Source of the DNA: Alphaproteobacteria bacterium
GTDB taxonomy: Bacteria > Pseudomonadota > Alphaproteobacteria > JABAAW01
NCBI GenBank assembly: GCA_965216605.1
Contig: CBDCGG010000002.1
Location: forward strand, 1,369,245 to 1,433,244
Direction: 5' to 3'
Length of the DNA stretch: 64,000 nucleotides
A program made the position numbers and the translations under genes. The notes beneath the pieces are model-generated. The model was not told the origin of the DNA. It was given only the letters and a program-made list of their open reading frames with translations, and ran no database searches. This document shows, piece after piece, positions 1 to 64,000 of this stretch (the first letter of the stretch is position 1; the number at the start of each line of letters is the position of its first letter).

Positions 1-275
1 TGCTGGCGGCGGCGTTGTACTTGGAGCCGCGATTGTTGTTGTGCGATGCTTCCATCGATGCATTAGACGCTAAGGGAAGCGAGCGATTCGCGCGGGTCTT
101 AAAAACATTTTGCAAAAAAGATGCGTCTGAGAGAAGTGCATTTGCTAGAGCTGCCGTCGTCGTCACCCGACAGAGCGCGTTGTTGCAGGTTTGTCATCGT
201 GCTTGGATTTGTGCGGACAACAGGGTTCGGGTTCAAAACCTCACGACGCGCCAAGAGCGGAAAACGGAAGAGTAG
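1..275 (+). CDS. C-terminal part of a type I secretion ABC ATPase (PrtD/AprD-like), degenerate motifs; runs off the window start
   Basis: The frame from nt 3 reads LAAALYLEPRLLLCDASIDALDAKG...VVVTRQSALL, resembling the family pattern LARALYxxPxLLxLDEPxxxLD...VIxHRxxxL. It lies directly upstream of an HlyD-like gene. Confidence 0.65.
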   Translation, partial: LAAALYLEPRLLLCDASIDALDAKGSERFARVLKTFCKKDASERSAFARAAVVVTRQSALLQVCHRAWICADNRVRVQNLTTRQERKTEE

Positions 276-287
276 GCGGAGGGTGGC

Positions 288-1730
288 ATGCGTTTTGTGA
301 AGGCTCGATTTGTTGTGGCGTTGTTTTTTTTCTGTTCGGCGATCGTGCTTGTGGGGGGAGTAGGCTCGGTGTTCTTTCTGCCTTGGGTTTACAGCGCCGA
401 GGTTTTGGATGGCGAGGAGATCGTTGTGATACGCGCGCCGCAGGGGGGGATCGTGCGCTCTTTGCGCGTGGTGAAGGGGGAGAAGGTGCGTGCCGATACC
501 ATCGTAGCCGAGATCGTCACCACCGACATTCAGCCTCCTGATAGGCTTGTCGCGCGAGAGATTTTGTACAAGCGTGTCGAGAATGCTCGTCTCGAATCGC
601 AGAGGGGGGGATTGAAGCAGATATTGCTGAAGCCAGATTTACGGGCGCGGATTGCGCTCGATCGAGATTATTCTCGCTTTGTGGGGGAGCAGCGTCGTTT
701 GTTTCGTGCATTTTTGAACAAGATAAAGGTGGCGACGAAATTGCTGCGCGAAGAGAGAGCAAGGCTCGATGTTCAGGTGAGGGGTATGCAGGGGGAGATC
801 GCCTCCTTGGCAGAGCGGCAGATTTTGTTGGAGCAAGAGCTGACAACAAAGGGCGGAGCAGAGTTGCGCGCAGAGACAAAGCGGAACCGTCGATCCGCTC
901 AAAGGGCTCGCAAGCAGTTGCGGGGGTTACAGCGCAAGGTTAGCTCTAACGCGCAGGCTTTGTTGGATGAAACCTTGCGGGTGCGGCGTGAGGAGAGCGT
1001 TGATATGGAGGTGCTAAGGGAGCAATTGAATGCGTTGTATGCTCGGATCGGCTTGCCGAAAAATGCCTTCGACAGGTTGGGGCTTGTCGATGTTTCGGGC
1101 GGAGGGCAGCGATTGCGGAGGTTGATTGCGCGGACATCAGGTCGTGTTGTCAAGGTTGCCGAGGGAGTGCTACCTGGCGATGTGGTGGTTAGCGGCGAGG
1201 TTCTTGCGGAAATTTTGCCGAACAGCAGACGCTCAAGCTATCGACTGAGGCTGCAGGATACGGAGGGGTTGTTGGCGGGCGTGATGCAGGAGGCGGGAGA
1301 TGGAGATGGAAATGGCAAGGGAGTTAAAAACAGAAAGATAGTTCGGGTTCGCTCGATGCGTTGCGAGGATTTTCCTGATACGCTTTCTTGGAGTGGGAAT
1401 ATCGAGAGGGGGGGGATATTGTTGTTGGGGCGCAGTATGTTGCGGGAGGTTGATTTTCCTTCGGTGAGGCGGGGGGGGCGTTGTTCGGTTGTGGTGGGGT
1501 TGGGGGGGGGGATTAGCGAGCGAGGAGATTTTGTGATGGGCTTTGTTAGGGGAGTTTTTGGGGGCGGGGTAGATTGGCGTGGTGTGTGGGGGGGGCTGGG
1601 GGGTATGAGGGATTTAGCGATGGGGGGAGGGGAGGAGTTATGGGGTAGGTTAGATTTTTTGCGGGGGGAGGGGGGAGAAGTTATATGGAATAACTTTGTT
1701 GAGGATATTAATAATTCTAAAAATAAATAA
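288..1730 (+). CDS. HlyD-family type I secretion membrane fusion protein, divergent, with a Gly-rich low-complexity C-terminus
   Basis: N-terminal TM helix, IRAPQGGIVRSLRVVKGEKV hairpin half, long coiled coil, second half IARTSGRVV...GDVVVSGEVLAEILP; GGAGG upstream of the ATG. Confidence 0.7.
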   Translation: MRFVKARFVVALFFFCSAIVLVGGVGSVFFLPWVYSAEVLDGEEIVVIRAPQGGIVRSLRVVKGEKVRADTIVAEIVTTDIQPPDRLVAREILYKRVENARLESQRGGLKQILLKPDLRARIALDRDYSRFVGEQRRLFRAFLNKIKVATKLLREERARLDVQVRGMQGEIASLAERQILLEQELTTKGGAELRAETKRNRRSAQRARKQLRGLQRKVSSNAQALLDETLRVRREESVDMEVLREQLNALYARIGLPKNAFDRLGLVDVSGGGQRLRRLIARTSGRVVKVAEGVLPGDVVVSGEVLAEILPNSRRSSYRLRLQDTEGLLAGVMQEAGDGDGNGKGVKNRKIVRVRSMRCEDFPDTLSWSGNIERGGILLLGRSMLREVDFPSVRRGGRCSVVVGLGGGISERGDFVMGFVRGVFGGGVDWRGVWGGLGGMRDLAMGGGEELWGRLDFLRGEGGEVIWNNFVEDINNSKNK

Positions 1731-1809
1731 TGTAGATATTACAATAAAAATATAACTTATTATGAATGTAAACGCAAGACGAACAAGCCTTAAGATTAGT
1801 TTTGGGCGA

Positions 1810-1983
1810 AGTGAGTTTTGCGCATGGGGCACGAGCCGTCTTGCTCGCCTCGCAAAAAAGCGAGGCGAGAGGCGAGTGGCGGAGCGAGCAAAGCGAGCGA
1901 GCGTAGCTTAGAGCAGACGAAGTTCCCTCGCAAAAAGCGCACTGCGTGCGCTATGGCGTGCGCATGTTTTGCACCCGTGAAGA
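1810..1983. repeat. GC-rich palindromic intergenic element, copy A
   Basis: Perfect 10-bp stem CTCGCCTCGC-A6-GCGAGGCGAG (1844-1869), hairpin AGCGCAC-TGC-GTGCGCT (1936-1952), and block GCGTGCGCATGTTTTGC (1956-1972) identical to 10181-10197. Confidence 0.65.
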
Positions 1984-3447
1984 CTAGCCGCACAGCCTCT
2001 TCCTCACCCGCCTCTCCCCCAACAACCCCATAATCCCCCCCACATCCGGCCCACGCTCACAGCCCAACAATCCCCTCCGCAACGGCACATATAACAATCT
2101 ACCCCCAATCCCCAATGCCTCCCCCATATCCCCCAAAAATTTAACCCAATCTATACTACTCTTATCTTCTCCCCCATCCCTTTTCTCCTCTAACAATTTC
2201 TTAACAACAGCTCCCATTTCCTCCGAAAGCAACTCCCGCCCTATCTTCGCGTCGTCCTCCGTAAAACAACGCCTCACCCAATCGCTAATCCCCAAAACAT
2301 CATCGCAATTTTCACAAAACAATCGCCAAAACTTCTCTCCGTCCTCGCTATCCAACAATTTAATCTCCTCGTCTTCTAACCTCTCCCGTATTTCCCCCCA
2401 GCTCATTTTAGAGATAACCCGCCGATTCACCTCGCGCAAATGCCCCGTGTCAAACATCGGAGAAGCACGACCAAAATCTGCAAACGAAAAATCTCGCACC
2501 ACCCCCTGCCAATCCTCGTCCCCCCGCGCGGTCTTGCTGCTGCCCAACTTCGCCAAATACAACAGCAACGCCCTCGCCTCAATTCCCCCCTCGCGCAAAG
2601 CTCGCAACGACAAACTGCTAGCCCCCTCACGCTTTGACAAAGGAGAGTCTCCCCCCTCTCCATCGCCGCTCCGCAACAGAGGGACATGCGCCATGCGCGG
2701 CACTTTGTATCCTAAAGCCTCGAACAGCTGAGCTTGCACCGCCGAGTTCGTCGCATGATCCTCGCCGCGAACAATATGCGAAACCCCACACTCGCCGTCA
2801 TCGACAACCGAGGTCAGCGTGTACAAAGGCTGCCCGTCCTCGCGCACCAAGACAGGATCGGAGGTGTGCGCAAAGTCAAACCTGCTCTCGCCGCGAAATA
2901 GATCGCGCACCACAAGCGATCGATGCTCCAACTTGAATCGCCAATGCGGCTTGCGTCCCTCAGCCTCGAAAGCACGCCTCCGCTCAGGGTCGAGCGAAGC
3001 GCGATCATAAACAGGAGGACGGTGCGAGCGCACCATCAAGCGTCTTGCCAACGCCAGCTCTTCTGCCGTCTCGAAACAGGGGTAGAGCCTGCCATCGTCG
3101 CGCAGCTTCTCCCGCGCTGCCTCGTAGAGCGCAAGACGCTCCGACTGGCGAAACTTCTTGTCCCACGCCGCGTCATCCCGCTCCCGCCCCGTCAAGCATC
3201 CTGTCAAGAGCCATGTTAAGTCTTCCTCGATCGCCTCCTCATACATCTGCTCCGAGCGCGCCTTGTCCGTGTCGTCTATCCGCAGCCAAAAAGCCCCTCC
3301 GCGCTGCCTCGCAAAAAGAAAGTTCAACACCGCAACACGAGCATTCCCCGCGTGCAAGTATCCCGTCGGACTGGGAGCAAAACGAAGCAAAACCTCGCTC
3401 TCCGCTTCTTGGCTCGCAGATTTCTCGTTCGCTGATTCTTGTTTCAT
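1984..3447 (-). CDS. gltX: Glutamate--tRNA ligase
   Basis: RFAPSPTGYLHAGN (HIGH motif), LRIDDTD, SHIVRGEDH, PLSKR (KMSKS-like). Confidence 0.95.
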   Translation of the reverse strand: MKQESANEKSASQEAESEVLLRFAPSPTGYLHAGNARVAVLNFLFARQRGGAFWLRIDDTDKARSEQMYEEAIEEDLTWLLTGCLTGRERDDAAWDKKFRQSERLALYEAAREKLRDDGRLYPCFETAEELALARRLMVRSHRPPVYDRASLDPERRRAFEAEGRKPHWRFKLEHRSLVVRDLFRGESRFDFAHTSDPVLVREDGQPLYTLTSVVDDGECGVSHIVRGEDHATNSAVQAQLFEALGYKVPRMAHVPLLRSGDGEGGDSPLSKREGASSLSLRALREGGIEARALLLYLAKLGSSKTARGDEDWQGVVRDFSFADFGRASPMFDTGHLREVNRRVISKMSWGEIRERLEDEEIKLLDSEDGEKFWRLFCENCDDVLGISDWVRRCFTEDDAKIGRELLSEEMGAVVKKLLEEKRDGGEDKSSIDWVKFLGDMGEALGIGGRLLYVPLRRGLLGCERGPDVGGIMGLLGERRVRKRLCG

Positions 3448-5231
3448 CTAATCCTGCTCCTGCTCTTTGTCGTTTTCCCAGCAAAAGTGATTGACGATCG
3501 GATAGCGTCGATCGCGTCCGAACGCGCGCGCGCCCAACTTGGGTCCAGGCGGCGATTGGAAACGCTTATGCTCGGCTCTCCGCAACAAGCCCGCAACCCG
3601 CTGCCGCAAGGTAGTATCGAAGGTAGCATCGAGAGAAACATCCTCGTTTTTTTCACCCTCGATCAGCTCGCGCAAGACCGCATCCAGCTGCTGGTAAGGT
3701 GCGAGCGTATCCTCGTCGCGTTGATCGAAGCGCAACTCTGCGCTCGGTGCTTTCGTCAGAATGCGCTCAGGAATCACCGCAGAAGATTCGACAGAGGATA
3801 AGCCAGATGATCCTGATTGTTGCGCATTGCGCCACCGCGCCAAAGCATAGACCTCCGTCTTGTACAGATCCTTCAACGGAGCATACCCCCCCCCCATGTC
3901 GCCGTAGAGCGTCGTGTAACCCGTCGCAACCTCCGATTTGTTGCTGGTCGCCAGCAGCAGCGCGTCGTGGCGGTTCGCATACGCCATCAGAAAGATCGCA
4001 CGCAAGCGCGCCTGAATATTTTCAAAAACAACCCCCTCGCATGTCTCGCCCAACGCCTGCTCGAAGCCGTGCGTCACCGCGCGCATCGCCTCCTCAATCG
4101 CAATCTCCTTGAGCGAGATTCCCAAGCGCGTCGCCAACAAACGCGCATCCTCACAGCTCTCCTCGCTCGTGTAAGGGGAGGGCAAAAACAGCGCACGCAC
4201 ACGCTCCGCCCCTATCGCCTCGCAGGCAAGCAGCGCGCACAAGGCAGAATCGATTCCCCCCGAAAGTCCCAACACAACCTCGCGCAAGCCGCTTTTGCGC
4301 GCGTAGTCTCGAATGCCCATTTTTATTCCCTGCCAGCCGAGCTCCTCCCATGGTGGTAGCGAGGCGGTAGCGAGGGTGATTTTTTGTCCTTGTCGAGAGG
4401 TGTAAGCCCTCCGTCGTGAAAGCGAAAGAGCTCGATCGCCTCTTCAAAAAAGGGCATACGGTAAATTTTCTCGCAAGATTCTTTGCAAGATTCTTCTTCC
4501 TCTGGATTGAGCGCAAAGGAGCCTCCGTCGAAGAGCAGCTCGTCCTGCCCACCCACTTGGTTTACATACAGCAGAGGTACGCCATGACGGGCGACAAGCG
4601 CGTTCGCCACCTTGCTGCGTCGCAACGCCTTGCCGTGCTCGAAGGGCGAGGCGTTCAGCACGAGAAAAAGATCCACCTCGCTACGCGCGAGCGATTCTGC
4701 CACTTCAGGCTGCCACATGTCCTCGCAGATCATAATCCCCAGCCGCAAATCCTTGAATAGGAGGGGGGTGCTTTCCGTGTCGCTTGCTGAGAAATATCGT
4801 TGCTCGTCAAAAACACCATAGTTAGGAAGCAAGCTCTTGTCGCACCAACTCGGTGGCGCGTTGGGAGTGAGCAGCACGGCAGAATTGAACAGATTTTTTA
4901 TTGAAGAAGAACTAGCACGCTTCGTCTCGCGGCGCGGCGCGCCTAGCAGCAGGCTCGCGCGCCCGTCGGCATCGATGGCACGCTGTAGGGTTTGCAAGCC
5001 TGCCTCGCAAGCGTCTAAGAAGCTGTCGTCGAGCAGCAGGTCGTCGGGCTGATAACCGCAGATCGCGAGTTCCGAGCAAACTGCCAAATCCAGCTTCGGC
5101 TCGACGCGCAGGGCTTGTTCGCGCGCGCGCAACAAGGATTGCACATTGCCTTGCACATTACCTTGCCCATTACCTTGGATGTCTCCCAGCGTTGGATTGC
5201 TCTGCACGGCGGCTAAAAGCAGCGTGGGCAA
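3448..5231 (-). CDS. nadE: Glutamine-dependent NAD+ synthetase, split by a single frameshift at ~4354-4376 (glutaminase domain 4323-5231, synthetase domain 3448-4320)
   Basis: The N part has nitrilase-fold motifs (SELAICGY, K..LPNYGVFDEQRYF, ICEDMW, NQVGGQDELLFDG). The C part has LGLSGGIDS, ENIQARLR, NKSE and KAPSAEL. The start (TTG 5231) is estimated. Confidence 0.9.
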
Positions 5232-5247
5232 ACGGAGTGTGGGCTTT

Positions 5248-5910
5248 TCAGTGTCGATGCTTCGCCTCGGCAGGAGGTTTTTGCGGATACTTCTCGTACG
5301 CTGCCTTGACCTTCTCCCGCCCCCCCATACGCGCAAGCCACGCCTTGGCGTGGGGAAAGTTCTCGATTGCAATCCCCTGCGCCACATGGCGAGAGGGGTT
5401 TGTCCAAGGGTAGGTGGCGAAGTCTGCTATCGAGAGTTCCTTGCCGCCGAGCCACTCGCTTTCTTGCAAGCGACGATTCAAAACACGATAGAGCCGTTGC
5501 GCTTCGGTGGTGTAGCGTTCCAAGCCGTAGGCTATGCGCTCAGGCGCGTACATGGCGAAATGGTGCGCCTGTCCCAGCATGGGTCCGAGGCTGGCGTTCT
5601 GCCAAAAAAGCCACACGAGCGTCTCCATACGCTCCTTCGTGTCCGAGCTGATAAATCGCCCCGTCTTCTCGGCGAGGTAGAGCAGGATCGCTCCCGATTC
5701 GAAGAGCGCGATCCTGCCGCCGTCCACAGCCTCGTCGTCGGTCAGGGCGGGAATCTTGTTGTTTGGACTGATCGCCAAGAAGGCTTCCGAAAACTGCTCG
5801 TCCTTGGAGAAATCGATCTCGACCGCCTTATAGTCCGCCTCCAGCTCCTCCAGCAAAAGGATGGGCTTCATGCCGTTGGGCGTCGATGAGTTCGTATAAA
5901 GTGTTAGCAT
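5248..5910 (-). CDS. Glutathione S-transferase family protein (YfcG/Nu-class-like)
   Basis: TPNG motif, SPNNKIP, LFESGAILLYLAEK, LGPMLGQ, SIADFATYPW. Confidence 0.9.
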   Translation of the reverse strand: MLTLYTNSSTPNGMKPILLLEELEADYKAVEIDFSKDEQFSEAFLAISPNNKIPALTDDEAVDGGRIALFESGAILLYLAEKTGRFISSDTKERMETLVWLFWQNASLGPMLGQAHHFAMYAPERIAYGLERYTTEAQRLYRVLNRRLQESEWLGGKELSIADFATYPWTNPSRHVAQGIAIENFPHAKAWLARMGGREKVKAAYEKYPQKPPAEAKHRH

Positions 5911-5949
5911 ATTATTCTCCGTGTTTATCTTAAATGGTTAAAAAAGTCC

Positions 5950-5978
5950 TTGCAACGCAACAAAAAAAATGCTAGAGT
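5950..5978 (+). promoter_or_regulatory. Putative sigma70 promoter for hfq-hflX
   Basis: TTGCAA (5950-5955), 17-bp spacer, TAGAGT (5973-5978). Confidence 0.45.
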
Positions 5979-6259
5979 CAGCGCAGACAAAACAATTGCT
6001 TGGGCGATGAAGGTCGAATGGGAGGTTAGAAGGGGCGATAAGGGTAAAGGGGGAGGGAAGAAACAGACACTTTTGACGAGAGGAAACGCAGCAAAGAAGG
6101 GTCAGAAGAGCTCACGGTTGCAGGGAACGATACAAAAAATGCGGACAAGCATTCGTCTAGGTTAATAAGGTACTCTAGCCCCCGCTCATTTTTGTGTCAA
6201 CTCCGCCTCGCAAGAGGCGGATACAAGCCAGAAGGCTTTGCAAATCCAGGAGAACTGCC

Positions 6260-6469
6260 ATGACCGAGAATATTCAACAATCGTTTTTGAACACCGTCGT
6301 AGACAGCAAGGCGAGCGTGACCGTCTATCTGACGAACGGAGTCAAATTACAGGGGCGCGTTGTGCGCTACGACCAAGCCTGCCTCCTTCTTTCCCGCCAC
6401 GAACACTCGCAGCTTGTCTACAAGCATGCAATCTCGACGATCTTGCCCGACGAAGCCGTCGCCTTGTAA
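6260..6469 (+). CDS. hfq: RNA chaperone Hfq (69 aa)
   Basis: YLTNGVKLQG and SQLVYKHAISTI Sm motifs; AGGAG RBS at 6248-6252; followed by hflX. Confidence 0.95.
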   Translation: MTENIQQSFLNTVVDSKASVTVYLTNGVKLQGRVVRYDQACLLLSRHEHSQLVYKHAISTILPDEAVAL

Positions 6470-6488
6470 CAATTATCGCACATCGCGG

Positions 6489-7814
6489 ATGGTACCAAGA
6501 AAGCAACGCCGCCCGCACGGCACGGACTCGAAGGACAAGTCGTCCGATTCCCTCGTTCCTCGACGAGGTTGCGTCGTCTATGTAGATCTGTCTAGAGTAG
6601 GGCGTAGCCTTTGCGACCACTCTAGAACGCCAAAAGAATCACAACGAGACCCTAAACATTGTCTCGAAGAAATGGCGAGGCTCGCTCGCTCATCGGGCTT
6701 GTCGCTCCAAGTTGTCTCAAAACAAACGCTTGTCGTCAATCGAGCGTCGGCAGCAACCCTGCTCGGTAAAGGGCAGGTAGAAGCCTTGCGTACGCTCGTC
6801 AAAGATCTGACAATCGAAATTGTCTGTCTCGACGCGCCGCTCGGTGCGCTGCAACAGCGCAACCTAGAACGCGCGTTGGATTGTCGCGTGCTCGATCGCA
6901 CCGCGCTCATCCTGACAATCTTCGCCGCTAATGCGCAAAGCCAAGAAGGACGCTTGCAAGTCGCGCGCGCGCAATGCGCATGGCAAAAATCAAGGCTCGC
7001 GCATGCTTGGCAACACTTAGAACGACAAAGGGGAGGGCGAGGATTCCTCGCAGGACCGGGAGAACGACAGATAGAACTCGATAGGCGCACGCTTGAAAAA
7101 ACTCAACAAAGCCTCGATAAAAAACTACGAAAACTCAACGCACGACGATCGCTGCAACGCCGTGCGCGCCGAGGATGCACGCTCGCTGCCTTGACGGGCT
7201 ACACAAATTCCGGCAAATCGACCCTGTTCAACCGCCTGCTCGCGCTACCGCAAGGCATGCGTCAAGCCGTGAAACAACAACCCTTCCTCACCCTCGATAC
7301 GAAGATCGCGCGTTGGCGCGACGCTTCCTCATCGGCTAGCGGAAACGGCAGCACGACATTGCTGCTGGCAGACACCGTAGGATTCATCGCCGACCTGCCC
7401 ACCTTTCTGATCGACGCATTCAATGCCACGCTGGAAGAGGTCGTGCAAGCCGACATCGTCTTGCATGTGCGCGACATCGTAGCCCAAGACAGCGCCGAGC
7501 AGAAACACGAGGTGTTGCGCGTCTTGCAACGATTGGGCTGCAAAGGCAGAATCGTCGAGGTATGGAACAAAGTCGACAAACTGCCACACTCGCAACGCTT
7601 TGCTACCCTAGAAGCTGCCAGAGCCTGCGACGCTGTTCTTGTCTCTGCGCTTTCGGGCGAGGGGTGTGAGGCGTTGCAGAGTCTCGTCGCAGGACTTTCT
7701 AACGCAGGATTGCCTCACGCAGAATTTTCTCCCGCAGAATTTTCTCAAGTAAGCGCGCCTCTAGAATCCTTTGCGGCACACCCATCGATAGACGGCGAAG
7801 GCGAGCAGCCCTGA
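6489..7814 (+). CDS. hflX: Ribosome-splitting GTPase HflX
   Basis: HLERQRGG..GPGERQIELDRR, GYTNSGKS, TLD, DTVGFI, NKVD; follows hfq. Start estimated at ATG 6489; the 3' end overlaps the MATE gene. Confidence 0.92.
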   Translation: MVPRKQRRPHGTDSKDKSSDSLVPRRGCVVYVDLSRVGRSLCDHSRTPKESQRDPKHCLEEMARLARSSGLSLQVVSKQTLVVNRASAATLLGKGQVEALRTLVKDLTIEIVCLDAPLGALQQRNLERALDCRVLDRTALILTIFAANAQSQEGRLQVARAQCAWQKSRLAHAWQHLERQRGGRGFLAGPGERQIELDRRTLEKTQQSLDKKLRKLNARRSLQRRARRGCTLAALTGYTNSGKSTLFNRLLALPQGMRQAVKQQPFLTLDTKIARWRDASSSASGNGSTTLLLADTVGFIADLPTFLIDAFNATLEEVVQADIVLHVRDIVAQDSAEQKHEVLRVLQRLGCKGRIVEVWNKVDKLPHSQRFATLEAARACDAVLVSALSGEGCEALQSLVAGLSNAGLPHAEFSPAEFSQVSAPLESFAAHPSIDGEGEQP

Positions 7815-9152
7815 GGCTAGGTTGGCTGCGATCTCGCTCAACAAAATTCCCTCGACACCTAGTAACTTTGAGGCAAGGTAGGCGACAGGCACATAAAGCA
7901 CAAACCAATGCACCGCCTCGCTCGAGAAGGCGTAGAGGGGTTTCGCGATGCCGTAGAAGAAAGAGCCGAGCAGCATCACGATCCCTGCAAAGGCAAAACT
8001 GCAAGGGATGTAGCGAAAGTAGAAGGTTGTCCAAGCTACGAAGTCGTCGCCGTTGCCGAACAGCTCGGCGATCGGTCGGGCAAACAAGAACAGAGGTAGC
8101 GTGCTGATCGCTCCCCACAGCAAGGCAACGCGGGTTGCCACCCTCCCTGCTTCCTCGACGCGTGCGCGATGCGTTCCTCCCCAGTTTTGTGCGACGATCG
8201 GAATCAGGGCGACCGCCATCGCGTAGTAGGGCAGGAAGACGATGGCGTAAAGGCGCGTGACCACGCCGTAGGTGGCAACCGCTTGCGTGCCGAAGCCGGC
8301 GAGAAGGGTTACCATGTAGATCTCCGTCGCGGGCTGGACGATATTTTGTCCTGAGGCAGGTATGGCGAAGCGTATTAATCGAACAAAATCTGCGAGCAGC
8401 TCTTTGAGCCCTCCTCGTATTTTGCCCAAGATCTTGTAGTGCGTCAGTCCCCACAGCAAGAGGAGGCATCCCACCGCACGCGCGATCAGGGTTGCCCAAG
8501 CTGCCCCTGCGATCTCCAGACGAGGAAAGCCCCATAAGCCGAAGATCAGCAGAGGATCGAGGACGATGTTCATCAACGAGGCGCACAGCATGATCATCCC
8601 AGGAAAGATGGCGATTCCGTGTGCGCGCAGAACATGGTTGACGACGATCAGCAGCGTCAGCATGGGAGAACTCGCATACCATATACGCATGTAGATTTTG
8701 ATGAACGACAGCGTCTCGGCGTTGGCTCCCATGGCTTTGAAGACGGGTTCGATCGTGAAAAAACCTAGCGTGGCAAGCGCGATCCCGTACAGCAAGGCGA
8801 GCAGCACGGCAGAACTCCCCAACCCGTAGGCTTCCTGCGGCTTGCCTGCGCCTAGTGCTTGGGCGATCAGGGCTGTCGCCGCGATGCCGAGCGCAATCGA
8901 GAGCGTGATGAAGCCGAAAAGCAGAGGAAAGACAAAACTGATGGCAGCCAGCTGCACTGTGCCGAGTTTGCCGACGAAGAAGACATCGGCAAGGTTGAAA
9001 AGAAAGATACCCAAAAGCCCCACAACCGTAGGCCAAGCCAAGCGTAAGATATTGACGAGGATGCTCCCTTGCGTCAGCCTCGCGTGTTGGTTCTCGCTTT
9101 GCGTTGCGCGGCCGCTCGTGATGCGAACGCCGCGCCGTCTAGAATCGCTCAT
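7761..9152 (-). CDS. MATE family efflux transporter
   Basis: LTQGSI..ILRLAWP, DVFFVGKLG..LAA, NIVLDPLLIFG..FPRLEIAGAAWAT; about 12 hydrophobic segments. Confidence 0.9.
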   Translation of the reverse strand: MSDSRRRGVRITSGRATQSENQHARLTQGSILVNILRLAWPTVVGLLGIFLFNLADVFFVGKLGTVQLAAISFVFPLLFGFITLSIALGIAATALIAQALGAGKPQEAYGLGSSAVLLALLYGIALATLGFFTIEPVFKAMGANAETLSFIKIYMRIWYASSPMLTLLIVVNHVLRAHGIAIFPGMIMLCASLMNIVLDPLLIFGLWGFPRLEIAGAAWATLIARAVGCLLLLWGLTHYKILGKIRGGLKELLADFVRLIRFAIPASGQNIVQPATEIYMVTLLAGFGTQAVATYGVVTRLYAIVFLPYYAMAVALIPIVAQNWGGTHRARVEEAGRVATRVALLWGAISTLPLFLFARPIAELFGNGDDFVAWTTFYFRYIPCSFAFAGIVMLLGSFFYGIAKPLYAFSSEAVHWFVLYVPVAYLASKLLGVEGILLSEIAANLASGLLAFAVYRWVCRKGF

Positions 9153-9214
9153 ATATTAGCCGAGCAATACCAAAGGTCGATTATTCATCTTGTTTCCTCT
9201 CTTTATCTTTCGAG

Positions 9215-9589
9215 TCATCCGAAGGCGACGCTTTCTCCGCATCCGCAGCGCGCCGTTGCTTTCGGGCTAGTAAAGACAAACCCGCTGGAGAGGTTTGTTT
9301 CTTTGTGATCGATTTCTGTTCCTAGCAGGAACATGGTTGCGACGGGGTCGATGTGCAGGTCTACTCCTTTAACATGTTGGCGGATATCGCTGCTTTGCGC
9401 TTTTGTTGCTGCTACATAGTTCAGATCAAAACTCATGCCGGCGCAGCCTCCTTTCTTCAGCGAGAGGCGGAGCGCGCAGATCTCTTCGCCGCGTCGGGTT
9501 GATTCTTCGGCAAGCATGGTGCGAAGACGTTCGAGCGCTCGATCGGTCACGACGACGATGGCTTCGCTGTTTGTGTCTTTCTGCTTCAT
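9215..9589 (-). CDS. sufA: A-type Fe-S carrier (SufA/IscA, HesB family)
   Basis: KGGCAG and CGCGES motifs; downstream of the suf genes. Confidence 0.85.
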   Translation of the reverse strand: MKQKDTNSEAIVVVTDRALERLRTMLAEESTRRGEEICALRLSLKKGGCAGMSFDLNYVAATKAQSSDIRQHVKGVDLHIDPVATMFLLGTEIDHKETNLSSGFVFTSPKATARCGCGESVAFG

Positions 9590-9688
9590 TTCTTATTAGT
9601 CTCTTCCTTGCTCTTCCTTGTCTCTTCCTCGTTTGCGCCTTCTTGTGTATTGTAGCATTCTTGTCAAGCTTTGGGGGAGGAAATTGTT

Positions 9689-10120
9689 ATGCAGTCGCTT
9701 TTGCAGCCTTTGGTCGATCAGTTCAACGCGCTGTTGCAGCCGATGTATGATGCCTTGGAGCAGATGCGTTTTTATATCGCTCTGATTCTGAATGCTATTG
9801 CGGCTTTGTGTTTTGCTCAGACTTTTGAGAATCGTGCGACGGCTATTTCGCGTTTTGTTTATTTGTTTGTGTTGTGGTTTTTGTTGCCCACAGCTCTTTC
9901 GCTTGTGGACTCTTTCTATCAGTTGCTCTGGTTTTCGAGCAGGGAGAATTTCACGGGGTGGCTTTGGCTTGTGAAGCTGATTGTTTTGTCGTTGTTTGCT
10001 TGTGCTTACCTTGCGGCTGCTTTTTTTGCGGTTCGCAAAAAACATGTCCTCGACTCTCTGCTTTTTCTTACGGCGGCGGGGCTGATGGTGCATCTGCTTT
10101 ATGGCTACTTCGCGGCATGA
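9689..10120 (+). CDS. Hypothetical integral membrane protein (~4 TM)
   Basis: GGAGG RBS at 9676-9680, ATG 9689, four hydrophobic stretches; no family recognised. Confidence 0.55.
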   Translation: MQSLLQPLVDQFNALLQPMYDALEQMRFYIALILNAIAALCFAQTFENRATAISRFVYLFVLWFLLPTALSLVDSFYQLLWFSSRENFTGWLWLVKLIVLSLFACAYLAAAFFAVRKKHVLDSLLFLTAAGLMVHLLYGYFAA

Positions 10121-10144
10121 CTGCGAACGGCAAGCCGTGCGATT

Positions 10145-10215
10145 TTGAATAAGAGGCTACGCGCGTACATGATGTTACTAGCGTGCGCATGTTTTGCGTC
10201 CGTCAATACTCAAAG
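10145..10215. repeat. GC-rich intergenic element, copy B
   Basis: AAGAGGCTACGCGC (10151-10164) is identical to 54386-54399; GCGTGCGCATGTTTTGC (10181-10197) is identical to 1956-1972. Confidence 0.65.
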
Positions 10216-10224
10216 CCAGTCAAA

Positions 10225-10644
10225 TTACATGCCCAGCGCGTAGCGCGCGTCCTCAGACATCATGTCTGGCGTCCAAGGTGGCTCCCAAGTCAGACTCACA
10301 CACACCCTTCCAACCCCTCCCAAACACGCCGCCGCATCCGCAATCTGCTGCGGCAACTCCCCCGCAACAGGACAAGCCGGTGCTGTGAGCGTCATCAGAA
10401 TATCCCAATCTCCACCCCTCCCCTCAACAGCCCTGATCTCGTAAATCAACCCCAAATCATAGATATTTACTGGAATCTCAGGGTCGAAAACCGTCGATAA
10501 CGCCGCCACAATCGCATCCATAGAAGCAAGCTCTACACCTTCTCCCAATTTCTTGTCCAATGTTTCTCCGCTAATAAACTCGCTGCCCTCAGGAACGCTG
10601 GGCTGCATAGAATCCATCGCGTAAGGATTCGTAAAGTGCGTCAT
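10225..10644 (-). CDS. sufT: SUF system Fe-S assembly protein (DUF59/SufT)
   Basis: VFDPEIPVNIYDLGLIY, MTLTAPACPVAG, WEPPWTPDMMSEDAR; start chosen at MTHF after the sufS stop. Confidence 0.9.
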   Translation of the reverse strand: MTHFTNPYAMDSMQPSVPEGSEFISGETLDKKLGEGVELASMDAIVAALSTVFDPEIPVNIYDLGLIYEIRAVEGRGGDWDILMTLTAPACPVAGELPQQIADAAACLGGVGRVCVSLTWEPPWTPDMMSEDARYALGM

Positions 10645-10669
10645 CGCATCTGCTCCATCAAGAAAGCCA

Positions 10670-11992
10670 TCAAGCAAGCATAGAGCGTGCCTTCGCCAAA
10701 GCCTCGATGAAAGCCTCGCACTCCTGCTCGCTGTTGTAAAGAGAGAGCGACACACGCAAACAACCCTCAAGCCCATAGTGTCGTACAAGAGGCTCCGCGC
10801 AGTGAAAACCCGCTCGGCAACAAAAACCCTGCTTGTCCAAAAGTGCGGCGAGATCAAAAGCATTCAGCTTGTCGAGCGCAAAAGAAAAAATAGGCGCGCG
10901 CTCCCTCGCCGTGCCGAGCAAGGTCAGTCCCTCGATCGCTTGCAAGCGTTTTTGCATGAACTCGCCGAGTCGACTCTCGTAAGCCGCAATAGCCTCAATA
11001 CCAATACCTTTGTCGATGCTTTGGACGAACTTTAACGCCGCGCCCAGCCCAACGGCTTGGGCGATCGGCGGCGTTCCCGCCTCGAACTTCCACGGCAATC
11101 GGTTCCAACTCGCCTCCTGATAAGAAACCCGCTCCACCATTTCTCCGCCGTACTGCCACGGCGGCATCGCCTCCAGCAATTTCTCCTTGCCATACAGCAC
11201 GCCGATCCCCGAAGGAGCAAAAACCTTGTGTCCCGTGAAAACATAGAAGTCCGCATCCAACGCTCGCACATCGACAGGTTCGTGCGGCACAGCTTGGCTA
11301 CCGTCTACCAATACCAAAGTATCGTGCCGATGCGCGATGGCGATGAGCTCGGCTACAGGGTTCTTCGTCCCCAACACATTCGAGATATGCGCTAGCGCAA
11401 CGAGTGCTATATCGTTCGTCTGTAAAATATGCTTGTAAGCCTCCAAGTCTATCTCGCCCGCCTCCGTGATCGGCATCACCAAGAGTTTTGTATCGCAGCG
11501 TGTAGCAAGCCGCTGCCACGGCACAAGGTTCGAGTGGTGTTCCATCATCGTTACAGCCAGCGCAGCCTTTCGCTTGAAATCTCGCGCTAATATGTCGCCC
11601 CAGCTGTTGACGACTAGGTTGATCGCCTCGGTGGCGTTGCGCGTAAAGACGATCTCATGCACCTCCCTCGCCCCCAAATGCTGTCGCACAGCCTCGCGCG
11701 CGCCCTCGTAGCGTTCGGTCGCGCGTTCCGCAAGCGCATGCGCGCTACGGTGAACATTGGCGTAGTCGGTTGCGTAAAACTCGGCGAGCGTGTCGATCAC
11801 CTCGCGTGGCTTCAGCGCGCTCGCCGCACTATCGAAATAAACGAGCGCATTCCCTTGCTCATTTTTCTGCTTCAAGGCAGGAAATACCTCGCGCATTGAT
11901 GCCAGAGGAAAATCTTCCGCTCTATATCCCTCTTGCTTGTCCTTTTGCGTTGAGGGTTTAAGGTTCTGCTCGGCTATTGCGATGTTGCTCAT
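10670..11992 (-). CDS. sufS: Cysteine desulfurase SufS
   Basis: VYFDSAAS, EHHSN, FTGHKVFAPSGIG (PLP Lys), EAGTP, RAGFHCA. Confidence 0.95.
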   Translation of the reverse strand: MSNIAIAEQNLKPSTQKDKQEGYRAEDFPLASMREVFPALKQKNEQGNALVYFDSAASALKPREVIDTLAEFYATDYANVHRSAHALAERATERYEGAREAVRQHLGAREVHEIVFTRNATEAINLVVNSWGDILARDFKRKAALAVTMMEHHSNLVPWQRLATRCDTKLLVMPITEAGEIDLEAYKHILQTNDIALVALAHISNVLGTKNPVAELIAIAHRHDTLVLVDGSQAVPHEPVDVRALDADFYVFTGHKVFAPSGIGVLYGKEKLLEAMPPWQYGGEMVERVSYQEASWNRLPWKFEAGTPPIAQAVGLGAALKFVQSIDKGIGIEAIAAYESRLGEFMQKRLQAIEGLTLLGTARERAPIFSFALDKLNAFDLAALLDKQGFCCRAGFHCAEPLVRHYGLEGCLRVSLSLYNSEQECEAFIEALAKARSMLA

Positions 11993-12004
11993 GCTCGTCT
12001 GTGC

Positions 12005-13277
12005 CTATTTGGATTGCATGTGCGATTGCAATGCCTCGGCACAGGTTTTCTGTTGGCAGGACAAGGCTTCCGTCAAAAAGGCTTCGAGCAAGAGAGCCTC
12101 TGCCTGCGCACGAGCAACCCCGCGCGAGCGCAGGTAGAACATCTGTTCCTCGTCGAGCGCGCCGATGGTAGCACCGTGGCTGCATTTCACATCGTCGGCG
12201 TAAATCTCCAGTTCGGGCTTGTGATAGGCTTGCGCCCGCTCGGAGAGTAGCAACGCGCGGCTCATCTGATAGCCTTGCGTCTCTTGCGCTTCTTGGGCGA
12301 CGAATATCTTTCCGTGAAAAACGCCGCGTCCCTCGTCCTCCAGCACCCCCTTGTAGAGCGCATCCGATGTACAGCGCGCTCGGTTGTGAAAAATCTCCGT
12401 GTCGTTGTCGATATGCCCCTTGCCCTGCGCGCGATAGGCACCGTGCAACTTGCACGAGGCTTCGACCCCCTCCAAGGCGACGCTCACCTCTTGGCGCGTC
12501 AAACCCTCGCCGCGCAAGGCGGAGATGTGGGCGTAAGAAGATTTTTCTGCGACCCGCACAATCGTGCGCGAAAAGCCGCAACTGCCCTCCACTTGGCTTT
12601 GCAAGACGACATGCTCGCAATGCGCTCCTTCCCCCACCTCAAGCTCGATGAGGTCGTTGTTCCAACAAGGCACGCAGTGCTCGTTGCTTTGCACAAGCCT
12701 CGTCGAGCCCGACACAGCCTCGATCCGTAAGCGCGTTTGCAACAAAGCAAGGGAAGGTAGAGGCGAGGGTAGAGGCGAGGGGAGAGAGGGGGAGAGAGTC
12801 GTCGGGTTTGCTCGCGAGGAAGAGCACATGCAAGAAAGGCGTGTCTTCGTCCAACACGACGCGCCACGCCTCGCAACGCGACCCCACATTGAGCGCAGCC
12901 AAGGGTTGGTCGGCAGTAACGCGCGGCAAACCCGCGTAAGGCGTGATATTAGGCGCGCGAGCATGGTCTTGCAATCGACCATCTACGAACAGCAACAAGC
13001 TAGCCTCAGGAAAGCGTTCGATCTCGTCTTGTTTGTCCGCGATGGTATTTGCAACTTTCCCAGCTTTTAATTTTTCCGCTTGCCCCTCGTGCGGCAGGTG
13101 CAAGCGTGTTCCCGCCATTTTTCCCAGCGGTGTGTACTTCCAACGCTCTGCCGCAGGCGAGCCGCGTTGCGGCAATCCGTGTCGTAAAAAGACCTCGCGC
13201 GCCTCCCCCTTGTCGCGCAACAGCCCCGCAGGCAGTTCAGGCAGTAGGACGGCGGGTGCGGAGGAAGGGGAGGACAT
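12005..13277 (-). CDS. sufD: Fe-S assembly protein SufD, split by a 1-nt frameshift at the G5 run 12788-12792
   Basis: The N part has ERWKYT; the C part has GVFHGKI, KPELEIYADDVKCSHGATIG and FYLRSRG; located between sufC and sufS. Confidence 0.88.
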
Positions 13278-13299
13278 TGCCTATTTTTTAGCCTATTTT

Positions 13300-14106
13300 T
13301 TAAGCTTGCGCCGACACTTCTGTCTCGCTGTGCGTCTCGTTGTGTTTGTCTAGCAGGGGTGCGTAGCCCTCGGCTTCGAGCTCGGCACACAGCGTCTTGT
13401 CGCCCGTGCGCACGATGCGCCCGTCCAGCAAGACATGGACACGGTCGGGTTCGATATATTCTAGCAATCGTTGGTAGTGGGTGATGATCAGAAAACTGCG
13501 TTTGCTATCGCGCATGCTGCTCAAGCCCTCGGCGACGCTGCGCATGGCATCGATATCAAGCCCCGAATCGGTTTCATCAAGGATGGCGAGTTTCGGTTTC
13601 AGGGCGGCGAGTTGCAGCATCTCGTTGCGTTTCTTCTCGCCGCCGGAAAATCCTTCGTTGACGCCGCGTTTCAACATACCCTCTTCGATGCCGAGCTCGC
13701 GTGCAAGCGCGCGTACACGCTTCACTTGGGCGATGCGGTCTTCTGCCTCCTCCACGCCACGCGCGCGTGCCTGTGCGTCCAGTGCCTCGCTGAGGAATCG
13801 CATGCCTTGCACGCCCGGCAGGGCTACGGGATACTGAAAGGCGAGAAAAAGCCCTTTGTGCGCACGCTCTTCGGGCTCTAGCGCGAGCAAGTCCTCGCCA
13901 TCGAACAGGACGCGCCCTTCGACCTCGAAGCCCTCTCTGCCAGCGAGAATGCTGGCGAGCGTGCTTTTGCCGGAGCCGTTCGGTCCCATCACGGCATGCA
14001 CCTCGCCGTGCGGGATCTCCATCGAGACACCGCGCAGGATATCTTTTTTCGCACCCCCTTCTTCGAGGCGCACGCGCAGATTGTCAATAGAGAGAAGGGA
14101 GGACAT
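13300..14106 (-). CDS. sufC: Fe-S assembly ATPase SufC
   Basis: GPNGSGKST, LAFQYP, NEGFSGGEKKRNE, ILDETDSGLDIDA, ITHYQRLL. Confidence 0.97.
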   Translation of the reverse strand: MSSLLSIDNLRVRLEEGGAKKDILRGVSMEIPHGEVHAVMGPNGSGKSTLASILAGREGFEVEGRVLFDGEDLLALEPEERAHKGLFLAFQYPVALPGVQGMRFLSEALDAQARARGVEEAEDRIAQVKRVRALARELGIEEGMLKRGVNEGFSGGEKKRNEMLQLAALKPKLAILDETDSGLDIDAMRSVAEGLSSMRDSKRSFLIITHYQRLLEYIEPDRVHVLLDGRIVRTGDKTLCAELEAEGYAPLLDKHNETHSETEVSAQA

Positions 14107-14187
14107 TTATCAGGCTTTTATCAGGTTTTGAAAGAGTGCGTGCAAAAAAATGTTTGCAAAAAATGCTTTTGCAAGTAGTAGCTTGAA

Positions 14188-14237
14188 AACAAAAGACTAC
14201 AACAAAAGACTACAACAAAAGACTACAATAAAAGACT
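14188..14237. repeat. Tandem repeat, ~3.8 x 13 bp (AACAAAAGACTAC), in the divergent sufC/ftsB intergenic region
   Basis: Read directly from the sequence. Confidence 0.9.
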
Positions 14238-14271
14238 TGCGCTTTTTTGTCAAGCGTGGTTTAAGTAAGGT

Positions 14272-14607
14272 ATGGCGAAAGGTTTTCGACTGCTCGCGGG
14301 CTTTCCCTTGTTTTCCTTGAAGAACTGGGGAGTGATGTTGTTATTCGTCTATTGCCTTGCGATGGGCTATCGTCTTTTTTACGGCGAGAATCGTCTTTCG
14401 GAGCTTTCGCGCCTAGAGTTGCAGCAGTCGCGTTTGGAGAGCCTTGTCGCGGGGTTGCGTTTCGAGCGCGCTGCGTTGGAAGAAAACATCGAGCGTTTGC
14501 AAGAAGACAACCTCGATCGTGAATCATTAGAGATGCTTTTGCGCTCCAAACTGAAGATGGCGCGCGAAGACGAAGCGGTGTTGATCCTGCCCGAAGCCCA
14601 AAATTGA
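14272..14607 (+). CDS. ftsB: Septum formation initiator (FtsB/DivIC family)
   Basis: TM helix, coiled coil, L..LLRSKLKMAREDE tail; typical alphaproteobacterial position before pdhA. Confidence 0.75.
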   Translation: MAKGFRLLAGFPLFSLKNWGVMLLFVYCLAMGYRLFYGENRLSELSRLELQQSRLESLVAGLRFERAALEENIERLQEDNLDRESLEMLLRSKLKMAREDEAVLILPEAQN

Positions 14608-14613
14608 ACTTCG

Positions 14614-15654
14614 ATGACAAACAAGCCCCAAAACAAAACTCAACCCAAAACTTTGTCTGCTAAGCAAGGAGCAGTTAAAAAGGCAATCTCGGCAGAAGAG
14701 GCGCTCGGACTTTTTCAGAAGATGTTGCAGATACGACGCTTTGAAGAGCGCGCAGGGCAGATCTACGGCATGGGAGAGATCGGAGGTTTCTGCCATCTCT
14801 ATGTCGGACAGGAAGCCGTCGTCGTCGGCGTGAAAAGCGCGCTGGCAGAAGGCGACAGCATGATCACAGGCTACCGCGAGCATGGTCACATGCTCGCCTG
14901 CGATATCGAACCCGAGCGCGTCATGGCAGAACTGACCGGCAGGGCAGCAGGTACAAGCGCAGGCAAGGGGGGGTCGATGCATCTGTTTGCTCCTGAAAAA
15001 GGATTCTTTGGCGGACACGGTATCGTCGGCGCACAAGTATCGCTGGGAACGGGCATCGCGCTCCGCCACCACTACGATGGCACAGGCGGCGTTTGCGCCA
15101 CCTTCTTCGGCGACGGTGCCGCCAACCAAGGACAAGTCTACGAGTCCTTTAACATGGCGGCGCTGTGGCATCTGCCCGTGCTCTATGTTATCGAGAACAA
15201 TCGCTACGGCATGGGTACCAGCGTCCAACGCGCCGCCGCGGGCACGACCAAAGACGGACATCGCCTCTTCGCACGAGGAAACGCTTACGGAATCCCCGGC
15301 GAAGAGGTCGACGGCATGGATGTGCTTGCCGTGCGCGAAGCCGTGGCAAGGGTTCTGCCGCATTGTCGTGAAAAAGGTCCCTACATACTAGAGGTGGAAA
15401 CCTATCGCTATCGAGGGCATTCCATGTCCGATCCCGCCAAGTATCGAAGCAAAGAAGAAGTTCAAGGCATGCGCGAGCAGCACGATGCCATCGAAAACAT
15501 GCGAAAACACTTGCTGGCGAAAGGATGGGCAAACGAGCCGCAACTCAAGGAGATCGACAAACAGGTGCGCGAGCAAATGAAAAAAGCCGCCGATTTTGCC
15601 GTCAAAACTCCCTTGCCCGCCGAAGAAGAACTGACAACCGATATCTACGCCTGA
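14614..15654 (+). CDS. pdhA: Pyruvate dehydrogenase E1 alpha
   Basis: [28 protein letters not shown] (TPP motif), [11 protein letters not shown]. Confidence 0.97.
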
Positions 15655-15685
15655 CGCGACAAGACAAAAGAGACAAGATAAGACG

Positions 15686-17149
15686 ATGCATACCCCCGTG
15701 CTGATGCCAGCCCTCTCCCCCACCATGACGGAAGGGGTGCTCGCGCGCTGGTGCGTCAAGGAGGGCGACAGCGTCGAGTCAGGAACAGTGCTCGCCGAGG
15801 TGGAAACCGACAAGGCGGTCATGGAGATAGAATCTATCGAAGAGGGAAAGGTCGAAAAACTGCTGGTCGCAGAAGGAACAAAAAATATCAAAGTCAATAC
15901 GCCCATCGCCCTCATCGCAGGCGACGACAGCGAGCCTATCTCCGCTCAGACACCTAGCCCAGAAATAACAGCAGAGGCAACAGCAGGGATAACGGCAAAG
16001 ATAGCGGAAGAGACGACAGCAGAGAAAGCAGGCGCAAAACAAGAAGCAAAGCCAGAGCCCAAACCAGAGCTAAAGCCTTCGCCGCAAGCCGAAGAAACCG
16101 CAACGCCAGCTGTGACTACAAGCGTTCGTCCAAACGAGCAACAAGGTGTGCAACTAGGGAATCAACTAGGGAAGCAAATGAGCGTGCGAGAAGCCCTGCG
16201 CGACGCGATGGCAGAAGAGATGCGCCGCGACGAGCGTGTTTTTCTCATAGGCGAAGAGGTGGGACAATATCAGGGTGCCTACAAAGTCAGCCAAGGGCTG
16301 CTGGAAGAGTTCGGCGCGAAGCGCGTGCTCGACACGCCGATCAGCGAAATGGGCTTTTGCGGCATCGGCGTAGGAGCAGCCCTTGCAGGCTTGCGTCCGA
16401 TCGTCGAGTTCATGACCTTCAACTTTGCGATGCAAGCGATCGATCACATCGTCAACTCTGCCGCTAAAACTCGCTATATGTCGGGGGGAAGTTTGCATTG
16501 TCCGATCGTCTTTCGTGGTCCCAACGGCGCCGCCTCGCGCGTCGCCGCCCAACATTCGCAGTGCTACGCAAGCTGGTACGCGCACTGCCCAGGCTTGAAG
16601 GTGGTCGCTCCCTATTCGGCGCGCGATGCCAAGGGGCTGCTGAAGGCGGCTATCCGCGACGAAAATCCCGTCGTCTTCTTGGAAAACGAAATGCTCTACG
16701 GGCAAGAATTTCCCGTCCTCGACACGGAAGAGCTGATACCGCTCGGCAAAGCCGCCCTGTTGCGCGAGGGCTCTGATCTCACCCTCGTATCCTTTTCACG
16801 CTTGACGGGCGCTTGTCTCGCGGCGGCAGAGCAACTCCAAGCGCAAGGAATCGCCTGCGAGGTTATCGACTTGCGCTCCTTGCGACCGCTCGATACCGAG
16901 TGCCTGTTGCAATCCCTGAAGAAAACTAATCGCATGCTCGTAGTCGAGGAAGGTTGGGGCTTCGCCGGTATCGCTAGCGAGATCGCCGCATCTTTGAGTG
17001 AAATGGCGTTCGATTGGCTCGATGCCCCGATCGCACGCCTGTCGGGCGAAGATATTCCCATGCCTTATGCCGCCAACCTCGAAGCCCTCGCGCTGCCATC
17101 GGTCGAGAAAATCTGCCGCCGCGCGCTGGAACTCTGCAACAAAGCATGA
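15686..17149 (+). CDS. pdhB: Pyruvate dehydrogenase E1 beta with N-terminal lipoyl domain
   Basis: [11 protein letters not shown]...ETDKA lipoyl domain, Ala/Glu/Pro linker, [19 protein letters not shown]. Confidence 0.97.
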
Positions 17150-18318
17150 CCGCCTCAACGCCTTGTTCCTCACCGCGCGAAACTCCGCGCCGCTCACCGC
17201 GCGCCACTCCTTTGGCGCGTAGGCTCGCGCAAAGCCAAGGAAGCACTCAAGGTGTCACTATCGAGACGCTCTTCTCGTCAAACAAAGTTCAAGGCAAAAT
17301 AAAAGCGGCAGATGTCCTCGATGCGCTGGAGGCTCGACAAGGCACAAGCGAACAAGGCACAAGCGGACAAGAAAAAAACGAAACCAGACTCTTCGCCTCC
17401 CCGCGCGCGCGCGTCCGCGCCGCCGAGGCAAGCATCGATCTCGCGCCGTTGCAAGGCAGAGGTAGCGGGCCGCGGGGTCGTATCATCCAACAAGATGTCG
17501 AACAAGCAGCGAGACAAGGTTTATCGCAAGGTTTATCGCCATTTTCCTCACCACTTTCTGTCGAAACCCCCTTCGAGTTGCGCCCTCATACGAGAATGCG
17601 CGAGGTGATCGCAGAAAGGTTGACGCTTTCCAAGCAGACGATTCCGCATTTCACGCTGACAATCGCGTGTCGTATAGACGCGCTGCTCTCGCTGCGCGAG
17701 CAGATCAACCGTCGCTTGCAGGAGCTGCATCGTCTTGAAGGTGCTGCCTCTGAGAAACCCTTTAAGGTCTCGCTCAACGATCTGCTGGTGAAAGGGTTGG
17801 CACTCTCCTTGGAGATGTGCTCACAAGACGATGTCGCCGTCAATGTGGCTTGGACAGACGAGGGGCTGAAGCATTTCCAACGTGTCGATGTGGCGGTCGC
17901 CGTCGCCATTCCCGGCGGGCTCATAACCCCCATCGTCCGAGACGCCGCGAACAAACCCCTGCTTGTGCTGGCGCGCGAGTTGCACGCGCTGATCGCGTCC
18001 GCGCGGCTCGGCAAGCTGCAACCCGAAGATTATACGGGCGGTAGCGTCTCGATATCGAACTTGGGCATGTTCGGCATCCAAGCCTTTCAGGCGATCATCA
18101 ATCCGCCGCAGGCTGCCATCCTCGCCGTCGGGGCAGCCGAAAAAGTGCTGACAAAAAACTCTTCGTGTGAGATCGTCGAGGAAACGCGAATCTCGGCAAC
18201 CCTCTCCGCAGACCACCGCGCGATCGACGGTGCGGCGGCAGCACAGCTTTGCGAGCGTTTCAAGCAGGTCATAGAACAGCCCGTTGGGCTGATTCTCGAT
18301 CACTTAAATGTGATGTAA
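17146..18318 (+). CDS. pdhC: Dihydrolipoamide acetyltransferase E2 with no lipoyl domain and two subunit-binding-like domains
   Basis: ATG overlaps the pdhB stop (ATGA). ATPLARRLA and [16 protein letters not shown] motifs; catalytic domain [22 protein letters not shown]. Confidence 0.9.
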
Positions 18319-18346
18319 AAAAATAAAAAAAAATGAAAAAAAAGAG

Positions 18347-18376
18347 TTGACAAGGGTGCGCACAAAGGCGTAAGGT
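18347..18376 (+). promoter_or_regulatory. Putative sigma70 promoter of the giant RTX gene, with upstream A-tracts
   Basis: TTGACA (18347-18352), 18-bp spacer, TAAGGT (18371-18376); A-rich UP-like tract at 18317-18343. Confidence 0.6.
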
Positions 18377-18714
18377 GTTTCATATCTCGGCAAGAAAGCG
18401 TGGACAACAGCGCGAGAGAGATATAGAGCGGAGGATGTGGAACATATCAGCGTCAAAACTGAGGTCTGGTTTGTTCGTTTGCATGCTCTGTTCGCACTCT
18501 TTGAGGGACTTTCCGTGAGACGACAAGTCCCGCGGAGGTGGAAATAGGGCAGGAAGAAATGACAAGGAAAGTGATATTGTCGAAAATGACATTGTCGCGC
18601 TCCTTGTTTCCTAAGCTGGAGCAGAACAGCTCCATGTCTTCTCTTTACACCACCCGAGGCAACGTTCGCGGGAAGTAAGGCAGGGGGCAACAGAGTGTCA
18701 AAGGAGGATCAGCC

Positions 18715-21700
18715 GTGTCGCTGTCCACCCCGCCCCCTGAAGAGGGAGCGTTTAGCGGAAACTCAAACGGCGATGCAAGTGCATCGCGCGTGTCGAAGGA
18801 TAACAAACGTGCACTCAGAGTGAGTGCGTTGCTATCTTCGAGCGCGTTCGCATTTCTGCTCGAAGCTTGTGGCGGAGGAAGCGGCGGCGGAACGGAAATC
18901 CCCGTCGATTCCAGCATTCCCCCCGCCGCCGCAGGCAACTTGAGTGCGTTGCAGCAAAGAGTTATCAACAGCGACGACCCGAGCGTAGCCCCAGAGTCTT
19001 ACCAAGTCACTACACGGCTGATCGATCCGAACGAAAATCCACTGGGAGATTTCTCCTTGCCAGGTCTCGATGCGAAGCTGACCGAATTGAGCGTTACAGA
19101 AGGAGGCAACTTAGACAGCAATAACAACTTTGTGCCGAACGCACAGCAATCTAAGAAGACAACCGCCACCTTCAAAGATCAGGATGTCGAGATCGATCTG
19201 TCGGCTCTTCCCTCGTCGCCACCGCCGCTGAAGCTGGCTGCTGGCTTCCAAGTCGAATTTACCTCCGCAGGGACGGACGCACAAGGGCAGGAAGTTGCAG
19301 AGAAGAGGACGCATATCACCACCCTCAAACAGCAGATTCCAAACAGCGATGATGAGGAAAAAATCGTCATACGACAAGATTACACTCCGGGCAAGACCGA
19401 GCCTGACTTGGTGGAAGTGTTCAAGGAAACTACCACCAGCGTCAAAGACGCAAACGGAAATGTTGTACAGGTTTTCAGAATTGTCGAAAAAATTTCCCAA
19501 GACTCAGAGGGAAATTTTATCTTTTCTCTACCCTTCTATGTCGATGACGATGGAGACCCTGGCACTCCACTCGTGCCGTTGGAAGACGTTGTGGTCACAC
19601 TCAACCCCGACGCACTAACTTTGTCTGACAACAATGGGACAAGTCTGGAAGATATCGTCAAAGAAGTGTTTTCTGTTGCAGAAGAGACTTCCGACAATAC
19701 GCCTCCGTCTCCTGAAGAAACCTCGGTGGAGACGAGCGCCACAGTCTTCAACGCGGACGGGACACCCAAGGAAGAAACTATCACGCGCGGCAACAATTTG
19801 GATGTGGAAGGGAATGACGAAGGCGGCAGGAACGTCTTTGAAGCATCCGACATGGGGGTGCCGCAAAGGTTTCGCGGTACAGATGGAAATACTGAGGATA
19901 GCGTCGACTACAGCGAGTACGATGACCCTATTGCAGTCGACCTGGAGGAGGAAGGCAGACAGACGGATACATTGCCCGATGGCTCAACCCCAGCCAATGC
20001 GGGCGACACGCTTATCTCTATTGAAAATGTGCTGGGCGGCAAGGGCGACGACATCATCAGGGGCGATGATAAAGACAACACGCTGGAGGGCGGAGCGGGC
20101 GACGATACGCTGGAGGGCAGAGGCGGCAAGGACACGCTGCTGGGAGGAACAGGCGACGACACGCTCGTCGGAGGCGATGACGCAGACACTTTGAGGGGAG
20201 GCGAGGGCGACGACACCTTGGCAGGCGGTGCGGGTATAGACGATCTAGACGGCGGCGAGGGTGAAGACACCCTTTCTTACGATGGAGAGACAGGAGGGGT
20301 GAGAGTCAACCTCAATGACAACTCGGCGCTCAACAATAATTTGGTTCGTGATGTGCGCGACACCATCGAAAACTTTGAAAATGTGATCGGCACAGACGAT
20401 GACGATCATATAACCGGCGACAGCGGCGACAATGTCATACAGGGGAGGGGCGGGCGAGACGATCTTTACGGAGGAGACGGAGAAGATACCCTTTCTTACG
20501 AGGGCGAGGATACAGGGGTAACAGTCGACTTGAGGGGCACGCAGCTTTCTTCCGAGGACGACATACAAGACTTTGAAAATGTCATCGGCTCTACAGCAGC
20601 AGACAACATCACAGGCGATCAGAATGACAATGTCATCCAGGGGGGCGGCGGGCAAGACGATCTTGAAGGCGGTGCGGGTGAAGACACCCTTTCTTACGAG
20701 GGAGAGGGGGATGCGGTTATCGTCAACCTCGATGATGGCGGTACGCAGACTTCTTCGCTCGATACGGCGATCAGCGGGTTCGAAAATGTCATCGGATCTA
20801 CAGAAGCAGACACCATCACGGGCGACGACCAGGACAATATCATTGAGGGAGGAGCGGGCGCAGACATATTGGATGGCAAAGGCGGCGAAGACACGGCATC
20901 CTACGAAAACTCCGAGCAGGCGGTCAATGTCGATCTCTCTGACGGCGCAACAGAGAAAGGCGGGGACGCGGAGGGCGACGATCTGCAAAACTTTGAAAAT
21001 GTCCTCGGAAGCGCGGGCGCAGACACCATAAAGGGCGACGACGAGGACAATGTAATCGAAGGGGGAGCAGGCAAAGACAACCTCGACGGCGGAGACGACA
21101 AGCGTGGACTGAAAATCGGTGTAGACATTAACGGCAACGACATCCTCGGCATCGGCGACACCGTCTCTTACGAAAACGAGGAAAGTGGGCTGACCGTCGA
21201 TTTGGACGATGGCGGTGCTCAGCGCGCGACAAGATCGAACGGCAGAGGGGGCACGATGGCTGTCGACGACAGCATTAAAGGATTCGAAAATATCATCGGT
21301 AGCGGATACGACGACACGCTAATGGGCGACGAAAACGCCAACATACTTACAGGCGGCGCGGGTGAGGACACACTCGAAGGCAGAGGAGGCGACGACACGC
21401 TAGAAGGCGGCGACGACACCGACACCTATGTCTATTACTATAGAACCGGTCAAGGCGGCAGAACTGACGGCATTGACACCATCATCGACAGCGGCGCGAA
21501 CACAATCAAAATTTATCTCGATGGAACCTTCGCTAGTAATATCGCGGGGCTAAGCGGTAAGCCATTGCTCGATAAACTGCAGGAGAACGGTGTCCAGATC
21601 GAACGTACTAGAGTGCTCGAAGAAGGAAACCAGAAAGATTACCTACGCATCGAATTCAACGATGTCAACTACCTCCTCGTGGATGGGGGGGGCATCGGCG

Positions 21701-24700
21701 ACCCAGGATTCGCGCTGGAGATTTTCGATGGAAGCAATATCTTATATAACGTTTCGGCGAAAGAGTTGTCGGACAGTTTCGGCGCCGTCGGTGCTGTCTT
21801 TTACGATCAGCCCAATGCCGACGGCACTGCCAAACCCGACACTTATGAGGGGATTCTCATCGATGGCAAGGCTCTCGATACGGTCTCGTACAGAGACGCG
21901 ACCGAAGGTGTAACAGCCAGCTTGGCGGACGATAGTCTGTCAGCTGGCGGGGCGGCGGGAGATACCTTCGATAATATTGGCAACCTCATTGGCTCTGGCA
22001 AGATAGATGGTCTCGACGACCCCGACCTCTACAAGGACACCCTGATCGGTAATGCAAATGACAACAAACTCGAAGGGATGCGCGGCGACGACACGCTGGA
22101 AGGAGGAGGTGGCGGAGACACCTTGGACGGCGGCGCAGGGATCGATACCGCAAGCTACGCAAGTTCTACTAGTAGTGGTGGTGTAGGCATCAACCTAAAA
22201 ACAGGAGAATACAGCGGCGGACACGCAAGCGGGGATGATCTCATCAGCATCGAGAATGTCATCGGTAGCGGACATGGCGACAGGCTTACGGGCGACGACA
22301 ATGCCAACACTTTGCGTGGCGGTGGTGGTGAAGACACCTTGCGAGGCGGTGACGGGGACGACTTCCTATATGGCGATGCAGACGACGACAGACTCTACGG
22401 CGATGAGGGCAACGACATGCTCTATGGCGGTGACGGCGGAGACGAACTATACGGCGGCACGGGTGAAGATAGGCTGGAGGGAGGTGTCGGCGATGACACC
22501 TTGCGAGGAGGTGCAAACAGGGACTTCCTCTATGGAGACGCAGGGGCAGATAAACTCTACGGCGAAACGGGAGACGACGAACTCCACGGCGGCGACGGAG
22601 ACGATATCGTTATGGAAGGCGGCGCGGGAGACGACACTCTATACGGAGAAGCAGGCGACGACACCTTGACGGGCGGTAGCGGCGACGACACCCTAGACGG
22701 TGGAGAGGGAACAGACAGGCTGGAGGGCGGAGCGGGTACAGACGACTACCAATACGACTATAGGTCGGCTGGCGGGACAAACATCGACACCATAGTGGAT
22801 TCCGACAACGACATCGGAGCGATCACCATCGATCTCACCGAGATCTCCCTCACCCCTGAACAAATTGACGCGCTAGAAGGCGCGACGACGAATCGGGATT
22901 TCATCTTGACGCTGCGGCGGGAGACGGTCGCCACAACCGAATACGAAGGTAAAACCCTCGTCATCTCCTTTGACAACGACAATAAACTCCGTATTGACGA
23001 TTTCGACGACCTATCCGACGCAGTAGATCTGATCTTCAAATACAACAGCGACACGCCCGACACGCCCAATAGCAAAACTATCACATCAGGAGATTTACAG
23101 GGGTTGCAAATAATTCCTATCGGCGATGCTGATCCCCTCGTGCTCGAAACAGAACAACTCGCTAATGACCTAGTTATACAGGGGGACGGTTCTACAGGCT
23201 TGAGCTACCAAAACAGCGCGGACAGAGATGGCATTGATATCGTGCTCAACACACAGACGGTAAGGGGAGTAACGCAAAGCATAGGAACGGTCGAACGACG
23301 AGAAACATTCGGGACAAGTAATAATGACGACCTCTTCTTGGTCGACAAGATCGAAGGGAGCGCAAATGCAGACAGATTCACAGGCAACGATAACAGCAAC
23401 ATTTTCACAGGCGGCAAGGGCGACGACGAACTTGACGGCGGCAAGGGCGAGGATGCTTACATCTATCGCTACACTTCCACAGAATCCGACGAAAATGTTC
23501 AGGACGGAAAAGACACGATCTTGCAGGAAGCAGACGATGGGGAAACCAATATCATCCATATCGTTCTCGACAGCGGCAGATTCGCAGGTAACCCAGATTG
23601 GAGAATAAACTTCGTCGCGGGCAAGATCGATAGCGAGGCAGGCACGCTGACGCTCATCTTGAGGAGGGAGAATGCCGATGGAGTCTTCGTCGAGGACCCC
23701 TTGAACAGCATCACACTGCAGCTTGATGATGTGCAGAATGGAAGATTCTCTCTCCAGTTCGACAGCGGCGAAGGTTTGGAAACCCCCGATACCACTGTCA
23801 GCGCATCAGACTTGGGAGATTATCTGAGAGAGCTCGTTTTGGAGGGAGAAAATCTCGTCGTTGTTCGCGGTGTGACAGCCACCGCGACGGGAACAGGCGG
23901 CTCAAACACCCTTTCCTTTGAAGAAATCGTCGATCCCAATGAAAAGGTGACCCTCGACCTTTCGCAATCCAGTCCGCAAAAAGCCACAATTGCCGACAGC
24001 AACGATGTTACCTTCCAAGAGATCGAGATATCAAACATACAAAACATCATCGGTAGCGCGGGCGCAGACAAGCTCACCGGCAACAGCCAAGACAACATGC
24101 TCGTAGGAGAGGACGGAGACGATATTCTCGATGGCGACGCGGGCGACGACACGCTGGACGGCGGCGCGGGAGACGACGAACTCACAGGCGGCGCGGGAGA
24201 CGACATTCTCCAAGGTGGCGACGGCGCGGATACCTATATCTTTGAGGGTGCCTTCGGCATCGACATACTCACGGACGCGGACGAGGTGCTTGGAGGAGAC
24301 CAAGTCGTCAATATCCTGCGCTTCGACAATGCTCGCGACCACGATGCCGAATGGCAGGAACAATTCTCCTTTGGATTAAACAACAACGAGCTCACGATAA
24401 CCTTTGCCGACGGTAGCGACACGGGGTCGGTCAATATCCAACGCTACAGCGCAGCAGGAGAATTCCAGTTCAAGTACGGAGATAGGGATGACGAAATCCT
24501 CAGGGTTAAACTGGGATTGGCAGGGGACGACACCTTCACAGGGTATGTAGACCCCGATACGGGGGATGAAGAGAGGGATTACCTGCTCGGCTTCGATGGA
24601 GATGACACTCTAAAAGGCGGCGGCAACGACGACTTCCTATACGGCGGAGACGACGACGACAAACTCTACGGAGGCACAACGGGGGCAGACGGCGAGACAG

Positions 24701-27700
24701 GGACAGGCAAAGACACCCTAGAAGGAGGCAAGGGCGACGACGAACTCTACGGCGGCGACGGAGACGACACCTATGTCTATTACTACACAGACACAAGAAA
24801 AGACGGCGGCGACACGATCGCAAACGACGATTTAGGGGATAATGTGATCCGAATCGTCTTGACGAACGGAACATCAGGAAGGACGTTGGAAGCGTTGGGC
24901 ATAACCGTAGAGAAAGAGTCCAACACTATCATCCGCTTCCAGTTCGCTGAGAGCAGCAACTATATCGATGTTTTCAGACAAAATATTGTCGACGAAAAAA
25001 TGAAGCTGACTTTTGTGGATGAAAACGGACGCTCCTTGTTTGAGGTTCCCGCGGACGAGTTGATAACTTATCTGCCGAGGTTAGATGTTGATGTTACCGA
25101 TGACCTCATCGAAGATCTCATCCTACTCGGCGAACCTTTGGACGGTGGCAGAGAATTTTCTGCAAGCCTCGATGACGATGACCGGGGCGGCTCGCTAGAC
25201 TTCAGCGGCTTCGACGATGCGGGCGACATCCTCGAAGTCACACTACAAGATCCTCCCGATGCATCTAGCATCGCTACGGTCAATGGCAAGGATGCCGAGA
25301 TCATAGGGACGACCGACATCATAGGCACCAGCGGCGATGACACTATCATAGGAAACGACCAGTCCAATATATTAGAAGGCGGAGAGGGAGACGACCAGAT
25401 CGGCGGGGGAGCAGGTAAAGACCGACTCGACGGCGGTGCTGGCACAGACACCCTCATTTACGAGGACGAAAACGATCCCGCAGACACGGGCGTTGCCGTC
25501 GACTTGGGAGATGATACAGCGAATAACTACGATGGAACTAATGTTCTGGATGAGCGCGACGAGATCGAAAACTTTGAAAATGTCATCGGCACCGAACACG
25601 CCGATCTGCTCATAGGTGACAATTCTGCCAATATCCTTGAAGGTAGGGGCGGTGAGGACAGCTTGCGCGGCGAAGGCGGCGACGACACGCTTGAGGGCGG
25701 CGACGACAACGACAATCTCTACGGCGGTAGTGGCGACGACACGCTATACGGCGGAACAGCAGAGGATGATAGCAGAACTGGCAACGACCTCTTGGAGGGC
25801 GGTAGGGGCGAAGACAAACTCTACGGGCACGACGGCGACGATACGCTTGAGGGAGGCGAAGGGGAAGACATCATCGATGGCGGGGAAGACGAAGATACGG
25901 CAAGCTACGCAGGTTCAGACGATGGTGTCCGAGTTGATCTTAGCAGAGGGAGCACGCCGCAGGACACCAGCAACAACGGAGACGCCGCGGGCGACACGCT
26001 CATAGACATAGAAAATGTTATCGGATCAAGCAGAGACGACGAACTCAGGGGCAACGAGGAGGATAACACCCTGACAGGCGGCGACGGAGACGATATCCTC
26101 GAAGGTGGCGGGGGAGACGATATCCTCGAAGGGGGAGAAGGAGACGAAGCTGATGGTGATACGGTAAGCTACGAAAATGCCCGTAATGGTGTCGATGCCA
26201 ACCTCGCGACAGAGACAGGCACAGACATAGGTAGAGGAAGAGATGTAGGTGACGACACGCTCACAGACATCGAGAATATCAGAGGCTCGAGCTTCGACGA
26301 CATACTAACGGGCGACGATGAAGAAAACGAGATCTACGGCTTAGCAGGCGACGACATCATCGATGGCGGCGCGGGAGACGACATCATCGAAGGCGGCGAG
26401 GGCGCAGACGAGATAAAAGGCGGCGAGGGAGACGATAACCTCGACGGTGGTACAGACTCAGGTACAGACACAAGCAAAGACACCCTCTCCTACGCGGGGG
26501 AGACAATCGCTGACGATGAGCTGCTTGAGGTCGACTTGCGCGGCAACCAGAGATCTTCGCACGACAATATATCGAACTTTGAAAATGTCATAGGATCAAG
26601 CAACGACGACGAGATCACGGGCAACGAAGGGGTAAACATCCTAAAAGGCGGCGGAGGCGGCGACATACTGGAAGGAGAAGGGATGGACGATGTTCTCGAA
26701 GGAGGAGACGGCGACGACTTCCTTTACGGAGGAACAGAAAGCGATAGCAGCGGATCGGGCGCAGACACCCTCAAGGGCGAAGCAGGCGACGACGAACTTT
26801 ATGGCGGCGACGATAACGATATCCTATACGGCGGCGACGACGACACCGATAATAGCGGCGGCGCAGGCAAGGACAAACTATACGGCGGCGCGGGAGACGA
26901 CACACTCTACGGCGGAGGCGGCGACGACGAACTTGACGGCGGAGAGGGAAACGACGAACTATACGGCGGCGACGGCGAGGATACGGCAAGCTACGCAACT
27001 ACCGACAACGATCTCAGTGTCACTCTTAATGACGGAGGCGATAGCACACTAACAGGAGGAGCAGATGTCGGCACCGACACGCTCACAGATATCGAAAACA
27101 TCAGAAGTGGTAGCGGCGACGACACCATCATAGGTAACAGCGATGGTAACAAACTCTACGGCGGCGAGGGAGACGACGAGATAGAAGGAAATGCAGGCAA
27201 CGACTTCCTCTACGGAGGAACAGGTGAAGACGGCGAGACAGGGACAGGCGACGACGAGCTTGACGGAGGCGAGGGCAACGACGAACTCTACGGTGGCGAT
27301 GGAGATGATATACTCGAAGGCGGCGCAGGAAACGACAGGCTCGACGGCGGGGAAGGCGACGAAACTGATGGTGATACGGCAACATACGAAAACGATGATA
27401 AGGGGGTCGTTGTCGCACTAGGTGAAAATGGAGGTGAGGGAACAAGTACAGGAGCAGATGTGGGCACCGACACGCTCATAGACATTGAGAACATCAAAGG
27501 CGGTAGCGGCGACGACATAATCGTGGGCGACAACGAAGGAAACAAGCTCGAAGGCGGCGCGGGAGACGACATCGTACAAGGCGGAGGCGGACGCGACGAT
27601 CTCTATGGCGGCGATGGCACAGACACCCTCTCCTACGAGGGCGAAGATACTGCGGTTGTCGTCAACCTAGCCGGCACGCAGACTTCTGACCTCGACAATA

Positions 27701-30700
27701 TTGAAGGCTTTGAAAATATTATCGGCAGCACCGAAGGCGACACGCTCACGGGCGATGGCGAGGAAAACACCCTAGAAGGCAAGGGTGGCAATGACACCAT
27801 CAAAGGCGGCGCGGGCGACGACACCATCTACGGCGGCGACGGAGACGATACACGCCTTGACGGTGACGCAGGAAATGACACGATCGCAGGTGGTGAAGGG
27901 GACGACGAACTCCACGGCGGCGACGACAACGACATCCTCTACGGCGGAGATAACGCAAACGAGGACAGCGGAGGAACAGGCACGGACTTCATCTATGGCG
28001 ACGCAGGCGACGACAAACTCTACGGCGGAGGCGGCGACGACACGCTAGAGGGTGGCGCGGACGAAGACGAACTCTACGGCGGCGAAGGGGTAGACATCCT
28101 AAAGGGCGACGCAGGCGACGACAAACTATACGGAGGCGACGACAACGATGAGCTCTACGGCGGCGACGACGCAACCGATAACAGCGGCGGCGCAGGCAAG
28201 GACGAACTCTACGGAGGCGCAGGCGACGACAAACTATACGGCGGCGGTGGAACAGACACGCTAGAGGGTGGTACGGGTATCGACGAACTCCACGGCGGCG
28301 ATGACGACGATACCTTGCGCGGCGGCGGCGACAACGACGAACTCTACGGCGATGCAGGCGCAGACACGCTAGAAGGTGGTACGGGTATCGACGAACTCCA
28401 CGGCGGTGCGGACGGAGACATACTCAAGGGCGACGAGGGCAACGACGAACTCTACGGCGATGCAGGCGACGATACGCTGGAGGGAGGCGCAGACAACGAC
28501 GAACTATACGGAGGAGACGGGGGAGACATCCTCATAGGCGGTACAGGCAACGATAGGCTTGAGGGTGACGATGAGGCGGGCGGAGGCGCAGACACGCTAG
28601 AAGGCGGCGCGGGCGCAGACATCTATGTCTATCACTACATAGGCACGGCTGTCGGTAGAAAGGACGGAATCGACACCATCAACACAGAGACAGACAGCGG
28701 CAACACCATCCGCATCGTAGTCGACCCCAATCAAGACGCTTGGGGAGTAGGTGAGGGAATCTATTTCGCAAAGCATTATACCGACGACTCTGATCCTAGT
28801 ACTGAAGTGACGGCGCAGGTGCGTCTTTTCTTCGATGCCGACAACTACATCGTTTTGACCAGAGCCGACCTCGATAGCAACGGAAACGCTGACGGCGGCA
28901 CTTCAAAGTTCAAACTGGAAATTCAAGATGCCCTCGGCAATGATCTAACGCCAAATTCTCTGAAAAATGCCGAAGGTGTACTCAATCCCGCCGCGGCTCT
29001 ACAACTTGAATACGATGCCTTTGCCAACCCCCCGCCCCCGCAGATTCATACCTACTTGTCTGGCGGTAGCAATTCAGACTTCGATGAAAAAGGCGAGGTG
29101 GTCATAGTTATCGATGCTTTGAATTTGGGCGACGCTTTTACGATACAAGATTTGTTGGCGAGCGGAAAATTCTCTTACGAAGAGAGCGGCGGCAAGATCG
29201 TTCTCACCTTTGGCGACGGCAGTTCGGGTTCGCTCACACAGACGGTCACCCTCAACAGCTCGCCACCTAATATCACCATAACAGACGGTAGCGCAACGGT
29301 AGTAGACAATGAAGTGGTGCTAACGGGAGACACCACAACGCTGGAGTATGCAGCAGATGCACTCCCCCCCAATAACCTCATCGGGATATTGGATGGATAT
29401 ACCGTCCGCGCTCCCGATCAAGTCGAAGCCGACACTTACCTCGTCTTGGGGTCGTCCGCCACAGGCGAGACAGCCGACTTCTCGGCACTATCGGAGGCTG
29501 TCGTCCTTGATCTTGCCAACGCCGAGAGAACAGGAATGGTTGGAACGCGTAAAATCGCCGTCATAGATATCGAAAACATCGAAGGCGGTAGCGGCGCAGA
29601 CATACTCACCGGCGACGACACTGCCAACATCATCACTGGTAACGCGGGCGGAGATACCTTGAGGGGAGGCTTGGGCGGAGACACGCTCATCGGCGGCGAG
29701 GACACAACCGACAACAGCGGAACAGGCAACGACGAACTCTACGGCGACGAGGGGGCAGACAATCTATACGGCGGCGGCGGCGAAGACATCTTGCACGGCG
29801 GCGATGACGGCGATACCTTGCGCGGCGGAGACGACGACGACATCCTCTACGGCGGCGACGACGCAACCAACAACAGCGGCGGCGCAGGCGCGGACGAACT
29901 CTACGGCGGCGCAGGCAACGACGAACTCTACGGCGGAGGCGGCAACGACGAACTCGACGGCGGAGGCGGCGAGGATACGTTAGAAGGCGGCGCGGGTACA
30001 GATACGCTCACCGGCGGCGCGGGCATAGACACCTATGTCTATCACTACACAACCGCAAGACAAGACGGAGCAGACACGATCCAGGCGGAGGTCGAGACAG
30101 ATACCAACATTATCCGCATCGTCGTCGATGCTAGTGCTATCACCTCGGGCACGACTTGGAGTGACTTGATAGAGATAGATAGGGATACAACTACCGACAA
30201 GCTGACCTTGACCATGAAGGGCAGTATCACAGGTCATACCATCGAGCTGACCCTCAGCAATGTTATAAGCGGCAGGTTCTCCATTGAGTTCGCCAGCACC
30301 TCGACAGGGATAGCCACCATCATCGAGGACCTGAAAGGCTTGGTAGATAAAGTTTTCGTGCCAAGCACAACAACTGGTGCTGATGTTCTAAGGGTCTTGC
30401 CTCTAGTCACGCGCGAGGTTACAGGAGATCCCCAAGATACCGTTTCTTTTGAAGACTTTGACTCTGACTATTCGGTTGCTCTCAACCTTGCCGATCCCAA
30501 TCCGCAAGCCGTCATTACCCACACGACCCTTGATCGACAATCAGTCAAGGTCACAGAAGTGCTAAACATCATCGGTAGCGGCGGAGCAGACACGCTCATA
30601 GGCAACAGCGGAGGCAACAGGATCGACGGCGGCGACGGAGCAGATACCATCGAAGGCGGAGCAGGCGACGACTTCCTCTACGGCGACGCGGGAGACGATA

Positions 30701-33700
30701 TCCTTACGGGTGGAGCAGGCGCAGATACCATCTACGGCGGCGCGGGCGACGATATCATCAAAGGCGGCGTGGGTGTCGATACACTTCTCGACGGCGGAGT
30801 CGGTGGATCAGACACCATCTCCTACGAGGACGAGACTGATGCAGTTGTTGTCAACCTACTCGGCATGCAGACTTCTAACAGCGACACGACCATCGCTAAC
30901 TTTGAAAATATCATCGGCGGCTCTGGTGGCGATACGCTAACGGGCGACGGCACTGCCAACCGCCTAGAAGGTGGGGTAGGCACGCTCGGCGAAACAGACA
31001 CGCTCACGGGCGGCGTGGGCGCGGATACCTATGTATATCACTATACAGCTACAAGAAAAGACGGAGCAGACATCATCACAGCAGGGGAGGATACAGGCAA
31101 CATCCTTGAAATCCATGTCGACGATCCATCAACAGCATGGAGCGTATCTACGGAAGTCCTTACGCTAAACGAGCCGACAGGGTTGATAAGATTTGATCGG
31201 CATGACTCTGACAATGTGCGCCTCGTCTTCGACACAAACACTGGCGATCCTGCAACCAACGCCGACGCTAACAACTATATCGTTTTAAACAAAGCCGATC
31301 TTCGCGACGCAAAATTCTCTCTGCAACTCTTCGATCTCGACGGTGCGTCAATCCCGCTGATTGATGCGGGAGTTGTTGCAACAGCATTCGATGCATACGA
31401 GGCGAACATCCCTGCGGACTTCGTCTACCCCAATGCGCTCGTTGAGCAAGGTAGCACTCTCGGCGGCGAGTATATTGTCGAGTTGTCCGCTCTCGCCGAC
31501 GACATCACCCCCGCCTTCAGCGCTGCCACAACGCTAACAGATCTTTTGGCTTCCGGTCGCGTCGCCTTCTTCAGGACGGGCGATAATGGCGAGCATGTGA
31601 AAATAGTCTTTGTAAATGCCGACGGCAGCTACGATGCCACAAACTCTCTGACCTTTACGGATGTCTATGATGCAGGAGGCAATCTGCTCGACGCTTTCAG
31701 AGACTTGAAAATCATTTTCCGCCAAGATGGTAGCCAGTTTGAAGTTTCTACTTTCGGAACAGACCTTGAGGGTTTGACGGTAACGGAAACGATAGCGGGA
31801 ACGGGAATCGTGGTTGCTGGCGACGATGCCTTCTTTATCAATGGCGACGGCACAACAACGAATGCAAACTTCGCAACCTTGCTGGATGTCGACAAGACGC
31901 TGGAAGTCATATCTATTGAGGGTGGTGTGTTGCTGGCTGTCGTCAGAGACACAGCAACCCCCCCGAATCTTGTCGGGAGCTATATCTTACGCAATGTCGA
32001 TACGATCACGGGCGGCGACGGCGACGACAGCCTAACGGCAGACGATACGGGCATAATCCTCAAAGGCGGAGACGGTGTAGATACGCTCACAGGCGGCGCG
32101 GGAGTAGACATCTTGGAAGGTGGCGTAGGCGGCGATACCTTGCGTGGCGGTGGCGAAGACGACACCTTGCGCGGCAACGAAGACAACGACATGCTCTATG
32201 GAGAGGCGGGCAGCGACACCCTTGAAGGAGGCTTGGGCATAGACACGCTCGACGGCGGCGAGGGAGACGATACCCTTAAAGGCGGCGACGGCGATGATAT
32301 CTATATCTTTAACGCACAAAGCGGCTCGGACACCATAGAAGATGCAGATGGTGACAATATCCTGCGTTTTGATGACGCTACAGGTTTGGGATACTTCACC
32401 TCCTTCGCGCTCGCTAGCGATGGCACTTTCACGATCACATACGGTGCTTCCTCCTCCATATTGACCATCTTGAATTTCGCGCCAGAAAATTTCGTCTTCC
32501 AGGGAACGGGTGGTGTTCTCCTCAATATCGTGCTGGGGACAGCGGGCGGCGACATATTGTCAGGGAGCGTGGGAGATGTTGCTGATTACCAACTCGGCTT
32601 TGCGGGCGACGACACGCTAGAAGGTAGCGCGGGCGCAGATACGCTCGATGGCGGCGCAGATGAGGATACGGTGAGCTACAACAGAGTTGACGCTACGGAG
32701 GGTGTTCAGGTCGATCTATCTGGCAACACTGCCAATACAGGCGGAGACGCAACAGGCGATACGCTTCTGAACATTGAAAACATCTTCGGAAGCATCCACG
32801 ACGACATGCTTACGGGCAACGGCGAGGGCAACCAGATCGCAGGTCTAGCGGGCAACGACGAAATCCATGGCGGTGCAGGCGACGACTTCCTCTACGGCGG
32901 CGATGGCGACGACATACTTGAAGGTGGCGAGGGGGAAGACACGCTCGACGGCGGCGCAGATACAGACACCGCAAGCTACGAAAGCGCTGCTGGGGGGGTC
33001 ACTGTCGATCTCGGTGAAACGGGAAAACAGACAGTAGGATCAGGAGATGCATTAGGCGACACGCTCACAGGCATCGAGAACCTCATCGGAAGCAAATACG
33101 GCGACACGCTAACGGGTGACGAGCTCCTCACCAACTCCCACACCCTACAAGGCGGCGCTGGCGACGACATGATTACAGGTGGTGGGGGCAACGACTTCCT
33201 CTACGGCGGCACGGGTGCAGTAGACGAGACAGGGACAGGCGACGACACCATCGACGGCGGCGCAGGCGCGGACACGCTAGAAGGCGGCGACGGTACAGAC
33301 ACGCTAACAGGCGGCTTGGGCGTGGATACCTATGTCTATCACTACATAAACACGCCTGACGGTAGAAAGGACGGCGTCGACACCATCACGGAAGCCGACG
33401 AGTTGAATTTAATGGGAGCTGCCCAAGTCATCAACACCCTCGAACTCCATGTCCAATCCCTCGCAGGTGCGTGGACACCCGATCTGACACCTGAGACGGA
33501 AGACTTACCGATAGGTTTGATACGCTTCCATACAGAAGACATCGACCCTTTTGGCACGGTGCGCCTCGTCTTCGACACAGACGACAGCGACCCCGCTACC
33601 AACGCCGACTCTGACAACTATATCCTTCTCAAGACAAGCGACATCACCAATGGAAGATTCAAACTAACAATATTTGAATCCGATCCCTTGACAGCCCCGA

Positions 33701-36700
33701 TGAGTGTTGAGGTAGCACAACTCCAAGAAGCCTACACAGCCTTCGCGCGTGTTAATGCGCATACAGACTTTACCTACGTCCCCAGCGCCGATCCTGCCAA
33801 CGAGATAGAGGTGCTAGAAGCTGCTCTTGACGACAGTTTCTTCATCGATCTCTCCGCGCTCATCCCCGACTTTGGTACCAGCGGCAGTTTGTCCGATCTT
33901 TTGGCTTTAGGTCGCATCGCCTTCTTCAAGACGGGTACAGACTTGAAAATCATCTTTGTGGACGGAAGTGGCGAAATCGATGCTACAAACTCTCTGACCT
34001 TTAAGGATGTCTATGATGCAGGTGGCAACCCGATAGCAGATTTCGCCGCCTTGTCGGTCATCTTCCGCGACAGCTCTTTCAATGAGGTGCCATCCTCCGT
34101 GTCAGGGTTCGCAGCAGACCTCGCGGGTGTGACGGGAACAACGATCAATGGCGACACCTCCTTCTTCATCGACGGCGAGGTCGGCGACGACACGCGGGCA
34201 GACTTCTCCTCCTTGCTGACTGGCGGTAGGACGCTGACAGTCACACCTATTGAGGGTGTGGACGGAGTGTTGCTGGCTGTCGTCAAGGATGGGACAGATG
34301 TTTTCAAGAGCTACACGCTACGCAGCGTCGAGACGATCACGGGCGGCGATGGCGACGACACGCTCGCGGGCGATGCGGGAGAAAATGTCCTCATCGGCGG
34401 CTTGGGCGATGATACCTATGTCTTTACCGCAACAAGCGGCTTGGACACCATAGACGATCGCAATGGTGTCAATATCCTGCGCTTTGATGATGCTGCAGGT
34501 TTCGAACACTTCATCTCCTTCGAATTCGCTTTCAGCTCGCTCACGATCACATACGGCGCTTTAGACTCCCCCTCGACTTTGACCATCGGGGGTTATACGA
34601 CAGGAGCTTTCGTATTTCACGATAAGGATGGGAATGTTATCAATATCCTGCTGGATACAGATGAGAACGACTTCCTGGTGGGAGATGCCGCAGAAAACGA
34701 ATACTTGGCAGGTTTGGGCGGCGACGACAAGCTCGAAGGCTTGGCTGGTAGTAGCGACACGCTCGATGGTGGCGAGGGAACGGATACGGCTAGCTACGAA
34801 AACTTCGCTTTCGTGCAAGGTGTTGTGGTCGATCTTGCGAAGGGTGAGCAGACATCAGAAGGAGATTTGGATAACAAAGACACGCTCAAAAACATAGAAA
34901 ATGTCATCGGCTCGAATTTCGACGACATGCTCAAGGGCGACGGCAAGGTCAACACGCTCACTGGCGGCATGGGCGACGACATCCTCGAAGGCGGCGCGGG
35001 CGCAGATATGCTCGTCGGCGGCGGCGGAAGCGACACCGCGAGCTACGCGGGGTCATTGGATACGGATGGGGATAATTTAGGTGTTGCGGTCAGCTTGGTT
35101 GCAGGTGCTTCGAACACAGGCGACGATGCCGCGGGCGACACGTTCACAGGCATCGAGAACCTTAGAGGCTCGGCTTTCGGCGATACGCTAACGGGCAACG
35201 ACGAGACCAACAGGATAGAAGGCGGTGTAGGCACAGGCGGAGGAATAGACAGGCTGGAGGGAGGCGGCGGTGCCGACACCTTTGTCTATTACTACACAGT
35301 CGAAAGACAAGACGGAGTAGACGACATCCTTGACACAGTAACGGGAGACACGGACACGCTGGAAATTCGTATCGATGAAAGCAGCTATGATCGGGCCATG
35401 GATGTAGTTAACAATTCTACCGAGACCGGAACAGACAAAACCATAGCGACACTCAGAGCCATCGGCATCAATTCTGTCACTACGGAGGATAGCGGCGCTA
35501 GCTTCGTCTTTACTTTTGACAACGACAACAAGATCACGCTGCACAGAGACTCTGCGGTATCTCAGATAGAGATGCTCAGTATCGTCAACAACGATGCCCG
35601 TGCCGCATCCTTCAATATTATCGAGAGTGATATTAACGCCCTCTTCGATGGTCTCGTCGATATCGTTAACCCTATTGTCTTCAACGACCCCGATCCGACT
35701 TTGAGGGTTGATTCGTTCTCGGTAGCCTCAGAAGACTCTGTGTCGTTGGTAGCAGGCGATTTTAATGATGTCCTCATCGACATATCTGGCTGGTCTGCTA
35801 CGGGCGCGGATGCCATCGCTACACTGGCGGACATGTTGGCGTTATCAGACTTTACTTTAACGAAAGACGGAAACAATCTCGTTTTAACTTTCGGTGGCAG
35901 AAAAGATAGCGAAGACAATGATGTTGCTGACCTAACGCTCACGATTACGGATGCTTACATTGGTGATGCGATTCAGGACTTCGTCAAGGGCAAGGAGATC
36001 ACCTTCCGCTACGGTAGCGGTAATGCGGATACATTCACATGGGACACGGACAGCATCCTCTACGCGCCTACTAGGACAGAAGGCGGGGAGGATATCTACG
36101 AGTTCAATCAAGGAGACACCTATGCTGTTGAGGATCCGACCCTGACAAACGACCAGGTCGCCGATCTCAGCGCAACATCTGGGGGTATCTCTGAAAGAGT
36201 TCAAATCTCGTCCAACGACGATAGTACTTTTACCGTTGAAGTGACACGCCCTATTGCTCTCGGGTTCACCCCCTATGCCAGTTCCGATGAAGGTAGTCCT
36301 CTGAGGTTTCCTCTTCCGTCAATTGTTCTGAAGGACTTCGATACCATCGTAGGTAGCACAGGGTTCGACTTGCTGAGAGGAAACAATGTAGCCAACATCT
36401 TCAAAGGAGGAGAAGGGGGCGACTGGATCGAAGGAGCTGGTGGTGACGACACGCTTGAGGGCGGTGCAGGCGATGATGTGCTAATTGGTGGACTGGGCGA
36501 CGACACGCTTGAGGGCGGTGAGGACGATGATATGCTTATGGGTGGCGTGGGCGAAGACACGCTAACGGGCGGTGATGGCGCAGACACCTATGTCTATCAC
36601 TACATATACTCGCCTGGCGGGAGCAAAGACGGCATCGACGAGATCACGGAAGCAACAGAGGTAGGAGTCGTCAACACCATCCGCATCATTGTTGACGATT

Positions 36701-39700
36701 CTGTAACAAGGACCACATGGAGCGATTGGATAGTGGTGGCGCAAGATCCCGACAATGCCAAAGATGTAAGATTGAACATGATTAGCGCCTTGAACGACCC
36801 GGACACATTTCATTACATCATCCTGAAAGATGCTAATGATCTTATTAATATAAGAAACTTCGAGATCGAATTCGCTCGTTTAGCAGATCCTAATACCGTC
36901 ATCGACACACTCTCTGCCAGCGACTTGAGTACTGAGCTGTTTGGAGGAGAAACCATCGTTGGCAGCATCGGCTTACCCGACACTCTTGAGGTCGTCCCTG
37001 GAGATACAACCTCAGTTGCAGGAAACGACGGAGAAGAAGATACCATTTCGTTTGCAGCCTTCGACGATACCTATGAGGTTGATCTCTCCCTCATTGACGG
37101 CGACGGTGATGCTACAATTACCCACGCTACCAATCCCCCCCAAAACGTCAGGGTTTCCAATGTGCGTCACATCACGGGTAGTGGTGGCGACGACACGATC
37201 ACGGGCGATGGCGTAGACAACACACTTAAAGGTGGCGAGGGCGACGACGAACTTGGCGGCGGCGCGGGAGACGACACGCTCGACGGCGGCGAGGGCGACG
37301 ACATCCTTGACGGCGGCGTGGGAGACGATACGCTTGAGGGCGGCGTAGGCATCGATACCTATGTCTTTGACGGAACAAGCGGCGAGGACACGATCACAGA
37401 AGATGCGGAGAACGTTTCCAACATTCTGCACTTCAAAGACGCGACAGGCGGAGCAAATTGGCAGGAAGACTTCACCTTCACGCTCAGCACGCTTGGCGGC
37501 GTAGATACTCTCACGATCGACTTTGACGACGGCACTAGCAGTTCGACCGTGAATATTATTGACTACACAAAAGACAGATTCGAATTTCGCTACGGAGCAG
37601 GAGGTTCGACAGATATCCTCAATGTCGAGCTGGGGACGAATGGCAACGACGAGGGGGGCGAACCATTATTGGGGACTACAGGAGACGACTACCTGGCAGG
37701 CTTCGACGGGACAGACAGGCTCACAGGAGGCGGCGGAGACGATTGGCTCGTTGGCGGGCTCGGCACGGATACCTATGTCTTTGGAGGAGTAAGCGGAGAG
37801 GACACCATCATAGAAAAAGATTCTGGCGGCAACAGCATTCTGCGCTTCACAGACGCGACAACCGCAGTAGGTTGGCAGAACCAATTCACCTTCTTGCTCG
37901 ACAGCACAGGCAAAAACCTCACGATCAACTTTGAAAATGGCGCTTCGGCATCGACTATAAAAATCAACGATGTCTTCGATGCAGGAACTTTCCAAATACA
38001 GGGAAATGGTGGCGATGCTCTCTCTGTCATGTTTGGTACAGAGGCAGGAAGCACGGACGGAACCACATTGACAGGGAGTACAGCACCAGACAGTTCATAC
38101 TTGCTCGGCTTTGGCGGAGACGACATCTTTGTGGGTACCTCAGGCTCAGATACTTTCGACGGCGGCGACGGGGTCGATACGGTGGACTACTCCGCCTCCA
38201 CCGACGATATTAAGGTCGATCTCTCTGGAGACACTCTCAATACAGGCGTGTTGGTTGCAGATGACATATTTATTGACATAGAAAATGTCGTAGGAGGTTC
38301 GGGTGCAGACACGCTCGCGGGCGACGACAAAGACAACATACTCACAGGTGGAGCGGGCGACGACATGCTCATGGGCGGTGCGGGCGACGATACCTATATC
38401 TACAATGCAGGCGATGGAAAAGATTTGATCACGGACATCGAAGGTGTCAATACGATCAAAATCTATGTGTCCGACGCTAATCTTCAGAACCAGATAGACG
38501 CAGTAACCTTTACAAAAAATAACTTCTTTCACGAGCTCACTCTAATAGTGGGCGACTTAGATTTGGCTGATGGGAACCGCATTAAGGAAGATGACAATGC
38601 CAATGTCGATAGCGTATTACGCTTTGCTTTTGGACCTGACGATATCGTCGACATCCAAGGCAAGGGTATTGAAGCAGGTGCTATCTCCATAGAATTTATC
38701 AGCACAACAGACGCATCAGTGGGGACGATTAGTGCTGCCACATTGAAAAATATCTACTTTCCCGCCCAAGATTTCACCTACTCCGACGGTGGAGATGCTA
38801 CTTTTTCAGGAACAGGGGCTGTGACCATCGATGTCGATGGCTTGGGGATTGTTTTTGCAGCGACGGATGATACTTTAGACAAGCAGCTCAAAGTCTTGTT
38901 GCAGAGCGGAAAGTTCTCTTACGAAGTGACCGCGGGTAAAACCATTCTCAGTTTCGGCGAAAAAGGCAACTCAGCTCTTCCTATACAAACGGTCACCATG
39001 CTCGACTCGCAGACTGAAATAGTTTTCGAAAACGGAGGTGCAGAAACAGAATTGAAATTCACGGACACGAGCCCGAAGAGCTTCTTAGAGGCTTTGGACG
39101 AACTTACTATCCTTCACACTGAACAACTCGACGACGCTGGGCTCGTCGGCAATTATCTGGTATCAGGCACGACAGGAACAGGCGACACGGCGGACTTCTC
39201 AAATGTGGCGACAGCTAGTATCGTCATCGATCTTGAGGCTGGAACGGGGCTACTTAACTTTACCGACCTTGTCCGAGTGCTCAACATCGAGAACATCATC
39301 GGCGGCGGCGGCGCAGACACGCTTAAGGGCGACGACAACGACAACATGCTAGCGGGCGGCGCGGGCGACGACACCCTCACCGGCGGCGCGGGCGACGATA
39401 TGATTTCAGGTGATACGGGCGACGACACCCTTGAAGGCGGCATGGGTACAGACACCCTAGAGGGCGGCGCGGGCGCAGATACCTATGTCTATCACTACAT
39501 AAATGGAGGCAGACAAGACGGAAAAGACACGATCAACACAGAGGGGACTGCGGGCAATATCATCGAAATCCATGTTGCCGACAATACCTTCAAATGGGGC
39601 AATGGCGAAGATATCTATTTCGCTGTGCACAAGGTGGGCGATGTTATTTCCGATACCCTAGTGCGCATCGCCTTCAAAGGCGATAGCGACAACTACATCG

Positions 39701-42700
39701 TCTTGAACAGAGTCGACCTCGATAACAACGGAGATATTGACGCGGGAGATTCAAATTTTGAACTGGAAATCGTTCATGAAAACGATTCATCGACCGTATC
39801 GATATCGGCAGCAGATCTCAATACCGCTTACGACGATTTTCTTATCAGCATAACCCCTAATATCTACGACTACGCTACAGCTGCCAATACCGTCTCTTAT
39901 AACAATATGGGAGCTGTGATCATCGATATCGGTGATATCGGAACGGATCTTGGCTTGGGGCTTACTTTGGGAGGGACAGATCTGCAGGCAGACCTCACAA
40001 CCTTGCTGTCGAGCGGACAATTCTTTTACGAAGTGGATACGCTCAATAACAAGATCGTTTTCACCTTCGGTGGCAAAGAAATCACGCCAGGAGTCTTATC
40101 AGAAGTAAAGACGCTCATGATTAACAACGCCCCACACCCTGACATCACTTTCCAAAATGGAGGTGAGGACACCACATTGTTGGAATTCACGAATGACGGG
40201 ATGAATTTCCTAACGCTTGCTGATGTCTATACTCTCCGTGCGAATGCGGACAATAACTACATCGTCACCCTCACCGATATAGAAGACATAAATTTGATCG
40301 TAGGTTCTTCAGTAGTTGGACAAGACGACACGGCGGATTTCTCAGCATTCACGACTACTGTATTTGCCGATCTTGCAGGTAGAGCAATACAAAACGGTGC
40401 AGCTGCTATTGTCAACATCGAGAACATCATCGGCGGAAGTTCCTTCGACGTACTCACGGGCGACAAGCAGGATAACAAATTAGAAGGTAGGGCAGAGGCT
40501 GACTACTTAGTAGGTGGCGGAGGCAACGACATCTTGGAAGGCGGCGATGGAGACGACTTCCTCTACGGCGGCACTTTATCCGACGATACAGAGATAGGAG
40601 AAGACACGCTGGAAGGCGGCGCGGGAGCAGACACCCTCACGGGCGGCTATGGCGCGGATACTTATGTCTATCACTACACAACCGCAAGACAAGATGGCGC
40701 GGACATGATCACGGAAGTCGATGAGCTGGCTGTCGTCAACACCATTAGGATCTATGTCGACGGCACGAACGCATGGGGCAGTGGAATCGCTTTCAAGACT
40801 GGCGACGACAATCATGTGCGCATTGCCTTCGAAGATGCCGATACCAACTCCATCCTCTTGTCTAAGGACGATCTTGTGAACGAAAGATTCCAACTGGAAA
40901 TCATGAAATCCGATGGCACGATCGACAACACTATCGACGAGGCGAGCGAACTCAAGACGGCTTACGAAGATTTTGTAGCTGCGAATACCGATCAAACATA
41001 TTCCTACGATACTGCAGGCACAACTGCCTCTCTGACGAGTACAGGGCCCGTGGAAATCGATCTTGGTAGTTTGGTCAACTTTACAGGGATAACGGGTTTC
41101 GACGCTCAACTAGAACATTTGCTGGCGAGCGGAGAATTCTCTTACGAAGTGACTGCAAGCACGATCGTTTTCACCTTCGGCGGCAAGAATTTCGGCGAGC
41201 CGGGTAGCGAGATAGAAAAGACGCTCACGATTAACAACCCGTCACCCAATATCAAGTTTGCAGGCACAGGCTTAGATATAGCAAGCACAGACTTGGAGTT
41301 TACGGCTGGTAACTTCATAACGATGTTGAATGACTATACTATCAATGCGGACGACTTCTACGCGGTCATCGACGCAAACAAAGGCGACGCTTACCTGATC
41401 TCAGGCTCCTCTGCCGACACGGACGATACGGTGAGTTTCTCATCGGTGACGACGGATGGTGTCGTGCTCAATCTTGCGAAGAAGACGGGCATGTTGGACT
41501 CGCATGTCGTGAGGGTTGACAACATCGAGAACATCGTAGGTTCCAATCAGGCCGACACGCTCACGGGCGACGACAATGCCAACACGATCGAAGGCGGCGT
41601 TGGCGACGACATCCTCACAGGCGGCGGAGGAGAAGACACGCTAGAGGGCGGCGATGGCGCGGATACCCTCACGGGCGGCGAGGGAGACGACATCCTTCAA
41701 GGCGGCGCAGGCGCGGATACCTATGTCTTTAGCGGAGCAAGCGGCGAGGACACCATAACAGAAGATGCGGAGGATATTTCCAACATTTTACGCTTCGAAG
41801 ATGTGACAGGGTTGGAAGACTTCACCTCCTTCACGCTCGACAGCGGCGGCACAAAACTAACGATCGTCTTTGGCAGCAATACAGTGATCATTGATGGTTA
41901 TACAAAAGCCAGGTTCGAATTTCAGTATGGAACAGCAGGAACGACCACAACCTTCAATGTCGAACTGGGGACAGCGGGTGTCGACACCTTGTCGGGGAGC
42001 GCGGAAGAGGACTACCTGCTCGGCTTTGCAGACGACGACATCCTTATGGGCAGCGCAGGGGCAGACACGCTCGACGGCGGCGGAGGTAGCGGCGATACGG
42101 TGGATTACTCCGCCTCCACCGATGCTGTCACCGTCGATCTAAACGTTATAGGCGATGCAAAACCCTCTGGCGGAGACGCAGAAGGCGACACGCTTAAGAA
42201 TATTGAAAACATCATCGGCTCGGATAATACTGTGACGGGAGACACGCTCACGGGCAGTGGCTTTCAAAACACCCTCCAAGGCGGCGCGGGAGACGACAAA
42301 CTCTACGGCAACAGAGGAAACGACACGCTTGAGGGTGGCGATGGCAACGACACGCTCGACGGAGGCGTGGGCGCAGACACGCTTGAGGGCGGCGCGGGAG
42401 ACGACACGCTCGATGGCGGCGATGGAGCAGACACGCTTGAGGGTGGCGCGGGAGACGACACGCTCGATGGCGGCGTGGGCGCAGACACATATATCTATAA
42501 CTACATAGATGGAGGCAGCCAAGACGGAAAAGACACGATCACAGAGGTGGATGGGGGCAATATCATTGAACTGCGTATTTCCTCCAGCGATACTATCAAA
42601 TGGGGTGTAGGCGAGCTTATCTATTTCAAGACTCACGATAATGACAAGGTGCGCATTGACTTCGGGGGCGGCTTGACCGATTACATCATCTTGGATAGGA

Positions 42701-45700
42701 ACGATTTAAGTAATGGCAACGAAAGGTTCACCTTGAAAATTCAAGATGTGGACGGCAACGATATCGTAGGTGCCGACGCTCCTGCTGACGCAGCGGAGCT
42801 GAGTGCCGCTTACATCGCGTTTGCATTGACGGAAGTCCCCCAGGGCGATTACACCTACACAGCGTCGGGAACAAACACAGATAAGCTAGCTGGGGGAGCT
42901 TTTAACATCGATATCAGCGCGCTGATAGTTTTTAATTCTTCTGATACCAAGGAGATGCAACTCCAAAAGTTGCTGGCGAGCGGACAATTCTCTTACGAAG
43001 TGAATGCCGCCAACCAACTCGTTCTCACCTTCGGCAGAGGTAGCACTAAAGAGACGCTCACGCTCGACAACGGTAACCCGCTACCCGATATCACTTTCGT
43101 AAATGTAGATGTGCCCACAAAATTGGTGTTCAAGACCATAGGAACGTCAAACTTTCTAACGGAGTTGAATGCCCTTACTATCAATGATCTCGATGTTCCA
43201 ATTACCGATGCCGAGCTGAGCGTAAATTATCTTGTAGCAGGTACCGATGGGCCGAGCGACACGGCAGATTTCTCAATGGTGACGGGTGCGCTCGATCTCA
43301 ACCTTGTGACGGGAAAGGCAACCTTGAACGGAAACATTGCGGGGCTTGGCAATATCGAAAACCTCAATGGCGGCAGTGGCGACGACACGATCTTGGGCGA
43401 CAGCAATGCCAACACGCTCGATGGCGGCGCGGGCAACGACACCTTGGAAGGTGGCGAAGGCGCAGACACGCTGCTGGGCGGCGCGGGGACAGATACGGCG
43501 AGCTACGAAAATTATGTAAGGGCTGGCGGCATTACAAATGGTGTCACCGTAGATCTCCGCCGCAAAGGTTCTTTTGCGCAGGTGGATGACTTCAATAGTA
43601 GAGTTGATAACGGAGACGCAGCGGGCGACATGCTTACGGACATTGAAAACATCATCGGCTCGAATCACAACGACATCCTCAGGGGCGACGACGACACCAA
43701 CATGATCGAAGGAGGTTTGGGCGACGACTTCCTCTACGGCTTCGATGGAGTAGACACGCTAAAAGGCGGTGCGGGTAGAGACGAAATCCACGGCGGCGCG
43801 GGAGAAGACGACCTCGACGGCGGCGCAGACGAAGACACCCTCTCCTACAATAACGAGATTATAACTAAGATTATAGCTGGAATTGCTGTTGGAATTGGGA
43901 TTGATGTTGATCTGGATGTAGGAGGCGAACAAAAGGCGTACAACTATGTGGAGGGAGCGCGTGACACTGAGCGCGACACGATCTCCAACTTTGAAAATGT
44001 GGTCGGCACCCAATACGACGATATACTAAGGGGCAACGCGGGGGACAACACACTCGAAGGCGGCTTGGGCGATGATATCTTGGAGGGTGGCGCAGGCAAT
44101 GACAGGCTGTTAGGTAGCAGCGGTAGCGATACGGCGAGCTATGAAAACTCCAATGCTTTTGTCGAGGTCAGTCTTTTGAGTGGGGGTACTATTAGAGGCG
44201 GACACGCAGCAAACGACATGCTTCTGAGTATCGAAAATCTCATCGGCTCGGATCACAACGACATCCTCACGGGCGACGACAAAACCACCCTCGGCGAGAC
44301 CAACAAGCTCGAAGGCGGCTTGGGCGACGATATGATACACGGCGGCTTGGGCGACGATATCCTCGATGGCGGGGGCGGATCAGACACCCTCTCTTACGCG
44401 GGCGAGGGCAAAGGGGTTGCCGTCGATCTAAGAGTGGACATTTTGTTGGGCATAACACAGACGGCAAGAGACTATGTAGCTGGTGTTGTTCAGTTCAGGC
44501 GCGACACGATCTCCAACTTTGAAAATGTGATCGGTAGCACGAAGGACGATAAGCTAACGGGCGACGGCGGAGTCAACAAGATCGAAGGCGGCGCGGGCGA
44601 CGACGAAATCGACGGCGGCGCGAGCGACGACACCCTCTACGGCGGCGCAGGAGCAGACACGATCATGGGCGGCACAGGCGACGACACGATCGAAGGCGGC
44701 GAGGGCGACGACATACTCGACGGTGGCGCAGGAGGCGACATACTAGACGGCGGCGGCGGCAGCGATACGGTGGACTACTCCGCCTCCTCCAACGCTGTCA
44801 TTGTCGATCTTTCTGACACGAACCTTGCAGGCGAGGTAAAACCCTCTGGCGGAGACGCAGCAGGCGACACGCTTAAGAGTATTGAAAACATCATCGGCTC
44901 GGATGATACTGTGACGGGCGACACGCTCACGGGTAGTGGATTTGCTAATATGATCGACGGCGGTGCGGGCAACGACGAAATCTACGGCGGCGCGAGCGAC
45001 GACACCCTCTACGGCGGCACAGGAGACGACATGCTCGACGGCGGCGCAGGAGCAGACACGATCATGGGCGGCGAGGGCGACGACACGATCAAAGGCGGCG
45101 CAGGCGACGACGAACTTCACGGCGGTGCGGGCACAGGCGACACCATCTCATACGCGGGCGAGGTTAGTGCGGTTGTTGTCAACCTCAACGACGGAGGCAC
45201 GCAGACCTCTACGCTCGACAGCACTATTGACGGCTTTGAAAATATCATCGGCTCGGATGATACTGTGACGGGCGACACGCTCACGGGCGACAGCGGAGTC
45301 AACAAGATCGAAGGTGGCGCGGGAGACGACATACTCGACGGTGGCGCAGGAGGCGACATGCTAGACGGCGGCGACGGCAGCGATACGGTGGACTACTCCG
45401 CCTCCACCGACGCTGTCACTGTCGATCTCTCTGACGCTGATGCCGAGGAAGACGGAGACGCAGCGGGCGACACGCTTAAGAACATCGAAAACCTCATCGG
45501 CTCGGATAATACTGTGACGGGCGACACGCTCACGGGTAGTGGCTTTCAAAACATTCTCCAAGGCGGCGCGGGAGACGACAAACTCTACGGCAAGAGAGGA
45601 AACGACACGCTTGAGGGTGACGATGGAGACGACACGCTAGACGGAGGCGTGGGCGCGGACACGCTTGAGGGCGGCGCGGGAGACGACATGCTCGTGGGTG

Positions 45701-48700
45701 GCACAGGCGCAGACATCTATGTCTATCACTTCACAACCGCAGGAACCGTACGGAAAGACGGCATCGACACGATCACGGAGGTGGATGCGGATAACATCAT
45801 TCGCCTCTATGTCGACAACCCTGCAACCGCTTGGGGCGCGGGTAATACTGTCTATTTCGAGCATGACCCCCTCGACCTCAACAAGGTGCGCATCGCCTTC
45901 GATGCCACCAACTACCTTGAGTTCGATTCGGCTGATTTCGTGGCTGAAAGATTCAAACTGGAAATCTACAACGCAGCCACGGGTATAAAAACAGAACTCA
46001 CGGATATTGACGAGGCTGCTGAGCTCGCGGAAGCTTATCGTGAGAGCAAGCCCAAGTTTTACACCTACGGTGGAAGCGATGATGCCGACCTGACGGGTAC
46101 AGGGAAGGTGACTTTCACTATCGACGGTTTGCTGACGGGTCTAACTAAATTCTCTCCACCCACGACTCTTGACGATCAGATTAAGGAGTTGCTGTCGAGT
46201 GGAAGGCTCTCTTACGAAGTGAAGGGCGAAGATACCGTGGGTGATGCTTCCGACGACCAGCTCATTCTCACCTTCGGCGATGGCACTACGGAATTTCCCG
46301 TAGAGACCGTTACCCTCAGTCTTGAGACGCCTGAGGTTGAATTCGCAGGCACGCTGTTGGACTTCACTTCTTTCGATGCCTTGCGCTTGAAGCTGACTGC
46401 CTTTGCTGTAACTACGCCTAACGCTGATGGCAATTACGAAGTCGGAGACGATATTTTCCTTATCGAAGGCTCTGATAGGACGGACGATACGGCGGACTTC
46501 TCAGGAGTGAGCGTTGCTGTTGATATCGATCTTGAGGCTGAAGAAGGAACCTTGTATAACACGCCACCAACCCGAGTCATTGTGCGCTACATTGAGAACC
46601 TCATCGGCTCAGCTCAGGACGATATCCTCACGGGCGATGACAAGGATAACATCCTCGAAGGCGGCGACGGAGCAGATACGATAGAAGGAGGCGGGGGCGA
46701 AGATACGGCGAGCTACGAAAACGCCGCTTCAGGTGTCACGCTCGATCTTTCTGACCGCTCTAACGATGTAGGAGACGCAATAGGCGATACTTTTACCGAA
46801 ATCGAAAGGTTACTTGGCTCGGATCACGACGACACATTTACGGGCGACGGCAATGACAACATCTTTGACGGCGGTGCTGGCAACGACATGCTCACGGGTG
46901 GAGCGGGAGCAGACACGCTCGACGGCGGCGATGGGACAGATACGGCGAGCTACACCGGTTCCGACGACGGCGTTGTGGTCGAACTCTATAACATAAACAG
47001 TGAAGACGAGGTAACACCCTCTGGCGGCGACGCAGAAGGCGACACGCTTAAGAACATCGAAAACCTCATCGGCTCAGATCACGACGATGTGCTTACGGGC
47101 GACAGCGGAGTCAATAGGCTCACGGGTGGCGCGGGAGACGACATCTTGGAGGGCCGTGCGGGAGCAGATACGCTTGACGGTGGCGATGGTAGCGATACGG
47201 CGAGCTACAAATCCTCTACTGCTGTTACGGTCGATCTCCGAAATACGGGAAGACAGGGGTCATTCGGAGACGCAGCACAAGACACACTGATTAACATCGA
47301 AAATGTCATCGGCTCGGCTGGTGTCGATGCGCTCACGGGCAACGACGGGGACAACATCCTCGAAGGCGGTGCGGGCGGCGACACGATCGATGGCGGCGGG
47401 GGTAGCGATACCGTAAGCTACAAAAACGCTGCCGCGGCTGTAGCTGTCTATCTCGGTCAAGGAGAAGCACCTGGTGAATCAGGGGTGCAACAAAACCAAT
47501 ACATTGACAACTTTTTTGTTTTGGGGACAATTTATCAATCTGGAGACGCAGAAGGCGACGAGATTTCGAATATTGAAAACATTATCGGCTCGGATCACGA
47601 CGACTTTCTCAGGGGCGACAAAAATGACAACATCATTGACGGCGGCTTGGGTGCAGACATAATCTTGGGTGGGAGCGATGGGACAGATACGGTTAGCTAC
47701 AAAAACTCCGCTTCCGCTGTTACAGTTTATCTTGATGATCTTAGCGCAGAGTCTGGTGGAGACGCAGAAGGCGACAGGCTTTCAGGCATTGAGAACTTCA
47801 TCGGTTCAAGGTTCGACGACAAATTCAGGGGGACCAGCGGGATCGTAGATAATGTCTTCGAAGGTGGCTTGGGCGCAGACACGATCTACGGCGGCTCAGG
47901 TAGCGATACGGCGAGCTATGAAAGCTCCGCCTTGGCGGTCAATGTCGATCTCTCGATCACAGGTGCGCAGGCAGCAAACTACAACCCCCTCGATCTCACC
48001 AGCCCCGTCAACGGAGACGCAGTAGGCGACATACTTACGAGCATCGAAAACCTCCTCGGCTCGAAGCACGACGATGTGCTTACGGGCAACAGCGGAGCCA
48101 ATACGCTCGCGGGCGGCGCGGGCGCAGACACCTTGCAAGGCGGCGGGGGCAGCGATACGGCGAGCTATGAAAGCTCCGCCTTGGCGGTCAATGTCAATCT
48201 CGCTAGATCAGGTGCGCAGGAAAATCTGTTCAATGGAGAGGACAACGGAGACGCAGCAGGCGACATACTTACGAGCATCGAAAACCTCCTCGGCTCGGCT
48301 TTCGACGATACGCTCATAGGCAACAACGGGAACAACATCCTTACAGGCGGCGCGGGCGCAGACACCTTGCAAAGTGGCACGGGCGCAGACACGCTCGAAG
48401 GTGGCACGGGCAACGACATCTTGGAAGGTGGGGATGATACAGACACCTATATCTTCTCAAAAGGACATGACGCAGATACCATCATCGATACACCTGCTGG
48501 ACTTTCCCCTTCACTTATTCTGCGATTTGAAGGTGTCGGTTATTCTAAGTCCGATTTCACCTCTGCTATCTTTACCAAAGATATTGATGATAGTAATCAC
48601 CTCGTAATCGACTTGGACTCCGGTGATAACGACAAAATAACAATCGAAAATTTTTATAATGGAGGAGCGGTGTATTCACTCTACATCTCAATCACCGCTA

Positions 48701-48741
48701 CCTCTGATTTCTTTGATGTCGATGCCCTGATTCCTACTTAA
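18715..48741 (+). CDS. Giant (10,008 aa) RTX/hemolysin-type Ca-binding repeat surface protein, probable T1SS substrate/adhesin
   Basis: Uninterrupted ORF; AAGGAGG RBS 7 nt before GTG. Very many GGxGxDxLx nonapeptides and DTxSY..VxVDL..GDTLxxIENxIGS units. RTX-type C-terminal domain (DTYIF..G.D.DTI..LRF..LVI..DKITIENFY). Confidence 0.93.
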   Translation: MSLSTPPPEEGAFSGNSNGDASASRVSKDNKRALRVSALLSSSAFAFLLEACGGGSGGGTEIPVDSSIPPAAAGNLSALQQRVINSDDPSVAPESYQVTTRLIDPNENPLGDFSLPGLDAKLTELSVTEGGNLDSNNNFVPNAQQSKKTTATFKDQDVEIDLSALPSSPPPLKLAAGFQVEFTSAGTDAQGQEVAEKRTHITTLKQQIPNSDDEEKIVIRQDYTPGKTEPDLVEVFKETTTSVKDANGNVVQVFRIVEKISQDSEGNFIFSLPFYVDDDGDPGTPLVPLEDVVVTLNPDALTLSDNNGTSLEDIVKEVFSVAEETSDNTPPSPEETSVETSATVFNADGTPKEETITRGNNLDVEGNDEGGRNVFEASDMGVPQRFRGTDGNTEDSVDYSEYDDPIAVDLEEEGRQTDTLPDGSTPANAGDTLISIENVLGGKGDDIIRGDDKDNTLEGGAGDDTLEGRGGKDTLLGGTGDDTLVGGDDADTLRGGEGDDTLAGGAGIDDLDGGEGEDTLSYDGETGGVRVNLNDNSALNNNLVRDVRDTIENFENVIGTDDDDHITGDSGDNVIQGRGGRDDLYGGDGEDTLSYEGEDTGVTVDLRGTQLSSEDDIQDFENVIGSTAADNITGDQNDNVIQGGGGQDDLEGGAGEDTLSYEGEGDAVIVNLDDGGTQTSSLDTAISGFENVIGSTEADTITGDDQDNIIEGGAGADILDGKGGEDTASYENSEQAVNVDLSDGATEKGGDAEGDDLQNFENVLGSAGADTIKGDDEDNVIEGGAGKDNLDGGDDKRGLKIGVDINGNDILGIGDTVSYENEESGLTVDLDDGGAQRATRSNGRGGTMAVDDSIKGFENIIGSGYDDTLMGDENANILTGGAGEDTLEGRGGDDTLEGGDDTDTYVYYYRTGQGGRTDGIDTIIDSGANTIKIYLDGTFASNIAGLSGKPLLDKLQENGVQIERTRVLEEGNQKDYLRIEFNDVNYLLVDGGGIGDPGFALEIFDGSNILYNVSAKELSDSFGAVGAVFYDQPNADGTAKPDTYEGILIDGKALDTVSYRDATEGVTASLADDSLSAGGAAGDTFDNIGNLIGSGKIDGLDDPDLYKDTLIGNANDNKLEGMRGDDTLEGGGGGDTLDGGAGIDTASYASSTSSGGVGINLKTGEYSGGHASGDDLISIENVIGSGHGDRLTGDDNANTLRGGGGEDTLRGGDGDDFLYGDADDDRLYGDEGNDMLYGGDGGDELYGGTGEDRLEGGVGDDTLRGGANRDFLYGDAGADKLYGETGDDELHGGDGDDIVMEGGAGDDTLYGEAGDDTLTGGSGDDTLDGGEGTDRLEGGAGTDDYQYDYRSAGGTNIDTIVDSDNDIGAITIDLTEISLTPEQIDALEGATTNRDFILTLRRETVATTEYEGKTLVISFDNDNKLRIDDFDDLSDAVDLIFKYNSDTPDTPNSKTITSGDLQGLQIIPIGDADPLVLETEQLANDLVIQGDGSTGLSYQNSADRDGIDIVLNTQTVRGVTQSIGTVERRETFGTSNNDDLFLVDKIEGSANADRFTGNDNSNIFTGGKGDDELDGGKGEDAYIYRYTSTESDENVQDGKDTILQEADDGETNIIHIVLDSGRFAGNPDWRINFVAGKIDSEAGTLTLILRRENADGVFVEDPLNSITLQLDDVQNGRFSLQFDSGEGLETPDTTVSASDLGDYLRELVLEGENLVVVRGVTATATGTGGSNTLSFEEIVDPNEKVTLDLSQSSPQKATIADSNDVTFQEIEISNIQNIIGSAGADKLTGNSQDNMLVGEDGDDILDGDAGDDTLDGGAGDDELTGGAGDDILQGGDGADTYIFEGAFGIDILTDADEVLGGDQVVNILRFDNARDHDAEWQEQFSFGLNNNELTITFADGSDTGSVNIQRYSAAGEFQFKYGDRDDEILRVKLGLAGDDTFTGYVDPDTGDEERDYLLGFDGDDTLKGGGNDDFLYGGDDDDKLYGGTTGADGETGTGKDTLEGGKGDDELYGGDGDDTYVYYYTDTRKDGGDTIANDDLGDNVIRIVLTNGTSGRTLEALGITVEKESNTIIRFQFAESSNYIDVFRQNIVDEKMKLTFVDENGRSLFEVPADELITYLPRLDVDVTDDLIEDLILLGEPLDGGREFSASLDDDDRGGSLDFSGFDDAGDILEVTLQDPPDASSIATVNGKDAEIIGTTDIIGTSGDDTIIGNDQSNILEGGEGDDQIGGGAGKDRLDGGAGTDTLIYEDENDPADTGVAVDLGDDTANNYDGTNVLDERDEIENFENVIGTEHADLLIGDNSANILEGRGGEDSLRGEGGDDTLEGGDDNDNLYGGSGDDTLYGGTAEDDSRTGNDLLEGGRGEDKLYGHDGDDTLEGGEGEDIIDGGEDEDTASYAGSDDGVRVDLSRGSTPQDTSNNGDAAGDTLIDIENVIGSSRDDELRGNEEDNTLTGGDGDDILEGGGGDDILEGGEGDEADGDTVSYENARNGVDANLATETGTDIGRGRDVGDDTLTDIENIRGSSFDDILTGDDEENEIYGLAGDDIIDGGAGDDIIEGGEGADEIKGGEGDDNLDGGTDSGTDTSKDTLSYAGETIADDELLEVDLRGNQRSSHDNISNFENVIGSSNDDEITGNEGVNILKGGGGGDILEGEGMDDVLEGGDGDDFLYGGTESDSSGSGADTLKGEAGDDELYGGDDNDILYGGDDDTDNSGGAGKDKLYGGAGDDTLYGGGGDDELDGGEGNDELYGGDGEDTASYATTDNDLSVTLNDGGDSTLTGGADVGTDTLTDIENIRSGSGDDTIIGNSDGNKLYGGEGDDEIEGNAGNDFLYGGTGEDGETGTGDDELDGGEGNDELYGGDGDDILEGGAGNDRLDGGEGDETDGDTATYENDDKGVVVALGENGGEGTSTGADVGTDTLIDIENIKGGSGDDIIVGDNEGNKLEGGAGDDIVQGGGGRDDLYGGDGTDTLSYEGEDTAVVVNLAGTQTSDLDNIEGFENIIGSTEGDTLTGDGEENTLEGKGGNDTIKGGAGDDTIYGGDGDDTRLDGDAGNDTIAGGEGDDELHGGDDNDILYGGDNANEDSGGTGTDFIYGDAGDDKLYGGGGDDTLEGGADEDELYGGEGVDILKGDAGDDKLYGGDDNDELYGGDDATDNSGGAGKDELYGGAGDDKLYGGGGTDTLEGGTGIDELHGGDDDDTLRGGGDNDELYGDAGADTLEGGTGIDELHGGADGDILKGDEGNDELYGDAGDDTLEGGADNDELYGGDGGDILIGGTGNDRLEGDDEAGGGADTLEGGAGADIYVYHYIGTAVGRKDGIDTINTETDSGNTIRIVVDPNQDAWGVGEGIYFAKHYTDDSDPSTEVTAQVRLFFDADNYIVLTRADLDSNGNADGGTSKFKLEIQDALGNDLTPNSLKNAEGVLNPAAALQLEYDAFANPPPPQIHTYLSGGSNSDFDEKGEVVIVIDALNLGDAFTIQDLLASGKFSYEESGGKIVLTFGDGSSGSLTQTVTLNSSPPNITITDGSATVVDNEVVLTGDTTTLEYAADALPPNNLIGILDGYTVRAPDQVEADTYLVLGSSATGETADFSALSEAVVLDLANAERTGMVGTRKIAVIDIENIEGGSGADILTGDDTANIITGNAGGDTLRGGLGGDTLIGGEDTTDNSGTGNDELYGDEGADNLYGGGGEDILHGGDDGDTLRGGDDDDILYGGDDATNNSGGAGADELYGGAGNDELYGGGGNDELDGGGGEDTLEGGAGTDTLTGGAGIDTYVYHYTTARQDGADTIQAEVETDTNIIRIVVDASAITSGTTWSDLIEIDRDTTTDKLTLTMKGSITGHTIELTLSNVISGRFSIEFASTSTGIATIIEDLKGLVDKVFVPSTTTGADVLRVLPLVTREVTGDPQDTVSFEDFDSDYSVALNLADPNPQAVITHTTLDRQSVKVTEVLNIIGSGGADTLIGNSGGNRIDGGDGADTIEGGAGDDFLYGDAGDDILTGGAGADTIYGGAGDDIIKGGVGVDTLLDGGVGGSDTISYEDETDAVVVNLLGMQTSNSDTTIANFENIIGGSGGDTLTGDGTANRLEGGVGTLGETDTLTGGVGADTYVYHYTATRKDGADIITAGEDTGNILEIHVDDPSTAWSVSTEVLTLNEPTGLIRFDRHDSDNVRLVFDTNTGDPATNADANNYIVLNKADLRDAKFSLQLFDLDGASIPLIDAGVVATAFDAYEANIPADFVYPNALVEQGSTLGGEYIVELSALADDITPAFSAATTLTDLLASGRVAFFRTGDNGEHVKIVFVNADGSYDATNSLTFTDVYDAGGNLLDAFRDLKIIFRQDGSQFEVSTFGTDLEGLTVTETIAGTGIVVAGDDAFFINGDGTTTNANFATLLDVDKTLEVISIEGGVLLAVVRDTATPPNLVGSYILRNVDTITGGDGDDSLTADDTGIILKGGDGVDTLTGGAGVDILEGGVGGDTLRGGGEDDTLRGNEDNDMLYGEAGSDTLEGGLGIDTLDGGEGDDTLKGGDGDDIYIFNAQSGSDTIEDADGDNILRFDDATGLGYFTSFALASDGTFTITYGASSSILTILNFAPENFVFQGTGGVLLNIVLGTAGGDILSGSVGDVADYQLGFAGDDTLEGSAGADTLDGGADEDTVSYNRVDATEGVQVDLSGNTANTGGDATGDTLLNIENIFGSIHDDMLTGNGEGNQIAGLAGNDEIHGGAGDDFLYGGDGDDILEGGEGEDTLDGGADTDTASYESAAGGVTVDLGETGKQTVGSGDALGDTLTGIENLIGSKYGDTLTGDELLTNSHTLQGGAGDDMITGGGGNDFLYGGTGAVDETGTGDDTIDGGAGADTLEGGDGTDTLTGGLGVDTYVYHYINTPDGRKDGVDTITEADELNLMGAAQVINTLELHVQSLAGAWTPDLTPETEDLPIGLIRFHTEDIDPFGTVRLVFDTDDSDPATNADSDNYILLKTSDITNGRFKLTIFESDPLTAPMSVEVAQLQEAYTAFARVNAHTDFTYVPSADPANEIEVLEAALDDSFFIDLSALIPDFGTSGSLSDLLALGRIAFFKTGTDLKIIFVDGSGEIDATNSLTFKDVYDAGGNPIADFAALSVIFRDSSFNEVPSSVSGFAADLAGVTGTTINGDTSFFIDGEVGDDTRADFSSLLTGGRTLTVTPIEGVDGVLLAVVKDGTDVFKSYTLRSVETITGGDGDDTLAGDAGENVLIGGLGDDTYVFTATSGLDTIDDRNGVNILRFDDAAGFEHFISFEFAFSSLTITYGALDSPSTLTIGGYTTGAFVFHDKDGNVINILLDTDENDFLVGDAAENEYLAGLGGDDKLEGLAGSSDTLDGGEGTDTASYENFAFVQGVVVDLAKGEQTSEGDLDNKDTLKNIENVIGSNFDDMLKGDGKVNTLTGGMGDDILEGGAGADMLVGGGGSDTASYAGSLDTDGDNLGVAVSLVAGASNTGDDAAGDTFTGIENLRGSAFGDTLTGNDETNRIEGGVGTGGGIDRLEGGGGADTFVYYYTVERQDGVDDILDTVTGDTDTLEIRIDESSYDRAMDVVNNSTETGTDKTIATLRAIGINSVTTEDSGASFVFTFDNDNKITLHRDSAVSQIEMLSIVNNDARAASFNIIESDINALFDGLVDIVNPIVFNDPDPTLRVDSFSVASEDSVSLVAGDFNDVLIDISGWSATGADAIATLADMLALSDFTLTKDGNNLVLTFGGRKDSEDNDVADLTLTITDAYIGDAIQDFVKGKEITFRYGSGNADTFTWDTDSILYAPTRTEGGEDIYEFNQGDTYAVEDPTLTNDQVADLSATSGGISERVQISSNDDSTFTVEVTRPIALGFTPYASSDEGSPLRFPLPSIVLKDFDTIVGSTGFDLLRGNNVANIFKGGEGGDWIEGAGGDDTLEGGAGDDVLIGGLGDDTLEGGEDDDMLMGGVGEDTLTGGDGADTYVYHYIYSPGGSKDGIDEITEATEVGVVNTIRIIVDDSVTRTTWSDWIVVAQDPDNAKDVRLNMISALNDPDTFHYIILKDANDLINIRNFEIEFARLADPNTVIDTLSASDLSTELFGGETIVGSIGLPDTLEVVPGDTTSVAGNDGEEDTISFAAFDDTYEVDLSLIDGDGDATITHATNPPQNVRVSNVRHITGSGGDDTITGDGVDNTLKGGEGDDELGGGAGDDTLDGGEGDDILDGGVGDDTLEGGVGIDTYVFDGTSGEDTITEDAENVSNILHFKDATGGANWQEDFTFTLSTLGGVDTLTIDFDDGTSSSTVNIIDYTKDRFEFRYGAGGSTDILNVELGTNGNDEGGEPLLGTTGDDYLAGFDGTDRLTGGGGDDWLVGGLGTDTYVFGGVSGEDTIIEKDSGGNSILRFTDATTAVGWQNQFTFLLDSTGKNLTINFENGASASTIKINDVFDAGTFQIQGNGGDALSVMFGTEAGSTDGTTLTGSTAPDSSYLLGFGGDDIFVGTSGSDTFDGGDGVDTVDYSASTDDIKVDLSGDTLNTGVLVADDIFIDIENVVGGSGADTLAGDDKDNILTGGAGDDMLMGGAGDDTYIYNAGDGKDLITDIEGVNTIKIYVSDANLQNQIDAVTFTKNNFFHELTLIVGDLDLADGNRIKEDDNANVDSVLRFAFGPDDIVDIQGKGIEAGAISIEFISTTDASVGTISAATLKNIYFPAQDFTYSDGGDATFSGTGAVTIDVDGLGIVFAATDDTLDKQLKVLLQSGKFSYEVTAGKTILSFGEKGNSALPIQTVTMLDSQTEIVFENGGAETELKFTDTSPKSFLEALDELTILHTEQLDDAGLVGNYLVSGTTGTGDTADFSNVATASIVIDLEAGTGLLNFTDLVRVLNIENIIGGGGADTLKGDDNDNMLAGGAGDDTLTGGAGDDMISGDTGDDTLEGGMGTDTLEGGAGADTYVYHYINGGRQDGKDTINTEGTAGNIIEIHVADNTFKWGNGEDIYFAVHKVGDVISDTLVRIAFKGDSDNYIVLNRVDLDNNGDIDAGDSNFELEIVHENDSSTVSISAADLNTAYDDFLISITPNIYDYATAANTVSYNNMGAVIIDIGDIGTDLGLGLTLGGTDLQADLTTLLSSGQFFYEVDTLNNKIVFTFGGKEITPGVLSEVKTLMINNAPHPDITFQNGGEDTTLLEFTNDGMNFLTLADVYTLRANADNNYIVTLTDIEDINLIVGSSVVGQDDTADFSAFTTTVFADLAGRAIQNGAAAIVNIENIIGGSSFDVLTGDKQDNKLEGRAEADYLVGGGGNDILEGGDGDDFLYGGTLSDDTEIGEDTLEGGAGADTLTGGYGADTYVYHYTTARQDGADMITEVDELAVVNTIRIYVDGTNAWGSGIAFKTGDDNHVRIAFEDADTNSILLSKDDLVNERFQLEIMKSDGTIDNTIDEASELKTAYEDFVAANTDQTYSYDTAGTTASLTSTGPVEIDLGSLVNFTGITGFDAQLEHLLASGEFSYEVTASTIVFTFGGKNFGEPGSEIEKTLTINNPSPNIKFAGTGLDIASTDLEFTAGNFITMLNDYTINADDFYAVIDANKGDAYLISGSSADTDDTVSFSSVTTDGVVLNLAKKTGMLDSHVVRVDNIENIVGSNQADTLTGDDNANTIEGGVGDDILTGGGGEDTLEGGDGADTLTGGEGDDILQGGAGADTYVFSGASGEDTITEDAEDISNILRFEDVTGLEDFTSFTLDSGGTKLTIVFGSNTVIIDGYTKARFEFQYGTAGTTTTFNVELGTAGVDTLSGSAEEDYLLGFADDDILMGSAGADTLDGGGGSGDTVDYSASTDAVTVDLNVIGDAKPSGGDAEGDTLKNIENIIGSDNTVTGDTLTGSGFQNTLQGGAGDDKLYGNRGNDTLEGGDGNDTLDGGVGADTLEGGAGDDTLDGGDGADTLEGGAGDDTLDGGVGADTYIYNYIDGGSQDGKDTITEVDGGNIIELRISSSDTIKWGVGELIYFKTHDNDKVRIDFGGGLTDYIILDRNDLSNGNERFTLKIQDVDGNDIVGADAPADAAELSAAYIAFALTEVPQGDYTYTASGTNTDKLAGGAFNIDISALIVFNSSDTKEMQLQKLLASGQFSYEVNAANQLVLTFGRGSTKETLTLDNGNPLPDITFVNVDVPTKLVFKTIGTSNFLTELNALTINDLDVPITDAELSVNYLVAGTDGPSDTADFSMVTGALDLNLVTGKATLNGNIAGLGNIENLNGGSGDDTILGDSNANTLDGGAGNDTLEGGEGADTLLGGAGTDTASYENYVRAGGITNGVTVDLRRKGSFAQVDDFNSRVDNGDAAGDMLTDIENIIGSNHNDILRGDDDTNMIEGGLGDDFLYGFDGVDTLKGGAGRDEIHGGAGEDDLDGGADEDTLSYNNEIITKIIAGIAVGIGIDVDLDVGGEQKAYNYVEGARDTERDTISNFENVVGTQYDDILRGNAGDNTLEGGLGDDILEGGAGNDRLLGSSGSDTASYENSNAFVEVSLLSGGTIRGGHAANDMLLSIENLIGSDHNDILTGDDKTTLGETNKLEGGLGDDMIHGGLGDDILDGGGGSDTLSYAGEGKGVAVDLRVDILLGITQTARDYVAGVVQFRRDTISNFENVIGSTKDDKLTGDGGVNKIEGGAGDDEIDGGASDDTLYGGAGADTIMGGTGDDTIEGGEGDDILDGGAGGDILDGGGGSDTVDYSASSNAVIVDLSDTNLAGEVKPSGGDAAGDTLKSIENIIGSDDTVTGDTLTGSGFANMIDGGAGNDEIYGGASDDTLYGGTGDDMLDGGAGADTIMGGEGDDTIKGGAGDDELHGGAGTGDTISYAGEVSAVVVNLNDGGTQTSTLDSTIDGFENIIGSDDTVTGDTLTGDSGVNKIEGGAGDDILDGGAGGDMLDGGDGSDTVDYSASTDAVTVDLSDADAEEDGDAAGDTLKNIENLIGSDNTVTGDTLTGSGFQNILQGGAGDDKLYGKRGNDTLEGDDGDDTLDGGVGADTLEGGAGDDMLVGGTGADIYVYHFTTAGTVRKDGIDTITEVDADNIIRLYVDNPATAWGAGNTVYFEHDPLDLNKVRIAFDATNYLEFDSADFVAERFKLEIYNAATGIKTELTDIDEAAELAEAYRESKPKFYTYGGSDDADLTGTGKVTFTIDGLLTGLTKFSPPTTLDDQIKELLSSGRLSYEVKGEDTVGDASDDQLILTFGDGTTEFPVETVTLSLETPEVEFAGTLLDFTSFDALRLKLTAFAVTTPNADGNYEVGDDIFLIEGSDRTDDTADFSGVSVAVDIDLEAEEGTLYNTPPTRVIVRYIENLIGSAQDDILTGDDKDNILEGGDGADTIEGGGGEDTASYENAASGVTLDLSDRSNDVGDAIGDTFTEIERLLGSDHDDTFTGDGNDNIFDGGAGNDMLTGGAGADTLDGGDGTDTASYTGSDDGVVVELYNINSEDEVTPSGGDAEGDTLKNIENLIGSDHDDVLTGDSGVNRLTGGAGDDILEGRAGADTLDGGDGSDTASYKSSTAVTVDLRNTGRQGSFGDAAQDTLINIENVIGSAGVDALTGNDGDNILEGGAGGDTIDGGGGSDTVSYKNAAAAVAVYLGQGEAPGESGVQQNQYIDNFFVLGTIYQSGDAEGDEISNIENIIGSDHDDFLRGDKNDNIIDGGLGADIILGGSDGTDTVSYKNSASAVTVYLDDLSAESGGDAEGDRLSGIENFIGSRFDDKFRGTSGIVDNVFEGGLGADTIYGGSGSDTASYESSALAVNVDLSITGAQAANYNPLDLTSPVNGDAVGDILTSIENLLGSKHDDVLTGNSGANTLAGGAGADTLQGGGGSDTASYESSALAVNVNLARSGAQENLFNGEDNGDAAGDILTSIENLLGSAFDDTLIGNNGNNILTGGAGADTLQSGTGADTLEGGTGNDILEGGDDTDTYIFSKGHDADTIIDTPAGLSPSLILRFEGVGYSKSDFTSAIFTKDIDDSNHLVIDLDSGDNDKITIENFYNGGAVYSLYISITATSDFFDVDALIPT

Positions 48742-48759
48742 TCTTGGCAAAGCCTCCAC

Positions 48760-49356
48760 TCACAAGCTTAATCTGTGCTCCAACGCCTCCAGTGCCAACA
48801 GCGTAGCCTCCCTCCTCACTGCCTCACGCCCTTCCTCTGTCCTTAGCCGATGCTCCGCAACGCTTATCTCTTCCTCCCCCTTCGCCTCCGCAAACCCCAC
48901 CCCCACAAAAACTAGCCCAATCTCCTCCTCTCCCGCACGCGCTCCCACTTCCGCCGCCACTCTTCCTACCGCCGCCGCTCCTCCCGCCAGTCCTCCTGCC
49001 ACTCCCCCTGCCACTCCCCCCGCATAGCCCGTCACAGCCACCCCCAAAAGTCTCCCCCCTCCCCACACTTCCTCCCGCGCAAGCACCCCCCGCACCATCG
49101 CGCGCGCAACGCACGCGCTCACCGCTCCCTCGCGCACTAACACCGAGCGCGAAACCCCCAGCAGCCCAATTTTAGCTCCATTCCCGTAACTCACGATCCC
49201 CCCCCCGTAGACCCTCGACGCGCCCGCAACCCCCGTCAGATACCCCCCCACCATACCCCCCGTCACAGACTCCGCCGTCACCAATCGAACACCCCCCGCC
49301 GCCGCCTTCGCCACAACACGAGACGCAACCCCCAACAGCTCTGCCTCATCCCTCAT
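48760..49356 (-). CDS. cinA: CinA C-terminal domain protein (NMN deamidase PncC-like)
   Basis: VTAESVTGG, GIVSYGNGAK, GAVS..VARAM, VTGYAG, GLVFVG, REAVR. Confidence 0.85.
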   Translation of the reverse strand: MRDEAELLGVASRVVAKAAAGGVRLVTAESVTGGMVGGYLTGVAGASRVYGGGIVSYGNGAKIGLLGVSRSVLVREGAVSACVARAMVRGVLAREEVWGGGRLLGVAVTGYAGGVAGGVAGGLAGGAAAVGRVAAEVGARAGEEEIGLVFVGVGFAEAKGEEEISVAEHRLRTEEGREAVRREATLLALEALEHRLSL

Positions 49357-49365
49357 AAAATTCCA

Positions 49366-49938
49366 TCACAGAAAAAACCTATACCCCACTCCCAACCCCC
49401 AGCCCAAAACACCCCCCCCCAACAACACCTCCAAAAGCCACAGAAAGCCTACCGCCCAAACGCCCGCCGCAACATCGTCCAACATCACTCCCCAGCCGTT
49501 CTTCCAGCGTCTGTCTAGGTAACTCGCAGGAAACGGCTTGACAATGTCACAAAGCCGAAACAACACAAACGCCGCAGCCCAACCCCACAATCCTCCTAAC
49601 CCCTTCAGAAAAGCCACAAAAAAATCAACAGGCGAAGCAACCAACGAGGCAAAAAGCGACGCAACAGACGCATCGACAAACAAGGCAGGCACAATAAACG
49701 CAGGCGCAAAAACAAGCACCCCCGCCATCGCCGCAAACTCGTCGATCACAATGTCCGAGTGATCCGCTTGTCCCGTGCGCTCGCCGTAGCCCTGCGCGCT
49801 AGGAACGCCCAGCGCAAAACTCGCCATCGCCAACAGAGCGCAGCCAACCTTGCCTGCACCCGCAACCTCCAACAAGGCGCAACAAACAACCGCCGCTCCA
49901 GATCCCCAAGTGCCAGAGGCAGGACGCAAAAAGCCCAC
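49366..49938 (-). CDS. pgpA: Phosphatidylglycerophosphatase A (true start probably further upstream, up to ~49996)
   Basis: ASGTWGS, DHSDIVIDE, FVLFRLCDIVKPFP, GWGVMLDDVAAG; adjacent to cinA. Confidence 0.88.
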   Translation of the reverse strand: MGFLRPASGTWGSGAAVVCCALLEVAGAGKVGCALLAMASFALGVPSAQGYGERTGQADHSDIVIDEFAAMAGVLVFAPAFIVPALFVDASVASLFASLVASPVDFFVAFLKGLGGLWGWAAAFVLFRLCDIVKPFPASYLDRRWKNGWGVMLDDVAAGVWAVGFLWLLEVLLGGGVLGWGLGVGYRFFL

Positions 49939-50016
49939 GCCGCCGCAAGTCGCTAAAAAAGTGTTAAAAAAAGAGCGCAGAGAAAATCTTAGTCAACTAA
50001 AATTCTTAGCGAACTT

Positions 50017-51474
50017 CTAGCCGACGCTGCCCTCCAGCGAGATGCCCACCAACTTCTGCGCCTCGACGGCAAACTCCATCGGCAGCGTTTGCAACACCTC
50101 CTTGCAAAAGCCGTTGACGATCATCGAGGTCGCGCTCTCTGCGTCCAGCCCGCGCTGACGGCAGTAAAACAGCTGATCTTCGCCGATCCTGCTCGTCGAG
50201 GCTTCGTGCTCTACCATAGCACTTGGGTTGCGGCTCTCGATATACGGCACCGTATGCGCGCCGCACCGATCGCCGATCAACAACGAGTCGCACTGCGTGA
50301 AGTTGCGCGCTCCCGCCGCCTTCTCGGCAATGCGCACCAAGCCGCGATAGGTTTGATCCGCCCTGCCCGCCGAGATACCCTTCGCGATAATCCGCGAGCG
50401 CGTCCCCTTGCCCAAATGCAGCATCTTCGTGCCTGTGTCCGCCTGCTGCCTGTTGTTCGTGATGGCGACCGAGTAGAACTCGCCGCTGGATTCTTCGCCC
50501 TGCAAGATGCAGCTGGGATACTTCCAAGTGATTGCAGACCCTGTCTCGACCTGCGTCCAAGTGATGCGCGATCCGTGCCCGCGACACGCGCCGCGTTTCG
50601 TCACAAAGTTGTAGATACCGCCGACACCGTTCTCGTCGCCCGGATACCAGTTCTGCACTGTCGAGTATTTAATTTCGCCGCAGCCCAGCGCCACCAACTC
50701 GACGACGGCAGCGTGCAGTTGGTTCTCGTCGCGTTGCGGTGCGGTGCAACCTTCCAGATAGCTCACATACGAGGCATCCTCCACGATAACCAAGGTGCGC
50801 TCGAACTGTCCTGTGTCGCGCGCGTTAATGCGGAAGTAGGTCGAGAGCTCCATCGGACAGCGCACACCTTTTGGAATATAGACGAACGATCCGTCTGTAA
50901 ACACCGCCGAGTTCAGGCAGGCGAAGAAGTTATCGTTGTACGGAACGACGCTACCTAGATACCTCTTGACGATATCGGGATGCGTCTTCACCGCCTCTGA
51001 GATCGAGCAGAAAACGATACCCTGCTTCGCCAGCTTTTCCTTGTAGGTTGTTGCCACCGAGACCGAATCAAAAACAGCATCCACGGCAACGCCAGCCAAC
51101 CACTCCTGCTCCTTGAGCGGGATGCCGAGTTTCGCGTAGGTAGCGAGCAAGGTCGGATCGACCTCGTCCAAAGACTTCGGACCTTCCTTTTGTTTCGGCG
51201 CGGCGTAGTAGTGAATCGCGTTGTAGTCGATAGGTTTAATCTCCAACTTCGCCCATTGCGGCGCGCGCATGCTCTGCCAGCGTTGGTATGCCTTCAGGCG
51301 GAAATCTAAAAGCCATTGGGGTTCTTCTTTCTTCTCCGAGATAAAGCGAACGATACTCTCGTCTAGCCCTTTCGGAGCTTTTTCCATCTCGATTTCTGTC
51401 TCGAAGCCGTACTTGTAGCGTTCGGCAGACAGGGCTTGCACTTGGGCAGTGGTCTCGGCAGTAGCTCCGCTCAT
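50017..51474 (-). CDS. sufB: Fe-S assembly scaffold SufB
   Basis: [53 protein letters not shown]. Confidence 0.97.
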
Positions 51475-51533
51475 ACTACGACTCTACAAGCTCTCCGCTC
51501 GACAAGCAAGCGAAATCTTGCTAGGATCAAAGC

Positions 51534-52988
51534 ATGTCGAAGCGTCAAGATGCTCCCCAAGAAAATCCTTACGACATCGCCATCGTCGGAGGAGGACCTG
51601 GAGGCTATGTCGCCGCCATTCGCGCTCGACAATTGGGATTGCACACCCTGCTGATCGAGCGTGAGGCACTAGGCGGAATTTGTCTCAACTGGGGCTGTAT
51701 TCCTACCAAGGCTCTGCTGCGCACCGCCGAGTTGTGGCGCAGCTTGCAGAAGATGGAGCAGTTCGGCTTGAGCGCAGGAAAAGAGAGCAACTTTGACAGC
51801 AAGCGAATCGTTGCGCGCTCTAGGGCTGTCGCTGCCAAGTTGAACGGCGGGGTCGAGATGCTGATGAAGAAGAACAGCGTAGAGGTTCGCTATGGTAATG
51901 CGAGATTGGGGGGGAGGGGAGAGATTGTCGTTGCGGAGGCTGCGGGAGGTAAGGGGGAGGTTATCAAGGCGAAGCACATTATTTTGGCTACGGGCGCACG
52001 CGCTCGTGAGTTACCTAGCGTTCCGATCGACGGAGATATTGTGTGGGGTTATCGGGAGGCGATGGTCGCCGAGAATTTTCCTAAGCGTCTTCTTGTTGCG
52101 GGCGGAGGAGCGATCGGCTTGGAGTTTGCGAGTTATTTCTCGGCTTTTGGCGTTGAGGTGATCGTCGTGGAGGCGGCAGAGCGCATTTTGCTCCACGAGG
52201 ACGAGGAGGTTGCGGGCATTCTAAAAGCCTACATGGAGAAAGAGCAGGGTATTAAGTTTCTGTTGGGAGTTTCGATCGAAGGCGTAGAAAAGCAGAAGGC
52301 GGGAAGTAACAAGGGAGGAGGTGTACTTGTGAAGTTGGGGAACGGAGATACTTTAGAGGTTGATCGTGTTTTATCTGCTGTGGGGGTTGTGGGAAATGTC
52401 GAGGGATTGGGGTTAGAAGAGGCGGGGGTTGCGTTCGATAGGGAGCGAGGCGTGATTGGGGTTGACGGATTATTGCGGACGAATGTCGAGGGAATTTATG
52501 CGATTGGGGATGTTGCGGGTGCTCCGATGTTGGCGCATAAGGCGTCGCACGAGGGGGTTGTATGTGTCGAGTCGATTGCGGGAGAGGATGTTGCGCCGAT
52601 AGTAAGGGAGCATATTCCTAGTTGTGTCTATACTTCTCCGCAGGTTGCGAGCGTTGGGATGAGCGCGAGGGCTGCCGAGGCGGAGGGATGTAAGGTAAGG
52701 ATCGGGAGGTTTCCATTGGGGGCGAATGGGAAGGCGATTGCGATGGGGGAGGAAGTTGGATTAGTTAAGGTTGTGTTTGAGGAGGTTAGCGGGGCATTTT
52801 TGGGGGCGAGCATGGTTGGGGGAGAGGTTGTGGAGATGGTGCAGGGATATGGGATTGCTTTGGGGATGGAGGCGACGGAGGCGGAGTTGATGGGGACGAT
52901 CTTTGCGCATCCGACGATGTCGGAGGCGATGCACGAGGCGGTATTGGATGGATGGGGAAGGGCACTGCATGTGCCACCGAGGAAATAA
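51534..52988 (+). CDS. lpdA: Dihydrolipoyl dehydrogenase E3
   Basis: GGGPGGY, GGICLNWGCIPTK, GGGAIGLE, AIGD, HPTMSE. Confidence 0.97.
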   Translation: MSKRQDAPQENPYDIAIVGGGPGGYVAAIRARQLGLHTLLIEREALGGICLNWGCIPTKALLRTAELWRSLQKMEQFGLSAGKESNFDSKRIVARSRAVAAKLNGGVEMLMKKNSVEVRYGNARLGGRGEIVVAEAAGGKGEVIKAKHIILATGARARELPSVPIDGDIVWGYREAMVAENFPKRLLVAGGGAIGLEFASYFSAFGVEVIVVEAAERILLHEDEEVAGILKAYMEKEQGIKFLLGVSIEGVEKQKAGSNKGGGVLVKLGNGDTLEVDRVLSAVGVVGNVEGLGLEEAGVAFDRERGVIGVDGLLRTNVEGIYAIGDVAGAPMLAHKASHEGVVCVESIAGEDVAPIVREHIPSCVYTSPQVASVGMSARAAEAEGCKVRIGRFPLGANGKAIAMGEEVGLVKVVFEEVSGAFLGASMVGGEVVEMVQGYGIALGMEATEAELMGTIFAHPTMSEAMHEAVLDGWGRALHVPPRK

Positions 52989-53119
52989 GACAGATAATTT
53001 TTCTGTGGATAACTTGGATTTTGCGGTTGCCTTTGTTGGAGTTTTTCGTAGAGTTGCTAACAACGCACGCGTTTTTGCGCAACAAGCGTATGTGCACGGG
53101 AGGATAGAGAGGTGGGGGA

Positions 53120-54340
53120 AAAATTAGGCGAGCGTATAAAAATTTTCTGTATACGATTAGGGAACAATCTTGTAAATCTCTTTATAGAGTCCATTTATCC
53201 TATATTTGCATTGCGATTATTTTTTTTAATCAGTATTTATCGTCATACTTGCTATTTATATTTTTTTGGGTTATTTAAAAGGAGTTACTGCCATTAGCGT
53301 TTAGTTTCTTTAGTTTGCTTTGTTTATAGCATTTGGCTTTCTTTGCTTATATCTTGGTCTCCTCTTGCAAAACATCGTGGTCATGAAATCGTTGTTTGTT
53401 GCAGTCGTGAATTTTCTCCCCAGCATTTACAGTTTAGCGGAATATCTTATATTTCTGGCTTATATCTTTGCAATCAAAAAAACAGAATTGAAATTATAAA
53501 AAAAATATTTCTTCAAACTAATGGAAATTTTCTTGAATTAAAAAAGCAAAGCGAGCCATTGATCCTTCCTCCTTTTGGAGGACAAAAGCATTGCTTTAAA
53601 ATTGTCAGATACATACGCAGAAAACTTAACATCAAAAGATATTTCTGACAATTATTTGTTGATCCTGTCAAAGGGCTTCATGTTGTAATTGAGAAAATAT
53701 CGGATGAGAGCAATCCTGTTTTGTACCATATTGCGAACAACAATCCAGTTGGAATTATTTCGAAAGAAAAAATAGCTGAAGAAATGAATGCGCGTGATAA
53801 ACATTTGCAGATTGTAATAAAAACTGACAAAAATTGATTTTCGCTCGATCTTTTTGAATCTGACGATTGATAGTGCTTTAATGGTTTTTATAACGATTAT
53901 GAATTTAAAAATATTATGCTAAAAATAAATCTTTTGAAATAACAGCGTTTTTCGTGCTTACAATTTTAATTTAATGAAGATACGAAGTAAATTTCACTCT
54001 CAGTATTTTTGGCCAATCAATTTTTGAAACGAACTGATATGTATAAAAAATTAATGCTAAAAGAATTAGAAAAATTTGCAACGTTTTGATTCAAAAGAAG
54101 ATGTTAAAAATTCAGTTTGGAGAAAAGGTTCATGAATTTAAAAAAACTTTTTTATGACAAACACAATCTAACTGAAAGTCAAATTGAGGTCACTTCCAAA
54201 ACAGTTATTTTTTTGGATTTCTGGTTAACAAATCTTGGGGAAAAAACTATTCTTAAAAAAAATGTAAGACAATTTATTCTTCTCTTTATAAAACTAAAAA
54301 TTTAAAAGAGTACTTACAAGAATCTGATAAAAAATCTTGG
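53120..54340 (+). pseudogene. AT-rich degraded foreign DNA with fragmented ORFs
   Basis: Markedly lower GC than the flanks. ORF 53343-53648 continues in frame past TGA for about 60 more codons (QLFVDPVKG...KTDKN); a further fragment lies at 54117-54305. Confidence 0.45.
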
Positions 54341-54344
54341 CTAA

Positions 54345-54572
54345 AGCGCATTGCGCAAAAAATTATGTGCGTGCGCTTGGTAAACAAGAGGCTACGCGCT
54401 TCGCTTCGCTCGTGCGTAGAAAGCGCTAACGCGCTCCGCTGACGCGGGGTCTTTTACGAGGGACTGCGTCCCTCGCGCTCCCTATGCGCAAGACTGCGTC
54501 TTGCGAGGGCGAGGGAAACACTAATGCGCTCCCTATGCGCTACGCGCACGATGTTGACCGAACGCGAGAATC
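54345..54572. repeat. GC-rich multi-hairpin intergenic element, copy C
   Basis: Hairpins CGAGGGAC-TGC-GTCCCTCG (54457-54475) and CGCAAGAC-TGC-GTCTTGCG (54487-54505); direct repeat GCGCTCCCTATGCGC (54475-54489, 54526-54540); blocks shared with copy B. Confidence 0.7.
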
Positions 54573-54574
54573 CC

Positions 54575-56155
54575 CTACCGACTATCGTCCTTGTCCCTCT
54601 TCACCCGCGTCTCAATCCTGTTAATATACTCCGCAACTTCTTCCTCCTTTGCCTTATTCAGCATCGTCTCTGGACTCTTCGCAACGACCTCCTTCCATAC
54701 CCTATTCGCCCTCACATCCGCCGTCTCCGCCCCATCCTCATTCCAATTCTCAAAGTTACGCCAATCAGATAAAATAGGCTCGTAAAATGCCTTGTCATAC
54801 CTCTCTAATGTATGCTCCGCCCCAAAGTAATGTCCCCCCGCACCCACCTCCCGCATCGCATCCATCGCAATAGAATCCTCGTCCGTAGGAAATTTCGCAA
54901 ACAATCTCGCCATCATCTGCAACATCTCAACATCGATAATAAACTTCTCATACGAAGCAACTAATCCCCCCTCCAACCACCCCGCCCCATGCAGTAAGAA
55001 ATGACACCCCCCCAACATCGCTCCCCATAAAGACATCTGAGACTCGTAAGCACTCTGCGCATCAGGAGCATTAGACGCATTAACATTCGACGACCTAAAC
55101 GGAACATTATACATCCGACACAACTGACCCGTCGCAATCGCAGCCTGCGTATACTCAGGAGTCCCAAAAGCAGGAGACCCCGAACGCATGTCAACATTGG
55201 AAGTAAATCCTCCATAAACAACACAAGCCCCAGGTTTCACAATCTGCGCCAATACCATGCCCGCCAAAGCCTCCGCATGCTGCTGCGTCAAAGCTCCCGC
55301 AATAGTCACAGGTGCCATCGCGCCCGCCAAAGTAAAGGGAGTGACAATAACAACCTGCCCCAACTCCGCCATCACCATAATGCCCTGCGCCATCAACTCG
55401 TCTAACTGCAACGGAGAATTCATGTTCACAACCGTATAACAACTAGGCTCTTTCAATAACTGCTCCTCGCTGATACCGCGAATCAAGCGCACGAGCTCGA
55501 TCGCCTCCTCTATCTCCTTCCTGCGCTGACTGCGCACAAAAGGAACCTTGTCGCTGTGCGTCATATAACAACGAACCGTCTCGACATGCCGCATCTTCAC
55601 AGGGATATCTAACGGCTCGATCAAAGTTCCTAAAATATGAATCACATCGTAATACTGAGCCATTTTTGCAAGCTCGATAAGCCCCGCCTTGTCTCCGTCA
55701 CGCCGCCCTCTGTCCAAGTCGGACAAAAACGGCGTTCCCGATACCGTCCCGAACACAACCCGCGAGGACTCTCCGCCCACACCTCCGCCCATCGTTACAT
55801 TGTTCGTCGGATTTTTTGCATACATCGAAAACTTGCTCGGCGCATGCTTCATCCAAGTATCGATCATCTCGCTAGGAAAACGCACCTGCCAGTTCTCTTC
55901 GTCCACCTCCGCTCCCCCTCGCAAGTAGTGCGCTCGCGCCTCCTCCGAGAGCACCTTGATCCCCACCTCCTGTAACAATGTCTTCGCTCGCTCGTCGATG
56001 AGAGCAACCTCGTCCGAAGACAAAATCTTCAGCGGAGGGTAGGGGTTCTCCAACTGCACATAAGGCGACGCGACAGGCGCAGCCGCCAAGTTCTCGCGTC
56101 GCTCGCGCAATCTTGCGAAACGCTGTTTGCGCCCGCTTGTCTCGGTTCTCGTCAT
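54575..56155 (-). CDS. Trimethylamine methyltransferase (MttB) family protein, non-pyrrolysine (glycine betaine methyltransferase-like)
   Basis: NSPLQLD, TPFTLAGAMAPVTIAGAL, FTSNVDMRSGSPAFGTPE, DAQSAYE, HGAGWLEGGL; no in-frame amber codon; start placed at MTRTE. Confidence 0.9.
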   Translation of the reverse strand: MTRTETSGRKQRFARLRERRENLAAAPVASPYVQLENPYPPLKILSSDEVALIDERAKTLLQEVGIKVLSEEARAHYLRGGAEVDEENWQVRFPSEMIDTWMKHAPSKFSMYAKNPTNNVTMGGGVGGESSRVVFGTVSGTPFLSDLDRGRRDGDKAGLIELAKMAQYYDVIHILGTLIEPLDIPVKMRHVETVRCYMTHSDKVPFVRSQRRKEIEEAIELVRLIRGISEEQLLKEPSCYTVVNMNSPLQLDELMAQGIMVMAELGQVVIVTPFTLAGAMAPVTIAGALTQQHAEALAGMVLAQIVKPGACVVYGGFTSNVDMRSGSPAFGTPEYTQAAIATGQLCRMYNVPFRSSNVNASNAPDAQSAYESQMSLWGAMLGGCHFLLHGAGWLEGGLVASYEKFIIDVEMLQMMARLFAKFPTDEDSIAMDAMREVGAGGHYFGAEHTLERYDKAFYEPILSDWRNFENWNEDGAETADVRANRVWKEVVAKSPETMLNKAKEEEVAEYINRIETRVKRDKDDSR

Positions 56156-56253
56156 TTTTGTTCTCTCTCCCTTTACAAACAATTGCCTCGCTGGTGAGTA
56201 AAGCGTAGAATCATCGACAACAAAAGTCAAAGGAGAGAAAAAAGGAGAAACGC

Positions 56254-58773
56254 ATGACAAGTCCTCTCGAAATGCCAACGCAAGCATCGACTCAAGAATT
56301 ACCAGATAGGGTTAAGGTTGCGGTGATCGGCGGCGGCGTAGTCGGCTGCAGCGTTTTGTTTCATCTCGCCAAAGCGGGGCTGGAGAATTGCGTGCTATTA
56401 GAGCGCAAAGAGCTGACGGCAGGCTCTAGCTGGCACGCGGCGGGAGGCTTCCATGCGGTCAACTCGGACTTGAACATTTCTGCGCTGCAGACATATACGA
56501 TCGAGCTCTACGACGAGATACAGGAACTCTCAGGGGTGGATGCAGGCATCCACATGACGGGTGGCATCAATATCGCGGCGACGGAAGAGCGGTGGTTGCA
56601 TTTGCGCTCGGAGTGGGCGCGCCATCGAGTGCTGGGGATCGATTCGGAGCTGATCGATGCCGCCGAGATACGCCGTCGCTGTCCGATCGTCGAGACGCAC
56701 GGCATCAAGGGAGGTTTGTTCGATCCGAAGGAGGGCTACTTGGATCCCTCTGGCACGACGCACGCCTATGCGAAATCGGCGCAGAAGTTGGGAGGGAAAA
56801 TTTTCCTGCATACGAAGGTCGAGGCGTTGGAGCAGCGCAGCGACGGCTGGCTCGTCAAGACGGATAGGGGAGAGGTTCTTGCCGAGCATGTGGTGAATGC
56901 GGGCGGCTTGTGGGCTCAAAGGGTGGGAGCGATGGCAGGCTTGCGTCTGCCGGTTGTTTCGATGGAGCATCACTACTTGATCACAGAAGCCTTGCCGAGC
57001 CTGACCGCGATGGACGAGGAGATCCCTTTCATCATCGACTTGGACGGCGAGGTCTATTTGCGTCAGGAGCATAAGGGTGTTCTCTTGGGTATCTACGAGA
57101 CTCCCTCGACGGCGTGGGCGGTCGAGGGCGCGCCCTGGGACTACAAGGAAGACGAGTTGCTTCCTCCCGATCTTGATCGCTTGGGAGAGACCTTGTCGAA
57201 TAGCTTGAAGCGTTTTCCCGAAATCGAACGAGCAGGGATCAAGCGCGTAGTGAATGGTCCTTTCACCTTTTCTCCTGATGGCAATCCCCTTGTTGGTCCT
57301 GTGCGGGGCGTGCGGAACTTTTGGTGCGCCTGCGCTGTGACAGTGGGATTTGCGCAAGCGGGCGGAATCGGTCGTGCCTTGGCAGAGTGGCTGATCGAGG
57401 GCGAGCCGAAGGGCGATTTGCTGGGCATGGATGTTGCTCGCTTCGGCGATTTCGCCACCATGTCCTACGCCTTGGCGACGGGCGGCGAGTTCTACGAGCG
57501 TCGTTTTCGTATCGCCTATCCGAACGAGACATGGCCTGCAGCGCGTCCTAGCAAGACGACTCCGTTGTACGGTCGCTTCAAGGAGCGCGGTGCGGTCTTT
57601 GGCGATTCCTTCGCCTTGGAGGTGCCTCTGTATTTCGCGCGCGGGAAAGAGAAAGCGGAAGAGACACCAACCTTTCGCCGCTCGAACGCCTTCCCCACTG
57701 TCGGAGAAGAGTGTCGGGCAGTTCGAGAAAACATCGGCATTACAGAGCTGGCATCCTTTTCCAAGTACGAGGTGACGGGCAAGGATGCGAGAGCTTTCTT
57801 GGATAAACTTTTGGCGTGTCGCCTGCCGCGGACGGGGGAGGTGCGTCTTGCGCCGATGCTCTCGCCCAAGGGCTTTTTGCGCGGCGACCTGACGGTGGCT
57901 TGTCTGGCAGAAGATCGATTTTGGCTGTTCGGCTCAGGCTATCTGCAAACCTTCCACATGCGCTGGTTCGAAGAGGTGGCAGAGGGATACAAGGTTGCGC
58001 TACGCAATTACTCCGATAGCGTCATGGGATTTTCGCTGGCAGGTCCTCGCGCGCGCGAGCTGTTGCAGGGGCTGGTGCGCGACGATCTGTCGAACGATGC
58101 CTTTCCCTTCATGGCGATCAAGGAGTGCGATGTCGGGCTTGTGCCTGTGATGTTGGCGCGTCTGTCCGTGACGGGAGAGTTGGGCTTCGAGCTCTATACG
58201 CCTTTTTCCTATCACGAGGCTCTGTACGACGCGCTCAAAGCTGCGGGAGAGGCAGAAGGGAAAGAAAAAGGTTTGCGCGATTTTGGAGGCTATGCGTTGA
58301 ATTCGTTGCGGATCGAGAAGGGTTTCGGCATATGGTCTCGTGAGTTCACGCCGGACTTCACGGCGGGGGAGAGCGGTTTGTCGCGTTTCGTCGATTTCGA
58401 GAAGAATGGTCGCTTCATCGGGCGCGACGCGGCGTTAAGGGAGCGCGACGCAAGTAGCAGCCGCGGCGTATCGCGGCGGCTGGTGCTGTTGGAGATCGAA
58501 ACAGAGGATGCCGATGCCTGGCGCTACGAGCCAATATGGTTTGGCGAGAAGTATGCGGGTTTCGTCACCTCGGGTTCGTACGGTCATGTTGTCGAGAAGA
58601 GCTTGGCGTTGGGCTATGTGAACAGCGATTTTGTCGCGCGCGCGCAGGGAGAGAAACAGGGAGAGAAACATGGTGATTCTTTGGGGGTTCACATCTTGGG
58701 GGAGAAGCGTCCCGCGCGGATTATCGGAGGAGCGGCTTGGGACGCGCGCGGCGAGCGTATGCGGAAAAGTTGA
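56254..58773 (+). CDS. Dimethylglycine/sarcosine dehydrogenase-like FAD oxidoreductase with GcvT domain
   Basis: GGGVVG, LTAGSSWHAAG, NGPFTFSPDGNPLVGP; C-terminal GcvT-like domain (SVTGELGFEL, SLRIEKG, VTSG). Confidence 0.9.
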   Translation: MTSPLEMPTQASTQELPDRVKVAVIGGGVVGCSVLFHLAKAGLENCVLLERKELTAGSSWHAAGGFHAVNSDLNISALQTYTIELYDEIQELSGVDAGIHMTGGINIAATEERWLHLRSEWARHRVLGIDSELIDAAEIRRRCPIVETHGIKGGLFDPKEGYLDPSGTTHAYAKSAQKLGGKIFLHTKVEALEQRSDGWLVKTDRGEVLAEHVVNAGGLWAQRVGAMAGLRLPVVSMEHHYLITEALPSLTAMDEEIPFIIDLDGEVYLRQEHKGVLLGIYETPSTAWAVEGAPWDYKEDELLPPDLDRLGETLSNSLKRFPEIERAGIKRVVNGPFTFSPDGNPLVGPVRGVRNFWCACAVTVGFAQAGGIGRALAEWLIEGEPKGDLLGMDVARFGDFATMSYALATGGEFYERRFRIAYPNETWPAARPSKTTPLYGRFKERGAVFGDSFALEVPLYFARGKEKAEETPTFRRSNAFPTVGEECRAVRENIGITELASFSKYEVTGKDARAFLDKLLACRLPRTGEVRLAPMLSPKGFLRGDLTVACLAEDRFWLFGSGYLQTFHMRWFEEVAEGYKVALRNYSDSVMGFSLAGPRARELLQGLVRDDLSNDAFPFMAIKECDVGLVPVMLARLSVTGELGFELYTPFSYHEALYDALKAAGEAEGKEKGLRDFGGYALNSLRIEKGFGIWSREFTPDFTAGESGLSRFVDFEKNGRFIGRDAALRERDASSSRGVSRRLVLLEIETEDADAWRYEPIWFGEKYAGFVTSGSYGHVVEKSLALGYVNSDFVARAQGEKQGEKHGDSLGVHILGEKRPARIIGGAAWDARGERMRKS

Positions 58774-58858
58774 GGCGCAAGAGAAAAACTTGAAGAATCT
58801 TGATTTTTTCCACTTTTTCACTTTTTTTCAAAAAAAGCATAAAAAACGCTTTTTTTGC

Positions 58859-58887
58859 TTGCCCGCGAAGTGTTGCTGCTCTATAAG
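58859..58887 (+). promoter_or_regulatory. Putative sigma70 promoter for the ABC importer operon
   Basis: TTGCCC, 17-bp spacer, TATAAG; preceded by A/T tracts. Confidence 0.5.
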
Positions 58888-58952
58888 GGTAGAAAGGGTA
58901 GGGAGTGGCTTCCTACCTCCAAATTTCTCTTTGATTCTATAAGGAGTCTCTC

Positions 58953-60593
58953 ATGACAGAAGAAACCCCCAACGAGCATATCGACTCGGTAAAACGAGAC
59001 TATGCGGAAGGACATGCTTCGCGCCGCGAATTTCTGCGATTTGCGACGCTACTCGGCATGTCGGCAACGGCGGCTTACGCCTTCGTGGCGAAGGTTGAAA
59101 ACCTGAACTTCGTTCCAACGGTAGCGCAAGCTGCGAAGATGCCGAAAGGCGGCACGCTGAAAATTGCGATGCGTTGTCCGAAAATCTCCAGTCCTCACAC
59201 TTTCTCGTGGATTTTCGATTCGAACATCTTCCGCCAAGTAGGCGACTACTTGACGCAAACCGGACAGGACGGCGTTACACGTCCTGCCTTGCTGAAATGG
59301 AAAGCCTCGAAAGATCTGAAAACTTGGACTTTCAAGGTGCGTGATGTCAAATGGCACGATGGTCGCAAGTTCACTTCGGACGACGCTATTTGGAACATCA
59401 AGCGTGTCTTGGATCCTAAGACAGGCTCCTCGGTACTGGGGCTGATGAAGTCCTACATGTTCAACGCCGAAGGCACAGGGATTTGGGATGCGAATGCTAT
59501 CGAGAAGGTGGACGATTCTACCTTCCGTCTGAATTTGCGTATTCCGCAGGTTACCCTTCCTGAGCACCTGTTCCACTATCCGTTCGGCATTCTCGATCCG
59601 AAGGAAGGTGGAAAGTTCGGCGCAGGCTCCAACGGAACGGGTGCCTTCCAGCTGAAAGAGTACGAGGTGAACCGTCGTGCTGTTTTGGAAGCGAACAAAG
59701 GCGGCTATTGGGGCGGAGATCCGAACTTGGATCGTATCGAGTTCGTCGACTTCGGCGACAATCCCACGGCGGTCGCGCGTGCCATGGAATCGAAGCAAGT
59801 GGACGGCATCTATATCGGTGAAGTCGAACAGTTCGAACTCTACAAAGGCATGTCGCATACGACTCTCTATACCGTGGATTCGGGTGCGACAGGCATTGCG
59901 CGTGTGCAAGTCGATCGTCCTGAGTTCAAAGATCCGCGCGTGCGCAAGGCGATGCGTCTCGCCATCGACACCGACGCGATTCGCAAGATCGCTTACTCGA
60001 TCGGTGAAGAAGCGCAGCATCACCATGTCTCACCTGCGTTTCGGGACTACCAAAAGCTGCCGCGTTTCACGCGCGATGTTGCAGCCGCGAAGAAGCTGCT
60101 CGCCGAGGCGGGATATCCGAAGGGTATCGACTTGGAAATCACGGTCAAACCCCATCCAACTTGGGAGGTCAAGGCTGTCGAAGGCATGGCAAACCAGTGG
60201 CGCGATGCAGGGATTCGTGTGAAGATCAATCAGCTGCCCTCGTCTAAGTTTTGGGGCGTGTGGGACAAGGTGCCTTTCGGCTTCACCGAATGGGCGCACC
60301 GTCCGTACGGCTCGATGTTGCTGAACCTCGCCTATCGCGCGGGCGTGCCGTGGAACGAATCGCACTACAACAATCCCGAGTTCGACAAGGTTCTCAATCA
60401 AGTCGACTCCACGCCCAGCCTCAGGAAGCGTAAAAAACTGATGGGGCAGCTGGAGAAAGTCATGCAAGAAGATGGTCCTATCATCCAACCGCTGTGGCGC
60501 CAGCTCTTCATGGTCTACGACAAAAAAGTCTTGGGCTTTGTGCCTCATCCAACCCAATACATCTTCGGTAACGAACTGGCTGTCAAAAGCTAG
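58953..60593 (+). CDS. Family-5 (Dpp/Opp-like) ABC substrate-binding protein with Tat signal
   Basis: SRREFL twin-arginine motif, VKWHDG..FTSDD, GTGAF, FKDPRVRKAM; AAGGAG RBS. Confidence 0.92.
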   Translation: MTEETPNEHIDSVKRDYAEGHASRREFLRFATLLGMSATAAYAFVAKVENLNFVPTVAQAAKMPKGGTLKIAMRCPKISSPHTFSWIFDSNIFRQVGDYLTQTGQDGVTRPALLKWKASKDLKTWTFKVRDVKWHDGRKFTSDDAIWNIKRVLDPKTGSSVLGLMKSYMFNAEGTGIWDANAIEKVDDSTFRLNLRIPQVTLPEHLFHYPFGILDPKEGGKFGAGSNGTGAFQLKEYEVNRRAVLEANKGGYWGGDPNLDRIEFVDFGDNPTAVARAMESKQVDGIYIGEVEQFELYKGMSHTTLYTVDSGATGIARVQVDRPEFKDPRVRKAMRLAIDTDAIRKIAYSIGEEAQHHHVSPAFRDYQKLPRFTRDVAAAKKLLAEAGYPKGIDLEITVKPHPTWEVKAVEGMANQWRDAGIRVKINQLPSSKFWGVWDKVPFGFTEWAHRPYGSMLLNLAYRAGVPWNESHYNNPEFDKVLNQVDSTPSLRKRKKLMGQLEKVMQEDGPIIQPLWRQLFMVYDKKVLGFVPHPTQYIFGNELAVKS

Positions 60594-60611
60594 GCTTCGT
60601 TTTCGGGCTAC

Positions 60612-60640
60612 GCTCCTCTTCTCCTCACGAGAAGGGGAGC
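60612..60640 (+). terminator. Intercistronic stem-loop after the substrate-binding protein gene (partial terminator or mRNA stabiliser)
   Basis: GCTCCTCTTCTC-CTCAC-GAGAAGGGGAGC; no U-tract. Confidence 0.5.
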
Positions 60641-60746
60641 AGTCCCCGATTGCTTGTCCGTGAGACTCGGAAAAACTTATTGAAAAGACATCGCTCGCAA
60701 GCGATATGTCAAAAACGGGGGGAATCTCCTATAGGGGAGCAAGAGT

Positions 60747-61679
60747 GTGATCAAGCTGTTTTTCCGTCGTCTGTTGTCGATCGCGCTGATCGGGCTGATG
60801 ATCTCTTTTTTGCTCTTTCTCATCTTCGAGAGCGACAAGCTGGAGGTGGCAGGTAAGGTATTAGGTGCCTACTCGTTGCCCGAACAACGCCTGCTGTGGC
60901 TTACACAAAACGGCTACGACGAGCCGTTTCTGTTGCGCTACTTGCAATGGCTCGGCAAGTTTTTGCTAGGCGACTGGGGAACATCGTTGCAATACGACAC
61001 GCCCGTTCGTCCCTACCTCATGGCTCAGTTGAAAAACACGGCGATCTTGGGGGGACTCGTCTTTTCGCTGACGCTCGTCTTTTCGCTGACACTCGGCGTG
61101 ATCTCGGGCGTTTTCGAAGGTCGTACGACGGATCGTCTTGTCTCGGGTTTCGCGGTTCTTACAACCTCGGTACCTGAGTTCGCCTCGGCGACGCTGCTGG
61201 CGGCGGTCTTCGTCTTTTGGCTTGGTGTCTTGCCCGGCACCTCCAGTTTTCAAAACGGCTTCAGCTGGCTTGAACTCGTTCTTCCCACAGCCGTGCTTGT
61301 CATCTACAACTTCGGCTACTACGCGCGCATGACGCGCGCCTCGATGGCAGAGGTGATGACCTCGCAGTATGTGCGCACGGCAATCTTGAAAGGCATGCGC
61401 TTTCGCCGTGTCGTGCTGAATCACGCGCTCCGCAACGCGCTGATCGCCCCCTTCACGGTGATGGTCTTGCAACTGAACTACCTTCTTTCGGGGGTCATCG
61501 TCGTCGAGGTGTTTTTTGGCTACAAAGGATTCGGCAAGATGCTGTACGACGCTGCCCTGTTCGGCGACCTTTATCTTTTGGAAGCGGCGACGATGATCGC
61601 TGTTGCCGTCGCCGTCCTGTCGCAGTTGATCTCGGATATCGGCTACGCGCTGCTCAACCCTCGCATTCGCTTCAGCTGA
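60747..61679 (+). CDS. ABC permease (DppB-like)
   Basis: RYLQWL..GDWGTS, YVRTAILKG, HALRNA, NPRIR. Confidence 0.92.
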   Translation: MIKLFFRRLLSIALIGLMISFLLFLIFESDKLEVAGKVLGAYSLPEQRLLWLTQNGYDEPFLLRYLQWLGKFLLGDWGTSLQYDTPVRPYLMAQLKNTAILGGLVFSLTLVFSLTLGVISGVFEGRTTDRLVSGFAVLTTSVPEFASATLLAAVFVFWLGVLPGTSSFQNGFSWLELVLPTAVLVIYNFGYYARMTRASMAEVMTSQYVRTAILKGMRFRRVVLNHALRNALIAPFTVMVLQLNYLLSGVIVVEVFFGYKGFGKMLYDAALFGDLYLLEAATMIAVAVAVLSQLISDIGYALLNPRIRFS

Positions 61680-61682
61680 TAG

Positions 61683-62591
61683 ATGGTTGAAAAGATCACC
61701 GACGACGAAGAGGCAGAGGTCGCACCGCAAGTTAGTCGCTTGCTCGGCTTGTGGCGCGGGATGGCTCTTTTGCGCGAATCGCGTATCGGCATTATCGGGC
61801 TGACGCTGGTCATGTTTTGGATTCTGCTCTCTATATTAGCACCCCTGCTACCGCTGATCGACCCTCTACAGCAGTACCCCTGTTGCGTCCAGCTGGGGGT
61901 GAACAGCCATGGCGATGAGGGGCAATTTTTTCTGCTCGGCACAGACGACCGAGGACGCGACATTCTCTCGCGGTTGGTGTGGGGCGGCAGGCTCGTGCTG
62001 TTTTGGTCTGCCTTCGCGATGCTGGTCGCCTATGTCGTAGGCGGCTCGATGGGACTCGTTGCGGGTTACCTCGGTGGCTGGTGGGACGGTGTGCTTTCTT
62101 TTCTCGCCAATATACTGCTCTCCTTCCCCGTCATGGTGATGTACCTTTTAGTTATCACCTACTTGGGAGGTGCTTCAGGAGCGAATGTCGTTTTTGCCGT
62201 GACCTTTGCAACGGCGCCTGCGATCTTCCGCATCGTGAGAGGCTTGATTTTGGACATTCGGGCGCGTGACTATGTTTTTGCCGCCCAAGTGCGCGGCGAA
62301 CATCCTGTGCGCATCATGCTCGTGGAGTTGTTGCCGAATGTCCGCGGTCCCCTGATCGTGGACATGTGCCTGCGCTTGGGCTACACGACGATCACGATCG
62401 CCTTGTTGGGCTATTTGGGTATCGGCTTGCCGCCGCCGTCTCCGAACTGGGGTACGATGATTGCCGATGCGCAGCAGTTCGGACACTTCGGAGTCAATGC
62501 CATGCTTTGGCCTGCGATTGCCATCTCGACTTTAGTGCTGGGGCTCAATCTTTTTGCCGACGGCTTGCGCGAGGTTTCCTTGCGCGACTGA
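61683..62591 (+). CDS. ABC permease (DppC-like)
   Basis: LGTDDRGRDILSR, DYVFAAQVRG, LLPN, PNWG, NLFADGLR. Confidence 0.92.
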   Translation: MVEKITDDEEAEVAPQVSRLLGLWRGMALLRESRIGIIGLTLVMFWILLSILAPLLPLIDPLQQYPCCVQLGVNSHGDEGQFFLLGTDDRGRDILSRLVWGGRLVLFWSAFAMLVAYVVGGSMGLVAGYLGGWWDGVLSFLANILLSFPVMVMYLLVITYLGGASGANVVFAVTFATAPAIFRIVRGLILDIRARDYVFAAQVRGEHPVRIMLVELLPNVRGPLIVDMCLRLGYTTITIALLGYLGIGLPPPSPNWGTMIADAQQFGHFGVNAMLWPAIAISTLVLGLNLFADGLREVSLRD

Positions 62592-62629
62592 CGCGCCAAG
62601 CAGGAGAATCAATTTAGAGAATCAATTTT

Positions 62630-64000
62630 ATGTCTTCAAATAATCAGAACCCACAACCCGTTTTGGAATGCAAGGATCTCTGCCTTTCCTACGACACGCG
62701 CGGTGGCGAGGTGGAAGCCGTCGTTGATTTCAACCTGTCGATTATGGCGGGCGAAGCGGTGGGGCTAGTTGGCGAATCGGGTTGCGGCAAGTCTACGGTC
62801 GCGCTTGCCATCATGCAACACTTGGGCAGAAACGGCTCGGTAGTCTCCGGCGAGATCAACTTCATGGGGCAAAACCTCTGTGAGATGAACGAGGCGCAGC
62901 TGCGTCGCCTTCGCGGCAAAGAGATCGCGATGGTCTATCAGGAGCCGATGGCATCGTTGAACCCTTCGATGAAGATCGGCAAGCAGCTGGTCGAAGTTCC
63001 TGTTCGCCACGAAGGTTTGTCGACTGAGAAAGCCTACCAGCGTGCGATCACGCTTTTGGACGAGGTGAATCTGCCCGACCCCGATATGATGATGAAACGT
63101 TTCCCTCACCAACTGTCAGGAGGACAGCAGCAGCGTGTGCTGATCGCGATGGCGCTGTTGTCGCGTCCGAAGCTGTTGCTGTTGGACGAGCCGACGACGG
63201 CGTTGGATGTGACGGTCGAGGCGGGAATCGTCGATTTAATCCGAGGCATCTCCAAGAAATACGGCACGTCGTTGCTGTATATTTCGCACAATTTAGGATT
63301 GATCTTGGAAACTTGCGACCGTATCACGGTGATGTATTCGGGGCAGGCGGTCGAACGAGGCTCGATCAAACAGGTGTTCGACCAAATGCGTCATCCCTAC
63401 ACACGAGGTCTTTTCAGCTCGATCCCGCTGCCTGGGGCGGATCGTCATGAACATCCTCTTGTTCCGATTCGCGGTCAGCTGCCGTTGCCGCAGTCTCGTC
63501 CGAGAGGTTGTTATTTCTCGCCGCGTTGCGATTTTTTCAAGAAGGGAGTCTGCGATCAAGAAAGAATTTCCATGCAGGCGGTCGCAGGCAAGCAGGGACA
63601 TGTCGTTCGTTGTGCGCGTTATGCCGCGATCGACTGGTCGAAGTACAAGCCTGAGGGTATAAAGCAACCCGTCTCGCAGAGGGGAGCGGAAGTTTTGGTG
63701 GTCAAGGATATGAAGAAGTACTACGAGATCAAAGATCGCTCTTTACACGCCTTGTTGAAGGGTGGGAGGACGCGTCAAGTCAAGGCGAACGACGGCTTGA
63801 GCTTTGCCGCGCACGAGGCGGAAACAGTGGCGATCGTGGGAGAGACGGGCTGTGGCAAGTCAACGCTGGCCAAGGTTTTAATGGGCTTGGAGTGTGCGAC
63901 GGAAGGCAGTATCAAAATCAGAGGCAAGGATATTGCAGACTTGCCTGTCCAGCAACGCAACCCGCAGATGATCGGAGCTTTGCAGATCGTGTTTCAGAAC
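62630..64000 (+). CDS. ABC ATP-binding protein with two fused NBDs (DppD/F-like), truncated by the window end
   Basis: Manual translation from ATG 62630: GLVGESGCGKST, PHQLSGGQQQR, LLLLDEPTTALD, second Walker A GETGCGKST; no stop before 64000. Confidence 0.9.
   Translation, partial: MSSNNQNPQPVLECKDLCLSYDTRGGEVEAVVDFNLSIMAGEAVGLVGESGCGKSTVALAIMQHLGRNGSVVSGEINFMGQNLCEMNEAQLRRLRGKEIAMVYQEPMASLNPSMKIGKQLVEVPVRHEGLSTEKAYQRAITLLDEVNLPDPDMMMKRFPHQLSGGQQQRVLIAMALLSRPKLLLLDEPTTALDVTVEAGIVDLIRGISKKYGTSLLYISHNLGLILETCDRITVMYSGQAVERGSIKQVFDQMRHPYTRGLFSSIPLPGADRHEHPLVPIRGQLPLPQSRPRGCYFSPRCDFFKKGVCDQERISMQAVAGKQGHVVRCARYAAIDWSKYKPEGIKQPVSQRGAEVLVVKDMKKYYEIKDRSLHALLKGGRTRQVKANDGLSFAAHEAETVAIVGETGCGKSTLAKVLMGLECATEGSIKIRGKDIADLPVQQRNPQMIGALQIVFQN

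Follow-up and report, generated by a model that had tools for sequence, protein, structure and literature searches.

What could make the + strand of a bacterial chromosome lose C on its way into an intergenic site and lose G on its way out of it? This question is raised by the window that we analyzed, a 64,000-nucleotide stretch of alphaproteobacterial DNA in which the first-pass annotation described such mirror-image "halos" about sites near 1.9, 10.2, and 53-54.5 kb, citing hand counts of individual 60-nt lines. On recount these are exact: 36 G and 4 C at 1561-1620, 1 G and 27 C at 2101-2160, 26 G and 3 C at 52741-52800, and 6 G and 30 C at 54961-55020. The mirror-image skew at these hotspots is confirmed as real. 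We compared the genome of the window, G000, with two independently assembled sister genomes, G004 and G002, and since both share the halo at gltX, an assembly artefact can be dismissed. Throughout, D denotes the skew of the left arm minus the skew of the right arm, measured over 400-bp arms; at 20,000 random positions D has a standard deviation of 0.204 and reaches at least 0.9 in 0.27% of cases.

Three sites in the window

The features of the window that concern us are the following.

288-1730, + strand: left arm of site 1; 3' two-thirds of an HlyD-family ORF, + strand G-rich and C-poor
1731-1983, no strand: center of site 1; 253-bp intergenic region
1984-3200, - strand: right arm of site 1; 3' part of gltX, + strand C-rich and G-poor
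7761-7814, no strand: internal control; overlapping convergent ends of hflX/MATE
9600-10120, + strand: left arm of site 2 (weak); mainly T over A, with an AT skew of ~-0.5 and a GC skew of only 0.1-0.24
10121-10230, no strand: center of site 2; dispersed repeat makes up 95 bp of 10100-10700
10231-11000, - strand: right arm of site 2; small SufT-like ORF and 3' end of a class-V aminotransferase (SufS-like)
51600-52990, + strand: left arm of site 3; 3' part of lpdA
52991-54574, no strand: center of site 3; AT-rich insert and GC-rich dispersed repeats
54575-56000, - strand: right arm of site 3; 3' part of an MTTB-family methyltransferase gene

Site 1 (borders 1730/1984) has a D of 1.43, the highest of 45 chromosomal skew-inversion loci, and its 200-bp GC skew is +0.84 at 1501-1700 and -0.83 at 2001-2200. 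In its left arm the skew of 0.84 in the final 200 bp is ~0.27 at 1 kb and 0.11 at 2 kb from the center, while in its right arm a skew of -0.78 at the border is reduced to ~-0.12 by 1-1.2 kb. Fading of the arms thus spans ~1-1.5 kb, in agreement with the original description. That description also called the arms poor in C and G/T-rich; the loss of C stands, but the arms are G-rich and purine-rich (G ~50%, C ~5%), which is not the simple G/T richness expected of transitions alone. Despite the arm, the gltX ORF is uninterrupted, and the anticodon-binding domain at its C-terminus can still be recognized. Within the center, an AT-rich stretch is followed by a 166-bp dispersed repeat (1770-1935), which has ~13 near-full genomic copies and a perfect 10-bp hairpin, and then by a short second module (1956-1984).

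Site 2 (10120/10250) was correctly described as a weaker version, its D being only 0.49 and the skew at the border of its right arm -0.42. Site 3 (52990/54575) has a D of 1.05. Its left arm holds a skew of 0.5-0.58 across 800 bp that is ~0 by 1.4 kb, and its right arm runs from -0.58 at the border to -0.11 by 1.5 kb. The AT-rich insert at its center (~53150-54330, 1.2 kb, ~29% GC) contains no long ORF, GC-rich dispersed repeats are confined to ~54340-54570, and the left border has no dispersed repeat at all; the orthologous center in G004 is 1472 bp long with 46% GC. The halos had been said to run through gltX, lpdA, and sufT. The first two do lie in arms and are confirmed by Pfam, whereas the third is a SufT-like ORF (10230-10620, minus strand) identified by reading of the sequence only.

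A single element common to the three centers had also been proposed, and this is not what we find: modules drawn from a mosaic repeat family differ from center to center, and sites 1 and 2 have only an exact match of 17 nt in common. Rfam yields no match at gathering score across the 64-kb window. A one-sided arm that was missing from the original list lies at 48760-49940 (- strand; cinA-C and pgpA), directly after the stop of a giant RTX ORF. There the + strand is C-rich, with a skew of -0.59 over 800 bp, and there is neither a repeat nor a left arm.

Polarity and centers across the genome

On the G000 chromosome we detected 45 skew inversions (allowing gaps of up to 400 bp), all of which switch from + to -, and in G004 we detected 60, again with none reversed. 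Junctions with repeats show this polarity in every orientation class. The + strand skew to the left and right averages +0.32/-0.34 at convergent junctions (n=68), +0.19/-0.19 at divergent junctions (n=31), +0.21/-0.24 at tandem junctions on the + strand (n=28), and +0.24/-0.30 at tandem junctions on the minus strand (n=25). Repeat-free junctions stay within +/-0.10 in every class. The halo at the CobT(-)/CobS(+) junction (+0.52/-0.52) serves as an example, and the gene calls beside non-convergent halos are confirmed by Pfam in 9 of 10 cases. As first suggested, the skew is strand-symmetric at the level of the DNA and centered on an intergenic site, and it is not tied to transcription.

The effect is greatest at silent positions. 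At four-fold sites of genes that read inward, C on the strand running toward the center declines from 0.39 to 0.07 and G increases from 0.27 to 0.54; codon positions 1 and 2 are skewed more weakly (0.43-0.52). The orientation of a gene reverses its amino-acid bias (Gly 15.1% versus 3.1%; Pro 2.2% versus 9.1%). We read the halos as a mutational footprint and not as a coding or transcriptional feature.

The proposed co-location of skew inversions with repeats is borne out as a strong association. D exceeds 0.6 at 53 of 152 junctions with repeats and at 15 of 860 without (odds ratio 30), and 44 of the 45 centers have matches elsewhere in the genome, which contains 297 clusters of dispersed repeats. 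However, the association is not strict, since 99 of the 152 repeat junctions have a D of 0.6 or less and 15 junctions have a halo without a repeat. All 40 halos that could be anchored in G004 are kept there (anchoring failed for the other 5); two sister species share the halos, which are not seen beyond the genus. The length of the center, in contrast, varies strongly between G000 and G004 (for example, 467 versus 7944 bp). Among 506 collinear junctions, 78 differ by at least 500 bp between these two genomes; their mean D is 0.40, with 44 of the 78 above 0.3 and none below -0.3. Strict halos occur at 4 of 29 rearrangement junctions against 8.9% expected, which is not a clear enrichment, and D exceeds 0.3 at 14 of the 29. 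By their variation in length, the centers are insertion and deletion hotspots. In G004 the centers hold defence cassettes, namely restriction-modification, GmrSD, and HindVP genes.

Substitutions in two lineages and their possible origin

We polarized substitutions at third positions and intergenic sites by parsimony, using one outgroup, for 14 of the 45 halos. In the G004 lineage, the strand running toward the center shows C>T at 0.080 versus G>A at 0.020 (ratio 3.9), A>G at 0.063 versus T>C at 0.010 (ratio 6.1), C>G at 0.047 versus G>C at 0.004 (ratio 12), and G>T at 0.029 versus C>A at 0.011; background rates are near-symmetric. With increasing distance from the center the ratio of forward to reverse rates is 3.36, 2.75, 1.92, 0.97, and 0.94, and the asymmetry has faded by ~1.2 kb. 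C is indeed lost from the strand that 5'->3' resection from the center would leave single-stranded, and that strand also loses A in the G004 lineage. Asymmetry among polarized substitutions is thus found in this lineage, but it is no longer detectable in that of G000 (45 forward versus 169 reverse changes). In the G000 lineage the process appears to have stopped, leaving halos that are relaxing. Deamination by C>T and A>G, the chemistry originally invoked, fails by itself to explain the enrichment in G; C>G and G>T are asymmetric too. Moreover, the stationary composition calculated from present-day G004 rates (G 0.28, T 0.56) is T-rich and not G-rich, so either the past process differed or a GC-favoring force adds to it. 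Reverse changes in G004 occur at ~0.3-0.6 of background, which pure one-strand damage does not predict and which hints at a component of fixation bias, or at noise.

We put at even chances the explanation that the halos are a mutational scar left where breaks, nicks, or gaps in the hotspot have repeatedly exposed the 3'-ended strand; that single-strandedness was responsible, that it began at a break or nick, and which enzymes took part are what we infer from these patterns. The strand running 5'->3' toward the hotspot would repeatedly become single-stranded for ~1 kb on each side. Mosaic hairpin repeats fill these hotspots, which in relatives also carry exchangeable defence cassettes. Exposure would most likely result from 5'->3' degradation of the opposite strand, beginning at a recurrent break or nick, a task that AddAB and RecJ could perform (addB and recJ are each present in 7/7 genus genomes, and UDG in 6/7). 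Damage-prone exposed bases would then mutate from C to T and G, from A to G, and from G to T, with no rise in the complementary changes. In the long term this would purge the exposed strand of C and enrich it in G and T, as a mirror image and for any direction of the genes, and it would drag protein ends toward Gly, Val, Glu, and Arg, or toward Pro, Thr, His, and Gln in genes that read away from the center. Against this reading, C>G usually depends on a translesion polymerase, and 6/7 genus genomes lack Y-family polymerases. The polarity is of the "ends-in" kind; by our reasoning, an incoming linear fragment resected from its ends should produce the reverse. The same polarity is predicted whether strands are exposed by breaks, by nicks, or by blocked polymerases, so cleavage is one candidate origin among several.

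Repeat arrays adjoin 19 of the 23 G000 arms tested, and yet the G000 lineage lacks the asymmetry; therefore, cis sequence alone is insufficient. One speculative and rather unlikely extension is that an unrecognized trans-acting system that recognizes the hairpin arrays cuts the hotspots, that it is on in the G004 lineage and has been lost or silenced in that of G000, and that repair copies a sister or foreign homolog in a homing-like exchange of cassettes. The halos would then be the scar of programmed breakage and would therefore mark and date active or extinct hotspots in any genome. An element-directed system had been envisaged in the first-pass annotation, and none was identified among the candidate families that we searched, nor did these searches turn up a nuclease or recombinase likely to act at the centers. 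In five genus genomes there is no match to RAYT/Y1 (PF01797, 0/5, with a profile control that matched 6/14 reference genomes), IS110-type DEDD transposase (PF01548, 0/5), or TnpB (PF07282, 0/5), nor is there an extra integrase: PF00589 has two matches per genome in four of the five and one in G001, tyrosine recombinases that we take to be XerC/D.

Among the alternatives to exposure by strand removal, daughter-strand gaps formed without any break fare best, and we hold them to be possible though unlikely. Here, hairpin arrays would block polymerases on both template strands and leave uncopied template 5' of the block, exposing the + strand on the left and the - strand on the right over the Okazaki or re-priming distance. 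By reasoning alone this geometry fits equally well, and the arm scale of ~1-1.5 kb is within the size range of bacterial Okazaki fragments. The centers are rich in hairpin repeats, which the usual nuclease would not remove because SbcD (TIGR00619) is absent from 7/7 genus genomes, and exposure at each replication would easily exceed the background mutation rate. Against this, the arrays beside 19 of 23 G000 arms come with no asymmetry, and the center of site 1 is near-equal in the two genomes (200 bp in G000 versus 192 bp in G004) but active only in the G004 lineage, so a purely passive cis effect fails to explain the difference. Furthermore, there is no repeat at the left border of site 3 or at the one-sided 48.76 kb arm, the site-1 element folds no better than shuffled sequence (z = -0.72), and gaps on the leading strand should differ in size from those on the lagging strand, but each replichore shows symmetric arms.

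Improbable, in our judgment, is a selection or fixation bias for a G-rich 3'-ended strand beside fragile sites, for example if dense Chi-like or G-quadruplex motifs halted AddAB and shielded adjacent essential genes. Such a bias would accord with forward changes that are raised and reverse changes that are lowered relative to background in G004, and with the fact that current mutation rates alone would not keep G at 0.5. Under the Chi orientation rule, a central break requires Chi on the strand that is G-rich here. G runs of 5-6 are mildly over-represented (269 versus 191; 121 versus 79). On the other hand, no 5-8-mer exceeds what composition predicts in 90 G000 arms or 120 G004 arms, the best 7-mer being AGGGGAA, in G004 only. 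The effect peaks at silent positions and comes at the price of amino-acid replacements in essential proteins, and its smooth 1-kb gradient has no obvious selective reason. In addition, C>G is increased ~9-fold and G>C decreased only ~2-fold, which one selection coefficient cannot yield.

We consider it very improbable that the skew reflects transcription, whether by lesions in the non-template strand, by R-loops where genes end, or by C-rich sites that load Rho onto transcripts reading through convergent ends. Most strong halos do lie at convergent junctions with the coding strand being the G-rich one, and in eukaryotes R-loops are known to accompany GC skew at gene ends. Equal halos at all convergent ends are not seen, however: the 92 repeat-free convergent junctions average +0.05/-0.10, and hflX/MATE, which had been offered as a control free of element and halo, has no repeat and a D of -0.04. 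Where a divergent or tandem junction carries repeats, outward genes have a coding strand rich in C at their 5' ends, and four-fold-site skew at the DNA level is 0.76-0.85 in inward and outward genes alike. R-loop terminal skew and Rho rut sites are contradicted by a polarity that is the same at convergent, divergent, and tandem junctions. Least probable of all are local replication termini or origins, or a chromosome-scale replication skew; the +->- switch has the polarity of a terminus, but there are 45-60 sites per 1.6-1.9 Mb, cumulative skew across the chromosome is weak, and both arms occur in both replichores (mean arm asymmetry ~+/-0.03) with no dependence on position. The 45 local switches of one polarity, independent of replichore, do not fit leading/lagging strand skew.

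Relation to known systems and meaning

A close parallel to recurrent strand exposure at a hotspot comes from humans, where strand-asymmetric mutagenesis flanks programmed meiotic double-strand breaks (Hinch et al. 2023, PMC7615360). There is likewise a mirror asymmetry there about a center, with C>N and A>N on the strand exposed by resection, prominent C>G and A>G, and a scale of 1-2 kb. The human de novo excess hardly shifts composition, whereas the halos are of equilibrium scale, with C at ~5-7%; they also differ in occurring in a bacterium with no known break-making enzyme, in an asymmetry of G>T, and in the lack of a scorable central symmetric zone. Changes at C and A of the 3'-ended strand on both sides, the signature of break resection, are found in the G004 lineage; for a double-strand break made at the center, the indel hotspots there are indirect evidence.

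In bacterial replication skew and in the vertebrate mitochondrial H-strand gradient, the strand that is single-stranded for longer gains G and T via C>T and A>G. The halos resemble both in the G/T enrichment of the exposed strand, but those skews extend over a replicon with one origin switch and one terminus switch, whereas the halos comprise 45-60 terminus-like switches 2-3 kb wide. To our knowledge, a skew amplitude of 0.8 is otherwise found only in mitochondrial DNA. Kataegis consists of strand-coordinated clusters in single-stranded DNA formed by resection or break-induced replication in yeast and cancer. A switch from C- to G-coordinated changes across the break, and C>T and C>G changes that arise when single-stranded DNA is damaged, are shared with the halos; however, kataegis arises as single events in single cells and is often deaminase-driven, whereas the halos are accumulated, fixed, and lineage-wide.

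REP/BIME/REPIN sequences are short GC-rich hairpin-forming intergenic repeats of many copies, in mosaic clusters that often lie between convergent genes and are associated with RAYT transposases. The repeats described here are likewise many-copy, dispersed, extragenic, and palindromic, but a cognate RAYT is absent in 5/5 genus genomes searched, and we know of no compositional halo around REPs. In the minimal mobile elements (MMEs) of Neisseria, cassettes vary at fixed intergenic slots between core genes without an integrase. The cassettes of relatives likewise differ at fixed intergenic slots without an integrase, as in defence islands and MMEs, and we found no description, in the literature searched, of a compositional scar on the genes flanking such hotspots.

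Several other systems find no support. There is no integrase for integron/attC arrays beyond the two tyrosine recombinases per genome (five searched; one in G001), and hairpin-targeting elements of the IS110/IS1111 or IS200/IS605-TnpB kind are not represented (PF01548 0/5, PF07282 0/5). Clusters of Chi hotspots are unlikely given the lack of any oriented 5-8-mer enriched beyond composition in the arms, and palindromes cleaved by SbcCD given the absence of SbcD from the same 7/7 genomes.

If recurrent exposure of one strand is indeed the cause, then the mutational equilibrium in core genes of bacteria can be governed by long-lived, local hotspots of single-strandedness, with a strength otherwise known from mitochondrial DNA, and GluRS, LpdA, and similar essential proteins have had their ends reshaped, not broken. 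The halos would provide a sequence-only read-out of repeatedly opened sites that could locate recombination and insertion hotspots in uncultured bacteria, and the on/off contrast between sister lineages would lend itself to phylogenetic profiling for the responsible factor. They would also call for caution in analyses of codon usage, GC skew, and selection that assume strand bias from transcription and replication only.

Mirror-image skews in the window and along the chromosome

On the + strand, the sequence at 1401-1700 is G-rich and almost without C, with a GC skew of up to +0.84 in 200-bp windows, and the sequence at 2001-2400 mirrors it with a skew of -0.83. The first-pass annotation described a halo at 1300-2450, that is, a mirror GC skew in the arms flanking an intergenic centre, and the halo is as described; its four hand counts in 60-nt lines (G/C of 36/4, 1/27, 26/3, and 6/30) were reproduced exactly. 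We expressed halo strength as D, the left-arm minus the right-arm skew for arms of 400 bp. Across 20,000 random chromosome positions, the standard deviation of D is 0.204, and D is at least 0.9 in 0.27% of them. The hflX/MATE junction, proposed as a halo-free control, indeed has no halo. The halo observation is real, non-random, and striking.

Halo sites and control junction in the window (borders of the centre; D; neighbouring genes)
Site 1: 1730/1984; D 1.43; HlyD-family ORF to the left and gltX to the right (Pfam)
Site 2: 10120/10250; D 0.49; small SufT-like ORF (sequence reading only) with a SufS-like gene beyond it (Pfam)
Site 3: 52990/54575; D 1.05; lpdA and an MTTB-family gene on either side (Pfam)
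Control: 7761/7814; D -0.04; HflX and a MATE transporter (Pfam)

Several other features of the window were recorded.

1292-1341: contigs of four public runs from one study skip 48 nt and have 6 other letters there, an in-frame length change inside the skewed tail of the HlyD-family gene
3448-5387 (-): neighbouring ORFs of 290 aa and 354 aa, 2 nt apart
18715-48741 (+): a single ORF of 10,008 codons, largely 27-nt (9-residue) Gly/Asp-rich RTX-type repeats
48741-49940: a one-sided arm, cinA-C and pgpA, strongly C-rich on the + strand (-0.59 over 800 bp), starting right behind the RTX stop codon after a spacer of just 18 bp, with neither a repeat nor a left arm
53150-54330: a 1.2-kb insert of ~29% GC without a long ORF, between lpdA and the repeats

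The RTX gene itself possibly sits in an old slot beside the cinA-C/pgpA arm. The insert at site 3 looks like a decayed or swapped cassette; the orthologous centre in the sister species' genome (G004) differs from it, at 1472 bp and 46% GC.

The assembly that contains the window (G000) comprises 1.72 Mb in four contigs at 55% GC. On its 1.63-Mb chromosome, 45 loci have D>0.9, all of +->- polarity, and site 1 is the strongest. At gaps of up to 400 bp, no window on the chromosome has D<-0.8; the 13 reverse cases all have gaps of 800-1600 bp and correspond to the stretches between adjacent halos. All 45 profiles are alike, with a G-rich left arm and a C-rich right arm that both fade outward, around centres that are either ~200 bp long or hold a 1-1.6 kb AT-rich insert. 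Cumulative skew over the whole chromosome is weak. Dependence on replichore or fork direction was rejected, as both arms occur in both presumed replichores and the mean arm asymmetry is only about +/-0.03.

Four-fold degenerate sites were read on the strand whose 5'->3' direction points to the halo centre (the toward-centre strand). In inward genes, C at these sites falls from 0.39 at 2.5-3 kb out to 0.07 at 0-400 bp, while G rises from 0.27 to 0.54 and T from 0.18 to 0.26-0.32; the excess is back at baseline by ~2 kb. Outward genes have a DNA-level skew equal to that of inward genes (0.76-0.85 within 400 bp), and codon positions 1 and 2 are more weakly skewed (0.43-0.52). The protein ends follow suit. 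Gly makes up 15.1% of the last 120 residues of 23 inward genes, 3.1% of the first 120 residues of nine outward genes, and 8.6% elsewhere, and the corresponding values for Pro are 2.2%, 9.1%, and 3.9%. With Glu at 10.0% in the inward C-termini, an earlier remark that these are rich in Gly/Val/Glu is correct; the Pro/Thr/His/Gln N-termini of outward genes (Thr 9.1%) are the mirror case. The pattern at silent sites and in proteins looks like DNA-level pressure moderated by purifying selection.

Repeats and gene direction at the centres

By BLAST, sequences at 44 of the 45 centres recur elsewhere in the genome, mostly with 30-200 matches per centre. These repeats form a mosaic family of short GC-rich units, in 297 clusters that amount to 99 kb altogether. 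Of the unit at 1770-1935 there are ~13 near-full copies; every one lies in an intergenic block with D>0 (0.09-1.44), and D exceeds 0.4 for nine of the 13. Sites 1 and 2 have just one 17-nt exact match in common, and no dispersed repeat was found at the left border of site 3 or at the one-sided arm at 48.76 kb; the three sites in the window thus do not share the single element ascribed to them by the first-pass annotation. Within the site-1 element lies a perfect 10-bp hairpin, but the folding of the whole element does not surpass that of its shuffles (z = -0.72), and no Rfam family matches anywhere in the 64-kb window. At a depth of at least 8, repeat DNA amounts to 195 kb in G004 and 98 kb in G000, a roughly twofold difference. 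Runs of 5-6 G are only mildly in excess in the arms, and a Chi-like motif was rejected, with no 5-8-mer over-represented beyond composition in 90 arms of G000 and 120 arms of G004.

We then compared all gene junctions by gene direction and repeat content, using our own crude ORF-based gene calls (ORFs of at least 150 aa scored by codon usage).

Skew of the + strand in the last 300 bp to the left / first 300 bp to the right of gene junctions
Convergent: with repeats +0.32/-0.34 (n = 68); without +0.05/-0.10 (n = 92)
Divergent: with repeats +0.19/-0.19 (n = 31); without 0.00/+0.02 (n = 126)
Tandem on +: with repeats +0.21/-0.24 (n = 28); without +0.02/+0.04 (n = 357)
Tandem on -: with repeats +0.24/-0.30 (n = 25); without -0.06/-0.04 (n = 285)

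D exceeds 0.6 at 53 of 152 repeat junctions vs 15 of 860 repeat-free ones (odds ratio 30, p = 3e-34). Halos are not equally frequent at convergent junctions with and without repeats (34/68 vs 8/92), a comparison that the first-pass annotation had proposed, and the corresponding counts at non-convergent junctions are 19/84 and 7/768. The proposed tie between halo and element thus stands as a strong association; as a strict rule it fails. A halo does not require a repeat, nor does a repeat always bring a halo: 15 halos lack a repeat, and D is no higher than 0.6 at 99 of the 152 repeat junctions.

Since few stop codons occur in a C-rich strand, which could thus yield false ORFs, we checked ten gene calls at non-convergent halos by Pfam; nine of the ten carry families over nearly their full length, the following among them.

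CobT (-)/CobS (+): divergent halo, +0.52/-0.52
Class II ribonucleotide reductase (-)/MlaD (+): non-convergent halo
PutA (-): non-convergent halo
AIR-synthase-related protein (+): non-convergent halo

At these Pfam-confirmed halos, C is enriched on the coding strand where the gene starts, opposite to the convergent case, indicating that transcription direction is not the determinant. Explanations by transcription, R-loops, or Rho are ruled out by this gene-orientation test.

Conservation, centre turnover, and direction of change

The gltX halo is found in two other species of the genus, G004 (87% DNA identity to G000) and a further member, G002 (71-75%); in G001, another genus genome, it is weak or absent on the gltX side, and six genomes from other families lack it. 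In G004, whose complete 1.90-Mb contig aligns to 88% of the G000 chromosome, we counted 60 +->- inversions and no reversed one. Forty of the 45 halos could be anchored, and all 40 are kept in G004, with a mean D of 1.06 in G000 and 1.10 in G004.

The orthologous centres are unlike in length (467 vs 7944 bp, 400 vs 5059, 542 vs 4073, and 200 vs 627). At 78 of 506 collinear alignment junctions the two genomes differ by at least 500 bp; mean D at these 78 is 0.40, with D>0.3 in 44 and D<-0.3 in none. Rearrangement junctions, some of which are artefacts of the 4-kb query chunks, lie at strict halos in 4 of 29 cases vs 8.9% expected, and have D>0.3 in 14 of 29. Ten G004-specific ORFs, chosen by low GC and not by place at centres, were searched against Pfam: six matched (two N6-methylase/specificity fusions, three GmrSD-type proteins, and one HindVP restriction enzyme) and four had no Pfam family. 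G004:C1 ~363,900-518,300 holds ~150 kb in blocks without a counterpart in the G000 assembly, including a Cas9-like protein (RuvC_III, HNH_4, Cas9_a), an Eco57I-like methylase, an SNF2/PLD helicase-nuclease, and TctA transporters, among others; at 851-855 kb lies a respiratory nitrate reductase that is likewise G004-specific. The four public runs contain 25-44% of sampled words, and their contigs are a mix of a near-identical strain and one ~8-9% diverged, with added depth over repeats, at which contigs end; the differences were taken from contigs, not reads, and 40 of 949 are listed.

We polarised differences between G000 and G004 by parsimony with G002 as the outgroup (eight 20-kb stretches, 126 of 160 kb), in 700-bp arms defined on G000, which covers 14 of the 45 halos. 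Rates are per ancestral site, at third positions and intergenic sites, on the toward-centre strand; forward changes build the halo and reverse changes are the opposite.

Substitution rates in the arms, G004 lineage
C>T 0.080 vs G>A 0.020
A>G 0.063 vs T>C 0.010
C>G 0.047 vs G>C 0.004
G>T 0.029 vs C>A 0.011

Forward/reverse rate ratio by distance from the centre
0-300 bp: G004 3.36; G000 0.72
300-700 bp: G004 2.75; G000 0.47
700-1200 bp: G004 1.92; G000 0.54
1200-2000 bp: G004 0.97; G000 0.75
2000-3000 bp: G004 0.94; G000 0.87

The polarised stretches have nearly symmetric background rates (C>T 0.041, A>G 0.025, C>G 0.005, G>T 0.011). The asymmetric C>T and A>G expected from the first-pass annotation are thus present in the G004 lineage; the G000 lineage has no forward asymmetry in the arms of these 14 halos and loses G (G>A 84 vs A>G 13; G>C 22 vs C>G 2). 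Reverse changes outnumber forward ones in 14 of 14 halos in G000, and forward changes equal or exceed reverse ones in 9 of 14 in G004 (forward/reverse totals of 52/216 vs 171/132; chi-square 80). The ratio drops with distance from the centre in G004 and is below 1 at every distance in G000. At the stationary composition implied by these rates, G004 would retain a strong skew (G 0.28, C 0.06, T 0.56, A 0.10) and G000 would have almost none (G 0.20, C 0.16). These substitution patterns suggest that the halo process is active in the G004 lineage and relaxing in G000.

Background third positions in both lineages have a stationary GC3 of ~0.4 vs 0.62 today, so that the background is itself off equilibrium; this reflects either a loss of GC in the genus or a bias of parsimony. 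In the G004 arms, reverse changes run at 0.3-0.6 of background. CpG or neighbour context was rejected as the reason, background C>T being 0.076-0.084 in all four 3' contexts, which leaves room for a component of fixation bias. G004 arms with an adjacent array, a cluster of the repeats (n = 20), have 156 forward and 115 reverse changes, and those without, only three, have 13 and 17.

Possible origin of the halos

The observations consistently indicate a process at the DNA level, centred on the hotspot, that treats the toward-centre strand unlike its complement. A break or nick at the centre from which the other strand is degraded 5'->3' would leave this strand single-stranded. In the lineage that appears active, the bases changing more often on it are C, A, and G, not T, and C, A, and G are those prone to deamination and oxidation in single-stranded DNA. 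The geometric reasoning on strand exposure in the first-pass annotation holds, with C and A changing in the G004 lineage on the strand that resection would expose.

We give a break or nick with resection about an even chance of being the source of this exposure. Passive gaps, in which polymerases on either template are blocked at the centre and the uncopied template 5' of the block is exposed, would expose the same strand, yet we consider them unlikely. G000 still has the cis sequences, with arrays next to 19 of 23 arms and a site-1 centre that hardly differs from that of G004, yet only the G004 lineage appears active, which calls for a trans-acting difference; moreover, the centres are where genomes gain and lose DNA. 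For both reasons a break or nick is favoured over a passive block. By our own reasoning, the opposite polarity would be expected if the resected DNA were the ends of an incoming linear fragment, or if the exposed strand were the one that such a fragment displaces, so the resident chromosome would have to be opened at the centre.

As for the enzymes, Y1/RAYT, IS110-type, and TnpB proteins were found in none of five genus genomes and SbcD in none of seven. Tyrosine recombinases number two per genome in four of five and one in G001, with no extra integrase among the five. These searches revealed no break-making enzyme, and the element-directed system proposed by the first-pass annotation is not demonstrated. 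Resection and repair genes are widespread in the genus (addB 7/7, recJ 7/7, UDG 6/7, mutS 6/7), and no difference between G000 and G004 was seen in addB, UDG, recJ, mutS, Y-family polymerase, or mutY. The Y-family polymerase (IMS) is present in one of seven genomes and missing from six, G000 and G004 included. Among G000-G006, a strong MutY match occurs in G002 and G003 only; G000 and G004 give a weak HhH-type match of 224-230 aa. This repair-gene pattern may contribute to G>T. G004 has 220 ORFs of at least 150 aa without a G000 homologue (136 non-overlapping); Pfam searches of 20 returned restriction-modification, GmrSD, HindVP, a Cas9-like protein, helicases, transporters, and nitrate reductase, among which there is no evident candidate for a factor in G004 but not G000.

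The centres resemble REP/BIME clusters, but without RAYT, and integrase-free cassette slots. The closest compositional analogues of the halos are replication skew and the mitochondrial H-strand gradient, and a non-exhaustive literature search turned up no account of such local mirror halos in bacteria. Among known processes, the strand-asymmetric mutagenesis of resected DNA at eukaryotic programmed breaks comes closest. Around meiotic break hotspots in humans, Hinch et al. (PMC7615360) report that C>N and A>N changes fall on the resected side, that C>G and A>G peak off-centre at 700-800 bp, and that resection spans 1-2 kb; the halos match these hotspots in change classes and scale. Taken together, we consider it likely that the halos are a scar left by mutation as the 3'-ended strand repeatedly became single-stranded.
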